A DNA stretch of 63,214 nt, counting the filler, from Dugesia japonica (Eukaryota), in assembly GCA_001938525.1 (NCBI GenBank). It is 6 parts of 6 records of this genome, joined end to end, with 100 filler letters (N's around TTAATTAATTAA, not from the genome) between each part and the next. Parts side by side here need not be neighbours in the genome. Positions count along the whole stretch, not along the records: positions 53,646 to 63,214 come from MQRL01032469.1; 5 more parts are not named here. The stretch is one strand, 5' to 3'. Below, one piece after another: positions 1-63,214 of the stretch. A program made the position numbers and the translations under genes. The first letter of the stretch is position 1; every line of letters begins with the position of its first letter. The notes beneath the pieces are model-generated. The model worked only from the letters and a program-made list of their open reading frames with translations. It made no database searches and was not told the DNA's origin.

Positions 1-1401
1 GGTATTGTAGCATTTTCACGTATATTCTTTCTTCTTTCCCTGGTAAAAGAACCAGTAAACAAGGAAAAGCGACGCCTGATTTGTATTGAACATGAATACT
101 ATATATTTGGTAATATATTTCTGGAACAACTTTAAATGTACCATCTGCTAGCCAAAAATTATTAACTACAAGAAGATCTAAAAGTGTTTTATGACCAAGT
201 AGTATTATGCGTTCTAGGTCATCTACACCAGAATCATGAATAATCCAACTTGTATACATCTCTGATATTTCAAAATTTTTATTACTAGGATTCGCAGGAG
301 CTTTTTCGAGTGTCCTAGCTTAAGAAGCATTTAAGGAACTTTTCTTCGTTAACCATATCTTTACACCATCTGGTGCAGTCACTATATTATCAGCTATGAC
401 TGATCAAGCAGTTACCCCTGGATGCGACATTTTGATCTTCATTATATATGTAAGTTTGTGAGATTCTGCTTCAAAAGCCTATTTTCATGACAGTGGTCTA
501 AAGGTTCATGAATAATCTTGTTGTCTTTAGTATGTTGCAACGATCGACAACGTAAAGTTCTGAATTTTGCACATCGCCAATGGATAGTTTTTAGGATATT
601 TTTACTAAAAAATATGCAATACAATCTAAAAATTATTTAAACCAATTTTAATTTTCACAAAAAAGACTTTCGACAAAAAATGTCTTCTATTAAAATATTC
701 ATGTTTGCTGCAAATTTATTCTCCGACATCTTCCTCCTTCTTTTTTCAGATCCAAAAAATCTTTCACCATCTCTTCACGAATATCTACACATCATCTTAA
801 AACATTATTACGGGACCTCAAGTTTTCGAGCCAGTAACGATTTTCTCAATTCAATAGAAGTAATAAAAATAATAAATGGTAGACCACCAACCGTAATCAT
901 TTTGGATAATACAATATCAAGATCATCATTTTCATTGTTAAAGTAGCTCGATATTTTGTTAATTTAAGTGTTACAGCACTAGAAGATTTATTACATGAGA
1001 ACGTTGAAGTTTCAGGATAAGTAAAAATTATTATAAATAAAAAACATTAATAAATTATAAAAAATATGTCTCGATTCGTCTTTGTCGATTTATTTTTGTG
1101 TCGAATTGTCTGTTTCGAATTGTCTGTATCGATTTGTCTGTGTGTCAATTTTTAATGTGCCGATTAGTCGGTTTGTTTATGTATAAATTCGTCAATGTGT
1201 CAAATTGTCTGTGTGTCGATTTGTTATGTGTCGAATTGTCTGTATCGATTTGTATGTGTGTAGATTTTTCATGTGTCGATTTTTCATGTGTCAATTAGTC
1301 AGTTTGTTTATGTATANATTTGTCGAATTGTCTGTGTGTCGTTTTATCTGTGTCGATTTGTCATGTTTCGATTTATCTTTGTGTCGAATAGTCTGGTCAC
1401 C
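1..1401 (-). mobile_element. Mutator-like (MULE) DNA transposon 5' part: FLYWCH zinc finger + transposase, degenerate, truncated by window start
   Basis: Minus strand gives TIHWRCAKFRTLRCRS...DHCHE (FLYWCH-like, ~485-590) and HDSGVDDLERIILLG...FWLADGTFKVVPEIYYQIYSIH...FPCLLVLLPGK (1-280), the MULE DGTF/YQxYxIH signature. A subterminal repeat array at 1066-1390 ends in GTCTGGTCACC. Confidence 0.85.
1066..1395. repeat. Subterminal tandem repeat of the MULE end (~15-16 bp unit, GTCGATTTGTCTGTGT-like)
   Basis: About 20 degenerate copies visible directly. The C/V-rich ORFs 1098-1298 and 1205-1438 are translations of this repeat. Confidence 0.8.
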
Positions 1402-1512
1402 ATACCAAATATGTATATCCGACGAAATTCACAGATAAACTCGTGATTAAGAAGAAATAAATCATAAATTTATTAAATCAATGAAATTATGCCAATCATA
1501 AAAATTTTTATA

Positions 1513-4500
1513 TCAATTTTCAGCCTTTTTATATTCAACTCTTTCCACATAATGTTCATCATCAACAATTTTGTAAACATACAATAGCAGAGTCGATTGC
1601 TGAATATCCAATAATACAAAAGATGGAGTCACATCACTAAATAAGTTATAAAATGACTTAATAAAACTGAAATAATCGTAAAATGACAAAAATTTATAAT
1701 TGATTAATTCACCAATGAATTTTCACTAAATAAATTTTTTATCCAACAAAAAATATATTGCAAAAATTATCAAAACTTTGACGAATGTGTTAAATTTTTA
1801 GAATAGATAAATAATTTTGATTCAAAAACCAATTCCTATGTTAAATATTCTTTTTCTGTTTTCATTTAAAAAAATTAAAGCTTCCATTTTAATTAATATC
1901 AAATGAAAGTATCATTACCATATGAATTGGTAACATCCATTTTAATTAGATCAATAGCGTTTTTCAGAAGTCCTCACACAACGGCTTTAATTTTACAGAA
2001 TTCGAATTCTATCGAATTCAACATGTACGAGTATGATGATAGATATTCGATTTGGTGATAAAGTTTGACACGAAATCCTGCATAATACGGCAGTTATGAA
2101 CTCGCCCATTATTCATATATAAATGGCAATCGAATCACACCATTTTAATTAAATGTGCATCATATTTGTGAGTATGTTTTAAGCGAGTTGAAATTTTTGT
2201 GTGGTTGGTGATAGTTTTTCTTGAAATCNNNNNNNNNNNNNNNNNNNNNNNNNNNNNNNNNNNNNNNNNNNNNNNNNNNNNNNNNNNNNNNNNNNNNNNN
2301 NNNNNNNNNNNNNNNNNNNNNNNNNNNNNNNNNNNNNNNNNNNNNNNNNNNNNNNNNNNNNNNNNNNNNNNNNNNNNNNNNNNNNNNNNNNNNNNNNNNN
2401 NNTTTAAAACAGGAATTTAATTTGTTTAAAAACACAATTAGTGTTGTCATTGTTTTGATTTTAATACATTTATGGAGTTGAATTCTGATGTTAATGATTC
2501 GATGAGTTTTCCAAACTCACCTAACGATATTAATTCAATATTATTCTAATTATTGTTTCCGAAAAACAAACAATTTTCTATTATACTACCATATCTGAGA
2601 ATACAAAGTTGTATGTTGATGAGTGTAATATGACTTTTAATCATATTACATTCTAAATTAAAAATATACTTTAAACAAATTCATTTTTAAATANTATATT
2701 TTTATTAAAACGTAGAAATTTGAATTTAATAAATATTTGCATTCGAGTTTTATTTATGGATTCAAATTTCTACGTTTTAATAAAAATATATATTATTTAA
2801 ACAAAATTAATTTGTTTAAAGTATATTTTTAATTTAGAATGTAATATGATTAACAGTCATATTACAATGCGTATTTTAGTTGTACAGTAGTGTTACTTTT
2901 AACGTGGAAAATTTTATTTGAAAGTGGAAATTTGTATTTAAAGTGGCTAGAGTGGTATTTAAAGTTAAGTGTTGTATTAACAGTGGAAAGTGATGTATTT
3001 GAAGTGGAAAGTGGATTATTTAAAGTGGAAAGTAATGTATTTAAAGTATAAAGTTGTATTTAAAGTGGCTAGAGTGGTATTTAAAGTGGAAAGTAATGTA
3101 TTTACAGTGGAAAGTGATGTATTTTAAATGGAAAGTTGTATTTAAAGTGGCTAGAGTTGTATTTAAAGTGGAAAGTAATGTATTTGTAGTGGCTAGAGTT
3201 GTATTTANAGTGGCTAGAGTTGTATTTACAGTGGAAAGTGAAGTATTTAAAGTGGAAAGTTGTATTTAAAGTAGAAAGTTGTATTTAAAGTGGCTAGAGT
3301 TGTATTTAAAGTTGTGTTTAAAGTAGAAAGTGATGTATTTAAGGTTGAAATGCTTTATAACATAAATTTTGTATTATATATTTAGTATATAATTAGTATA
3401 TGATATTATATATTTATTATAAAAGTAGAATAAGTGCTATCTTTGACACTGAATTTTATTTGCTAATATCTCACAGTTAGTAGTGTAAGATAATAATTTC
3501 GATCGTGAAATCATCTTCAAAGTCGACATTAATAAGTTGAAATCTGAATTTAGATTTTATATGATGGAAAATAAAGATTCACACAAATATGTGGAACCAA
3601 CATAGGATTTGATATTGAGGACTTCTTTTTTCAAGATTTTGCTTGTTATGGTCAACTATATTCCAAAGATTTTCATTCGTTATTATTAATTACCATTTGT
3701 ATTAACCTGGCCAGAGTCCGCGAAAGAAATTGTCTGCACACGTATAGAATAATNAAAATACCATTTGAAATAGTGAATTCTAGTAAATTAGGACCTAGCA
3801 CTAGGCCTAGCAAACCAGTTCTGTAAATTTCAGTAAGGAAAGCCGCAATCTGATTGGCCAATCGTTTCTATACTAGAAATAAGTCTGAAATTAGTTAACG
3901 ATAGAGAACTGTTGAATCCGCAAGGAAGAAACAAAGACACTGGCGTTAGACAAAAATAAATTTAACCTTAGCTGGATTCCTTCATGTTTATAATAGTGAT
4001 TTTAGCACTGGGGCTTGTGTGTGCCCACCTGCATTCATGGCTGTGGGAGACTGAAGTTTTTTGTACCGTGGGAAGATTGGTTTATTGTGAACTCCTTTAG
4101 TTCGATACCTCTCAAAAGAGGTGGGAAACTGACTTTAAAATACAGTATAATACTCTCTAATTCCACCCTCCTTATAAACAACAAAATTCATAGCCCCAAA
4201 CTTATACCATTTTAATTTCTCTTCTTGTAGTCATATCTTCTATAGATTCACTTTCATTGCATGTTTAATGTCTCTTGATAGTCACATTAGCTTATGTTTT
4301 GAGATTAAAAATTGAAGAAAATGAGGGTATGCTGAAAAGCGATCAATTTAAAAACATGGTGCACATTTTAAAGTTTTATTAGAAATTTGAATTGGGCAAA
4401 CTCCGTTATTTCCTAACCAGTAAATTGAACTCAGATTACTACTTTGATCTAAAACCGTTCGAAGTCATTGATAAGATGATTGGAAAAGCAGTTGGTAAGA

Positions 4501-5624
4501 GCATTGTGTAAGCATTGATCACAAACTGTTTTCTAATAATCAAGCAATGTAATCATGACAGTAACATTATTTTCTTTTTTTTATTTTGAATAGTAACTGA
4601 CCAAAACATTTCCATTTGATTTATGAAAATTATTTATTTATTATAACAGTTACATATTATAATAAATTTTTATTAAAAATGAGGATAAAATAAAAAATTG
4701 ACACTTCCTGATGTCAAGCTTAAACCAGAATAGATTATTTTTTCCGAAAGAAACCAAAGTTTTGATCGAAATTAATTTTTATAAAATATTATGCAGAACA
4801 TTAAAATACAGAATAATTAATAGGTGATTCTTCACAAAGATTTCCATGAGCGATAACTATAAAGTCACATTACTCCCACATTATTAGTGCAATTCAATTA
4901 ACAGAGGTTCGACTTATATTTTTAAGAAAATAACTTAAGTAAACATTTATTAACCTTATTATTCGAAAAGTAAAAACTGAACTTCAAACCAATTAAAAAT
5001 ATTTGGATTTATAAAACTGATTTATAAAAAGAATTTTATGCAAAGCGTTGAATAACATTAAAAAATATTTATAAATTATTGAGTTAATAAAAAATTAAAC
5101 CTTTCTAAAGGGCTAAATGCTCCAGTAGCTGAACCTGGATTAATGAAAAATTTCCCATTCTTTTCATAAGCTTCGTATTTATGTGTGTGGCCAGTAATTA
5201 AAATATCAACATTTAATTGCCTTTGAAGAATAGATAGACTCTCTGAATCTCCCCAAGGAACAATTTGATGCCCATGAGTAAGGCCAATTTTAAAATCACC
5301 AACAGTAATTACCTTAGTTTCAGGGTATGAAGAATTCTAATATAAGTGAAAATTTAAAATATTCTTAAAATCAACATTCTAACATCATCAAAATCTCCTC
5401 TTACTACATGCACATCATTCGATATAGTTTTTAAATAATCATAGGTTTCTTTGGTAGTTAAATTTCCTGTGCATAAAATATGCTGAATCCTTCCTGGAAC
5501 TAAAAGAGTACGAAATTTAGGATGAAGAGAATGCTGTCTATGGGGTATATGAAAATCACCTATGACCAAAACAAGCTTTAAAAAATTATTTGGGACATCA
5601 AAATCAAAAATCAATAATTACCAT
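1513..5624 (-). CDS. VPS29: Retromer subunit VPS29, 4 exons, 184 aa
   Basis: Exons 5622-5624 (ATG), 5384-5575, 5101-5336, 1513-1636; GT-AG introns of 46, 47 and ~3464 nt. Spliced product: M|[13 protein letters not shown]...ILCTGNL...VRGDFDD|NSSYPETKV...[10 protein letters not shown]...GHTH...[13 protein letters not shown]|[41 protein letters not shown]. 555 nt in frame with all VPS29 motifs. Confidence 0.97.
2624..2866. mobile_element. Palindromic (fold-back) MITE in VPS29 intron 3
   Basis: TGTAATATGAC...TTTGAAT (2624-~2725) is the near-perfect reverse complement of ~2760-2866, around a ~30-nt spacer. Confidence 0.75.
2900..3350. repeat. Minisatellite, 19-21 bp unit (GTATTTAAAGTGGAAAGTT / GTGGCTAGAGTT variants)
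   Basis: About 20 tandem copies visible directly. Confidence 0.9.
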
Positions 5625-8286
5625 TTCAATAAAAATTAATTAAGACAAAAAATTAAAATAATTTAATTAAATGGAATCTTTTGAATACCACTATTTGTTA
5701 AATTTAATTTAAACAACTTTTAATTACAAATAATGTTTAACAGTCGTATTAAAAATGTTTTATAAATACAATAATTTAAAATTACTACCTCAAGTTTTAT
5801 TACCATTTTATTTTGTGTAATATAATTTTATAATTAAAAAACATTAAAGGAGTCGTATGTCATTAATTTCAGCGAAATGTATGAGTTTGATTAAACAATT
5901 CGATAAATGTTTTAAATTGTCGGGTTGGATTGTTCAAACTTACTGATATGCAAGGATGAAACTTTAATCTTCGTGAAATCATCATATCAGTCCGGAACAA
6001 AAATAAGTACGGTTAGTGAAAGAAATAACCAACAGGAAAAGAGAAAATAATTAACTAGGCCGCAAATATGGATTGGAGGACAACAATCCAGAAAAAATTT
6101 AGTCGAAAATATTAATTAGTAAAAATTTGCAAAGACGGGAGATTAAATCAATCAATAATAATGGAAGCCATGATATGACAAAGAAAAATGGTATATTGAA
6201 AAATAAATGGATATAATTAGTTAAAATACAGTTAAATAAAAATTCAAAAATTAATTAATAATCACAAGAGTATAAAAGAAAATAATTGATAAAAACTGAA
6301 AAAATGGAAATATCTTTGAAACAAATAGTCAGAAAACTATTTACTACAGAACAATGATATATTTAACCAACATTCGCAAGCATAAATATGGTTTGACTAG
6401 AAGAGACAATCGAAAACAGATAAAACAGAAAAACGAAAACAATGTCATGAATAACAAATTTCAAACAAAAAATTTCACGTAAAACAGGCTAGCCATGTTA
6501 TTGGAAAGTTTTTAGCATAATGTTTTTAATAATGCACGACAAGGATTTTGAATTTGGAAAGTTTTGGAAAATATCAGAAATTAGTAAAACACTTAAGTAC
6601 TAAATAAATGGAAGAAAAATTAAAATACTGAAAAATTGTCAATAGAAAACAATCCAATAAATAATGAATTTTCTAATAAATGATAAGGAATTCGAATTCA
6701 AATGAAGTGTTCTTAAAAACACCAGAAAAAAGAACTTCGTCGGATATAGTACAGTGTGTGCATATATTTAAACATGTAAAAATTTTAAAGTTTAAAGTAA
6801 CGCATTAAAAAGTAGAACATGTAAAAATTTAGAAAAAAACATAAATTATTTGTTGAAAATTTTGTCAGTATTCAGTAAAAGTGCTAGGATAACACCTTTT
6901 AATTTCAAAGAGTAATTTTTTACAGTAAATTTTGATTTTGGAAAATTTTAGACGTTACCGGTGTATGAAAGTCTTACTAATTATATTAATTTAATTACAA
7001 AAATATTATAACAGAATAATCTATAAATATAAAAATCTGAACGAAGTTATAATGAAATGCTGCAATATATTAGAAGTTCAAAATATTTTAATAGAAATTA
7101 TTTAACAAGAAGTCATGAGTAAATTAATAAAAAACTAAATTTTTTGTTGTTTTATAAGATTAGATTGGATTTCTATGATTTTTAACTTTCTAAATTTAAA
7201 TATAAATTAAAAGATTTTGAATATTTTTCTATTAAATCATTTCAAGTTTTATAATTAAAATTACTGTGAGAATAATTGTTGGACTTAACCATTGATTGCA
7301 TTTTAGATTTGATTAAATTAAAAGCTTTCAAAAAAATGTTGTTTTTATATATTTTTAAATAATTAAGTTGTTCATGTGAGATAAGATTAATTAAATTAAC
7401 TTTAATTAAATATTTAATGTTATGTAATTGTATGTTTGCGTGTATGTCTGAAAAATTGAAATGTTTGACTGTTTGAGGATATAATTGCTAACAGGGTCAG
7501 TTGGGTAATTGCTATAATTCACAACACTATATAAACCCATTTTTGTATAAAACACATTTTGATTAGCAGTTATTATTCTATTCGCATTTATATTTAACAG
7601 TTATTATTTCGAATTTTCGACTTTTTTCTTGTTCAGGATTTTAATATTTGATTGATTTCACCAATGTTATGTTGAAATCATGATTATATATACACGCAAT
7701 ACAGCCACGAAAATATATTCAAACACTCATATACAAGTATTCTATCATTTCGCAACATTAGAAGACATAAACCCAATATTCAAATCAACTACTCAAAGTG
7801 CGATATTGACAACTCAACATACGATGTAGGGTTTGCAAATCGGTGAAAAAAACCGATTTTTTCAATGAAAACTAAAAACCGAAGACCCGATTTTTCTGGA
7901 AAAATAACCGGGTAATTTTTTAAAAACATTTAAAAAAACGGATAAACATAAATTTTACACAAGAAGACAAACTACTAGTTCTCAATTCTATAATTTTTTA
8001 CAATTTCAATTATTTTGAGAATAATTGTTGGACATAATCATTGATCGTTTTATAGAATTAATTTAAAATAAAAGCTTCGATCAAAGTTTTTGTTTTTTTT
8101 ATTGAAATTTTGATTGAAGCTTTTATTTTAAATGAATTTAATAATTTTTATTGGAAATTCTAATGTAATAAATCAGAAATAGTATTGTTTTGCAAAATAA
8201 ACACAATTTTGAATAAGACCAGTAGAATATAACATTTAAAAAAGTTTATTCAATTCTTTATAAAAGAAGGTGCTTGAACATAAATA

Positions 8287-8935
8287 TATTTGGTTGTCTA
8301 AAAAGTTTCCGCCGATTTTGTGAATTGGCGGTGAAAAACGTTTACAGATATTTTTACTGATATTTTATTTGTTTAAATATTTTAATTATATAAATTTAAT
8401 AATCACAGCATTCAAATTGCTTAAAGAAGTTAGGCATTTTATTAATAAATAAAATATTATTTATATTTAGAAATGAGCATAAATAAAGAAGAAATTCGAT
8501 ACATCATGAAATTTTATTCCATGAAAGGCAAAAATACAACGCAAGCTGCGTAAAAAAATGGTGCGGTTTATGGTGCAGATGCTGTATCTGATAGAACTGT
8601 TTGGGAATGGTACAATCGATTTTGCTCTGGAAATTTCGACATCAAAGACGCACCTCGTTCTGGCCTGCCAAAATGTCAAAAAGTCTACAAAATCATTCAG
8701 AAAGTGAAGGAAGACAGACATATAGGCAGCCGTGAAATTTTAAGAGAACTTGGTATTCATTACCAAACCATTTTAAACCATTTAGAGAAAGATGATTTTA
8801 AAAAGATACTGGATATTTGTATTCCGCATGATTTAACATGGAAAAATTTAATAGACCGAATTTCAATATGCCAAACATTGCTGAAAAGAAACTCTATCGA
8901 TCCAAACGTCTTATTACGTGTGAAGAAAAGTATTT
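8287..8935 (+). mobile_element. Mariner (mellifera-like) transposon, 5' half, degenerate
   Basis: TIR-like start at ~8287. ATG 8473 gives MSINKEEIRYIMKFY..GKNTTQAA*, then YGADAVSDRTVWEWYNRFCSGNFDIKDAPRSG and IPHDLTWKNLIDRISICQTLLKRN..KRLITCEEK (WVPHEL and TGDEKW equivalents). Stops and frameshifts present. Confidence 0.9.
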
Positions 8936-9089
8936 TATAAATTATAAGAAAGATTTATGGTTTATTCAAATTTTGGCGCAATTTCTTTTTAAATGTATAA
9001 ATAATATTATTAAATACACTATTTTTCTAAGGAAGAGGTAAGAAGGAGAATAGGAAAAGTATGGTTTTATTTTTTCCAGGGTGTGTGTG

Positions 9090-9620
9090 TGAAATTTGGA
9101 AATTGCTACTGCTGGAGCAAGGATAATGGTAGAAAAATATTCTGACATAGTGGCCCGACTTCTACAAAGATACCAAATCTTTTCACTTGGTATCCCGAAA
9201 ATCATGGACTAAAATTATCTGTATCCGATACTATAAAAGATGTAAACCATTTTAAATTTTTTCTGGACAAACTATATACGTTATATAGTCAGTCTTCTAA
9301 ATTTTCTAATGCTTTAGAATGTATATATACTCCTAGTGCACAATACCAAAATTATTCCAATTAATCTCAATCAATTTATTGAAAGTGTGATTCATAGAAT
9401 GGAATTAAGACTTTCTTTTGATTCAAAATCAAAAAATGTTCAACTTCTTAACGATATTTCCACTTTATCAAATCAATATATAAAACTGATGACATACGAT
9501 ATGGAGAACTAGAAGTAAAGAGAATTTGTAGAGGATTTAATATTGATGAGCTGTATGCAATTACATGATTAAGATACTTCGCCGAAAATATAAAATTTGT
9601 GCCGAAGAAATTAAAACCGC
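9090..9620 (+). mobile_element. hAT transposase fragment (KIAA1586/ZNF862-like), degenerate
   Basis: Joining frames gives IATAGARIMV.KYSDIVARLLQRY.NLFTW...HGLKLSVSDTIKDVNHFKFFLDKLYTLYSQSSK, matching the hAT DGA..M / HC..HRLEL region. Confidence 0.7.
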
Positions 9621-9633
9621 TCTTAACTGCAGT

Positions 9634-9733
9634 NNNNNNNNNNNNNNNNNNNNNNNNNNNNNNNNNNNNNNNNNNNNTTAATTAATTAANNNNNNNNNNN
9701 NNNNNNNNNNNNNNNNNNNNNNNNNNNNNNNNN
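9634..9733. other. Artificial scaffold linker (44 N + TTAATTAATTAA + 44 N); identical linkers at 23599-23698, 33116-33215, 43825-43924, 53546-53645
   Basis: The same 100-bp structure occurs five times, and TTAATTAATTAA gives stops in all six frames: a pseudomolecule spacer. Confidence 0.95.
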
Positions 9734-9735
9734 TA

Positions 9736-10268
9736 TATTTCGTGTCATAAAACTATGTATACACAATTTAAATAATAATAACTTTGTTGTTTATTAAAAT
9801 TATTTTTAATTTTCAAAATAGATTACAAGCGATGGATATTGTTTAATTGCTTTTTCAACGCATATTCTCAAAATGGCCTCCGTTCTGGTCCAGGCATTGT
9901 TGATAACGTGTAGCAATGTAATAGCATACACTATGAATCATTTTCGTTGGAATTCGTGCACATTCTTTTTTTTCTATTTTCAAAGTTGAGCCTGTTTTCC
10001 ATAATTATTGCTGTTGAGTTGATCATGGAAAAAATATTAAATTAGATATTTCAATGCGTGAACTTTTACTCATAAAAACTTACTTATTATTGAAATATTA
10101 AAACAAATGCTAAACTTAATTTAATCAAATTGATATTGTTATCAGGAAGTATTAAAAATTGAAATTTTATTTATATCGCATCCTTTTTCACTTTGAAAAT
10201 AAAATAAACTTTAATTAACAATAAACTTATTATTTGAAGTGTGTATACATAGTTTTGAGACACCCTGT
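9736..10268 (-). mobile_element. Internally deleted Tc1/mariner-superfamily element
   Basis: TIR pair GTGTCATAAAACTATGTATACACA (~9740) and TGTGTATACATAGTTTTGAGACACCCTG-TA (~10240-10269). Internal minus-strand C-terminal motif RYQQCLDQNGGHFEN (~9865-9910). Confidence 0.75.
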
Positions 10269-12521
10269 ATTTGTGTTATGCAAATATGTCTGCTTATGTT
10301 GCAATAGAAATTATGAAACTGTCAAATTATTGTTTCTTAAATAACAGGCCAAATACCCAGAAATTAATTTTCACAAATACAGATACATTGCGGCGGAATA
10401 GTTAATAACCATCTAATTACATTAAACTATAAAAAACATTGACCAATCAATAAATTGAGTCTCAATTAAACTTAATAAGAGTCATATGTGGCTCGTGAGC
10501 CATAATTTGGCGATCATTGCTATAGATTTAAAATGTGTTAAATTTTAATTTGGTAAAATTGAAGAATATATATAAAGATATATTTTATTTGATCTTTTAA
10601 GTAAGGTGAGTTTTAAAATGAATCAATCAATAAATCCAATAAACTAAAAAACTCTTATAGAATCATTAATTTTACAAATTTTTTCAAATAATTTATGAAC
10701 ATAAACTAAAGATTTTGAGCAATTAAATGAAATAAAACAGAAATAATTGATTTTAGTTTTTCTGATTAAAAATAAGGTTGATACAATTTACACAAGAAAA
10801 GGTAAAAAGTTAATTTTTTGACAGCTTTAATAAAGGTACGTAAATGAACAATTTTACTGTGGACTTATCGACATTTAGTCTCTACAATATTATAAATTTA
10901 AATGAAACTTGTTAGGAATATTTTTAGAACACATTCATGGTTTCATTATACCAATAACGTATATGTGTGTACTGGAAATGGACGGTAGCTAAGTACATCG
11001 TTAATCAAGATGTCTATCAATAAGTTTCAAAGTACCCAATAATCATGTAGTCGTTCTATGAATTAGCTATGTAAAGTTCTACTAGAAATCCGATAATTAT
11101 ATATAATCACTAATAAATTACTAATAATTACTAAAATCTTGACGTTCTTTGTTTGATATAGATATGTATTTTAAAGTTATGATTTCAACAATTCTCTTTT
11201 TAACAGATTTAAAGCCAAGATTCTTGTAAATATTTATACTATCTTGTCGTCTGCTTTGTACCTAAATATTATATTTTATTTATATTTTCTTTCAATATAT
11301 AATACACATTAAGTTACAATCATATTTAAGCAATATCGTTTTAAGCATTAATTTATTAAAAAAAATTAAATCCAATCCATATCAGTTGTCCAATTAGGAA
11401 GTTCTATTTTTTGTTGAGTATTTTAATAAAATCTGGTGTATTTATCTGATTATTTTAAGAATGTATGATAATGTTATATTATTATTAATATTATTTAAAT
11501 TCAACATATACATCAGAGATGTGAACTTATTCATACACCTAATACATTATATTGAGTAAATTAACTCAAACTTTATTATAACTTCCTTCGAACAAATATT
11601 AGTATAATTGATAAGACTTTTGCTCTAATAATAATATTTTTGAACAAAGAAATTAAAAAATTGCACAAGTAATTTTTAAAGATATAGTAAATATATTTTA
11701 CTATTGACAATTAATTAAAAACCAGGAATTTTAGAAAAGAATATTGCATTTAGTCATCAAGATATTTGCTTATTAATCGGTTACTGTTTTAAGAGAAAAA
11801 TGTCCGTGATAGACACCGCCATTGAAATAATTTATAATGCGGAGCGAAATAATAAGTTTTTAGTAAAAATGAATTAATTCAAAGAAAATTACTGTTGTAA
11901 AAATAAATATTGAATAAATCAAAATAAAGTCAATTCCAACGAAGACAAAGTCAAAATTTAGAATTATTATAAAAAACTAAAAAAAAAATTTGGTTGAAGC
12001 TTTTATTTTAATGAATTCTGAAAAACGATCAATGGTTGCGTCCAACAATTATTCTAGCAATAATTGTAATTGTAAATCAATAAATTATTTATTATTTTAT
12101 TTATTTATTACAAATAATTATCAATCATTTTTTTGCGGAAACTTCAGCAACTGCTGGGAGAGAATTATATTTGAATTATTTATAAGCAGATATCTAAATA
12201 AAAAATTAATGTTCACAACAATGTTTCTACGTTTTCATTGAATATATTTTTAAAAATGAATTTTTATTAAGATAATTACATAATTGAAAATACAAATAAG
12301 AAGTTTTCTTATGAAATTAAATGTGTAAATGTTGGATTAATAAAATAGGTGATAAATATAATAAATTTAAGTAGCAATACAAAACAAATATTAATGCAAG
12401 AATTTAATTATTAGTGACTTAATAATGAATTATTTTAATAATTAAACAATATTTAATAATTTTAAAATTGAAATAAAAAATAATATATAAAACAAAAATA
12501 AAATTAATAAATTTTTTAATG

Positions 12522-12775
12522 CAGTGTTTCTCAACAAAGACTGCGGATCAATAAAAATTTTAAACTTGTATTGCAGACCACACAAAAATTTGCAAACCAA
12601 ATTAGAGAAAGTGCAGATTTGTTGTAGTAATTCGAGGATTAATAAACTAAAAAATTTAGACAGTTTTATAAAATGACGGTGTATTTTTCAGTAAAGATCG
12701 CGCCTAATATGACCCGGTAAAGGGAAATTTAGGAACTACGAGAATTTTTTGCGGATCAACAGTTGACAAACATTG
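12522..12775. mobile_element. hAT (Charlie/Buster-type) MITE
   Basis: Ends CAGTGTTTCTCAAC ... GTTGACAAACATTG; flanks TTTTAATG / GTTTAAAG (degenerate 8-bp TSD). Confidence 0.65.
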
Positions 12776-12783
12776 GTTTAAAG

Positions 12784-14135
<1,352 letters not shown>

Positions 14136-15609
14136 GTTTAAAGAAACTAATAATTAAATTTTGTTTTTACGTTTTTAAATAATTTATAAGAATTACACAT
14201 GAAACTATGACGCATAATTAGTAAATATTATTTTTGATCATGATATCAAAAATAGTTATACCTATGTAAATAGGGCAGTTTTAACTACCTATTAATTTGG
14301 CTTTAGATATAAAATTGTTTTAGAAAAAAGAATATTTATTTGCTCTATTATTTCAGCATTAACTTAACTAATGTAATCGGCTGAAATTCTATTAAACAAA
14401 ATAGTCAGGCTGTATTTTTTTTATTTAACTCAACATTTACTAATAAAACGAGAATGAATTATCAATGAAAAGAAATAGATCATTTAAGAAATATGCCAGG
14501 AATATCCAAATAAAGACTCACGAGTCACATGCGGCTTTTCATAAGTTTTGATGCAGCTTATCAAAAGAAAATGAAACAAAAATTTTTAACTAATATCAGA
14601 TTATAAAATTTAAATAAGGATATTAACATTAAAAAGATTTCTTGAAAATGTTGTAAAAAATACAACAAAATTGTTAATAATGAAGTGCATTTGTTGTTAA
14701 CTTATTTTTGAGAAATTTTAGGTGTTTTGATGATTATTTATATCGTAAGTTAGCTCTTTTTCTTAATTCTCCTGTAAAAAGTCAATCAAAAATCGATTAA
14801 ATATTTAATTTTTTGACTTATTCATGTTTTTAATATTATTTAGGGTTTTTATGAACTGCTCTCTGGGCTTGTAAAATATCATTCTGTGACTCTAAACTAA
14901 AAACGTCATGGCATCCTTGAAATATACCATTATTTTTGACTTTTAAAAGTTTTTAGATTTTAATCTATCACACTGAAACCAATACTGAATAATTCGTCAT
15001 TTATTATTTTATATACTTTTCTATATAAAATATTATTGTCGAATTTACAAATGTAAACTTTATCATTAAATAATGTAATAAAATATTCAATTTCATTTTT
15101 CTTAAATTATTCCTTAGAATAAAATCTAATCAAAATAATGGAAATTCATTGCATTATACAGATCTCATAATTTATTGATCTGAAACAATCATTCAATGAA
15201 GTCTAATATACACATTACTAATCATATTATCGTTTGAAACAGGAACTCTGTAATGTTGAAATTTTGTTACCCAAAGCAGCCAAAGAGTAGAGTTATGTTG
15301 GCTATTGTTTATGTGTATCGTCATTTTTTATTTATGTCAATAAATTCTCATTAAGTCAGTTTATGACCTCAATTTATATGCATAATAAATTCTGAGAAAT
15401 AAAAATAAATAATTTATTTTAAATTTTGTTTAATAGATTTTTCTTGNNNNNNNNNNNNNNNNNNNNNNNNNNNNNNNNNNNNNNNNNNNNNNNNNNNNNN
15501 NNNNNNNNNNNNNNNNNNNNNNNNNNNNNNNNNNNNNNNNNNNNNNNNNNNNNNNNNNNNNNNNNNNNNNNNNNNNNNNNNNNNNNNNNNNNNNNNNNNN
15601 NNNNNNNNN

Positions 15610-15665
15610 ATTATAATTAATTATAATTAATAATAAAAATAAAAATGATAATAATAATAATAATG

Positions 15666-15711
<46 letters not shown>

Positions 15712-15761
15712 NNNNNNNNNNNNNNNNNNNNNNNNNNNNNNNNNNNNNNNNNNNNNNNNNN

Positions 15762-15822
<61 letters not shown>

Positions 15823-15830
15823 TAATAATA
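15610..15830. repeat. (AAT)n microsatellite with gaps; others at 33216-33283 and 42646-42716
   Basis: Direct trinucleotide repeat. Confidence 0.95.
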
Positions 15831-17066
15831 TTAGGTGTGTGCATTAATTTTAAAGGATAAGAAAGGGATTTAAAAAGGGTTTAAAAAGTACTATATAACA
15901 ACATTTTTTCCATCCTCTCTTCAAATAATCAATTTATAAATATCATTTTTAATAGGTGTCATTTTAAAAGTACTAAAAAGATTTTTTATTTTTAAAATTT
16001 GAAATATCTACATTTATCCCAAGAAAACTCCATTATCGGGAAGCTATGCTTTTTTGCTATAACTTGAAAAAAGTTCCTTGCGAATATAAAGAAATGCTGT
16101 CAAAAGCCTATGGAGATTGTAACCCTTCAATTTCAACTTTTGAGTTCTGGTTTCGTCGCTTCAAAAGTGATGATTTTGACATTGATGACAAACAACGTGC
16201 AGGACAATCAAAAGAATTGATGATATAAAACGAGAAGCTTTAGTCGATGAAGACTCGATTGCAAAGCAAGAAGAGCTGGCAGAAACATTAAAGGTTGATA
16301 GATCCAAAATTTTCAGAAGTTTGAACGCCATCAGAATGATTCAAAGGTAAAGAAATTGGGTCCCGTTATAATTGAAGGCAAATGATATTGAAAGACGCAA
16401 AATGATTTGGGAATTTTTACTTGAAACGCACAAAAAAGCTTCCTACATTGAATCATCACAGGTGATGAAAACTCGATACGATTCGATAATCAAAAGCGCA
16501 AAAAATCATGGTGCAGGTCAGGCGAACATTCAAAATCTTTTGCAAAGCCAAATATTCATGGTTTTAAACTGATTTGCTCTGTATTTTGTGGGACCATATG
16601 TGGGTAGTGTATTATGAACTGGTCAAACCCAATGAAACCATAACTGGGAAGTCTAAAAACAACAACTGAAGCAATTAAGTCGAACATTAAAGGAAAAACC
16701 GCCCAAATACAAAGAAAGACACCACAAAGTGATTTATAGCACGACAACGATTGTCACCATATGGCAAAACGTGTCAAGAACACACTAGAAGAACTTAAAT
16801 GGAATTCTTCCCACACCATCCGTATTTTCCAGACATTGCTTCTTCCGATTTCCACCTTTTCTGATCGATGAGCCATTTTCTGTCTTAACATCACTTTAAA
16901 TCCTATGAAGATACCAGAGAATGGGTCGATACATAGATAGCCTCAAAAGATGCTTCCTACTTTTGACATGTTTGCCTTCATCATCTGTGCCTTAGCAAGA
17001 AATATATTCATAATCTGATGAGTTTTAAAGTCCTCAATACCTTCAGTATTTATTGTGACACCTAAT
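15830..17066 (+). mobile_element. Mariner (Mos1/mauritiana-like) transposon, near full length, degenerate
   Basis: STFIPRKLHYREAMLFCYNLKK (Mos1-like N-terminus), WFRRFKSDDFD, NWVPL, IITGDE, HDN.CHH, PHHPYFPDIASSDFHLF. Candidate TIRs ATTAGGTGT at 15830 and ACACCTAAT at ~17066. Confidence 0.9.
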
Positions 17067-17312
17067 CACTAATAAATTGCCTAGAGGATCTCAAGTTATT
17101 TAAGAGTTGAGAATGATACTAGTTAGCAATTTATAACGTAATCCTTATTTATAATTCCGTTCGACAACGTTCTGTCAAAGTTTGAGTTGTTTTCCAAATA
17201 ATTATATTGAAAATTTGTTGAGCAGCATTCTCGCATGGTTTCGATTGTTTTCGAAAGAATTTTTATAAATATTGTTCAGTAACATTCTTGTATAGATTTA
17301 AAGATTACTTAA

Positions 17313-17774
17313 CTTTTTCACTCCCAGCGTATCCAATTGGATACACTTGAATGGCCGGATAAACAGTAATGAGAAAGTTGAGTTTAATGAGGCCAATCTT
17401 ATGCATAGGTTGTTTTGATATCAAGTTGTTCACACAAAAAGTTATAAATATTTTTTTTATCCACAATGTGAAAATGGAATACCTTTGTGTTTTTCTGAGT
17501 GCTTTAAAAGTTATCATACAGTCTTAAACTGCAAGAATGTAACAACCAGCACAAACGAACAATTATATATCCAAATTGTGAAAAATTCACATTTATATTT
17601 GATTTTCTAAGGAATTTTATATGTTAAGAATGTGAAATTTTCCAAAATTCAAAGTTCTGTAAAGCGGCGCCATCTTTATGAAAAAATTAATTTTTGTTCA
17701 AAACTTTGTTAAGTAAACTCAATCTATCATTTGAAANCAAATATTCAAAAATGCATTCACCGGCAGTGAAATGG
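17313..17774. mobile_element. piggyBac-like MITE
   Basis: TTAA on both sides (17309-17312, 17775-17778); imperfect TIR CTTTTTCACTCCCAG / CCGGCAGTGAAATGG. Confidence 0.6.
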
Positions 17775-20029
17775 TTAAGTGTATTCTGGCATAATTGAGA
17801 AGCTTTCGAAAAGTTGTTGAGACCAAAACAACGAGAGAGATATTAAAGAAATATTGCAAAAAATAAAATTACTGATTTAACCGATGGAAATTTAATGCTT
17901 GGAAATTTGGTTTGATGACTACTGGGATAAAAAAAAGTGAATTCCAATAGAAAATACAGCCTTTATAATTCGTTTCAACATTTTGTATTTAGATTTAAAC
18001 AAATTCCCATGTTAAATTTGACGAATTTGATAACGCATCAAGTAATCTTGTAATATTGCTTATCCGATCTGAAAAATTCCTTCACTTCGTTTATAATTAA
18101 TCCGTTAAAAAATTTGACAACTCTGATAAACAATTTGCCTGAATTGGGGTTTCTCTATTAACAAATAATTTGAGTTTTATAATTCTGCGGTAATGGTTCT
18201 AAATTTTCAAATGTTTTGTTCAATTGTATTCAAATTTTGATTTGTTGAATTGAAATTCAAAATTAATTCCATATCTTGTTAAAAAAAAATTTGGTTTTTT
18301 AAAATAATTTTATTCTAAAAAAATATTATTTATTTTATAATCTATTTGTAAATAATTCATTTTTAATTTGATTTACTGTCGTAAATAATTTGGCGTTTTC
18401 AATAATCATTTTTACATCTTGAATTTCATTTTTATTGCTATTGAATCGTGGTTTTTATCGAATTTTGTGATATAAACTTTGGTTTATTGTTTATTTTGGG
18501 TTTTGTCAAAGTATGTATATTGGGTTCCAGGGAATGCTATTGGATTTTATAGTAAATCTAGGAATATCCAATTGAATATACATGGAACTAACTAGGTATT
18601 CTATACTAGTTTTTGGATGAGAGCCAGTGACTTGCTTCCGTAGATTTACTGATTCGGATTTCGTTTATGATAGTCGGTTTGTTATTTCGGGAAAGAAAAT
18701 TCATCTTTAACAGTAGTATAATTACATCGATCAAGTAACACAGCTTAAGACATGGATATATATATTTAATTAGATGAACATTCAACAATTCATTAACATG
18801 TAAAGTTAATCAGATTCGTAGTCAACAAGCACCTCAAGCATTAGATTATTTGAAGGTACCGACAAGAATGCGAGAGCATTTTATTATTCATCGATAATTA
18901 GTAGTCTCATGATGAGCCGTCAGCCTTCCGATCTTCCAGAATGATATTGATTTGACACTCGATTAGCAAATCAACATGTCGCATAAATTTTAACCGGGCT
19001 CAATACGTTATTTTTGAAATTGAATAGTTGTTTCTAAAGTCACTCACGAACTTATTCCTATTTCGTCAGGGCCTTCTTGTGATTGTCAACTAAACGTTAC
19101 ATATTTTCTCGAACGTCCCAGAACTGTAATCACACTCGATGATAGATGCGGAATCGCAATGAATAGATAGTTCACAATTACAGTATATTGCAAAATAAAA
19201 TAACATAATGGATATCAATTAACTGTAAATATCATTGTTCAAGCAGAAAACTATTACTATCTTTTGTTAAAAATGACAGTCTATATAAGATCTCTTCTGA
19301 TAACTATCTTCATGAATAGTATCAAAACATTAAACGAGTAAAGGATTTTTATTTAAATCTACACAAAAACATTGTCTCCTCTTGAACTGGGTATGCTTCC
19401 CGTAGTATTGAATGCTCGGAAATTTCTTTACTTGAGTGGCTTTAAGTATTGATCGCGCCTTTTAATGAGATTGAATTTTCGATTAGTATTTAAAATCATA
19501 ATGCATTTTTTTATGGGAGTACAGACCAATAAACACAATGTATCATACTGAATGATTTATCGATTTATATTTCATGTTTTAATCAACTTCAAGGCTAAAC
19601 AGACCACAATAACTTACCCATAAAATTACCGGTTTACAAAAGGTCGATAGACAGTTCATCGCTATGACTTACACCACCAGCATTTAGTTTTTCTCACAAA
19701 TTTCAACTCATTTACAGTCATCTCTATTATGCTTCTTTTTCCAAATTGCTGAGCTTCCTCGGCGAAGGTCCATAAATCACAAATAAAAATTCCACTGCTC
19801 CTGGTGTTTTTCAGAATAGAATCTTGTTCAAGTTGATTCAGTTCTTTTCGGGATATTTCTTCCACTACTGTGTCTGCAGTGGAAGAAAATTATTTAATTA
19901 ATTGATTACTAAGATGTTAAATTACATATCTTTAATTTTTTTCCTTAGTCCTAATTGTGTAAAGTAAAACTAATCTGAAGAAGTTAGTAAATTTCATTTT
20001 TTTAAATCTGAAATTCAAAAAACCAATAT

Positions 20030-20228
20030 AATTACCTACTAAGGCATTTATAAAATTAATTAGTAGTATTAAACATAGAAATATTAATATATATGTGGTG
20101 TTTGAATTAAAATTTGAATCCAACCCGCCCGTGCGGGCTAATTTTTAAAATATGGGTCCTGTGGCTAAAAAAACGGTCATTTATTTTTCGGGTTAAGGTG
20201 GCAGGTTTGGGTAGGGCACACCCCAGAT
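20030..20228. mobile_element. Terminal region of a hAT-like element, homologous to 39578-39760
   Basis: Colinear similarity (CTAAGGCATTTATAAAATTA...CGTGCGG.CTAATTTT.AAAAT.TGGG...GTTAAGG) to the end of the hAT element at 38021-39760. Confidence 0.6.
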
Positions 20229-23157
20229 TATGCAGCATACAATTTTGATATATATTTATAATATGTATAAAATCTCCTTGTAGTATATGTTGCGCAATAT
20301 TATAAAAAATTGTTAGTAATTCTGAATATGATTGTATATTATTATAAGTATTAATTAATTATTGCAAAATTTCCATCTTCTGTCTAGATTTTATATCCAT
20401 ATTTTTATATTTAGAAAAATCAAGATCAAATTCATCCTGCAATCAATATGATAAAATTAAAGACAGTAAAAGATGCTTCAACTATTTCTACAGATCTCGA
20501 GATTTTAGTTCGGAGACGTATACATTTGGAAATAAGAATCTTTACTTTTTAAGTAACATAATTTATTTTATTTTTAAATATCTTTCTCAAAAATAACATA
20601 CAATGTTGAGTTTTCTCAACAATGAAATTACAAAATTAAATCAAATCAAACATTTCTGTTTAACAGCAATGTAATAACTTTAATAATTAATTTAGAAATT
20701 AATTTCAAATTAAATTTTTACATTTATCCCTTTGGGTCTGTCCATTAATTATGTCAACAAATTTCAGGCACCTTTTAATCATCCCTTCCCTTTGTCACTG
20801 ACCCCTCTAATAAAATTGTTAACAATTGTTTACCACCACACCATAAATTAACAAATCAACTATTTTTTTTGATTTATTAAATTTAACGTAAAAGTATTGT
20901 TTANNNNNNNNNNNAAATAATTATTTATAAAAGTTATTGGAAAATGTGAATACTTGACTAAAGAAATGGAAGTACCCTTTCGTAACCTATGTAAAATTCA
21001 ATGTAAAAATAAGTAATTTACAATGCTAAATAAACAAATAGTTCCATATCTAAAATTAGTAAAATAAATTCCCAATATTTGCTAAGTAAATGGTTACAAA
21101 TGGAAATCTATGGAATGTCAAAAATAGGTTTCTCGCATCAGTGTGGGTTCATGCAACCTGGTTAAAAATTACTGCTTTTAACTAATTTCGCAATATCTGA
21201 ATGTGCTAATAATTAATGAAGTACAATAAAGAAATATGATAAATTAAGAAAAAGTAAAAATTTATAAAAATTTTTTTTATAATAAATAGACTAAGATAAC
21301 CGAATATGAATTCAACATTTCACAACATTTTGTAACTGAACTTATTTCCAGAGGTGGTTCAAAAGAAAATGTTATCATAGAACGCTTGCTAATTTAACAC
21401 TCTATTCATAGATATAATAATTTACACTATGTATACAAATATAAATTAAATGTAGAGCTAGATTTTCTAGGATTTCAGTTTTGATTTTTTAAAATGTTTT
21501 AAAAAAATTAAAAATAAAAGTTAAATTCAAAATTGACATTAATAAAAATTAAAAGTAAATTTTTAAAATAAGATTTTACAAAAATCAGAAATTTTTATAT
21601 TTAGCTATTACAACAATTTTCAGAATTAAAGTTGAAAAATGATCTTAAATTAAACACATCCTTCCGGTAAAAAAGATAATGTAAATCAAGATCATTTTTA
21701 AGTAATATAAACAATTTTAGTATTCGTTAAAAAATTACGTAACTCGCAACTTAATTAATAATTTCATCGGTGATAGTATATTGAATATCAAAGTACATTT
21801 CTCAAATAATCTATCAATGAAGAATTTTAAATGATAATCGCTTATTCACCAAAAATGTTGTTATTAATGAATTATTGAATTAAAAATAAATTCTTTCAGT
21901 TGATATTAATTTTTTCATCCTTAAAATTTACTGTTTTTTATGATCATTAACTACTAAAATTTCATTTACAAATATTCATTTTTTAACGGGTGATACCTAG
22001 ATGAGGAAGATAGTTTTAAAAAGATAGATGAAAAATCACCATTTAATCAGAATCAAAATTCTATTTTTGACTATTTTGATACCTAGTTTTATTAATAAAT
22101 TTATGGATATTAAAAATATTTTAAATTGCATGTAAATTTTTTTGATTGTTATTAAATATATAATCGTATTAAACTTTAAAAAGAATGTTTTTATTGAAAT
22201 AAATAGTTATTATTCATATTTACAATTAGAAATTATTAATAGTAAAAAATAATTTTTAATTTGCTTAAATATTATGAAATCTTTTCATTCAACATCTAAA
22301 ATGGATCACTTTATAAATAAAGTTCTTATTTAAAATTAATTTTAATTGGAATAAAAATAGTTTTAAAATTTATATTCGCTAATTAAAACGTTTGGAAAAA
22401 TTGCGAGAAATTAATATTTTAACTAGAAAATGATACACACACTCAAACAAAACAGTAATTACTGCATCAAAAAAATCAATAATATCTCTCCAATAAATTA
22501 ATCATGTTTGGCTATTGAAAATTGTTTAATCTCAAATTTCTGGATGACTGTCATTTCTATACTTGATTACTACATCGTATTAAAACAAGATAAACTTTAC
22601 TTGGTTTAACTAGTAACTCCATAAATCAAACACCTATAAATTTAAACTGAATAATAATTATTTTCGCATTAAAAATATGTGGTTAGATTTGTTTTATTTA
22701 TAAAGTATCACGTGTATTTTATGAGTGTTGCTGCTTTGTGTCTATTAATTCAATATTTTATTTTAAAATTTTCAGTTTAATATTTAAATAATTAAAATTT
22801 TGGATATTACTATGAAAATAGAATAATTTAAATTTTGTTTCTCTAATATTAATTGAGAAACGAGTTCTTATATTCTTAATATTTTATTAGGAATAATGTG
22901 AAAACATTTAATTTGGTATTAAACTCTTTCATAACCCATGATGCTAAATTGGGACAGTAAATAATTTTTTTGTTTTTTTGTTCCGGAATACAAATATATA
23001 CTGATTATTTGAATTGTGTGATTGCACACAACATGCATGTAGCATAATGTTTTATCTATATAGTGTGTTATTTCCGGGTTAAAACTATTTCCCAATAGAA
23101 TTTAATTTGGCAATAAGAGTAAAAAGAGTATAAATAAAATTAGAAAATTATCTACGT

Positions 23158-23235
23158 GAAAATCAGAGATCGATCCGAAATCCATATTTTTGAAAATCAG
23201 AGATCGATCCGAAATCCATATTTTTGAAAATCAGA
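23158..23235. repeat. 34-bp tandem duplication
   Basis: GAAAATCAGAGATCGATCCGAAATCCATATTTTT occurs twice plus a partial third copy. Confidence 0.85.
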
Positions 23236-24185
23236 AGTCAATCTGAGTGAAAAGATCAAAATCATCACCAACATTAATTTGGTTACTCGAGAAAATCTAA
23301 TGGTTCTCATCGTCAAGCTTCAGAAAATTGAGTCAATCTATCCATTCACAGTAGAATAATTACAAGAAATTCAATTTTAAAAATCCTTTCGCCATTCCGT
23401 GTGTAAATCAGCATTTAATTCCCAAAATGAAACCACCAAAAAATTATCAATTTAAACATAGAGAACTGGATTCATTCGAAGCTTTCTGCTAGTCATTTAA
23501 ATTATTGGAACATTAGTAGCTTCATTCAAAAATTGTGTACAAATTGTCAATTTTTCCTACACAGTATATCAATGTTTAAATTACTAGAAGTAACCAGTNN
23601 NNNNNNNNNNNNNNNNNNNNNNNNNNNNNNNNNNNNNNNNNNTTAATTAATTAANNNNNNNNNNNNNNNNNNNNNNNNNNNNNNNNNNNNNNNNNNNNAT
23701 CCCCCAGACAGAAAATAGATTTGAAAGAAGAAACAGTGGAGATCGAGAGTGATAATGAAGATCAATATAAATGCAAACAACGTCAAAAAGCCTAGCAACC
23801 CAACAATGAGAACGGAGTAATTTAGAACAATGAAGTTGCAGATGGAGCTGATAACACTAGTGTGAATTATGGAGTAAACAATTCGGTTTTTCAAAGATTA
23901 GTGAATGAAGAAAATGAAATCATTGTTGGGGTACCTGCTGAGAAGATAGTAGAAAACGTTGGCTGAAGAAAAACAGCCCTCAGGAGACCCCCTTCAAGAA
24001 TTTAATCTAAAGTCCCTTTTTAGATTTTCGGTAAAGGGCGGTTGACCTCCAACATCTACTTGAGGTGCACACCCGTATACCTTTAAGTTTGGGTTCATGA
24101 TTCCCTTAATTTGATTTACAAAACAAAATAAAATAGACTAATTAACTGAATATATATATATATATTGGATTCATTATTCAATAAA

Positions 24186-24538
24186 TTAGAGAGCACCCGG
24201 GTCTAACCACTGGGTAGGCTCTTCATCTAAGTAATTAAAAACCGCCTCGTCGTCGTTATTATCCCAGCAGATCCAGGCCTCGTTTCCTAATTGACGTGAC
24301 AAATAAGCGATATAATGTTGCAAAAAATCTATTTTGTGTTGCAACAACTGTTTCGTTTGCTCGGCTAAGTCATTCTGTTTATTGACGATTAGGTCGAGTT
24401 TCTTAATTAATTTATTTCGTTGAGACAGGTGTTTTAGGAGGGCACGCTCATTCTGTCTTTTGATGTGTCACTCCACTAAAAACTTTTGAATTAGACTATG
24501 GCAACATCGTAAGCTGCGAGGTAATTGAATACGAGGAA
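24186..24538 (-). pseudogene. LTR-borne ORF-d (coiled coil + acidic/aromatic tail), copy A, one internal stop
   Basis: tttatttcag|TT CCT: PRIQLPRSLRCCHSLIQKFLVE*HIKRQNERALLKHLSQRNKLIKKLD...WDNNDDEAVFNYLDEEPTQWLDPGAL; homologous to 60096-60457. Confidence 0.8.
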
Positions 24539-24678
24539 CTGAAATAAAGAACTACTAGTTAGATTATAGACTACTTCACTAAAAATATTTAACTAGAAGG
24601 AAAATTCTTTTCTTAAAGATAGACAAACAAAATAAGTCACTACAAAGCAAGGAGACATTTATTTACAGACATAAACGG

Positions 24679-25037
24679 TCAGGGCCGGGAGGTTTGTGTA
24701 CCTTTGTCTATCAACAGTGGCTCAAGAAGTATCCTTTTTCGTAACTCCAAAATTTCATTAACCAGTTTATTCTCTCGATCATGGAGGGACCGGATGATTT
24801 CGGTGAAAGATTCGGCTTGGGTCTTCCAGAGCCGCTCCTCAGCATGGGAGGTCTCTGCTTCCTTACGAAACGAAATACGTTTGGTTTTATAACGTTTCAC
24901 TTTGGCTTCTGCAGTGGAGGTTTTAGCCTCCAAACGACGCCTAGCAAGTTGGTAAAGCTCCCACGTCATGTCGGGATCTTCGCTATCCTCTCGGATTTTC
25001 TTTGTTGGAGCGGTTGCACGGTTGAGTGAGGAATGTA
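24679..25037 (-). CDS. LTR-borne ORF-c (coiled coil ending DKGTQTSRP), copy A, open frame
   Basis: ttttctttcatag|TA CAT: HSSLNRATAPTKKIREDSEDPDMTWELYQLARRRLEA...IRSLHDRENKLV...LEPLLIDKGTQTSRP*; homologs in the three other copies. Confidence 0.7.
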
Positions 25038-25204
25038 CTATGAAAGAAAAGGTAAAATGATATCAATAACTACGAAAAATACTAAGTTCAGCGACTATTC
25101 GACACTCAAATTATTATTATTTTCTTACCAAGATATTAGCAAACAGCAATGAACTCGATTTATGAAAAGAATATTTTATTAGTTACTAAGCAAAATTTTA
25201 AACT

Positions 25205-25560
25205 TTATAAAACAGTCTTGTTGATGGGAGTGGGGTCGGAATTCTCAGCACTTCCGCCACTTTCCGTGTTGCGAATGCTCCACAAGTTGTCGTTTACAAA
25301 AGCAGTTAAATTGTAGAGGGGAAGAAGTTGATTAGTGTTCATATCCATCATCGAGGGTCTTTCATGCCATTCTCGAGTCACACGGACTTCACCATCTACA
25401 TTCCGTTGCGTATTTGTGACAGAATAGTAAACAGCGCGTTTACGATCAGGTCCATTTCAGGTCCGATAGGCGTGACGCTCGTTCGCATCCCACTTACGTT
25501 CATCGTTGGCTTCTTATGGGGGCAGATTGGACCGATCTGCAACAATGCTGGCATCCCTAT
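25205..25560 (-). pseudogene. LTR-borne ORF-b (WNGPDR / LWxLRN protein), copy A
   Basis: ERKWDANERHAYRT*NGPDRKRAVYYSVT...FVNDNLWSIRNTESGGSAENSDP aligns with copy D 61203-61481 (EREWDTAEWRAYYKWNGPDRTREVYHTVT...FVTNTLWELRNNADGG) and copy C ~58510-58625 (NNWLWELRNSSGLGNKENVDP). Confidence 0.7.
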
Positions 25561-25798
25561 TGTGGGGATTTCTATATTTTTTGAATATTTTGCGACCTAT
25601 CCTGCAGTCTAATAGTATTTCCCATTTATAGTCCATATCGGTATTATATTGACTCCTAATTATAATGAATATGCAAATAAATTTATTATATTACAAGAGA
25701 GTTGTGAATAATAAAGTAAAAACTGACATTAAATTTTTAACAAATGAATTAAAATTTTATTTTTTGTAAACATTGATGAGAGTTGAAAAAGATAAGAA

Positions 25799-25987
25799 TT
25801 ATGCTTCTTCGTCCAGGTCCACCTTAAAAGTTAGAGGGAACACCTCGGCAAAACACCGCAAGTCTGTTTCGTCGGGATGCTCCACCATTTCTGGAAATAA
25901 CAGGTGTCCGATGAGTTGCCGAAGTCGAGCACGTTTTCTCTGCTTTAAAATTATTCGTAGCGTCTTCCTTAATTCACTTGCTATACT
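25799..25987 (-). CDS. LTR-borne ORF-a (basic, EHPDE motif), copy A
   Basis: ttattttcag|AGT: SIASELRKTLRIILKQRKRARLRQLIGHLLFPEMVEHPDETDL...DLDEEA*; homolog in copy C 58232-58384 (TLRVIRKDRRKTRRKQLLAHILSFEEIEHPDESNL). Confidence 0.55.
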   Translation of the reverse strand, partial: SIASELRKTLRIILKQRKRARLRQLIGHLLFPEMVEHPDETDLRCFAEVFPLTFKVDLDEEA

Positions 25988-26239
25988 CTGAAAATAATAT
26001 TATAAGATTTACTGTCTTGTTACATCACCTCGACCCTCTCTTTACAATACTGAACAAAAATTGGAATTGCATTGTTCAGTGATTGCATTATAAATATGAA
26101 TTTTAGTATTGGTAGTTAGTAACTAAATGATTCTAAGGGTCTCTATCTCAAAGAAAAAATTCGAATATAATTAACTATAGCGAGTAATATGATGGTAATG
26201 CCACTAATAACGAAACCTGTATTCGCTGTAAATTCTGAA

Positions 26240-26610
26240 GAAGATATCGTCGATAATTTATAATAATAATCGAGTCAATATCATGAAGATCCTAGTCCTA
26301 GTGATAACACTATTTAAGCATGATAGTAATGTCTTGATACGATGATAAAGTTAATAACCGCAATGATATTATTGATATTATTAAGAATTAATTAATAATA
26401 ATAATTAATTAATTAATAATGAATTAATTAATAATAATAATGATATTAATAATAGTAATAATAATAACAATAATAATAATAATAATAATAATAATCATAA
26501 TAATATTAACAGCTGTAATGCCCAAAATTGATAGTGAGGATTGCAATGCCTGATGAATGTAATAACGCCGACAAAAATAACAACCATAATTTTATTAAGA
26601 AATAACAAAA
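26240..26610. repeat. Degenerate (AAT)n tract inside LTR copy A; equivalent (ATT)-rich tract at 57800-58130 in copy C
   Basis: Direct low-complexity trinucleotide repeat at the same relative position in two copies. Confidence 0.75.
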
Positions 26611-27393
26611 ATTCTGTTACCAAAATCTCGACACAATTTAGTTAAAATCGGGAATCTGAGTGTAGCCATAGTAATGTCTTACATTATCAATGGGAATAAT
26701 AACTGAAAATTATGAATGTTGATCATCGTCACAACTCATGGTACTATTGGCTGAATTGTGGTGATAGCAGTGGTGTACTTGCCTGTTCTTACAGTGGGGT
26801 GAATACTACTGACTTCTTGAATACTAGTAACTCGCAACTATTCAAAGTGCATTATTAGCAATACGTGGCCAACAATTAAAAATATCCATGACATTGGTGA
26901 AATATGGTGAATTACTCTAGCTATATTAATAGGTAACATAATTTAGTGTGTAACATCACTTCTATTCCAATCAAGACTAACTCAGCGACAAGACACGTGT
27001 GCGAGTAGCTACATGCATATGGAGATTAGCTGATTGTAGACTTCACTTGTTTAACATAAATTTTAGATATTGGATTAAATGACGAGTTATTATTCCGTCC
27101 TTTACGTTGAATTTATTTTAACAGATAATTCATTATAGCTGTGGGCATAAAAGAAAAAAATTTCTGTTTTAAAGTGGACATCAAAATTTCAGGAATTGGT
27201 GTTCTGATCGTTGACTGAGTTGAACAGACAGTAATCACAATCTAAGCACTGTGATTGGGAGTATATTTAATTTATTACTCTTGTAGAGATATAAATAAAC
27301 AGATAAAGTCTTTTTCTTTTTATGTTGAATATTTATTTCTAAATTAAATTGTTACATTGCATAATCATTCTAACAATACTAAACGACACTTAC

Positions 27394-28060
27394 TGTTTGT
27401 AATAAGAATATCTGCAAAGGGATTTCGGAGATCAATTAATTCTTTTCTGATTTCTTTTGCGCTTGTTTTCCTTTTTCTTCTCCTTTCCTTTTAATGCTAA
27501 TTCAACAATTAAAGATAATCCCTTGAATAATTGTGATTGAAATTAATACTTTTCTTGACGTTAAGTAAATCACTATATCGGCTACAACTGATTATCTATA
27601 ACTTGTCCGTAGATGAAAATGAGAAAATTTTGTTGTTTTTGACTAAAATTCGGGGGAGTTTTATTTGATTTTAAATGCAACTCCGCATCATTGCCATTGA
27701 GTTGCTATTTTTAATTCAAATTTCTTGCTTCTGATTAGCGATGGTGCCAATTTTCGGATTTTTCAGAGATTTTTAGAATTTCCATTGGTGGCTATTTTTA
27801 AGTCACCATGTAATCTTCTGTTCTTTGTTTTAGTTTCTTTTTCTGGATTACCATTGGTTTATTCTTCAAATCTTCATAGGGGTATTCCTGATTGTGATAG
27901 GATTTTCTTGTTGCAAAATCATATTGCCCCTTGACAATTTCTTTCCAGATTTTCTTTTTACACAACTCCATGATTTTTCTGAGAGGAGTTATTCCCGGAA
28001 AACTGATTTTGGCTTAATTTTAATTTATTTTCTGATAAAATTAATTAATTTTCCTTTATT
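27394..28060 (-). promoter_or_regulatory. Putative LTR promoter (CCAAT boxes, TATA-like) plus noncoding leader exon ending at donor CA|GTAAGT (27393)
   Basis: 27678-27990 is strongly conserved in nucleotide sequence with 62880-63214 (copy D) and more weakly with 55720-56100 (copy C). TATA-like sites lie at 27660 (A), 56098 (C) and 62862 (D), and a GT donor lies 255-320 nt downstream in all three. Confidence 0.55.
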
Positions 28061-28399
28061 AATTAATTACTATTTTCTTGCCCATTTTCTTATTTTCTTT
28101 TTCAATAATTAAAATTTCTCCCAATTAGTAATTTAGTTTCAACCCCTGTTTTACCCGGTTGATGTCTTCTTCCTGCACTTTCCCTTTTTAACTGTTTTCG
28201 TAATACCGCAATTACGTCGATTTTCTCATTGTTGACAATTATTAAACTCAGTCTCTTTTTCCAATCTCCTTCCTTACAATTTGGACCCCTGGCATTGTTT
28301 TTCTTTCTCAGGCCGGTGTTTCACCCCAACAAATCGCTCTCTGTTTTGTTTAAATTCCGTCCCTGAATTTGTCGTTGTCCATCCCCGTTGCAGAATCCC

Positions 28400-29297
28400 T
28401 CAACTAAAAGACAGTTCAAGACGAAATTTAAGGTCATTACATACAAAAAAATTTTGGTTCAGTTGGAGTCGAAGGGGGTACTGGTTGTCATGCGGGTGCT
28501 GCTGGATTTAAAATTGATTGTGGAGGGTTTAAGATAAGTAGATCTCTTGGATGATACGGAGCTGGTGTGACGCTGTAGGTGATGACTTGGTGAGAAATAG
28601 GTCTACAGTCTGCGTGCGATTGCTGGAGTTTTTTGATCATTGAAAATTGTTCGATCAAATGCTGTTGTTTTTGGGTGATCTCTGTTTCTTTTTCTTGGCA
28701 CAGAGTTCTTAGTTCGATAATTTCTTGCTCTAGTGCAGCTTTATATTGCTCATAATATTCGCTTTTGCTTTGATATTATTGAATGATGCTTTCAAACTCG
28801 AGAGATGGTTTATCGATGCCGGCCCACACGCCTTCTTGATTGGCTAGGCTGGTCAAGAGTTGATTTTCTGTTGCCAGGCTGGTTTTCTCGAATTGAGTAT
28901 TGAACAACTCGATTCTTAATAGTTGTGTGTTCTCTTGCTCTATGGTCAATTGATTTTCAATCTCTTTTCTTTTCGGTTTGACTTCTTTGAATTTGCTTTT
29001 CCACTTTTACGCTTGCTGTATAGCGTTTATTTTTGCTCTATTTTCATCGAGGGTTCTTTTGACTATTTTCTTATGAGCGATGCATGCTATCTTTTTTATT
29101 TCTAGCTCGTGACGAATTTTCTCGATTTGCGTTTCGAGTCCGCTAATATAACTTTGTAATTGGAGATTGAGCATCGCATTCTGTTTTGCATCCAATTTCC
29201 ATTTTAAAGATTCTTGGACAATAATAAGGGATTGACTCTGAATTTGCAAAACTTGAATTTCATTGCAAAGATGGGTAATTATGTTTTCGTTACTCAT
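28400..29297 (-). pseudogene. Internal accessory ORF of the giant element: long coiled coil with Pro-rich tail, several stops
   Basis: tag|aaATG 29297: MSNENIITHLCNEIQVLQIQ...IQQA*KWKSKFKE...ALEQEIIELRTLCQEKETEITQKQQHLIEQF...PAPYHPRDLLILNPPQS, in one frame across stops. Confidence 0.6.
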
Positions 29298-29402
29298 TTC
29301 TAAATCAGGGAGAATAATTAAATATAATACGATAAGTGACAATTAGAAATAAATATATGCACTATTTACATATTTTACTTTATTTTATTGTTTAAATTTG
29401 AT

Positions 29403-30734
29403 TCATAATACCCTACGTTCAATTAATTTTCGATACATAGGTCATTTGTTCAAGTTTAGAGCACAATTATAACAAGTTTTAAAATGTCCGCGTGGAAGAA
29501 ATATGACTTGGATTGATTCGTCGAGGCAAATGACGCAGTCACTACCGATTAGAATCCATTTTTGTTCATAACTTACTTGCTTAGTAATGGTTTGTTGTGA
29601 ATGCGGGTTCAGTTCCAACGGTGTTACTATTTCTATTCCCTTTTCCGCAACTATCTTAGCAATTAGTTTGCTGGTATTTTCTTGATTCAGATCGAGTATT
29701 TTGGTTTAAATTTTGCTTCCGAATTTTTTTATAAGTTTATTTTTGTATTTATACTGTTTCTCTATACACTCTCGTTCCTTTCATTGGTTACTTAACATCG
29801 TACGATTTTTCTAATGTTTCTATTGGGTTGATCGTCACATGAGTTCTTTTTATTGATAGTTGTTTTAGGATTCCAAAATTAATGGTCAATCTTTAAACCA
29901 TTGTATCTTCTTTCTGAGTCTCGTTATGATTTTTTAACTTGGATTTTTTCTTGACCATAATTTTCTTAATTGCTAATTTTTCCATCATGGTCGTTGTTTT
30001 TGCCATATTTAACAAAATATTTAAATTTCTTTTAAGAATAAATCGTTTTAGTTTTGTTGGGTTGCTAGGCTTTTGATGTTGTTTTCATATTTTGTTTTTC
30101 TCGATCTTTATTTCTAATTGCTTTACCATATTTGTTTCCTCTTCTAAATATCTTTTCTGTCTGAGCGATGATACCTAGCAACCACAGAAATTTGTGCTAC
30201 TCTCTCTAGCAACACGATCCTTCTTTTTCCGGATTCAGCAGGATTATGCTGTATCCCGTCTTAGTTGTTTCAATTTCTATCCAGCTCGTGTTTTTAAAAT
30301 TAAACCATCTTCGTCAAGATTAATTCAAGATGTACTCAAAACTCAAAACTATGTTATGTTCATAACGTTTATTTCCATCAAGATCATTCGTTCAGTTCTA
30401 CCACTTTCTTCGATTTCTCCTTAGTTATCTCGGATACTGGTCTCGGTGTTTGCGTTAATGTGCGAACTGTTGCAATCATTACGCTCTCTCAATCCGAATA
30501 CAATTTGATAATGTCAGCCATTGCATGACATGACTGAGATAATGCAATTATCTGTAATTTGGTGTTCCTTTCACGTAGTACTGAATTTTTTGGTTGAAGC
30601 TCGATGATTTTATTTTGTAACTTTTTCTGTAACGAAACGCATTTTTTGCGGATGTCCGCTACAGAAGTGTCTGTAAATTTTCTTCTCTCCGACACTGAAA
30701 TTATTGAGATGTAAAATTCTTTAATTAACTTCAT
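29403..30734 (-). pseudogene. Internal accessory ORF(s): coiled coil ending in an IAP/XIAP-type C3HC4 RING finger, degenerate
   Basis: 29540-29403 reads DCVICLDESIQVIFLPRGHFKTCYNCALNLNK*PMYRKLIERRVL*, i.e. C-x2-C..PCGH..C-x2-C..CPxCR with three Cys lost by single-base changes. Upstream is heptad-rich from tag|ATG 30734; continuity across ~29700-30480 is uncertain. Confidence 0.75.
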
Positions 30735-30919
30735 CTAATCATATTATTAAGTTTTATAATTATTGATCATAATTCTTTTAAAAATCGTTTTAAAATCGCT
30801 ATCACTATCGTTCAATATGAATTTATCGTTAATTCTTTTAACAGCTATCATTATCATTAAATAACCGTAAGACAAGAGAAAATGTTAGAGCTAATACTAT
30901 ATTGAAATCAACAAAATAA

Positions 30920-31441
30920 TCAGACAATAGTTTCCTGTACGTCAATGCTTTCATTCAGTGGGATTAGGATTTGACGTAATGTAACTTCAATTTTAGCGCT
31001 CAATTGCTCCGACATCATGGAGAATTCCTCTATCTCTATTTGTTTAGAACGTGACTTTTGTAGTAATTGTTGTTGGTACTGATTCAGCTCGGTAGTTTGG
31101 ATCAGTAGCGATACCAATTCTTTTTCTCGTTGCTATTGTTTGGTGGTCAGTTCCACAATTCAATTCTCCTGCTGATCGACTCTGTGTTGCAGTTGGTCGA
31201 TGCAAACCAGCTGATCCGTGTGTTGTTCTTTCTGTCGAAGTAAGGTCATCTGTAGCCGTTTTATCTCTTCCTCTTTTAAATGCATTTGTTCCTGCGTGAT
31301 CCACCATAAATCCTGATCAGTTCCATACTCCCCGATGGAATCCCATAAATTCGGCATATTATTTGTCACGCTAGTTTGAAAGAAGCAACGTTCTAATTGC
31401 AAAGATTCTTTGGCCACCTTCCTGTTAATTGATTTCGGCAT
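30920..31441 (-). pseudogene. Internal accessory ORF: Gln/Glu-rich coiled coil, two stops
   Basis: tag|aATG 31441: MPKSINRKVAKESLQLE...KEEEIKRLQMTLLRQKEQ...QQEN*IVELTTKQ*QREKELVSLLIQ..., one frame joining ORFs 31160-31456 and 30920-31117. Confidence 0.6.
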
Positions 31442-32596
31442 TCTAGATACTAACAATAATCATTGGCATTTATTAACTTTTAACAATACACCTAATAATC
31501 TTTAATAATATTGTTATAATTTAGTGTTATTATCAAAAAAATTAAATTTTTAATCTGGACTAATCAACAATCACTCGATCATGCGGATGAGGTTGGATTC
31601 TCTATAACTATTCATAATTCATATTGATAATCAATTCACATTCTTTCTTAACAAATCTTCGATATACTTCATCTTTATAATCATGTTCATATGCATATAT
31701 TATTGAGAGAAATCCATTCCTCTCAAAATGACAATTGATTCATCGGCCGGCTTCACGGTCAGTATCATAATCATTTGAAATATCAGTATATTAGTATCAG
31801 TAATCATCTAGAATAATAACTAACAAATGTTAATTGAATGGTATAATATTTTCATATAAATTTACAATCATATAATCATACAACATAAAAATTAATAAAC
31901 CATATAGGATTCAAAAAGTTTATGAGAGTCAGGATTCAACCACCCCACTCCTAATTTAGCTACTCGATTCTCATAAACCTTTCATATCGTATAATCGTAA
32001 TCAATTCACTTTAATGTATCACAATCAGTTCATATGTCGTATCATTTTTTTATCAATTCATGTCTCGTATCCCTTCGTATCACGTTATTATCAATTCATC
32101 AATTGATATCTCGTAACACTTTATTGTCAATTCAACTTTCGTCTCGCATAAGCATTAACGGCTTTCATAACAACATTTTAATGTCTCTCATAATAGCATA
32201 GATTTTATTAACTCTCATAATGTCATAACATGTTAACGTCTCTCATAATATCCTAATATCGTAAAATTTTAATGGTGGATAATCTCCTCAAAATAATTCG
32301 GATCTCTGAGCACTGACGTTTATCTTTATCGCATTTGCCAGTCAACGATAAACGTCGTCACAGTCTTCCGATCATATAATTTAAATAATCAACGTAAAAG
32401 TTACTTCTCGTTTGATGATAGAGTTTTAATAAATATTACTGATACCTTTTAACGATAAGATAATCAGATTTATGAGGTTTTTAAGAGATGATTTTTTGTT
32501 TAAATTAGATTTTCTTTTATACTGAAATTTATCATCACTTTTGACAGTTGCGGGTAGGCAGCCACTTCAAAAATTTTTAGAACTTATTGAATCGTG

Positions 32597-32852
32597 CGGT
32601 GCTCACTCGCAGATTCTTCTGCTATATACAAATTTGGACATTTATTTTTATTCATTTTTGTATTAGCATTTCGTATAGGTTTTATGTTTACATATGAATA
32701 CCGGTGCTCACTCGGCATCATAGATTTCTTATTGAACACAGTATGTTGTACGGAGCTCACCCGATACACATACTTTTATTTTACAAGTAATGTGCGGTGC
32801 TCACCCGTCACATATAATTTTGTTTCTTCATATAATGCACGGTGCTCACCCG
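32597..32852. repeat. Array of five 13-bp motifs CGG(T/A)GCTCAC(T/C)CG with AT-rich spacers
   Basis: Copies at 32597, 32702, 32751, 32795 and 32840 (spacing 105, 49, 44, 45). Confidence 0.85.
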
Positions 32853-33215
32853 ATACATATAGTTTTCAGAAATAATTCTTGTCACGATGAAATTCATGAT
32901 CATCGGACCGGCACGAATCAATTTAGAAAAATAATAATATTTATCATTTAAAATAATATTTTCTAAAGTTTCCTGGAAACTTATAAATACGGATATCTAC
33001 ATGAAAATTTGTAAATAATTTAATATCCTTAATTAATATTAGCATAAAATTAACTCCTCTTTCTCCTCATATAAATTTTATTTAAATATTCTATTGCTTT
33101 CCCTAAATTTAATTANNNNNNNNNNNNNNNNNNNNNNNNNNNNNNNNNNNNNNNNNNNNTTAATTAATTAANNNNNNNNNNNNNNNNNNNNNNNNNNNNN
33201 NNNNNNNNNNNNNNN

Positions 33216-33284
<69 letters not shown>

Positions 33285-33294
33285 GTGATGCATT

Positions 33295-33885
33295 GTTATG
33301 TATTATGGACTAATAAAGGCCAATATGTGAAAATATTGATATTTAATACGAAAATGTAAATAATTGTTGAAAAAAATGTTGATATTGCAAATTTGTTAAA
33401 TAATGTATTTCTCTAACTATTGGCATCAGTGTTTGTTTTAACAATTATTTTATTTCTCATATAATGTTCGAAACTGATAATATCAATATGGGAAATAGAA
33501 AATTCAAAATAAAATTAAACGAATAAATATCTATTTTCATCTATGAGAAACAATATATTATATCAGTTGTATTGCTTTTTATTAAATTAATTCTATTATA
33601 CGAACCAATAGGAATTATTACAGTCATTATTGAAAAACAAATAATCAAAGAAACTGATATTAAAACATATTTTGTTATAATTCTGTTGTAGTACATTGGA
33701 AAAACAATACAAATTAACTTATCCAAAGATAATAAGATCATTAAATAGATATCAATTATTCCGAAAATCCAAGTAAAAGTTGAATTACTCCGGACCATAC
33801 AATAATAATACTTATAATTTAATAAATAATTGGGAAACGTTTCATTTTCTTTTCTTAAAAATTCCCACATCAACTTTTCGACTCT
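33295..33885 (-). pseudogene. Rhodopsin-class GPCR fragment (TM3-TM4 exon plus TM6-like segment), probably a pseudogene
   Basis: YYCMVR...IDIYLMILLSLDKLICIVFP (DRY-equivalent S-x-D-K), hydrophobic TM4 and a loop Cys, then a stop. Downstream AISTFFSTIIYIFVLNINIFTYWP with stops. Confidence 0.6.
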
Positions 33886-36169
33886 AAAATATATTTTATT
33901 CAAAATAATTTATTTGAGGTTCTTTATGTTTACGTTTCATATAATTAATATATTTAAATAATAAATATATTTTCACAAATTATTCTGCAAAATTGTTAGA
34001 AATTTCATAGTTCAATTTAAAAAAAAATAATTAATTTTATTCAATTATCTATCACAAATTTAATTTATATTAATAATAATTATTAATAACATCTAAAACA
34101 TTTGAATGACGATTGTAATTTTGCACTGGGATAAACAGATTTACATTTATCTGGAGTTAGAAAAAGTAGTTAAATTTCTAATAATTACCATTTTCTGTTG
34201 TATTTCTGCAGCATTTTTAGAACACAATTTTAGACTTTAAAAAATTAAAGTTTTTTAAATTTATACTGTTAAATTTGATTTAAATTTAAAATTTCAACTT
34301 TTTTGCTTTTATCTACTGACAAATTTTTGACCTATGCCTAGTAATATACATAAAGACAATCGATCTGCAAGTCATCTGATAAAATAATACCACAATTACT
34401 AATCAACAACAAAGAAGAATTATTTGACAGGTTTGTCAATTAGGAAGATCGATAAATTGAGTTGCAAACTGTATTTGGGAACAAATTACAATACTTTACG
34501 GATACATTTAAATAGGAGTATCACATTATTTTATAAATAATGGTCCCGAATTTTCAATATCACTATCCACTAATAATCAATGTCTTGATTAATTGGAAAG
34601 CACCTTCTGATTATTGGAAAATTTTCCTACAAAGAGCTGAATCCGGTTAATTTTTCTGAGAAATGAGTATGACTGATTCAAAAGTCATTTTGGAAACAAT
34701 TTTTTCTAAGGCAATTTTAATTGATGAAACAACATATAATCCTCATCTTCAAATATCGCAAACGAGATGAAAAATAGAAAGAAGAGTCGTTATACATACC
34801 CCAATAGTAAAGGAAAGATTAGTAACTATGATGGCTAGTATTTCAATAAGTATTGGAATGCAATATCCGATTTCATGGTAAATAGCGATATCTGAAAAAC
34901 AAGAAAAATATGAGTCGTGATTTGAATTTTAAAATTGTTTTATCAAGTAGAATTACATAATTCAATCTGTTTCTTTCTTGGTTTCAACTTCAATTTTTAA
35001 AGACAGAACAAAATTGTTGAATGAAATGATAGCAATAAAAATTTAAATAGGAACAAGTTGGATACTCAGACTTATTTTGGAAATTAACTTCAATATCGAA
35101 ACAACTATCGAGGAAGTAATTATTGTTGAACTACTATAAACCTCGAAAATAAAGTCTACAATAAATGTTAAGATTACTGACAATATGTGTTCCATCTACA
35201 GTATAAGTGCCATTCTCAAACAAGATGTAGTCAAATAACGTAAAAAATACTGAGTAGCAAAATATAAAAAAAACATATTTGAATTTACATACAATGAAAA
35301 GAGCATGCAGCAAAATCCAAAATAATATTGTTTTTTCTAAAATGTTAAAATTTTCAATCAGAAATATCTACCAATTTTCTTAGTATTCACCTATACTAAT
35401 TGTTTGATTTATTAGTTTGCTTCATTTAATTCAATTAAAATAAGAACTCCAATTCAACACTTTATTAATACACAAATAATTCTTCTATAAAATTCTTCTT
35501 GCTTTCAGAATGTTTCTGCCCAAAATTGCCTTATATAATTTATTTGAGTAAATTATTAAAAAAAGTTTACTTTATTAATTATTTAATTTATAAAAAATTT
35601 AAAATTATTTTTTAAAATATCAATAAAAACTTTATAAATAATTTCCCAAAATTTTACATTTACATTGCAGTAAATTTCAATTTATAAATTTGTATAAACA
35701 AATTTACATTACGTATTTATATTTAATAAATAACTGCAGTTTTAAATTATTAAAAGCAGTTAAAAAATATTTTTAAAAAACACTGTGTAACATTACTATA
35801 TGAATAAATAGACACAAGAAAATTGAAATAACACAAACCCTGGAAATTGTTTTTTCTAACATTAAAATATGTCAAACGATAAACTTGTTTGCGTTCATGA
35901 CAACTTCACCGGCGAATAATAATTGTCATTTTATTTGTAAATAAATGTTCGGCTACCAGATGTTTTTCACAATCTCCACCATATCATCAAATATTTTATG
36001 GAATATTTAGGAATTTAAATATAATGTGATCATAACTAATTTTCATATACAATCATTTTATCAGCTTATAAATACTGGATAAACAAAAATAACACAATTA
36101 TGAAAATACTTTAGTAAAGTAAAATTCCTGGATGCAAGTGTTTATTAAAATTCATGTTGATTTACATCA

Positions 36170-36560
36170 TGTAGTCTTATTCATATTTGCAGATTTCTTT
36201 CCAACAATCCAATTGGAAAGCTTTCCCACTAATATTTTATGGTATAGCATGTGTAAATTGAACCCATATAATTAATTATGACCAATGACATGACCACATT
36301 TTTGGAAATTAGAATAAGAGGAGCACTTAAATTTGTCAATTGATGCAGAATATTATTTACAATTCAAAGATCGCATTTTCATCTTGAATTATATTAAAAC
36401 ACAAACACCCTTAAGAATTCAACTAAAAAACCAAAGAATAACACATATCAAACAGAATGATAGTGAAGTATATAACTATTTGATACACGATCACAATATT
36501 CATGCTGACTCCAATATTATATAATAGAAAATAATAGATTCCTACTATATATCAACACTC
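36170..36560 (-). pseudogene. Possible second, more decayed GPCR paralog
   Basis: YNIGVSMNIVIVYQIVIYFTIILFDMCYSLVF (TM1/TM2-like G..N and D), followed after frameshifts by SIDKFKC, resembling SLDKLIC of the neighbouring fragment. Confidence 0.3.
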
Positions 36561-36829
36561 CATAGAAAAACAAAGGATGAAATTTAATCAAAACATTTAA
36601 ACCAGATATTAATATTATTTTTAATAATATTATCCAATCAAAATTTGGATAAAATTATTTTATTTTAAAGATATTGATATTAACCTTAAAATTGAATAAA
36701 TCAATCACAACTCCTAAAGAAGATAAAATCGAAAATTTGGAAAAAAATGAAAACGTTTTTTTGAAAACAATTCGTTTAAGTTTGTATTACATAATATACC
36801 AGTGGCCCATATAAATATACAAAATTAAT

Positions 36830-37340
36830 TAAAATCTAAATACTGTTTGTAAACAAGCTCGAACTATATATGACTGATACAACAGTGTTTGAGATTTTTT
36901 AGTCAACAAAAACTCATGCGTTTGCTGTTTGGATGCCAACGACTTAATGTCTGGTTTCAGGTGGATGAGGAGCAGTCTCAAATCATCTTCTTTAGCATTA
37001 TCCAGATTGTTTATTTGATTAGTGATGAGATTAGTTACTGCACTGAATCCAAACAAGATGAGGTAAAATGTTGAAAATGTCAATATTCATTTTTTGCCAT
37101 AAGTTTGGATAGGCTTGGCATTTATTTGCCCTGTCAAAGTTTGGTAAATCCACCTTTGCTCTAAAAGACACATGCAATTCTAACAGTTCTTTTTGAACCT
37201 ACAATTCAGAATTTAGATCAGTTCGCATTTATGGGTTAATCATCCATACAGGTACTTGCATCCCTTACAAAATCCCTTACAAAATCCGCTGGTTGAATTT
37301 AATTGTAAAATACAATTGTTGTACGAGTAAACGTTTTAAT
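36830..37340 (-). mobile_element. hAT Buster/SCAND3-like transposase C-terminal fragment
   Basis: YLILFGFSAVTNLITNQINNLD..EDDLRLLLIHLKPDIKSLASKQQTH matches the YLxExGFSAV..GDLRL dimerization domain. Confidence 0.8.
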
Positions 37341-38020
37341 GATGACATGTGAGTATATATTTATTTATTGAAATTTTTTATTTCAATAAATATTTTTAAA
37401 TTTCGTTTTCTAAATCCTTTAAAAAAGATCAATATTTATTTGATTATATTTATTTCTGTTGTGAGAAACGTTATAAAGAACACTACTGTTATTTATTGGT
37501 AAACAAAATTATTTATCTATTATAAAACAAATTAATTCTACCTCATTAATTGAGCAAATATTTTTACAACTAAATGAATGCATAGTTTCTTCAAGGATAT
37601 ACAATATTAATTTATAAATTATCAATATCTAAGTTTATACATAAATATAATTATTGCATATCAATTAGTAATGATTATTTAGTGTTTGATAGAGATCGTG
37701 ATATGAAACTATAACAATCAAATATTTGTTTTATCAAGGTGAAATGATAAAATATTTTGATGTAACATTTAAAACAAGTTATTATTTGTAAATAATAAAT
37801 AAAATAGTTTATTTATTGACATTGTTTAATAATTTTTCATGGAAACATTGTATTAATAAAACTCTAAAATTATGCTATTTTTTATTGATTTTAAAATTAT
37901 TTTTCAGTTCTCTTTCAAAAGTATTTTGATAATTAAATATTTAATCACGTTTTATGTGAATTACATTAAAGTAAAAAAACGATTCTAAAATTATTTAGTT
38001 TATTATGTTAATTTATAAAT

Positions 38021-39760
38021 TGGGGGGTGCTCCAGTGGGCTTAAGGGGGAACTACGGGCCGAGTTTTGAAAATTTTGGGTTTCTGGCCCTTATAAGTGAG
38101 AGTTAATATTGATTTGTAATTTTTCAATACCAAACTAAATTATTTGTTTCTTAAAATCTAAGCCAACATATTGTGAAGATTTTCGGAATTTCTTTAAAAG
38201 GGATGTTTCGTAAAAATCAAAGATTTAAGTGAGACTCTGTTTCCTTCAAACGGTCTTTTTTTACAAATGAATGTAAAAATGAATCAAATTAATTTATTTT
38301 AGATTTTTTTGTGATAGATTTAATAAATCTATCAATGAGTTTAGAGCAACAACAGTCGTATGAATTTTTCCGAAGTGATTCTTTATTGGATTTTCTTCTT
38401 TAGATAAAATTGTACAGAGTTCTTTCATTTTATCATTGTGGCTACAAATCTTGGAATTTTTTCTTCATTTATATATGCTTTTATTATTTCGAAAGCAGCT
38501 TTTAAAAAACTAATATTTGTTTAAAGATCTTTAACCATCAAATGACAGACATGAGATGAACATCTCAATTGCATCCTTTTACTATTTAATTTGTTCATTG
38601 CTGAAATTATATTTCGGGAATTATTATTTATTGCTCCAGCAATACCATATCTGTCAATGAATTATAATGTTTCTTCAATAAGAAAACAAATAGTTTCTGC
38701 TGAGACATACTCTATGATATGGCTTTGAATGAAAATAGGCTTGCCGGGTTTATCACAAACAAAAGTATAGGAATGTGCTAATCTTCAGTAACAGTGGTTT
38801 TTCAGCAGTCTAAGGCTATGTTTTCCCATTTTCCTCGATTATTTCAAAATTCACGTGAAGAAATTGAGATGCTATCTTACATTTTTTGCTTTGCACTATT
38901 TTCTTGATATTTTTTCAATGGTGAGGCAGTCACAAATCACGTGATCTTCGAAAAATTGTAAGGGCAATATATTCCTAGATTTATTTCCTAGATTGGATTT
39001 ATCACTTGGATTTTATTTCTATAGGCTTACTATTTTTGTGTCAAAATCCAGAAGGGATTTTTGTTTTATTTTGTTTTTTTTTTAATTTTAAAATATTGGT
39101 TTTTAAATACCTGTTTAAAATTCTTCTTCCTGTACTTCTCTGATCATAAGCATAATTCTGCAAACATATGGATTGTTTGTTTAGAGACTTGGTAGTATAA
39201 AAATATGAATAAATGGAATATACTGTAATGTTGGATATTATGTCTTCTCTTGAAATATTTTTGCTGGTATCTAAAGAAATTCTTTTATTATTATCCATTT
39301 AAATAAGGCAAGATTAATTTTAGATGTGACGAATTTTCAAACTGAAACAATAGTTTGATAAAAGAATGGTAACTTAAAATATTTATATTATTTAACTAAA
39401 AGTATGATATAGAGTTTAAAATGTTATAAATTATAATAATAAATAAAATTATAATAAATTATAAAAGCTACTCTCTTTAATTATTTATCTATGCTTAGTT
39501 GAATCAATCTAAACTAATATGACGAAGTTAGCAAATTTCATTTTATTAGATCCGAAATTCAAAAAAACAAATGTAATTACCGACTAAGGCATTTATAAAA
39601 TTACTTATTAGCATTAAACCTATAAATTTTAATATAAATGTGTTTGAATAGAAATTTTAATTTAACACGCTCGTGCGGACTAATTTTAAAAATGTGGGGC
39701 CCGCGGCAAGAAAGCGGGTATTTTTCACGTTAAGGGGGCGGATTCAGGTTAGATTGCTCT
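38021..39760 (-). mobile_element. hAT (Ac-like) transposon, degenerate
   Basis: GC-rich termini at both ends. Minus strand gives GIAGAI..NSRNIISAMNKLNSKRMQLRCSSHVCHLMVKDL (TDNA.N / CxxH..L..KD motif) at ~38530-38660. Confidence 0.65.
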
Positions 39761-42652
39761 AAAAAACCTGGGCATTATCAGTTCATCCATTGGGTAATAA
39801 CAAACATCCCTCCTGTGTGTAGCAATTACGGCATGTTCTTTAAATTCTGCTGTAAGTATTCTTACCATTTAAAAACTCAAGCACACGTTTCTTGTCACTG
39901 TGCACTCTCGTCAACTTTCCGTATACAGCGCCAAAATTATGGGCTTCAGTTGCTTGCTAGGGTTGTACGAGCTAATACAAACCTCAAAGTCATTGTCGAT
40001 CGGATCTGTGACCTTGTTATTATGACTAATCGTATTGACTTGAAGCTTAAAATGCTAGGAAGAATCGTATTCTCCTACTGGATGTAAAAACCTCTTAAAA
40101 CACATCCAGTAATCTAAAATTAGCGAGGGACTTGAACATAAATAAATACACACTACTAATTGAAAACATTCAGAAAACCTTTCAAATTGGAAAGTTCTTA
40201 TTGAGTTGATCTCAGTATTGCCTCTGGTATTATGGTGTATTGAAAATGAACCAATTCTAAAACAAGTTGGGTAAGGCTTCGGTGGAATCAAAAAGTGTTT
40301 ATTCTATTGAGAATATTTTGCTGATTCCAACTAAGATAACTTAAAATCGCGGAAATTATTACTCAATGAAATAAATAAAGTATTTTGGTGAAAAAATCTC
40401 AAATTACAGATTTCAGCGCTTAGAGCATTATTCGCAGAGAACTGATATCGACTCAAATTTGGTATTATTTAACGCAGGAAAAAAGTGACTGTAAAGTTCA
40501 AATATAGTCTCGGTAAAAATGCTTCCTTACGAAGATGTACATTTCTCTCTAGGATTCCAAAATTAGAAAAGTAACTCAACATTTATCGAAATTGTTAATA
40601 TTCGATAGGAAATTTTATGGTGAGTACGAATAACACTGTTAACAATTGTCAAACCGTATACAAAAAAATTTATATAAAAAACCATTAAAACTAGATAATA
40701 AGATAAAGTCATTTTCAAACTAATAATTTATTTAATAAAAATTCAATCGAGCTGTCTGTTTCATTTGTTTGTTATCTGGTTCACTTTTTCAAACATTTTT
40801 GGTGATGATAATTTTAAAGCGTTTTAATTTGTTAATAATTTTAAGCTTCTTAGTTGATGATAATTTTCAAGCTATTTAGTTGGTATTAATTTTTAAGCTT
40901 TTTAGTTGGTGATGATTTTTTTGAACTTTTTAGCTTATGATTAATTAATTAATTGTTAATAAATCTTATATTTTAGAAAAACCTTTGAATTAAACTTTTA
41001 TCAATGTGGTGGATTGTAATTAATTTATGTCATTTATTGCTTAGTTTTAGTCTATTCAATCAATTTCATTGATTTTGGATGAATAGTAACTCAAAGGGCT
41101 CAAATCAAGTAAATAATTGATAAATTATGGTCTATTTGTTAAGGAATTTTACAGAGATAGTCAATTTGCATTAAGAAATTACTAGGAAATGGTCAAATGT
41201 TGTTTAACATTACTTGATCCCTATAGAAGTTTAACAATATATAACAAGTGTTCTAAATTATTAAATAAATAGTAAATAATAAATTATTAGTTAATTACTT
41301 TCATAAATTGATTCAATAACATTTTCTTTTCTTTCTAGACCATAAAATTAAGTCATTAAGTCATATACAGTCGTACGGAGCCTATCAAGCATGGTCCGTA
41401 AGCAACCAACCAAGTTCGTTCATAATGGAACTTGTCGATCAGCTTGCATAGTTATAAATATGTTAAGCTCGATTACTGTATGTGCATCTCTGGTAGCAGT
41501 GATTCCAACTATTTACATCCGGTCTTGAATGTATACCACTACAACTGTCCTTAACAATAATAAGCATAGACAATGATCCGCAAAATGGTATGGAATATCA
41601 ACACACTATTATCAAATCCAATGTATGTATTTAATAAAAAATTAAATATTTAATAAGAACGATAATGACAAATTAATAATAAATTCAAATAATAATAGTA
41701 AATTCATAAAAGATTTAACAAGGAAAAATGATTTATCAATACTAATTAAGTAATAATAATAATATAGTATATAAAGAAAATATATATTTGTAAATTATTA
41801 AATAAATGGTAAATTATTCTCATACATTGAATTTCATAACAGTATGTTTGCATTCCATACTATTACTTTACCTTATCCGGTTAGTACAGTGAAGCCATTG
41901 ATTGGACTATTCACATTGCAAACTGGCAAAGTGAAAACTATTAGCTTCCAATCGAGTCCATTCAATTATGAAAAGTTTTTCGATCATTAAAACAATAGTA
42001 AAATTTTAAATAAGGAAATTCTAGAAATTTAAAATGTCAGACAATTTAAATAAATTTAAATATTTTAATTATTCCCAGGTAAACATTGATATTTGATTTC
42101 TATGCGGTTACCACTTGATTTGTTGCATATGTAATGCACTCGTCTTACACATGTATTGTACTAATATTTGTATCCTAATATTTAAATACATTTCATATAC
42201 TTTTAGTAATTTTCAAACAAATTTATATGACTTCTAGAAACTTTCTGATAAATTTCCATGACTTCTAGTAAATTTCTGTTTAAGTTTTTATACAACCAGT
42301 AAACTTTAGAATTATTTTCGTGATGTTAAGTAATTTTTAGATATTTTTCATATAATTCATTTAATCTTTGAAAGTTTTTATCAACAACAAGACTATGGTC
42401 GAAAATTGGAACCTTTTTACAAATACATTTTATTTTTATCGAAGCTTTTTCTTTATTTTAATGAAATCTNNNNNNNNNNNNNNNNNNNNNNNNNNNNNNN
42501 NNNNNNNNNNNNNNNNNNNNNNNNNNNNNNNNNNNNNNNNNNNNNNNNNNNNNNNNNNNNNNNNNNNNNNNNNNNNNNNNNNNNNNNNNNNNNNNNNNNN
42601 NNNNNNNNNNNNNNNNNNNNNNNNNNNNNNNNNNNNNNNNNNNNNTATTATT

Positions 42653-42716
<64 letters not shown>

Positions 42717-42974
42717 GTTAAATTTAAAGTCTCACAAGTCTCCATAATTTGTTTGTTGATTATTACAAGTCTTTTCTTAAAAATAAAAATATGGAATAAC
42801 AATTAAAATATTTCAAACAAATAATCTAAGAAATCTTAATGAAATATTTTTCAACAATATTGGTTTTTTAAATTCTAAAATAATTTTTTTTAAACCACAA
42901 TATAGAAAATAATTTTTTAAAACTTTATAATTTAACAATGTAAAATTTTAACTTTAATTTAAAATACCTTTGTT

Positions 42975-43520
42975 TTGCATATATATCGTCTTTCGTTGTT
43001 TCTGTTTTTTGCATTTCTTCATTACGATTCGTGTTGAAATTTCTTTGTTCTGGGCTTCTGCGAACGGCATTTCTGTAGTTACGAACTACATTTATTCTTT
43101 CGGTTTTTACTTCGTCTTTTATGTCTCCCCATTCTTTTATTTCTTTAAATACATCGTCTACTTTTTCTATTTTTTCTTATTTGATTTTATGTTTAATCTT
43201 TCTGTCATTGCAACTATTCATTATTAGCCCTTTTGTTAAGTCTTCTTTGTTCCATTTATAAGCCATTAATTTTTCTACCCATCCTTCAATCTTCTTCTTA
43301 TTGATATTTATGTGCTCTCCATCCCTTCGATAGTTTAAAGCTTCCTCCATATTTTTAATCATTGTTGATGGTCTAAAGAAAGCCTTTCTGAATCTTTCTT
43401 CAAATCCCAATGATTCGTCTTCATTTTCAAAGATTCCACGCCGTTTTTTTATCTATGAAAGCAAGTACAAACAAGCTTCTATGGCCTTTCTTTGTTCCAG
43501 CAATATCAAAATATTTCGTG
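42975..43520 (-). mobile_element. LTR-retrotransposon gag-like fragment
   Basis: FDIAGTKK..LFVLAFID...FEERFRKAFFRP..MEEALNYRRDGE... followed by a K/R-rich tail. Helical gag-like character only; no diagnostic motif. Confidence 0.4.
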
Positions 43521-46373
43521 AAAATTAATGGTAATATACTGCTGTCAAGATTTTTTGTCTTTGGATATATATTTTAAAATTTAAATATTTTAATACCAGA
43601 TTACTACATTACATATAAATTAAGCTATTACCTATTAATTCAATTAAAAGTTATTATCAATCTAAGAAAATATGTAATTTATGCAAGTATTGAGTGAAAA
43701 TTATTCATTTATATATAAATATATTGTTTTTTTTTAAATCAAATTTTGGAAATTTTCACAAAATTAATTTAGAAACTCTAAATATGAACTTAAATGATTG
43801 TTTGTTAATCATGCTCAACATAACNNNNNNNNNNNNNNNNNNNNNNNNNNNNNNNNNNNNNNNNNNNNTTAATTAATTAANNNNNNNNNNNNNNNNNNNN
43901 NNNNNNNNNNNNNNNNNNNNNNNNAAAATCTTATAATTTTATCCGGATACATTTTGATGCTAAGAGTTCATAATTAGTTAAACGAAATTTAAGTTTTCAT
44001 GCATCTATTAAAGTTTTAATTTATCTAAGTTTATATGATAAAATGAAAACAATTGTGTTTTAAAACTAAATTTTAATAACTAATAACAAATAAAATAAAC
44101 CTTACAGTTATAAATTAATGAACACTACAGGAGCACAAGATTTGAAATTGATCGACTGGAGATATTCTTAAGGATTGGTTGAAAATGGATTGATGAAATG
44201 ATCTGGAAATGGAGACGAATGATTGGAGTGATAGAAGGTTCTTGAGAGTTCTATTGATTGATTTTCACGACAGAGAGATTGTCGACTTTTTCCAAAAATG
44301 TATTTCACAAAATTGTAGATTTGTCTGTCGTTTTTTAATACTCTCTAGAAGCGAGTATTTATAGAAAATTTCTGAATGCAATTACTGGGATTGTCTTTTT
44401 TCTTGACAGCCACTTCTGATAGGAATTGCTGATCTTCCCGAGTAGATATGTGGAAATTTCAAAAGTAATTATCTGATTTCTTCTAGATAAATGCACCGCG
44501 AGTTGACGACTTTGATCAGGAGAAGGCCAACTGTCTGACGATTGTCAAATTTGGAATTTGGTAAGATGATGAAAATAATTTCTTTAAAATTTNNNNNNNN
44601 NNNNNNNNNNNNNNNNNNNNNNNNNNNNNNNNNNNNNNNNNNNNNNNNNNNNNNNNNNNNNNNNNNNNNNNNCAATTTTTATTGAATTCTTGTTGATTTT
44701 CACTGGAATTTATAGATCGTGATTCGCATTTGATGCAAGACACTAAGTCAATGACACCATTAATAAGGGGGTACGTTTTGTCTATTTTTGAGCCCTTTTA
44801 TAGTAATTTTTGTTTAGATTTCCTTTCCGATTGGCCGTTTTTGATCAGAACTCACAATAATTTTCCAAAAAATGTTGTAAGCATATGGGAATAAAGGTAA
44901 TTTTTCTATATAATCAAACTGTTTCTTGATTAATTGATTTTGTTTTATAGGGTATATGTTCCACTTTATTCACTCCTGGAGGAATTTATCCATTATTTCG
45001 ATTTTATTTGGTAATTTACCGACATTTTATTTTTTGTAATTTTTAATTGTTCGAATAAAGTTTTATTATTTCAGATTTTTTTTGTTTTTTAATTTGAACG
45101 TTTATTATTATCTGTGTTTTATAGCTTTTAAATCAAGATGAATTAGTTGGGTTTTTTCCCAACAATTTCTTAGTTGTGACAGTGTGACTGTATATTTTCT
45201 TATTTTTTTGCTACAATCTCGTATGCAAATTTTAAATAGTTCAACACTTTTTCTGAATCCTCACAAACTAATGAACTGTACAATTCTTTTATCTAATCTA
45301 TTTTTTCTGTAATGGAATCCATACTTCTCATTTTTTGTTTTAATTAAATTTACATCCATTTAAAACTTTCTGAATAATTTCATTTTTATATACTCAATAA
45401 CCTTGATGTTGTTTTGCCATTTACACTTGTTTGTACTTGCACTTGTTCTCATCTTTTCTTTTTTCGATACTCATGTTTCGTCTACCATTTATTTAAATTA
45501 ATTTATAATTTATACAATGAATATTTCTTTGCATGAAAATATTGCATAACATTATTAATAATAGTGTACTGTGTTTCCCGTAGGTGATATTTTTTATTAC
45601 AATTTAATATAAATTCTATCTTGAAAGTAAGCCTTAGAAAAAAAGTCAGTACAAATTGATAGAAACGTTAGTCTGTACATATAACAAGATCTTAACCAAT
45701 CAGGTGATTCGTGACAAAAATCGAATGATAAACCACTAACATTATGAAGATTAAATAAATTGTTTTATTTTTTATGAGTTTTACAATTACAATTATTGCG
45801 AGAATAATTGTTGATCTTAATNATCAATCTCATTTAAGATTTCATTAAATTAAAAGCTTCGATCGGAATGTTGTTTTACTTTCTTGTTAATTAGTTATTC
45901 AAAATTTTGGAAACTGTTTTCTTCAGGAAATTTAACTTTTTGATTTATTCAAGTTATAATCAAATTAACTTAAAGTTATTATATATTTTTTAGATAAAAA
46001 TTTTACTTGATAAATTTCCTAAAATAAGCCCTAGGCTTATTCTGAGGAAAAGTTAAAATAATAGAAAACTAATAACGGTTAATATAACGATATTATGATT
46101 TGTGTAAGTTACAATATCTTTGTCCTCTATCATATTTCAATAACAANNNNNNNNNNNNNNNNNNNNNNNNNNNNNNNNNNNNNNNNNNNNNNNNNNNNNN
46201 NNNNNNNNNNNNNNNNNNNNNNNNNNNNNNNNNNNNNNNNNNNNNNNNNNNNNNNNNNNNNNNNNNNNNNNNNNNNNNNNNNNNNNNNACAATTATTGTG
46301 AGAATAATTGTTGGACTTAACCATTGATCGGATTTGAGATTTCATTAAAATAAGATAAGAATAAGATAAGAAG

Positions 46374-46417
46374 AACATGTTCCTGAAGAAGACTATTGTC
46401 GAAAATTTGAACTTGTT
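46374..46417 (+). ncRNA. Minimal type-I hammerhead ribozyme in a Penelope-like terminal repeat
   Basis: AACATGTTC-CTGAAGA-A-GAC(TATT)GTC-GAAA-ATTT-GAACTTGTT: intact core, 3-bp stem II, palindromic stem III, 8/9-bp stem I. Confidence 0.6.
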
Positions 46418-46552
46418 TTACAAATAAATTTTGTTTTGTTTTGATCGAAGCCTTATCTTATTTTAATGAAATATTATTTTTTTGTTTATTTTAAAAATTA
46501 CAATTTGTGTAATTATTTACTATTTTAAAATTTGTAACCATTGATCTCTGAA

Positions 46553-46876
46553 TTAAAAAATTAAATATTTTCAAAATTACAAAAATTAAATAATGCGTAG
46601 ATCAAAAAAGTTTCAAAAAATGTTCCTTTTTAAATTTTTATTAAAGTAACAAAAAATTTTCAAAAAAAACNTTTTTATTTTTTTCCAAATTTTCGATTTT
46701 ATCTTCTTCAGGAGTTGTGATTGATTTATTCAATTTGAAGTTTAATATAAATTTTTTTAATTTTAAATAAAATAAAATTTTTTAATAAAAGTTTTAGAAA
46801 AGAAACATTTTTTGAAACTTTTCTGATCTACGCCTTAGTTTATTTTCGTAATTTTGAAAATATTTAATTTTTTAAC
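46553..46876. mobile_element. AT-rich fold-back element with ~90-bp inverted arms; related copy at 49225-49390
   Basis: TTAAAAAATTAAATATTTTCAAAATTAC...GTAGATCAAAAAAGTTTCAAAAAATG is inverted at ~46780-46876. Confidence 0.6.
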
Positions 46877-47899
46877 TACTTATAATTTCATTTTTTTAAT
46901 TTTGATGAATATAAATTCTAAAATTATAAAACTAAAATATATCAGGATTTTCCGAAAAGTGAAATATAGTAATGAAGATTTGAAAATATTTGCAAACCAA
47001 AACCAAATTAGGTCATAATATTTCAACCTTTTTTCGACATATTTCACTGACTCCATCACTCACCGATACAAATTCGCTAATTTCTGCTACTCATTTAGTA
47101 GTAGAAATATAATGTTACTGTTGAATATTGACGTTTTGGCGAGAGTCATCGGTGAAGCAGCAAATGAGAGTCGACAAGAACTTCAGAACATCCAAGAAAT
47201 AACAATGCTATCGTGCTGTTGCGACTACTATTGCAGCGCAGTATCCAACTACTTATAAAGTGGAGTGAGGAAACTCTGAATGAAAAAACAAACGTTTGCA
47301 ATTTTGACCGAATGTCTATGCTAAAAGAAAGGTAGAAGTTTTATGTTGATGTTATATTAATGCTCAGATGTCCTACTTTCATGAGACATACAAGTTATAA
47401 AAACTAACCTTTCATCACTCACCACCGCTCACTAACTCTGCATTCACTTTTTATCGCTCATAAATTCATCTAGATCGCCAAGGTTTGGGAAATACTGAAT
47501 TAGGTTATTAAGATGCAATGTAATAATTTCTAAATTTATTCATTTCATTTGTTTTGTATATATGTTGATGTTGATAAGTTTGTTTCATTAAAGATTTTTT
47601 GAAATTATGAAGCACCCTAACTAAAATGATTCAAGCATCCCCTCCTTGTGCTTGGAGTCACTGGCCTTCTCTTAAAGATTGAGCACAAACACCTCTACAC
47701 GAACATAAGTATCTGGTTTTTATGAAACAAANNNNNNNNNNNNNNNNNNNNNNNNNNNNNNNNNNNNNNNNNNNNNNNNNNNNNNNNNNNNNNNNNNNNN
47801 NNNNNNNNNNNNNNNNNNNNNNNNAAAAACACCCCTAGTTCAGTTTTAATCGAGTAAATACAGAATTAGATGTAATAAAATCGTTTTACATAAAATAAG

Positions 47900-48690
47900 A
47901 AGATTAAAGTAAATAAAAAAATTGTCCCTCTTGGAGTTTCTCCTTATGAGGTTCTGGAAATCCTCTCTCTATTAAAAAACATCTTGCCAAATATTTCATC
48001 GATACTGTCAGTTTTGGCTTTATTACATGTGTTCTATCTTTCATCATCACTGGTTGTGTGTTCCTCTCATTTGCTCTTTTTAATGGTAAATTTTTTACAC
48101 GTATTTTCTGTCTATCCTCTTCAACTCTATTTATGTATGGTTTCCCTAAATTTCCATAATTCATCTTTTTTGTATCATACACATATTTTCATTTTCGGCG
48201 ATTTTTTGAAAATGTTTCTTGTCTTTGTAAATCTTCGCTAGGTATCTCATTTCCGTGATCTTGATATCAAGACGCGTCGTCAATGTTTTTCTCAACTTTG
48301 TATTTTCACATTCTTTAAGAGTACGTCATTAATTATTTCATCTTTACTTAGTCATGAATTCATGACATTATCTATCAGATTTCTTACTCTGCTTTCGAAT
48401 GCTGCGAATCTTTCTCCAGTCTCTTGTTTTGCCATTGCAAATTCTAAAACCAGCTTTGTAAACGATTTTTTTAAAATCATAAATGTGTCTGTGAACCATT
48501 TTGTGAACAAATTGAATTCGTTAACGATAGTCCCTTCCCCGATATCCTTAAACCATTTTGAAGTTTCTTCTACAACTTTCCCATCATATTTTCTGACATT
48601 AAAATTTATTAATTCTTGTGCATTTTTCAGGAAACGCATCTAAATTTGCTTTCCGTTGATACTGTTGTCTTGTTGTCGCCAGTTACAATA
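47900..48690 (-). mobile_element. Ty3/Gypsy 5' fragment: PBS-like site + gag
   Basis: GTAAC-TGGCGACAACAAG at 48681 (PBS-like), followed by ORF 48352-48639 with the gag motif AKQETGERFAAFESRVRNL. Confidence 0.7.
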
Positions 48691-49531
48691 TCCTTGCCCT
48701 TTATCATACTTGAAGAATAACTAAGTGCTTAGAATATTTATTAAATATAAATTATAACGTTAATACGTATTATTCAAACTGCGTTATTTCGAATTTCCAT
48801 AACTCGTTATATTACCGACCTCTTTTTGGTCTTAACACGAATTAGAAAATACGTTAAAATTTGGTAATTTTATATTTCAATTATGACATTAAAATGCAGT
48901 AGTATTTGAAAAAGAAATCAAAATTCAAATTTCATTTGGCGCTAATTTTGTCTATAAGTTAATCTTAAAATTTCATTTCAATAGGTAGTGTTAACATTAA
49001 GTGTAATTAATAAAGTTAATAAAAAATTAAAATATTTTTTATTTTCTTTCTATTAGTTTTAATATAAATCAAAAATAACTAAATAAATAAATAAATTTTT
49101 GTGGTATTAATAATAAAAATTTTTAAAGGAAGTTAATACTAACTTTATTATTATTTTGTATTTTGTGAAAATTACACTTTGTGTAGTTATTAACTTTTTA
49201 AAAATTTTTAACCATTAATCTGTGAATAAAAAAATTAAATATTTTCAAAATTACATAAATAAAATAAGGTGTAGATCAAAAAAGTTTCAAAAAAATGTTT
49301 CTTTTTTAAAATTTTTATTAAAGTAACAAAAATCTTTTCCAAAAAAATCGTTTTTATTTTTTCCCAAATTTTCGATTTTATCTTTTTCAAGAATTTAACT
49401 TGAATTTCTAACTTTGGAATTCTTTGTAGTTTTTTTTCTGAAATTTATTTTCTTATGCATATATGTAAGCATAACACAACACGTAAGAATTTTGTAGAAT
49501 ATGTAATCATATTTACTTAGATTTCTTGAAG

Positions 49532-49769
49532 TGCAAACCGAGCAAAATAAGACAAAATTACAAAATGTAACATGAAAGCAAAAATAAAATATGTATAAAT
49601 TAAAGTTTTAAAAACATTTTTATTTACTTTTTGCAGTTTTTAACAGTTAAAACTTTTAATAGCGAAATCGTAAAATCAAATACAACTTAAATCCATTTTT
49701 ACAAGGCATTGTAAAATGATTTCCAATTAATCACAATATAATGCCTTTATCTCATCGCTCGGTTTGCAT
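49532..49769. mobile_element. Short MITE-like element
   Basis: Inverted ends TGCAAACCGAGC ... GCTCGGTTTGCA. Confidence 0.45.
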
Positions 49770-49849
49770 TATTACCAGATATAGAAAATACATATTCACA
49801 AATTTTAAGAAGATCTTGATATTGTTCTGGATAATCCTTCATAATATTC

Positions 49850-50748
49850 GTTAAAACGGTGATCAAAAAATTCCACAAATGAAAAATTGCGTTCAGGAGA
49901 ACCAATTGAAGCTAATGAAAAGAAAATAAAGGCGTTGATTGAAGAAAACTATCAAATCACTATGAGATTAAATTTATTGAATTTAACCGTTTATAATTAC
50001 ATAAAACGACTAGGTTTTGTTTCAAATCTGAATATATTGGTGCATCACCTAAAGAATGAGATCTACTCCGTTGAATTAACATATGTGATTTGCTCCTAAA
50101 AGTCCTGTACATGATCATTTTTGAAGTGATTCATAATTGATGATGAAAAATGGATTGTTTTAAACAATGTGAAAGCATCTCCAAAGCCGATATTCATCAA
50201 AAAAGAGTGATGTTTTCTATCTGTTGAGAGTTTAATGGAATTATTAATTTCTACCTTCTACGAGACAATTCTACAATTTATTCGAAAGTGTACTGCAATC
50301 AAGTAGGCAAATTGAATGACACTATGAAACAGAAATAACCAGAATTGATTAACAGAAAAGATATAGTGTTCCACAAGGATAAGGTCAGACCTCAAATAAG
50401 TTTGGCCTCTCGTCAAAAGCTGTAACATCTGGGATGAGATATTTTACCACATCTACAGTATTTTTCAGATCTAGCACCCTCAAACTATTTTTGCATTGTT
50501 CTTTGAGCAGTTTTTAAATAGTGAAACCTTTAGTTCTAATAAAGATGTCAAAAATCACCTCGATCAGATTTGTGCCAGTAAAGATCAAAACTTTTATGAA
50601 CGGAATCATGTCAATATTAAAGAAATGGCAAAAACTGTTTGACCAAATTTGTTATTATGAAATTTAAGACAATATATGTGGATTACAAAATAAATTTACT
50701 TTGTTTTTTATAAGCAAAAACAAAATTGCTTTACAAACAACGCAATAT
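49850..50748 (+). mobile_element. Mariner (mellifera-like) transposase remnant with 3' TIR
   Basis: RSGEPIEANEKKIKALIEEN, DDEKWIV, PKADIHQKRVM, PELINRKDIVFHKDKVRP, LPHLQYFSDLAPSNY; many stops. Confidence 0.88.
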
Positions 50749-50789
50749 AATGTACACGAATATGTTCATTATTGCTGTAAAAATGTTGT

Positions 50790-51970
50790 TATAATAAAGA
50801 TATGTAGACGAAATTGCCTTACAAAGTGTTGTACAATCGTGAAAACAGAAAGAGAAAACAGCCTACATTGCCACGACTCCTGCCCTAAAAAGCAAATCTT
50901 AGTATTTTGAAATGAGAGATTAAACAGGCTATCAGTAAGAATAATCCGACGCTAAGAACTATTACGAATGAACTGCTTTTTGAGGTAAGCAACTAAGTAT
51001 TGGTATATATGCATAAACGATTAAATATGGCGAAGAATTTCTCGAATTAGAGAAGTGATGTATCTGTACAAAGTCTTACATCAATGAACTTTTCAATACC
51101 AAAAGAGTATGAAGAATTAATTCTTTATAATACCACCGCAAAGTCTTCGAATAGAATCCTGGCCCTGGGAAATGTAACTCTTTTAATTGAAGTAAAAATA
51201 GTCAAGAAGTTTGGACATGGATCTTTCAATAAAGCCTTAGATCTTTTTTATCAACTTTATACATAGCATAAGTAACTCATATCCACCCTGCGTTTAATTT
51301 TAAACATTAAATACATAAATCAGATGTTACATTTAATTACTCCAAAATTTAGCACTTTATAAAGTAAAAAAAGAGCAGTTACAAATGCATTTCAAAATGT
51401 GAAAGTTAAAGGTTGTTATTTTCATGTGTCACAAAGCATAAAAAAATAAATAATGTTGAACGGAAAAGTACTTTTGATATTGATATGAAACTTGAACTTA
51501 AATCTTTGGCAGATTTAGCATTTATAGGCATAATAGATGTGAAAACTGTGTTTTATAAATGTGATGAAAAATTTCCAGACGAAGAAAGTTAGAACAAAAT
51601 TTTGAGTTATTTCTTCACTAATTACATTGAAGATCCAGTGGGTAGAATTGTAAATTTCAATAGAGCTATGAAACCATTATAATAACACAGAGTTGGAAGA
51701 GTCTCCCAAGACAACCAACTGCCAAGAAGGCTTTCATTATCTTCTTAACTCATTGTTCTTACATAATCATCCTAGTTTATAGAACCTATTTGATGGATTA
51801 AAATGAGATATAGATGCCAGTATTTAACAATATCATATACTGCATATTCTTGTTCAGAAAGGTTAACAAGATATATAAAAGATAGCAAAAAATTGTATAG
51901 CCGTTCATGAATATAATAAATTGGAAGATAAACTACAATATTTGAAGAGATTGACTAAATTTCAAAAATC
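50790..51970 (+). mobile_element. MULE transposase remnant (FLYWCH + DDE)
   Basis: CRRNCLTKC...HCHD, NFSIPKEY..NRILALGN..FGHGSFNKALDLFYQLYT, VKGCYFHVSQSI (CxFH), PKTTNCQEGFH. Confidence 0.85.
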
Positions 51971-53645
51971 AAATGTTGTGTTTGTTTCCATTTTCATTGT
52001 TATATTTATTTTGTTTGTTTTTCTCTACTTTAAAAATGAAATTAATTAAGAATGAACATCCGAGGTTCTAAATATGGTGTCAAATAATAAATTTATATTG
52101 TGAGTAATTTTCTTGTGCTCATGTTTTAGGGCGGCTTCAATTTTTTGAGATGAAACCACCATCATAGGTAACAAGTTAATAAGAATAAAAAAGTAAAACC
52201 TTGCGCTGTCCATAATTTTGATCGCATCAAATCGATCTTGGTATCATTCTAATGAAAATTAAAAAGTACTTATACATTGCCTAAAGAACTTTGGCCATAA
52301 AATTCTTTGTTTGCACCTGAACGATGTTCAATCTAAAACAAAGATTTTTTTGAAATTGCATTTAACAAAGATAGATACGTGGTATGATTACCGTTACAGT
52401 ATTGTTTGAATCTTTAAGAAGCGGCGTATTCTATAATGCAATCATTAATTCTATCAAGCTAGATTGTAAAAAGTTAATAAGGATTAAAATTTGATAACTC
52501 GCCCAACCTTCATATTTAATCGGATAAAGTCGGTTTTGGTATCATTTGATATCAATCACCATCAAACTTTCCTATTAAACTTATCAAATATTTTATACCA
52601 TTTAATAGAGAATTAAAAGAAAAATATGTTTCACTTATAAATTATTGAATGCAAATGTTTTCCTAACAGTGATATCGATAAACAAAGATTTTGGCTATAC
52701 GGTGGGCGGTTCCAAGTTTTTGAGTTGAAATCCACATCATCGGATGAAAATAAAAAAGTATTTATACCTATGGACCTTAAAAGATCCATGGCGAAATGTA
52801 TTTCCTTCATATCGAAAAATTAAAAACAATCTGGTAAGTAGATAGTAGCGTATCAGCCCACCTAAAATCTTCATTTTTAAAATTGAGTTAAAACCAATAT
52901 ATGCATACTATGATGACAAACTAAGTATTGTTGGACTCATAAAAGCTTGAGGAATATAACTGCTATTTTGGAATTTCAATCTGACGTATTGGTGGCGAGT
53001 TATTAAAGATTTAAAATTTTAAAGTTTAAAAGCGCACACAGACTTAACTTTCCATCATTTAGATTTGAATTTGATACTACCAAGTAGACAATTAAAAATA
53101 CCTATTAATTGTTTTAAAGGATTAGTATGAGAAAATGTATACCTTACCAGAAAATTACATAAGAAAAAACAAATGATATTTAAAAAATATTTTAAAAACG
53201 GATTTTTGATACCATTTTTTAATTAAAATGCATCAAACGAATATGTAGCGAGATATTCGCCATTAAAATTTTAAACATGAAAAGAATTAATAAATTATCT
53301 ACTTATATATTCTTGCGAAATTAAATCATACTTTTCAAATTATTAAATAATACCATATCATATAAATTACAACAAACCAATGAACTTTAATGGGAGTTTA
53401 TACATCAACTGGTATAATATTTATCATGTTTTGTAAGGTTCCTATAGATTTCTTTAGAGTTTAATATCATTGCGCATCCAACAATGTCAAGTTTGACCAG
53501 AAAATATGATTTTAAATGAACTTTGACCTTTTAAATCGATATGTANNNNNNNNNNNNNNNNNNNNNNNNNNNNNNNNNNNNNNNNNNNNTTAATTAATTA
53601 ANNNNNNNNNNNNNNNNNNNNNNNNNNNNNNNNNNNNNNNNNNNN

Positions 53646-54704
53646 CCATAGTCCTAATAATTTAACCGGTCTCTCATCATGATTTTCGGTTATTTCTTGA
53701 CCGTAGAATATTGATATATGAAGACAGTGGGGATATCGACATGTCCTGGGATCTATATAAACTGGCAAAAAGAAAATGGGAGGCCCATATTGCCACTGTT
53801 AATAGTAAGGTGAAACGTTACAAAAGTAAATGTCATGCATACCGACTGGAAGCTAAAGCTTTTCACGCACGAGAACGCGTGTAGAAACAACAACTGGAAA
53901 AGTTCGCCGATGTAATACGGTCCCTCCATTATCGTGAAAATAAACTGATTTCCGATTTACTCGAAATGCGTAAGTGGATCCCCTTGGAGCCTTTATTGGT
54001 AAATGAAACTACTCAAACCCAAAATTGATTAATTAATTGTTTTATGAATAATTAAACCCTCCTGTATAACTTGCTTTGAATCATTAATTATTCTGTTTAT
54101 TAGTTGACATTTACGCTGTTTCTTTCTAGTGCAACGGATTCGTTTACCCAATTCACTCAAGCGTTGTCACAGACTAATCGAAATATTACTACTCGAACGC
54201 CATTACGCTAAACAAAATGAGCGCGCACTACTACATCACTTAATCCAACGCAATCGTCTAATAAAGAAATTGGATATCATAGTAAAAAAACAGGATGTGT
54301 TGGTGAATCGAACAAAACAGATTTTGGTAAATAAAATCGATTTTCTAAATAGGTATATCGCCAACCTGTCCACTCGATAGGAATTAGAGAGTTGAACAAG
54401 ATAGAATAATGATGATGATGAGGCTGCATGCGATTTTGCGAATGACAAGGCCGTCCAGTGGCTTGACTCTATTTTTTTCTATTTAAATGATTATTAATGT
54501 CTCAAATTGATTGATTAATGAGGAAATAATGAACCCGAACAAAAGGTACTTGTGCATGCACTCCAAATACATGTTGGGAGTCAAAGGCCTTGTACTAAAA
54601 ACCTGAAACAGGAACTTTAGGTCAATTCTTCGAAGGGTCCCCGGAGGGCTGTCTTTTCCCCCAGCCATATTTTTTCTACACACAACTCAGGTGGAACCCC
54701 AACA
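53646..54704 (+). mobile_element. Giant LTR copy B (3' ~1.06 kb, truncated by scaffold start) with ORF-c (~53718-54028) and ORF-d (54130-~54480)
   Basis: EDSGDIDMSWDLYKLAKRKWEA...IRSLHYRENKL..PLEPLLVNETTQTQN*; tttctttctag|TG CAA CGG ATT; ends GGTGGAACCCCAACA. Confidence 0.8.
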
Positions 54705-54990
54705 ATTATATTATTAAAGAACAGTGAATCCAATATTTAATTAAAAATCAATATTTCATAGAATATCATTAAATATTATTTTGCTAATATATTGGATAAA
54801 AAACGTGTTACTTATTTAATTTACTTTATAATTTTTAACGTGTAAATTTTATTATGCATATTTTTATTGTGTAAAGTTTTTTTATTTTACAATTGCAGTT
54901 ATTGCGAAAATAATTGGTGGACGTAACCATTGATCATTTTTTAGAATTCATTTATAATAAAAGCTTCGATCAAAATTTGTTTTTTTGAGA

Positions 54991-55027
54991 TTAATTCGAT
55001 ATTTCGACTTTCTTCATCAGGAATTAA
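54991..55027 (-). ncRNA. Minimal type-I hammerhead ribozyme in a Penelope-like terminal repeat
   Basis: Minus strand TTAATTC-CTGATGA-AGAAAGTC-GAAA-TATC-GAATTAA: perfect core, 7-bp stem I, palindromic ATAT stem III, AUC cleavage triplet. Followed by the dispersed repeat ...GATCGAAGCTTTTATT...ATCAATGGTT..GTCCA.CAATTATT. Confidence 0.72.
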
Positions 55028-55452
55028 ATTTTCATTTAAAAGTATTTTTGATTATTTTTAGTTAAAATTTTGAAGTATGAAAATTAATAGTTAATGGTGT
55101 TTGAATTTATCTTTGTTTAATCACATCAATTATTTAAAAATATAATTATGCAATTAATAGGTATTAATACGAAAACTTCTAAGAATTTATTGAATTCTTT
55201 ATTAATTATTCCTCATTAATTTTTTTTCTTAAATGAATAATTATTAATTTAATTTTAACCTAAGGAAACCTTTGAATTTCCTACATTTAATTATTATTTT
55301 TTCACTTTAAATTTTACATGGTTGAATAATTTTAATTAATTTACGTGTAATGTTTTTAATTGATTGAGAGGTTAATTATTATTCTTTTAATTATTTTCAT
55401 TTGATTATTATTATTTTATTATTATCGTTTTATTATATTTGATTATTATTAT

Positions 55453-58400
55453 TTTTGGGGTGAAACACCGGTTGATAAAAAACAATAATTGACAATGGCC
55501 TCAAACATAGGCAAAGAAGACAAAAGCAAAAACTATTCGCATTATATTAATTAATAAAAGAACATAAAATACTATTGAATAATGAAAGGGGAGCTGTAAT
55601 CAATAAAGTACTGAGCAGATGATTATATAACGAAGGTGTAATAACATTAATTAAAAAAATTTATTTTTTAACATGAAAAAACAAGAAAAAGAGTATTAAT
55701 CAAAATAAAGAAATAATAGAAAAATTAATTAATTTTATTAAAGAAAAGAACTTAAAATACGAGAAAATCAGTTTGGGACGATTTACTCCGTCTAGGAAAA
55801 TCAGAAGTAGTGCAGCAAAGAAAATTCCGATTCAAAATGATTCACAGCAATTGAATTTCTCAACGGAAAAAAGTTACCAACACCAGAAGAGTTTGTAAAA
55901 AGGGTTTGAAGATTCAACCAATAGCAGACCAGAAAATAAAAACAAAGAAATGGAAAACACGTGGTGTCCTAAAAAAATGGTACAACAGAAAATTGTCAAA
56001 AACTTTAGAATTTTAGGCAAAAACCCAATAAAAAACAAGAATGGCAAAACAAAAATAGCTAGCCAACAAGAAAGTAGTTGGGGTGCACATGAAAAGCTAT
56101 AAAAGCTAGCGAAAATTTAATTCAAAAAACTCAATTTACTTTAAACAATTAAAAATTAACTTGCTCGCTGAAGTTCATCGATTTAAACCACACCTCAAAT
56201 TGGACAGAATTACAGTAAAAGATTTCGCTACATTATAATTTGGACTAATTTTCATTTAAAGGATAATTCAGATTCAGTTAATTCCAATAATTCGTGCTAC
56301 CACAAACACTGTCAGACAAAACCTGTTCCAGAATTTCACTTTATAAATCAAAATAGTAAATAGTACTATGCTATATTTGTTTTATATTTTAGTTATTGAA
56401 TGATTAGGAGTAGAAAAAATTAACGATTAAGTGGCATTTAACTAATTACTAAGTAATATTATGCATCATTAACGGGAGAGATCAAAATTTGTTTTTTATC
56501 AGATACAGACTTTCAACTGCAAAACCAATTCGTTATACTGCGTCATAGATAATATAGTATCTCCAGAAGTAGCATTAGTTTTCCAACCTAAATTTTGCCT
56601 GTGTGTGTCAACTCATCGATCGATAAATTGAATATCAGATTATGATAATCTACTCCTAAAGTAGGTGTGTATAGATATCTTGTCAGACAAAAATATTTGC
56701 TTCACCACGGTAATTTGGCAGCATTGATTAATCTTTCTGGCTGCATATAAAATAATCTTACCAGCAGCAGCATATCATTTGTTACAAAATAAATTTTTCT
56801 TTTACTATATAAACAGAATGAAATGTATCACAACCATCATGGCCGTAGAAAATTCACAACATGAATGGTGAACATGACTATACGAATTTCTTTATACTGG
56901 ATTATTTCTCCTTCGATCGTCTAATGTTTCTAATCCCGGAGATTATTTCACTCGCAATATTAGAGAGAATGTCTTCTCGCTAGCTATCAGAAATCGATAC
57001 CCGTCCGGAAACAGACACTGAACTCACTCCTCTGACTTTTTTGGCTAACAGTAGTGGTATTACCTGGGGCAATGGGGACGAAATTGTTAAGATACTGGTT
57101 CTATCTATTATGAGTTGGGGCAACTAAGTCTCGATTATGATTCTTCAAGCAGAACTATATTTCCAGGAACAGACTATTACCCCGCACATTGCTGTAATCA
57201 CGAAAGGCATTCTTCATCAAAACTTCAGTGTGCGGATATGTTGTCATCTGTCTTCACTACTGACATGTCCACGAATATTGGTATCTCTTTATTATTCCAA
57301 CCATTTATCACCATCTTACCTGCTAGTGGCTTCAGATACAAAATTACTGATTTTGAGTGTGGTTTTCATGTTAATAATTTATAATTATTATTAATTATTA
57401 TGAAAAAATCATTTATTAATATGTCCATAAATTTTCTTTGTTGCGTTCGAGAATGCAACGAGTGTTATGACATACTCGATATGACTGCGTAACTATCATG
57501 GTAACTGCTTTAATAATGACCCGAGTGACATTAGTATTATTAATATTAGTAGTTCTTAGTTATCAATCAGTATGTCATAGGAACTAATGGGTCTAGTTGG
57601 ATTTACTAATTCATTACAGGTCGGATTCGGTTAGCTATAGTGCCGGTGTGCGTAATAGAACTAGTTACTCTGTAATTTAAGGCATCTCGTACCCATCACT
57701 AGGTCACCCTTGCTAAATTGGTATGATGTAACGAATAGTAGTAAACAGCATTAAGTCCTCAGAATAATTATTACTCACCTTCGTAAGGAGTGTGAAATTG
57801 ACTTTATAATTATTACTATTGTAGTATTGTGAACGATGCGATCATTATTATCACTATTAATATTATCATTATTACTGTGACTGTTGTAGTATCACTATTG
57901 CTATTATTAATTTTGTAACTATTTTAACTACTGCTATTGTCATTTATATTAGTATGATTATTACTATTATTATTATTCATTGCATTAATCTTATCATCAT
58001 TAATATTACAAATAGGATTGTTATTATTAGTACTATTATTTTCATAAGCACTAATATTACTGCGATTGATGTAACCTTTATTATTAGTTTTATTGATACT
58101 GGTATCGACATCAGCTCCATTATGATTAATAAGGACTTTGAGATTCTGCATTTGCAGTCGGTGATTTTATGTATTTAAGAAATTGTTATTCATGGTGACA
58201 GTTCCTCATTACAATATCCGTTATTCTGATGAACACTTTAAGGGTGATTCGAAAAGATAGACGAAAGACCCGTCGCAAACAGTTACTAGCTCATATTCTA
58301 TCATTTGAAGAAATCGAACACCCGGATGAGTCTAATTTACAATCCCCTTTAGAGCACTGCGTTGATATAGACATTGATTTTTAATTACATTAATCTACTC

Positions 58401-59875
58401 TTCTGTTTTATGATTTAAATAAAAAAATACCAATCCCTTCTTAATCTGTATTAATTTAAATTTTCTAGTAAACAAGGCTCAGCAAGGTCTAGTGTAGCAA
58501 AGCCCAGTATTAACAACTGGTTGTGGGAGCTCCGCAATTCATCCGGATTGGGGAATAAAGAGAACGTTGACCCAGAGCCCCTACCGGCCAACATCGAAAT
58601 GTCGGATGACACTGAGCATTCATGAAAATTCAATGGTGTTTACTTTTAGTAGTGATTTCTTAGAAGTAAATGAAGTGGAATATCTGATTATGTCTTAAAA
58701 TATTTTTGTTCTTTAGTGTATCAGCACGCTTGATCCGGTATAATTAAATAAGATTGTTTTTCGTCGGATTTAATCTGATTTTTGACACCTAATAAATCTT
58801 TTTATAATAAAATTAATGAATAAATTTTAGTGCTCTCCTCGCCCTAACCAAAAAGGTCTGGGAAGATAGTGAGGACATAGAGATGTCCTAGGACCTTTAT
58901 AGATTAGCTAAGAGGACATGGGACGCCGAGACAGCCGCCAGAACGCCAAAGTAAAGCGCTACCAGCGTAAATGCCGTAACTTTAGAATATAAGCAGAGAC
59001 CTCCAATGCTTAGGAGCGTGCTTGGAAACATCAAGTGGAGTCCTTTGTCGATATTATCCGGTCCCTCCATGACCATGAGAATAAACTGGTATCTGATTTG
59101 TTGGAAATACGGAAGCATGTTCCTCTGGAGGCTTTGATGGTAGATAAATCCACCCTAACTAGAAATTAATTACCTAAATATTTCATTGTAAATAAATATT
59201 ATTGTTACTGCTTTAATATTTTAATTGATCTGACTGGTGTCGTGAATTTATCATCTCTTTATTTTTTTAGTGCCACGAATTCAATTACCCACCAGCCTTT
59301 GCCGTTGTCACCGCCTTATAAAAAATTATTGCTCAAGCGTCACATCAAGCGCCAAAATGAGCGAGCTGTTTTGAGGCACCTAACATAGCACTGTCTAATA
59401 AAAAAATTAGATATCATCGTTAAGAAGGAAGGCGAGTTAGCAGAACATACAAACCAAGTCCTCCTACATAAGATTGCGTTCTTACAGCATTATATTGCCA
59501 ATTTAGCCAATCGCCTTGAGCAGGAGACTTGGACCCGTTGAAATAACAACGATGACGAAGCCGCTTTTAGTTTTATAGATAGCGGGTCTACCCAGTGGTT
59601 AGACCCTGGTGCGCTAGAATTTATGTAATTTAGCGAAAAATATATTTTTATTTGAAGTTTTATTATCAATAATGTTTAATAAATAAAATAATTGGCAAAG
59701 TAATGAACTCGAAATAAAGGTATACGAGTGAGCACTTCAAGTATACGTTGGAAGTCAACCGCTCTGTACCGATAGCTTAATCAGCGGCATTAGGTAAATT
59801 CTAGAAAGGGTCCCATGAGGGCTGATTTTTCCCCAACCATATTTTTCTACTACAAACTCAGGTGGGACCCCAACA
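55453..59875 (+). mobile_element. Giant LTR copy C (4423 bp), solo LTR with 4-bp TSD
   Basis: Starts T(T)TTGGGGTGAAACACCGG, ends GGTGGGACCCCAACA, with TTAT on both flanks. Contains decayed ORF-a (58232-58384), ORF-b (~58480-58625), ORF-c (58831-59169) and ORF-d (59271-59628). Confidence 0.82.
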
Positions 59876-60095
59876 TTATTATTATTACTATTTGGGTTCC
59901 ACCTGAATTTAGAGTAGAACAACACGGCTGGAGAAAAAACAGCTCTCAGTGGACCCTTTCAAGAATTTAACTAATGCCCACACATAAATACACACACATA
60001 TACCTTTACTTTCGGGTTCATTAGTTTTCCCTTAATTTTGGTTATCAAAGAAAGCAAAAATTTTTTTAAAATAAAATTTATATGGGTTTTCTAAA

Positions 60096-60457
60096 TTACA
60101 TAAAGTTGAGAGCACCCGGGTCTAACCACTGGGTTGGCTCGTCATCTAAAAAGTTGAACGCGGCTTCGTCATCGTTGTTGTTCCAACAAATCCACGTTTC
60201 ATTTCCTGGTTGTTTGGCTAAGTCATCTATGTATTTTTGTAAGAAATCGATTTTGTGTTGTAACAACTGTTTGGCCTGCTCGGCTATTTCACCCTGTTTC
60301 CTTAGTATAGCATCCATCTTTTTAATTAACTTGTTTCGCTGAGAAAAGTGCTTTAAAAGAGTCCTTTCGTTTAATCTCTTACAGTGGCATTCCAATAACA
60401 ATTTTTGAATTAATTTGTGGCACCTACAAAGGCCGGTAGGGCGGCGAATTCGTGGCA
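60096..60457 (-). CDS. LTR-borne ORF-d, copy D, intact 120-codon frame
   Basis: ttcttatttcag|TG CCA CGA...WNNNDDEAAFNFLDDEPTQWLDPGALNFM*; three homologs in the window. Confidence 0.7.
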
Positions 60458-60600
60458 CTGAAATAAGAACGTTAAATCAAATATAAGAAGATGGAATAAT
60501 TAGTTTATCACTGTATAATTAGTTAACTAAGGAAAGTAATGAGAACTACAATACTTGGAAACAACTTTTATTAATAGATTAACAGAGAAAATGTTAAAAC

Positions 60601-60954
60601 TCAAGGACGCAAAGTTTGAGTGCCTTTATCGACCATCAGCGGTTCGAGTGGCATGACCTTCCGTAAAAGTAAGATATCTGAGTTTATTCTCACGATCATG
60701 GATGGGCCGGATAATTTCAGTGAACGATTCAACTTGCGATTTCCATAAACGCTCTTGTGCGTGAGAAGCCTCCACTTCTTTCCCAAAGGCTATACTCTTT
60801 ATCTTATATCGTTTAACTTTACTTTCATTTGAGGCGGTGTCCGCCTCCAAGCGTCGTTTCGCCAAACGATAGAGGTCCCACGTCATTTCGGGATCCTCAC
60901 TACTTTCTTTTATTTTCTTAGCGAGAACCATATAGCGGTTAAGAGATGAATGCA
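60601..60954 (-). pseudogene. LTR-borne ORF-c, copy D, one frameshift near 60680
   Basis: ttctgtttttatag|TG CAT: HSSLNRY...DPEMTWDLYRLAKRRLEA...IHDRENKL / LRKVMPLEPLMVDKGTQTLRP*. Confidence 0.78.
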
Positions 60955-63214
60955 CTATAAAAACAGAAGTAAATAAGATAATCACAATCGGTGGATGATG
61001 TAGTTATCAACCCTTAAGCAATCATAGGCATTAAAGTTCATGATTCGACACTAATAAAGTAATAATAAATAGCAAACTGCGTTCGTAACGCTTGTAACGA
61101 CACGAGTACACGACTACTTAATTAAACACTTTTAGCTTTATTATTATTATCAAAACACAATGAATAGCGATAAAACGTAGTTACACTTAATATAATTCAT
61201 TGTCAATCCGCAGCGACATTTTCGAAAGCGCCACCATCTGCATTATTTCGCAACTCCCATAGAGTATTTGTTACGAACTCCTTTAACCCGGAGAAAGGTG
61301 GTAGATGAGCTGACGATACTGGTACGACTGCGAGGCCGTCTTGCCACTCACTCGTGGTCTATAGCTCTTCTATGTTAATGGATGAGAAAGCCGTAACAGT
61401 GTGGTAGACCTCTCGAGTTCGGTCGGGTCCATTCCACTTGTAATATGCGCGCCACTCGGCCGTGTCCCATTCTCGTTCATTATAAATAAATAAATAAATA
61501 TCAATAAATATCAATATACAAAAATGACAATTTTCTTTATAAAACGATCAGGATAAGAGTGAATACCAATGATAATGATAATACTTAACATAATGATTAT
61601 CGCTAAATTCACTAGGTACTTCGATTTGTCATGATTGGCTTCCATAGTCCGTGATGAATCTTAATACTGACTGAAAATTGGATAATTATTTGACGATTAC
61701 TGAGCATAGCTTGAGAAAAACAGGAATGTTAAGCTTACTCCGCAGATTTGTGAGCAAGATCCACCATCACTTGCGAGACACTTTTATTGGGAAAACAAGT
61801 AAAATTTACATATGTCTGGAAATAATGTTGTGAACAGGGGACTATATGGCGTCTGCACAAAGGGGGGATTCGGTTGCATTATGGAATCAGTAGTTGAGGT
61901 TTATATCCAACTGATAAGATCAATGAAACGAGGGTTGACATAGTTACACAGTAATCAGAAAATTCACTAATTTGGCCATAGCAAAGATTGGCTTGATTTA
62001 AAGAGAAATTCCTAAGACGAAAGTTTGCCGACAACACATGTATAACAGATTCACCACGAGTTTATACATGTTTAAATCCAACACGGATTTAATTGTTTAT
62101 TGTTTTTATTGCAACACGAATAGTTTGCAACTATCATTAGAAAATATTTACTATCGAAAATCGATTATCTGACTCAACTGTGATGAGTAATCCATACAGT
62201 TGTGCACACCCGTCCTCTTAATTTCATATCACGGTTACAAAAAAACTGTTTATGTACACATACAGTTGTTGTTGTTAAGCATAACGATGCAAGGCAGTAA
62301 TTCGATTAAAACAGACAATGATGATTTGAATTTTACATGAGGCATTACGATCTAAGTCGATGAATTTTCTGTGGCTCAGTGTGTGACTCAAATGCTTTAA
62401 TAATGGAAATCTTGGTAAATTTAGAAATTCAATAAATCATGTTTGATGTTTAATAGATCGCATAAAGTTAAGCAATTTTAAAAAAATTGTTTATATTTCA
62501 TTTACATAAATATATATAAAATAAATTTCACGGAGCATTACTTACTTGTCTAGTTTAATAATTTCGATTCTGCAGCGGGACTATCTAAATTTTAGTGGTA
62601 ATGTAGAGCGGCTGGGTAATGGATTTCTTCATCTGACTTTCCTTGTGAATAACGTTAATTTCGATTAATCTATAATTTTTTTACTCTGCTATTTTCCCAC
62701 AGATTTCTGTATATGCGTCTCTTCGTTTTTCACTAATTAATCCAAATTAATTGATTTATTCGTGGATAAATTCGTGTGATGATAAGTTAGAAATAGTAGG
62801 ATTCTGTAACACTTGTTAAAACTCAAATTTGAGGGTAATTTTTATCTAAAGTATGTGAGTTTATATATGATTTTCCGATGCAACTCGGCATCATCACAAT
62901 TGGATTTCTATTTTAAACTCGAATTTCTTGCTTCTGATTGGCGATGGTGCCAACTTTCAGATTTTTTCATAGATTTTTAGAGTTTCCATTGGTGGCCTTT
63001 TTTAAGTCATCATGTGATCTTCTGTTCTTTGTTTTATTTTTATTTTCTGGCCTCTCATTGACCCGTTTGTCAAATCCCTGTAAGGGTCTTCCAGCTGATG
63101 ATGAAGTTCTCTAATCGCAAAATCCTGTGCTCTAATGCTTTGTCAAATTTTCTTTTCAGATTTTCTTGCACCAAGTTTCTATGACTTTCCTGAGTGGAGT
63201 TATCTGTAAAAAAC

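Follow-up and report, generated by a model that had tools for sequence, protein, structure and literature searches.

A 4.4-kb repeat with TG...CA ends

The window, a 63,214-nucleotide stretch of Dugesia japonica DNA, holds four copies of a repeat with TG...CA ends, and several further open reading frames lie upstream of one of them, copy A.

23924..28331, (-) strand: copy A, probably a 3' LTR: 4,408 bp between TG...CA ends, with a terminal inverted repeat of 9 bp
55453..59875, (+) strand: copy B, probably a solo LTR: 4,423 bp lying in an ATT tract, with the same 4 bp on either side (TATA at 56098 and donor at 56356; Met of ORF-c at 58883; acceptor of ORF-d at 59271)
59889..63214, (-) strand: copy C, a partial unit whose left end lies beyond the window (TATA at 62862 and donor at 62545; acceptor of ORF-c at 60954; ORF-d at 60457-60096)
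53646..54704, (+) strand: copy D, right part only, with a gap at its left (ORF-c Met 53741, ORF-d acceptor 54130)
23924..24100, (-) strand: right-end block of copy A, conserved at the nucleotide level and possibly R-U5-like
28334..28351, (-) strand: purine run (15/18 purines), possibly polypurine-tract-like, adjoining the left end of copy A
28491..29297, (-) strand: coiled-coil-like ORF containing two stops, its own ATG lying 2 nt past an acceptor-like AG
29400..29582, (-) strand: decayed RING finger of IAP type, in the last part of a broken ORF
30492..31357, (-) strand: two coiled-coil-like ORFs whose ATGs fall at an AG or soon after one
23699..23806, (+) strand: fragment past the right end of copy A, resembling 30054-30169 in the opposite direction (73.5% over 117 nt); putatively a nested family piece

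The unit is of near-equal length in its two complete copies (4,408 bp in A versus 4,423 bp in B), and across its left boundary, first located by blastn, the in-register identity of A and B moves from 4/20 to 18/20. The 9-mer TGTTGGGGT occurs four times in the window, every time at a unit end, where 0.11 occurrences are expected. The terminal inverted repeat, 9 bp in copy A and 8/9 in copy B, carries the TGTNR pattern stated for gypsy LTR ends in the available text of PMC2836005. Similarity past these 9 bp is not above that of shuffles, and in the middle of the unit several 300-nt bins of A against B reach 0.53-0.57, as against 0.55 in the shuffled control. The right-end block contains an ATG, a donor-like AAAG/GTA (the slash marks the splice junction) and YTCAG in 4/4 copies. 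Two readings of this motif were rejected: as the end of a convergent ORF, given pS of 0.19-0.38 versus pN of 0.19-0.30 and an open frame within the range of shuffles (15%), and as a stable RNA structure, with z from +0.4 to -1.5 over eight folds; the single Rfam match (E=0.99) falls outside the element.

Upstream of copy A, the RING finger matches Pfam zf-C3HC4_3 (E=1.1e-8), and its best PDB matches are the RINGs of cIAP1, cIAP2 and XIAP (E 1.5e-8 to 1.4e-7). A DUF3627 or BIR domain before the RING was considered and dropped, having neither Pfam nor PDB support; no BIR domain was found, no homologue of the RING ORF among longer proteins, and no Pfam family for the two ORFs in 30492..31357. Searches for gag, protease, RT and integrase gave no match near the copies, including ~4.8 kb upstream of copy A, where the sequence stops at a gap (33116) past which the gag/pol of a giant element could lie. 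No two LTRs were seen to enclose a common internal region.

Copy A is read as 3' LTR-like because of the purine run, a single example on an A-rich strand, together with the upstream ORFs with their IAP-type RING and the lack of a 4-6 bp target duplication around the unit. Copy B is read as solo-LTR-like because it stands alone in an ATT tract, where chance matches come easily and within which its 4-bp flank match sits. A TGG primer-binding site directly follows 0/4 right ends, which need not belong to 5' LTRs. Judged by its sequence, the 4.4-kb repeat is likely the LTR of a giant retroelement, best read as Burro-like and Ty3/gypsy-like.

It is improbable that the unit is instead a non-autonomous TG...CA DNA transposon of Ginger-like type, or part of a Polinton/Maverick or another DNA-virus insert with adenovirus E3/E4-like splicing. 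The failure to find any retroelement core gene would suit such an element, and RING and coiled-coil genes are found in DNA viruses; against this, no transposase, PolB, ATPase, protease or capsid match was obtained. Ginger ends are likewise TGTNR, with 4-bp duplications, according to the available text of PMC2836005, but the inverted repeat here spans only 9 bp versus 40-270 bp in Ginger, and copy A has no target duplication. Mavericks end in (AGT)2 or (AG)3, and the genes of intact vertebrate Mavericks lack introns (PMC8097293, in part); a Polinton/Maverick terminus was rejected on the TG...CA ends and on INT and other core genes being unmatched.

Small ORFs within the unit

The following features of copy A lie between its promoter region and its right end.

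26371..26509, (-) strand: ATT-type low-complexity tract
25802..25987, (-) strand: ORF-b, beginning at a phase-0 AG with no front ATG; homologue in copy B at 58211-58342
25208..25636, (-) strand: ORF-b2, with its own ATG soon after an AG, and two in-frame stops
24679..25037, (-) strand: ORF-c exon, coiled-coil-like; acceptor followed by TA, conserved Met at 24969
24186..24538, (-) strand: ORF-d exon; acceptor followed by TT, one in-frame stop

Selection on codons is seen in ORF-d, where pS is 0.83-0.95 versus a pN of 0.17-0.29 (three pairs), and it extends to the first 16 codons (pS 0.60-0.90 versus pN 0.17-0.35, six pairs). In ORF-c, the stretch from acceptor to Met gives pS 0.84 versus pN 0.22 between A and C, in a set of comparisons that leaves out ORF-c of A against D. 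ORF-b of A and B shares 45% of amino acids over 44 codons, with codon-position mismatches of 22/14/34, and ORF-b2, whose homologues lie in copy C (61194-61481) and in part in copy B, gives 8/6/18. The four small ORFs (b, b2, c and d) have been shaped by selection and are likely spliced to one shared leader. Individual frames have decayed: ORF-c and ORF-d are both broken in copy B, and ORF-c of copy C is broken near 60680. Copy B has an Ile-rich tract (57861-58175) similar to the ATT-type tract of copy A and at the equivalent relative place. A GC content of ~27%, AAT tracts and introns near 46 nt are in keeping with a flatworm host.

A structure model of the copy C ORF-d protein predicts a long helix and an acidic, aromatic tail, and Foldseek with this single-helix model returned no match at E<=0.001. 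The structure model of ORF-b2 reaches a pLDDT of 49, and ORF-c of copy A matches Pfam BRE1 at E=7e-4, below the cut-off. Homologue searches with the ORF-d protein and the ORF-c alignment, and among viral and metagenome contigs, found none; an ORF-d profile gave 0 hits among 1.84 billion representatives, and 73 viral-contig matches to a 17-letter motif had nothing else in common by blastn and tblastx. By analogy, ORF-c and ORF-d may encode coiled-coil regulators acting like foamy-virus Tas/Bet-type accessory proteins, with the acidic ORF-d tail possibly activation-like.

The first-pass annotation had both ORF-c and ORF-d beginning exactly at acceptors and lacking a front ATG. Both ORFs are under purifying selection from the acceptor onwards, but ORF-c carries a conserved Met in 4/4 copies (68 nt past the acceptor in A and C), with an additional in-frame ATG 23 nt past the acceptor in copy C. 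ORF-d has no conserved Met, and its first ATG past the acceptor is out of frame in 4/4 copies. Since codons are selected right after the acceptors, translation should begin at or before the junction; because ORF-c has its own Met in every copy, a start from outside is needed by ORF-d alone.

AATAAA follows the ORF-c stop in 3/4 copies, a weak sign in AT-rich DNA, and the 104-146 nt spacer between ORF-c and ORF-d has an AATAAA near its beginning and finishes in an acceptor. This layout would also suit an operon-like precursor, cut into separate ORFs by polyadenylation and by spliced-leader trans-splicing at the same AGs, as would the upstream ORFs, whose ATGs lie 0-13 nt past an AG, and the phase-0 ORF-b, given a flatworm leader that ends in AUG (PMC9851317, in part). 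A whole AUG joined at the ORF-d acceptor, however, would be out of frame and meet a stop after 15-16 codons in 4/4 copies, although selection acts on the N-terminal codons of ORF-d, and we regard this arrangement as quite improbable.

A candidate leader and the start of ORF-d

The candidate promoter and leader of copy A comprise four features.

27675..27920, (-) strand: conserved block upstream of the TATA-like box, possibly promoter/enhancer-like, without codon periodicity
27659..27666, (-) strand: TATA-like box, weak (AATAAAA)
27394..27655, (-) strand: candidate leader exon, ATG-free, its 5' boundary at the start site provisional
27388..27393, (-) strand: donor GTAAGT, preceded by A

The conserved block has 77% and 85% identity between A and C, with mismatches by codon position of 14/12/12 and 5/3/5. 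A coding ORF in this region was rejected, A/C being without codon periodicity and A/B weak (21/20/28); the open frames there are accounted for by the A-rich strand. TATA-like boxes had been proposed in three copies; a true TATA is present at 56098 and 62862, and only AATAAAA at 27660. The leaders that follow are indeed poor in ATG, with 0, 0 and 1 in copies A, B and C versus 4.6, 3.3 and 4.8 expected; among 5,601 windows of 260 nt, 98 have no ATG and 434 at most one. Donors are present at 27393 (CA/GTAAGT), 56356 (TA/GTAAAT) and 62545 (AA/GTAAGT), each the sole GTAAGT/GTAAAT site at the matching position in the three copies. The shared last base A, put forward as a further regularity, carries less weight: A precedes GTAA[GA]T at 47/120 sites anywhere, so 3/3 gives p ~0.06.

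The motifs could have met by chance, each real ORF being expressed from other promoters or exons. There is roughly one GTAA[GA]T per kb, and the three leaders barely align (z 1.7-2.5), yet all are depleted in ATG. RNA gave no support for the leader, at a coverage too shallow to reveal junctions: three runs mapped to copies B-D have mean depths of 0-1.5 in leader bins and 0-2.2 in ORF bins, and RNA reads are absent from all 15 of the joints listed, out of 154. The order of TATA-like box, ATG-poor stretch and donor nevertheless recurs in three diverged copies, and an ATG-free 255 nt precedes only 4/109 donor-like sites, the donors of copies A and B among them, which makes a chance leader highly improbable.

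Transcription from an LTR promoter had been proposed in the first-pass annotation; that part gains from the newly found position of the promoter, 645-671 nt inside the unit with TG...CA ends, while the reading as a whole is partly supported. Transcription would start from the TATA-like box, and we lean slightly towards a promoter internal to a long U3 rather than one opening a 3.7-kb R-U5. One leader with alternative 3' exons agrees with the anatomy (shared donor, selected codons, AATAAA), as a prediction from sequence motifs. In such a scheme the TATA-like box inside the LTR would drive the transcript, one non-coding leader would be spliced to alternative 3' exons so that four small ORFs are expressed from one promoter, and the 3' exons would have separate poly(A) sites. 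Translation of ORF-c would begin at the junction in copies of the A/C lineage, and at the internal Met in B/D.

The start of ORF-d turns on the bases after the acceptors. TG had been reported after 5/7 acceptors, and all five do read AG/TG, but the site at 58831 is out of frame, hence 4/6 in frame. That site has 6/14 pyrimidines and, read like the remaining acceptors, meets a stop after four codons; in copy D the acceptor-like site of ORF-c at 53707 is in the same other phase and is followed by AA. Among the six in-frame, same-phase acceptors, TG follows four and the first base is T in all six, while TG comes after 8.2% of the 231 acceptor-like sites across the window. Copy A, as previously noted, lacks TG, with TA at 25037 and TT at 24538. 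Because the ORF-c acceptors of B and D and the ORF-b acceptors are in other phases, no one rule covers all acceptors. Set against a free third base, a split ATG has a likelihood ratio of 0.27-7.2, with decay put at 0.05 per site (7 stops among 853 codons). The idea of a start codon assembled by splicing thus stands roughly level with a free third base and applies to ORF-d, not to ORF-c; that the last A of the leader completes the ORF-d start codon has about even odds.

The same ratio is compatible with a junction codon internal to a protein that starts in a coding upstream exon of the same LTR cassette. The earlier suggestion of Val after a G-ending exon was incomplete here, an A-ending leader giving Met or Ile codons as a third option; TG, TA and TT make Val after G, and Met or Ile after A, in all cases. 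The donor-phase frame stays open over 32 codons in copy A and over 56 in copy B, and fourfold sites are saturated (29/89 identical), so a free third base would be expected to vary. Weighing against it, every ATG upstream of the three donors is followed by a stop before the junction, the copy C frame has stops near the donor, the three leader peptides do not resemble one another, and a G-ending donor common to the copies was not found; we hold it to be rather unlikely.

The reading we favour, by a little over an even chance, is a giant Ty3/gypsy-like LTR holding an accessory cassette, with one promoter, one leader, alternative 3' exons and an ORF-d start built with the leader's A. Its extension to a multi-gene LTR, in which an A-ending non-coding leader meets several TG acceptors and splicing both picks the gene and builds its start codon, is a tentative proposal that we consider doubtful.

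Comparison with known elements

To our knowledge, LTRs are normally regulatory and U3 holds at most one gene. MMTV sag, a gene within U3, offers an analogy with one gene only, and the adenovirus E3/E4/late units offer another outside retroelements, with one leader, many acceptors and separate poly(A) sites. The analysis adds that the cassette lies within a 4,408/4,423-bp TG...CA unit with a 9-bp inverted repeat. Four selected ORFs with complex-retrovirus-style splicing in an invertebrate LTR would, if confirmed, place accessory-gene regulation beyond vertebrate retroviruses, and solo LTRs, usually seen as gene-free relics, would stay coding units. In a multi-gene LTR, each solo LTR would retain the full set of regulatory genes and could express it on its own. 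A splice-built start common to several exons would mean proteins that are not translated from unspliced genomic RNA, and would conceal the ORFs from gene finders, which may explain their absence from databases.

Foamy viruses also use a second promoter near the 3' end for spliced accessory mRNAs (tas/bet), one that lies in env, outside the LTR (PMC13220597, in part), whereas here promoter, leader and exons are within the terminal unit; no sequence similarity was found. Drosophila gypsy, another LTR retroelement, has an env start codon created by splicing as AT/G, at one acceptor in the internal region (available text of PMC2585583), in contrast to A/TG and possibly two acceptors per leader here. 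The MDG1-group sORF1 and sORF2 are likewise small selected accessory ORFs close to an LTR, and an early poly(A) site is also present, but their transcripts are unspliced and they are described as lying upstream of gag (PMC11952523, in part).

Burro elements are giant Ty3/gypsy retroelements of planarians, with an internal region of up to 25 kb and a total of over 30 kb (PMC6431247 and PMC13465017, each in part). The present element resembles them in its several-kb LTRs (implied by Burro sizes), accessory ORFs, IAP-type RING, coiled-coil (Smc-like) segments, decayed copies and AT-rich host; a RING+BIR IAP region is reported second-hand for Burro1 in PMC13465017. It differs in that no gag, pol, env, BIR, BCL2, MATH or ankyrin match was found here, and section 7 of PMC6431247 and the available text of PMC13465017 describe no genes inside Burro LTRs. 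The unit may be an already described Burro LTR, the comparison with Burro being by description only. Should it prove Burro-like, it would bring unannotated candidates to a family with reported effects on planarian stem cells. LTR elements of planarians become derepressed on knockdown of the piRNA pathway (PMC8532177). Many further copies of the unit occur among the contigs of run X1, one of them with the same layout from ORF-c to the right end.

Unit ends and LTR-like anatomy of the 4.4-kb repeat

The small ORFs lie in four copies of a repeat.

23924..28331 (-), copy A, complete unit
55453..59875 (+), copy B, complete unit
59889..63214 (-), copy C, left end outside the window
53646..54704 (+), copy D, right part only

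Similarity between A and B starts abruptly at 28331/55453, with 4/20 matches before and 18/20 after, and the units measure 4,408 and 4,423 bp, respectively, despite middles that barely align. Copy A begins with TGTTGGGGT at 28331 and is closed at 23924 by the reverse complement of that 9-mer, which occurs four times in the window, always at unit ends, against 0.11 expected; the inverted repeat ends after these 9 bp. A purine run precedes the left end of copy A, a target duplication is absent, and an IAP-type RING ORF and coiled-coil-like ORFs with an ATG near an AG lie upstream on the same strand; copy B is embedded in an ATT tract, and its 4-bp flanks match each other. Short of proof, this anatomy likely makes copy A a 3′ LTR and copy B a solo LTR; no gag/pol, LTR pair or primer-binding site is in view near the copies. 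The cassette is real, selected and multi-ORF, and the unit that holds it is likely a 4.4-kb LTR.

Copies B and C stand tail to tail in one ATT tract, 13 bp apart (59875-59889), and the end of copy D adjoins AT-rich, ATT-like sequence. AAT/ATT microsatellites may be preferred targets of the family; contig flanks agree, but the contig set is biased toward such sequence. Beyond the right end of copy A, 23699-23806 (+) resembles, in reverse, 30054-30169 (-) in its upstream region, which suggests that copy A inserted into another family member. Tandem repeats with 27-bp and 45-bp units lie upstream of copy A's ORFs (32172-32256, 32747-32866), and such repeats are also marked on maps of Burro elements (PMC6431247).

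The variant at 59048 is present in 86 contigs of one public run, indicating many more copies, and a 1,446-nt contig of that run joins ORF-c to the right-end block at similar spacing. Summed depth, which does not equal copy number, is high at both unit ends and low in the middle.

Selection on the ORFs and conserved nucleotide stretches

By self-comparison of the window, the ORF-c/ORF-d part is present in four copies with 57-65% identity over six pairs. ORF-b (homologues in A and B) and ORF-b2 (in A, C and part of B) lie between the leader, a candidate noncoding exon, and ORF-c. Between copies, ORF-d shows synonymous differences (pS) of 0.83-0.95 vs nonsynonymous differences (pN) of 0.17-0.29, and ORF-c (A/C) 0.79 vs 0.16. 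Judged from these patterns, the ORFs were functional. The purifying signal is also seen over codons 1-16 of ORF-d and, in A/C, over the 22 codons from the ORF-c acceptor to its Met; translation therefore began at or before the junction. No Met of ORF-d is conserved among copies, and its start must come from outside.

The model of ORF-d shows a single helix over residues 7-80, where pLDDT exceeds 90 for most blocks, and an acidic tail predicted to be disordered; no homologue appeared in any search run. By their shape, ORF-c and ORF-d would be coiled-coil regulators. Near the end of ORF-d, a 23-nt stretch, possibly an overlapping cis-element, is almost identical in aligned copies where synonymous sites elsewhere are saturated.

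24190-24213 (-), copy A
59590-59612 (+), copy B
60109-60132 (-), copy C

Ile-rich hydrophobic frames occupy the variable middle (57861-58175, +, B; 61645-61510, -, C; 26371-26509, -, A); one in copy C opens with ATG and resembles a small membrane protein, and that of copy B has no Pfam match.

The right-end block retains 63-81% nucleotide identity where fourfold sites are saturated.

24098-23937 (-), right end of copy A
59703-59862 (+), right end of copy B
60021-59902 (-), right end of copy C
54529-54691 (+), right end of copy D

It carries a donor-like AAAG|GTA in 4/4 copies. All four ends read ATG, a 17-18 nt stretch, this motif and, after a further 101-145 nt, YTCAG; in copy C, 41 nt are missing between the last two. 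The pair could mark an additional intron, or else the main splice donor of the element. The block is possibly the true R-U5, in which case the cassette would lie in U3.

Probable leader splicing and a possible split start codon

The leader donors (27393 in A, 56356 in B, 62545 in C), AG|TG sites and ATG-poor leaders of the first-pass annotation are all present. ATG depletion exceeds background (98 of 5,601 windows of 260 nt lack ATG), and 255 ATG-free nt precede 4 of 109 donor-like sites. The three leaders align weakly (z 1.7-2.5), so the ATG-poor trait has outlasted leader sequence. The annotated TATA-like box stands in three copies and its surroundings are common to A, B and C, although in copy A it reads AATAAAA; TATA boxes occur in only 5% of planarian promoters (PMC10558129). 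In A, B and C the leader donor is preceded by a CAG, at a distance of 18, 24 and 24 nt, respectively (27390-27420, -; 56326-56356, +; 62545-62575, -), possibly a micro-exon or conserved motif.

A leader of ~250 nt would start from a promoter that lies 645-671 nt into the unit and is preceded by a conserved block lacking codon periodicity. The donor of this leader would join one of several acceptors, each ORF ending at its own stop. We consider such splicing probable. AATAAA follows ORF-c in 3/4 copies. The leader's final A plus TG would start ORF-d, and ORF-c in copy C, with about an even chance; ORF-b2 has its own ATG. The annotation had denied ORF-c a front ATG; a Met is found in 4/4 copies, and B and D likely use this internal Met. 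ORF-b, in phase 0, is not accounted for by this scheme.

TG had been assigned to five of seven acceptors; with 58831 set aside as a poor acceptor whose phase differs, the count becomes 4/6 in-frame acceptors, TA and TT in copy A being confirmed. A start codon split by splicing is favored by T after 6/6 in-frame acceptors, by the final A of all three leaders, by another A three bases earlier in 3/3 and by the finding that no ATG upstream of the three donors reaches the junction. Against it, both copy A sites lack G; decay of this copy is ~0.05 per site, from 7 stops in 853 codons. The likelihood ratio over a free third base comes to 0.27, 4.4 or 7.2 according to how frequent G is taken to be at such a base, and the six sites are not independent, as the copies are related. 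We regard the split start as evenly balanced.

Three RNA runs (6%, 25% and 25% of reads) were compared with copies B-D at 82% likeness. Depth over leaders and ORFs was 0-2.2, too shallow to bear on splicing, and no RNA joint in these copies was among the 15 listed of 154.

Related systems and genomic surroundings

The cassette would work like the foamy virus internal promoter unit (PMC13220597), and the proposed split start like start-codon formation in gypsy env (PMC2585583). A flatworm spliced leader ends in AUG, so that ORF-d would be out of frame (PMC9851317). Burro is the closest element family, with membership a candidate assignment (PMC6431247; PMC13465017). Inverted-repeat length, 9 bp here, speaks against Ginger (PMC2836005), and ends and core genes speak against Maverick (PMC8097293). 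PMC8502044, PMC11410931 and PMC13238120 have little bearing on the cassette. In literature searches not closely aimed at this topic, with primary Burro papers outside their scope, no paper described a multi-gene cassette expressed by splicing within the LTR of an invertebrate element.

The window is AT-rich draft sequence (GC 18-38% per 2 kb, 19 gaps) with AAT tracts and the features listed below. Together with these tracts, the VPS29 gene with its short introns and the Mariner and hAT fragments indicate an animal, probably a flatworm.

5079-5660 (-), VPS29 host gene, introns ~46 nt
33544-33909 (-), Rhodopsin-type GPCR fragment, weak Srsx/7tm_1 matches
47860-48700 (-), decayed gag-like frame of another element, weak PNMA match (E=0.059)
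42928-43452 (-), decayed gag-like frame of another element
8554-8937, 15977-16225, 49850-50650 (by eye), 12943-13275, 445-636, Mariner/Tc1, hAT and FLYWCH fragments
54880-54990, short repeat of very high copy

The last absorbs most RNA and contig depth, and related pieces lie near 7245, 7994, 11900 and 45777.

Follow-up and report, generated by a model that had tools for sequence, protein, structure and literature searches.

The 4.4-kb repeat found in four copies (A–D, Table 1) in the window, i.e., the whole 63,214-nucleotide stretch of Dugesia japonica DNA that was analysed, is genuine, and the coding selection within it is strong. Its ends are retrovirus-like, and the unit is likely a long terminal repeat (LTR). 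With moderate confidence, this LTR is assigned to a giant Burro-like Ty3/Gypsy element, in which up to four selected frames (ORFs a–d) would work as alternative last exons. The original prediction described four small genes; the selection on coding sequence is borne out, but the gene-like form needs revising, since both c and d start at sites resembling splice acceptors and d lacks an ATG. Judged by such sequence signals, the ORFs look like terminal exons rather than free-standing genes, a feature that is new here.

As predicted, A and C are full units and B and D are partial, with coordinates and strands borne out. Copies C and D lie tail to tail with 13 bp between them, and copy B is truncated by an assembly linker (44 N, 12 bases, 44 N); the sequence upstream of copy A is likewise broken by a linker, at 33116. 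Besides ORFs c and d, the four copies have in common the 9-bp TG..CA ends (not all perfect) and two non-coding blocks that are conserved. The shared termini that had been claimed are both perfect only in copy A; copy C starts TTTTGGGGT and the end of copy D is degenerate. Similarly, the claimed colinearity is borne out at the nucleotide level over ~750 bp at the start and 1.1 kb at the end of the unit, and at the protein level for a and b, but fails at offsets 750–2400, i.e., the middle 1.7 kb, where nothing aligns between copies except a TAT-rich tract.

Table 1 Features of the repeat copies and of the flanks of copy A, in positions of the window
Feature	Position	Strand	Remarks
Copy A	23924..28331	-	complete, 4408 bp, both 9-bp termini
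Copy B	53646..54704	+	final 1059 bp with c, d and the terminal block; truncated by linker
Copy C	55453..59875	+	complete, 4423 bp; first terminus imperfect; within TTA microsatellite
Copy D	59889..63214	-	partial, exits window; carries b, c, d
ORF a in A	25799..25987	-	~60 aa; absent from D
ORF a counterpart in C	58199-58384		
ORF b in A	25205..25636	-	ATG at 25636; two internal stops
ORF b counterpart in D	61203-61481		one stop
ORF b remnant in C	58508-58625		C-terminal part
Exon c in A	24679..25037	-	intact; phase-1 acceptor
Exon c counterpart in D	60601-60954		frameshift near 60680
Exon c counterpart in C	58831-59169		frameshift, stops
Exon c counterpart in B	53714-54028		one stop
Exon d in A	24186..24538	-	one internal stop; phase-1 acceptor; no ATG
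Exon d counterpart in D	60096-60457	-	intact
Exon d counterpart in C	59271-59628		
Exon d counterpart in B	54130-54470		
DKGTQT, LC8/DYNLL motif match, end of c	24691..24708 (A); 60613-60630 (D)	-	exact in 2/4 copies
Conserved non-coding 5′ block	27640..28002	-	75% identity to D 62845-63214, 64% to C; no codon periodicity
Conserved non-coding 3′ block	23924..24110	-	74-76% identity to B and C
Candidate splice donor GTAAGT in A	27386..27393	-	offset 938; weak
Purine-rich, PPT-like tract, weak	28332..28351	-	ends 2 nt before 5′ terminus of A
Decayed ORF	28491..29297	-	~270 codons, two stops, coiled-coil-like composition; no Pfam match above cutoff
IAP-type RING gene, decayed, C-terminal piece	29445..29705	-	PF13920, E 1.1e-8
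Two more decayed ORFs, unrecognised	30492..31441	-	Q/E-rich
3′ flank of A	23699..23806	+	74% identity over 117 bp to 30054-30169, opposite orientation

The selection on coding sequence inside the unit, which had been predicted, was confirmed by a dN/dS-type comparison between copies, in which the pN/pS values of c and d were 0.20–0.40. For c, pN/pS was 0.22–0.38 in 6/6 copy pairs; d covered the full range over its six pairs, 4/6 of which gave 0.20–0.37 when re-run, with CI upper bounds ≤ 0.49. The corresponding values were 0.28 for a (A–C), 0.55 for b (CI 0.41–0.74, A–D) and 0.58 for the b remnant (A–C), the last of which is not significant with a CI reaching 1.01. The spacers and both terminal blocks gave 0.66–1.08 in frame 0, without codon periodicity, and a coding role for the two blocks is thus ruled out; the 5′ block is a candidate enhancer or upstream promoter, and the 3′ block, whose RNA structure is weak (− 6.4 kcal/mol, with no gain in covariation), is a candidate R-U5. 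Low pN/pS in all six pairs, together with synonymous sites that are saturated between copies, indicates that selection acted after the subfamily split. The peptides quoted in the original prediction were found, and third positions vary most; its claim that four copies keep the same proteins holds for c and d (4/4), but a occurs only in A and C, and b only in A and D, copy C retaining just a C-terminal piece of b. Stops or frameshifts interrupt most ORF copies, except c and a of copy A and d of copy D, showing that the copies here are decayed; the best explanation is that selection acted on their active ancestors.

The exon-like signals are clearest for d, which starts at a pyrimidine-tract AG in 4/4 copies (10–13 pyrimidines of 15, in the top 0.8–15% of 728 AGs). 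For c, a clear acceptor-like site is present in A and D (top 1–2% of AGs), the tract is weak in copy C, and none was found in copy B; the acceptor-like sites of c and d are all phase 1. For a, the acceptor is ambiguous; b seems to start at an ATG. The poly(A) signal AATAAA follows a, b and c within 45 nt in 6/9 cases (at 40 and 36 nt past the stop for a of copy A) and d in 0/3. Over all ORF ends this amounts to 6/12 vs. 0.94 expected, which 0/5000 shuffles reach, the 45-nt window having been picked after viewing the data and the copies not being independent; the antisense control gave 3/12. After d, AATAAA occurs only in copy C, at + 52, and the 3′ block holds no conserved copy of it. A second candidate GTAAGT donor lies in copy D at 62545 (offset ~1000), the flanks of the A and D donors do not align, and the same pattern detects no donor in copy C; no leader exon or conserved donor was identified in the unit. 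At the RNA level, 6941 contigs of run X1 map on C and D, concentrated at c, d and the terminal blocks, and three RNA runs mapped there gave 293, 73 and 36 reads, which came from both strands, fitted only in part in nearly every case and contained no splice joint.

These signals are consistent with a scheme in which an upstream leader exon would splice to a, b, c or d, where a, b and c would end at their own poly(A) signals and d at the element's main signal in the last 250 bp. By analogy with MMTV sag, the cassette would most likely lie in U3 and be read from the 3′ LTR, and the conserved 5′ block may serve as an extra promoter. The original prediction had instead put the LTR promoter upstream of the genes; their placement in U3, as with sag, is at least as likely. 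More tentative, and possible rather than probable, is that the LTR forms a multi-gene transcription unit, in which a promoter in the 5′ block would produce a leader able to join to each of four separately polyadenylated terminal exons. We consider it unlikely that this block holds the main promoter, with a–d downstream of the start and each solo LTR self-contained, as in the original prediction but with splicing added: while the non-coding, 75% conserved block is followed by the GTAAGT donor in A and D, and upstream U3 promoters of MMTV can transcribe sag, copy C lacks such a donor, no RNA joints occur on C and D, and a genomic start site there would give an R of ~3.5 kb. An R of this length is unusually long.

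As for the class of the repeat, the LTR identity is likely because its ends fit the LTR pattern, its inverted repeat is only 9 bp and no transposase was found in the unit, but it is unproven because no paired copies, primer-binding site (PBS) or RT/integrase were seen. The integrase terminal pattern used, TGTTRNR..YNYAACA, fits both ends of copy A and the 3′ ends of B and C, whereas the 5′ end of C and the 3′ end of D are imperfect. Within the window, no paired direct copies were seen around one internal region; no TGG occurs within 8 nt at 6/6 flanks, none of which is known to belong to a 5′ LTR, and no PBS-type loose end appears among the contig matches listed on C and D. Such a lack of PBS and RT would also suit a non-autonomous TGT..ACA DNA transposon (Ginger-like) with cargo exons, in which case the ORFs upstream of A would belong to an unrelated host element. 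Ginger1 and Ginger2 have TGTNR ends, 4-bp target-site duplications (TSDs), terminal inverted repeats (TIRs) of 40–270 bp and an integrase-like transposase (PMC2836005). The TGTNR ends are shared, the 4-bp TSDs and AT-rich targets of Ginger2 would agree with the TTA-like sequence at 4/5 flanks, and the sequences on either side of A are similar to one and the same RING-gene region; nevertheless, we regard this origin as quite improbable, since both the long TIR and the transposase are missing. The inverted repeat in A matches at 9/9 positions and then at only 10/20 and 18/40; no integrase-like DDE transposase reached the Pfam cutoff in the sense frames of A, C and D, and no open frame exceeds 127 aa on either strand. 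In addition, A has no TSD, its flanks are oppositely oriented, and lasting selection on cargo without a transposase would be hard to explain. The TTAT on both sides of copy C, pointed out originally, is present and fits a TSD, but is no real test because it sits in a TTA microsatellite on either side; copy C is solo-LTR-like.

Returning to the LTR reading, copy A is likely a 3′ LTR, with decayed ORFs on the same strand upstream. The predicted PPT-like tract before it exists, but with 15/20 purines it reaches a level met by 4% of the 20-mers in the window, and it was seen at one copy. All 10 of 10 matches of the RING piece are XIAP, cIAP or BIRC7 proteins, and a search against longer proteins gave 39 candidates, 0 of which pass. 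Across the 4.8 kb preceding A, read in its three sense frames, Pfam matched this RING alone, with no RT, integrase or BIR. The purine-rich tract and the IAP-type RING gene together recall Burro. The pol of a giant element could lie further upstream of A. The likeness between the 3′ flank of A and sequence upstream suggests that A's element may have inserted into a related element.

Exon c of copy A is predicted to form a 77-residue helix (residues 25–101) followed by an unstructured tail. The LC8/DYNLL motif at its end falls, in A and D, in this predicted disordered tail beside the predicted coiled coil, and only four six-frame matches to the motif occur in 126,424 residues, two of which are those at the end of c; copy B keeps TQT only, and copy C lacks the Q. 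The intact exon d of copy D is predicted to form a 74-residue helix with a basic N-part and an acidic, aromatic-rich tail, which might be read as an autophagy (LIR-type) motif or an activation domain. The two are not paralogues (hhalign probability 0.1%). Under the proposed scheme, host LC8 would bind and dimerise the predicted coiled coil of c via DKGTQT, the acidic aromatic tail of the likewise predicted coiled coil of d would recruit host proteins, and both, with the upstream IAP-type RING gene, would act as host-modulating or RNA-trafficking accessory proteins rather than enzymes.

The proteins had been reported as unrecognised, and indeed no homologue emerged from any search run. Among proteins near the length of c, 0 of 8 candidates pass, and the d profile gave 0 of 518, with longer proteins left out. 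The single match of the c profile among 1.84 billion representatives, an Ig-repeat-like protein scored via 15 weak repeats, was rejected, as was BRE1 in Pfam (E 7e-4, below cutoff, a generic coiled coil). For c, the Atlas matches (0.91, low recognition) were all to clusters without a name, and d had none; metagenome and viral contigs gave 0/430 and 0/4 passing candidates, and Foldseek found 0 viral structures at E 0.001 for both models. PHROGs gave one weak match of 7, belonging to an ORF upstream of A, and there was no homologue for a (Pfam, PHROGs) or b (Pfam). Passive carriage of host-gene or DNA-virus fragments, which the host-like acceptors and poly(A) signals and the varying gene content (D without a, C without most of b) might suggest, is very improbable in view of this lack of homologues and of selection across all six copy pairs with saturated synonymous sites.

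Retrotransposon LTRs are usually regarded as non-coding. Within this 4.4-kb LTR-like unit, selection has kept several coding exons across subfamilies with saturated synonymous sites, pointing to an invertebrate element with accessory genes in the style of complex retroviruses. Such genes would double at each insertion and persist in solo LTRs, and the frames would give the element accessory proteins without known relatives. If the multi-gene reading with a 5′-block promoter is true, hundreds of solo LTRs could yield accessory proteins independently of gag-pol, among them an LC8/dynein client. It is also suggested that repeat libraries may hide coding exons within long LTRs.

In the literature searched, judged by titles and the openings of abstracts, no LTR retrotransposon with an LTR-internal exon cassette was found; annotations of these LTRs may already exist in Grohme 2018, its supplements or Repbase. 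Genes in U3 are known from MMTV (sag/rem) and HIV (nef) (PMC12789967); these are one or two U3 genes of vertebrate retroviruses, in contrast to the four here, each with its own putative acceptor and poly(A) signal, and no sequence likeness to this unit was found. Among invertebrate LTR retrotransposons, Cer1 of C. elegans makes the accessory protein CERV from a spliced mRNA (PMC10309623), whose RNA-export role offers c and d an analogy only. LC8/DYNLL clients carry [D/S]-K-x-[T/V/I]-Q-[T/V] in a disordered tail, often beside coiled coils (PMC3078936); c shares the motif alone as a predicted match, and its + 2 position is not acidic. The plant Ogre LTRs and the extra ORFs of Athila, Grande and Retand combine LTRs of 1.9–6.5 kb with conserved ORFs of unknown function (PMC6431247; PMC7264820), which are described there as internal, whereas those here lie within the LTR-like unit. 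The planarian giant Gypsy element Burro/GYPSM1 exceeds 30 kb in total, with an internal region of up to 25 kb and accessory ORFs; it carries BIR and other apoptosis/ubiquitin cargo and is defined by a ~5000-aa polyprotein with gag, env-like, BCL2-like and RT parts (PMC6431247); the contiguous sequence here spans ~10 kb. A dugesiid planarian host, also typical of Burro, is compatible with the AT-richness and with a GPCR fragment in the sequence. The account in PMC6431247 describes no ORFs in the Burro LTRs, and the likeness is one of description only. This likeness comprises a presumed giant scale, putative apoptosis/ubiquitin cargo, accessory ORFs and an AT-rich genome, as the planarian genome is > 70% A/T (PMC11410931) and the window has 27.6% GC.

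The frames c and d, two of four small reading frames (a, b, c and d, in fixed order in the latter half of the roughly 4.4-kb LTR-like unit), carry the clearest marks of selection. For c, pN/pS was 0.22–0.38 in all six copy pairs (pS 0.73–0.84); for d, it was 0.20–0.37 in the four copy pairs analysed in the correct frame, with a third-position excess in the same pairs (P 3e-4 to 8e-9), which bears out the original observation of amino-acid conservation amid third-position changes. The ratio was 0.28 for a (A–C pair) and 0.55 for b (A–D pair), and the b remnant in copy C gave no significant selection signal. In every comparison, the sense frame scored above all five other frames, and no codon periodicity was found in the spacers or in either conserved terminal block. 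All four copies had been described as keeping the same proteins, which holds for c and d but not for a and b. Most ORF copies are now disrupted by stops or frameshifts, which places selection in their active ancestors, after subfamily divergence.

The AlphaFold models give a single helix for c (residues 25–101, ends unstructured) and for d (residues 6–79, plus an acidic tail at low confidence). The sequence DKGTQT, which closes c in A and D, fits six positions of the LC8 motif, a binding motif commonly flanked by coiled coils (PMC3078936), and is thus a candidate LC8 site; TQT is retained in B, and the Q is missing in C. This pattern occurs four times in the window's 126,424 six-frame residues, twice at the end of c. 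Neither sequence and profile searches nor language-model and fold comparisons turned up a homologue. However, a RING piece near copy A was also without a match, so repeats of this host seem to be thinly represented in the searched libraries and these blanks are no proof of novelty.

In all four copies, a pyrimidine-rich AG marks the point from which d, which has no ATG, is conserved, and the phase is 1 each time. A comparable acceptor-like site precedes c in A and D, is weak in C and was not found in B; the acceptor of a is ambiguous, and b in A has an ATG. The signal AATAAA lies within 45 nt past the stop at 6 of 12 ORF ends (a 2/2, b 1/3, c 3/4, d 0/3), compared with a mean of 0.94 in shuffles, 0 of 5000 of which reached six, with the reservation that the cutoff was picked after inspection, that the copies share ancestry and that the antisense control reached 3/12. 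These signals endure in spacers too diverged to align. We infer that a–d are alternative last exons rather than stand-alone genes, onto which a single upstream leader would be spliced, d relying on the element's main poly(A) site. A candidate donor, GTAAGT, lies in A (offset 938) and in D (offset about 1000), in unrelated flanks; it is absent from C, and no leader exon was found. Three RNA runs of 13.6, 11.6 and 10.5 million records, mapped on C and D, gave 293, 73 and 36 reads. Partial fits accounted for 291, 73 and 36 of these; the reads lay on both strands and showed no splice joints.

Of the colinear units first described, A (4408 bp) and C (4423 bp) are complete and B and D partial, but perfect 9-bp termini at both ends occur only in A. 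Beyond 9 bp the ends of A differ (10/20 and 18/40 matches); the unit is therefore directional, and its inverted tips are short. At nucleotide level, the copies resemble each other only over roughly 750 bp at the start and over the last 1.1 kb; the stretch between fails to align. A broken ORF in the middle of C, a 97-aa piece of which has no Pfam match, may be a fifth cargo, specific to its subfamily. In run X1, 6941 contigs match C and D at >=80% identity, 288 of them at >=99%. Summed depth, which is not copy number, was 2300–11900 on c, D's d and the 3′ blocks, 460 on C's d, 1300–5000 on D's 5′ block and 11–63 across most of the middle, except two TTA tracts drawing microsatellite contigs. 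This pattern shows a large family sharing the same conserved islands.

Upstream of A, the ORFs noted earlier are present on the same strand (a decayed coiled-coil-like ORF, an IAP-type RING and two further decayed ORFs), and the polypurine-like tract exists in a weak form; RT, integrase and BIR were not detected in the 4.8 kb upstream. The flank on the other side of A is similar to the RING-gene region in reverse, which is what insertion of the element into a relative would produce. TTA-like flanks occur in 4/5 cases (background 0.4–4.6% each), and several other termini adjoin TTA-rich letters, in a joint listing biased towards such joints. A TTA microsatellite target preference or hotspot is possible, so the TTAT duplication at C, although present, is uninformative as the target-site duplication of a solo LTR. 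B, C and D all lie within one 10-kb stretch (53646–63214), with C and D meeting tail to tail inside a single TTA/TAA tract. The window's GC content is 27.6%, and the host seems to be an AT-rich animal with a likeness to planarians. The window's joins are artificial, between contigs of about 10 kb, and adjacency across a linker therefore carries no evidential weight.

Copies, linkers and other features of the window
Feature	Position	Remark
Copy A	23924-28331	minus strand
Copy B	53646-54704	plus strand
Copy C	55453-59875	plus strand
Copy D	59889-63214	minus strand
TAT-rich tract	A 26393-26509; C 57841-58040	upstream of a, in a middle region that does not align elsewhere
Broken ORF	56878-57381	about 165 codons; only in C's non-aligning middle
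Linkers	9634-9733, 23599-23698, 33116-33215, 43825-43924, 53546-53645	44 N on either side of 12 bases that carry stops in every frame; identical to one another
Tandem repeat	32747-32866	45-bp unit, 2.7 copies; region upstream of A
Tandem repeat	23157-23235	34-bp unit, perfect
Short interspersed repeat	7182-7365, 7996-8103, 11910-12103, 45752-45952, 46289-46353, 54820-55038	six places, 72-90% alike
Transposase-like fragments (DNA transposons)	2-259, 13684-13890, 16046-16228, 51084-51266	presumably MULE-, hAT- and mariner-like
Two ORFs	47904-48639	minus strand; Pfam scan without match; second presumably resembles a retrotransposon gag fragment
Rhodopsin-type GPCR gene fragment	33541-33870	Pfam Srsx E 4e-4, below cutoff

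The unit is probably an LTR, and its tips agree with the LTR integrase end signal TGTTRNR..YNYAACA (PMC3601003). Within that identity, we favour a cassette that lies in U3 and is read from the 3′ LTR, and an LTR with its promoter upstream of the cassette appears rather unlikely. The U3 cassette ranks first because MMTV sag and HIV nef are located in U3 and because the R of 3.5 kb implied by an upstream promoter would be unusual. In MMTV, upstream U3 promoters can transcribe sag (PMC12789967, which also places sag and nef in U3), so expression from a solo LTR is possible under both LTR models. A Ginger-like DNA element is less probable again, as two defining tests went against it: Ginger TIRs span 40–270 bp (PMC2836005), unlike the 9-bp inverted tips here, and no integrase-like transposase was detected in the sense frames of A, C and D. 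Passive capture of the ORFs, the least credible account, clashes with selection between all copy pairs.

Long LTRs, spliced accessory proteins (PMC10309623) and extra ORFs (PMC7264820) of LTR retrotransposons are each known separately. Among the titles and abstract openings listed by the literature searches, no report was found of a retrotransposon LTR that contains several selected exons, each with an acceptor and a poly(A) signal; Repbase and the original Burro publication with its supplements may bear on the point. The literature drawn on also includes PMC8532177, PMC11410931, PMC13238120 and PMC6338049. Among the domains of Burro elements, which are proposed to be proviruses, are BIR and others of apoptosis/ubiquitin type (PMC6431247); the IAP-type RING upstream of A recalls this cargo.
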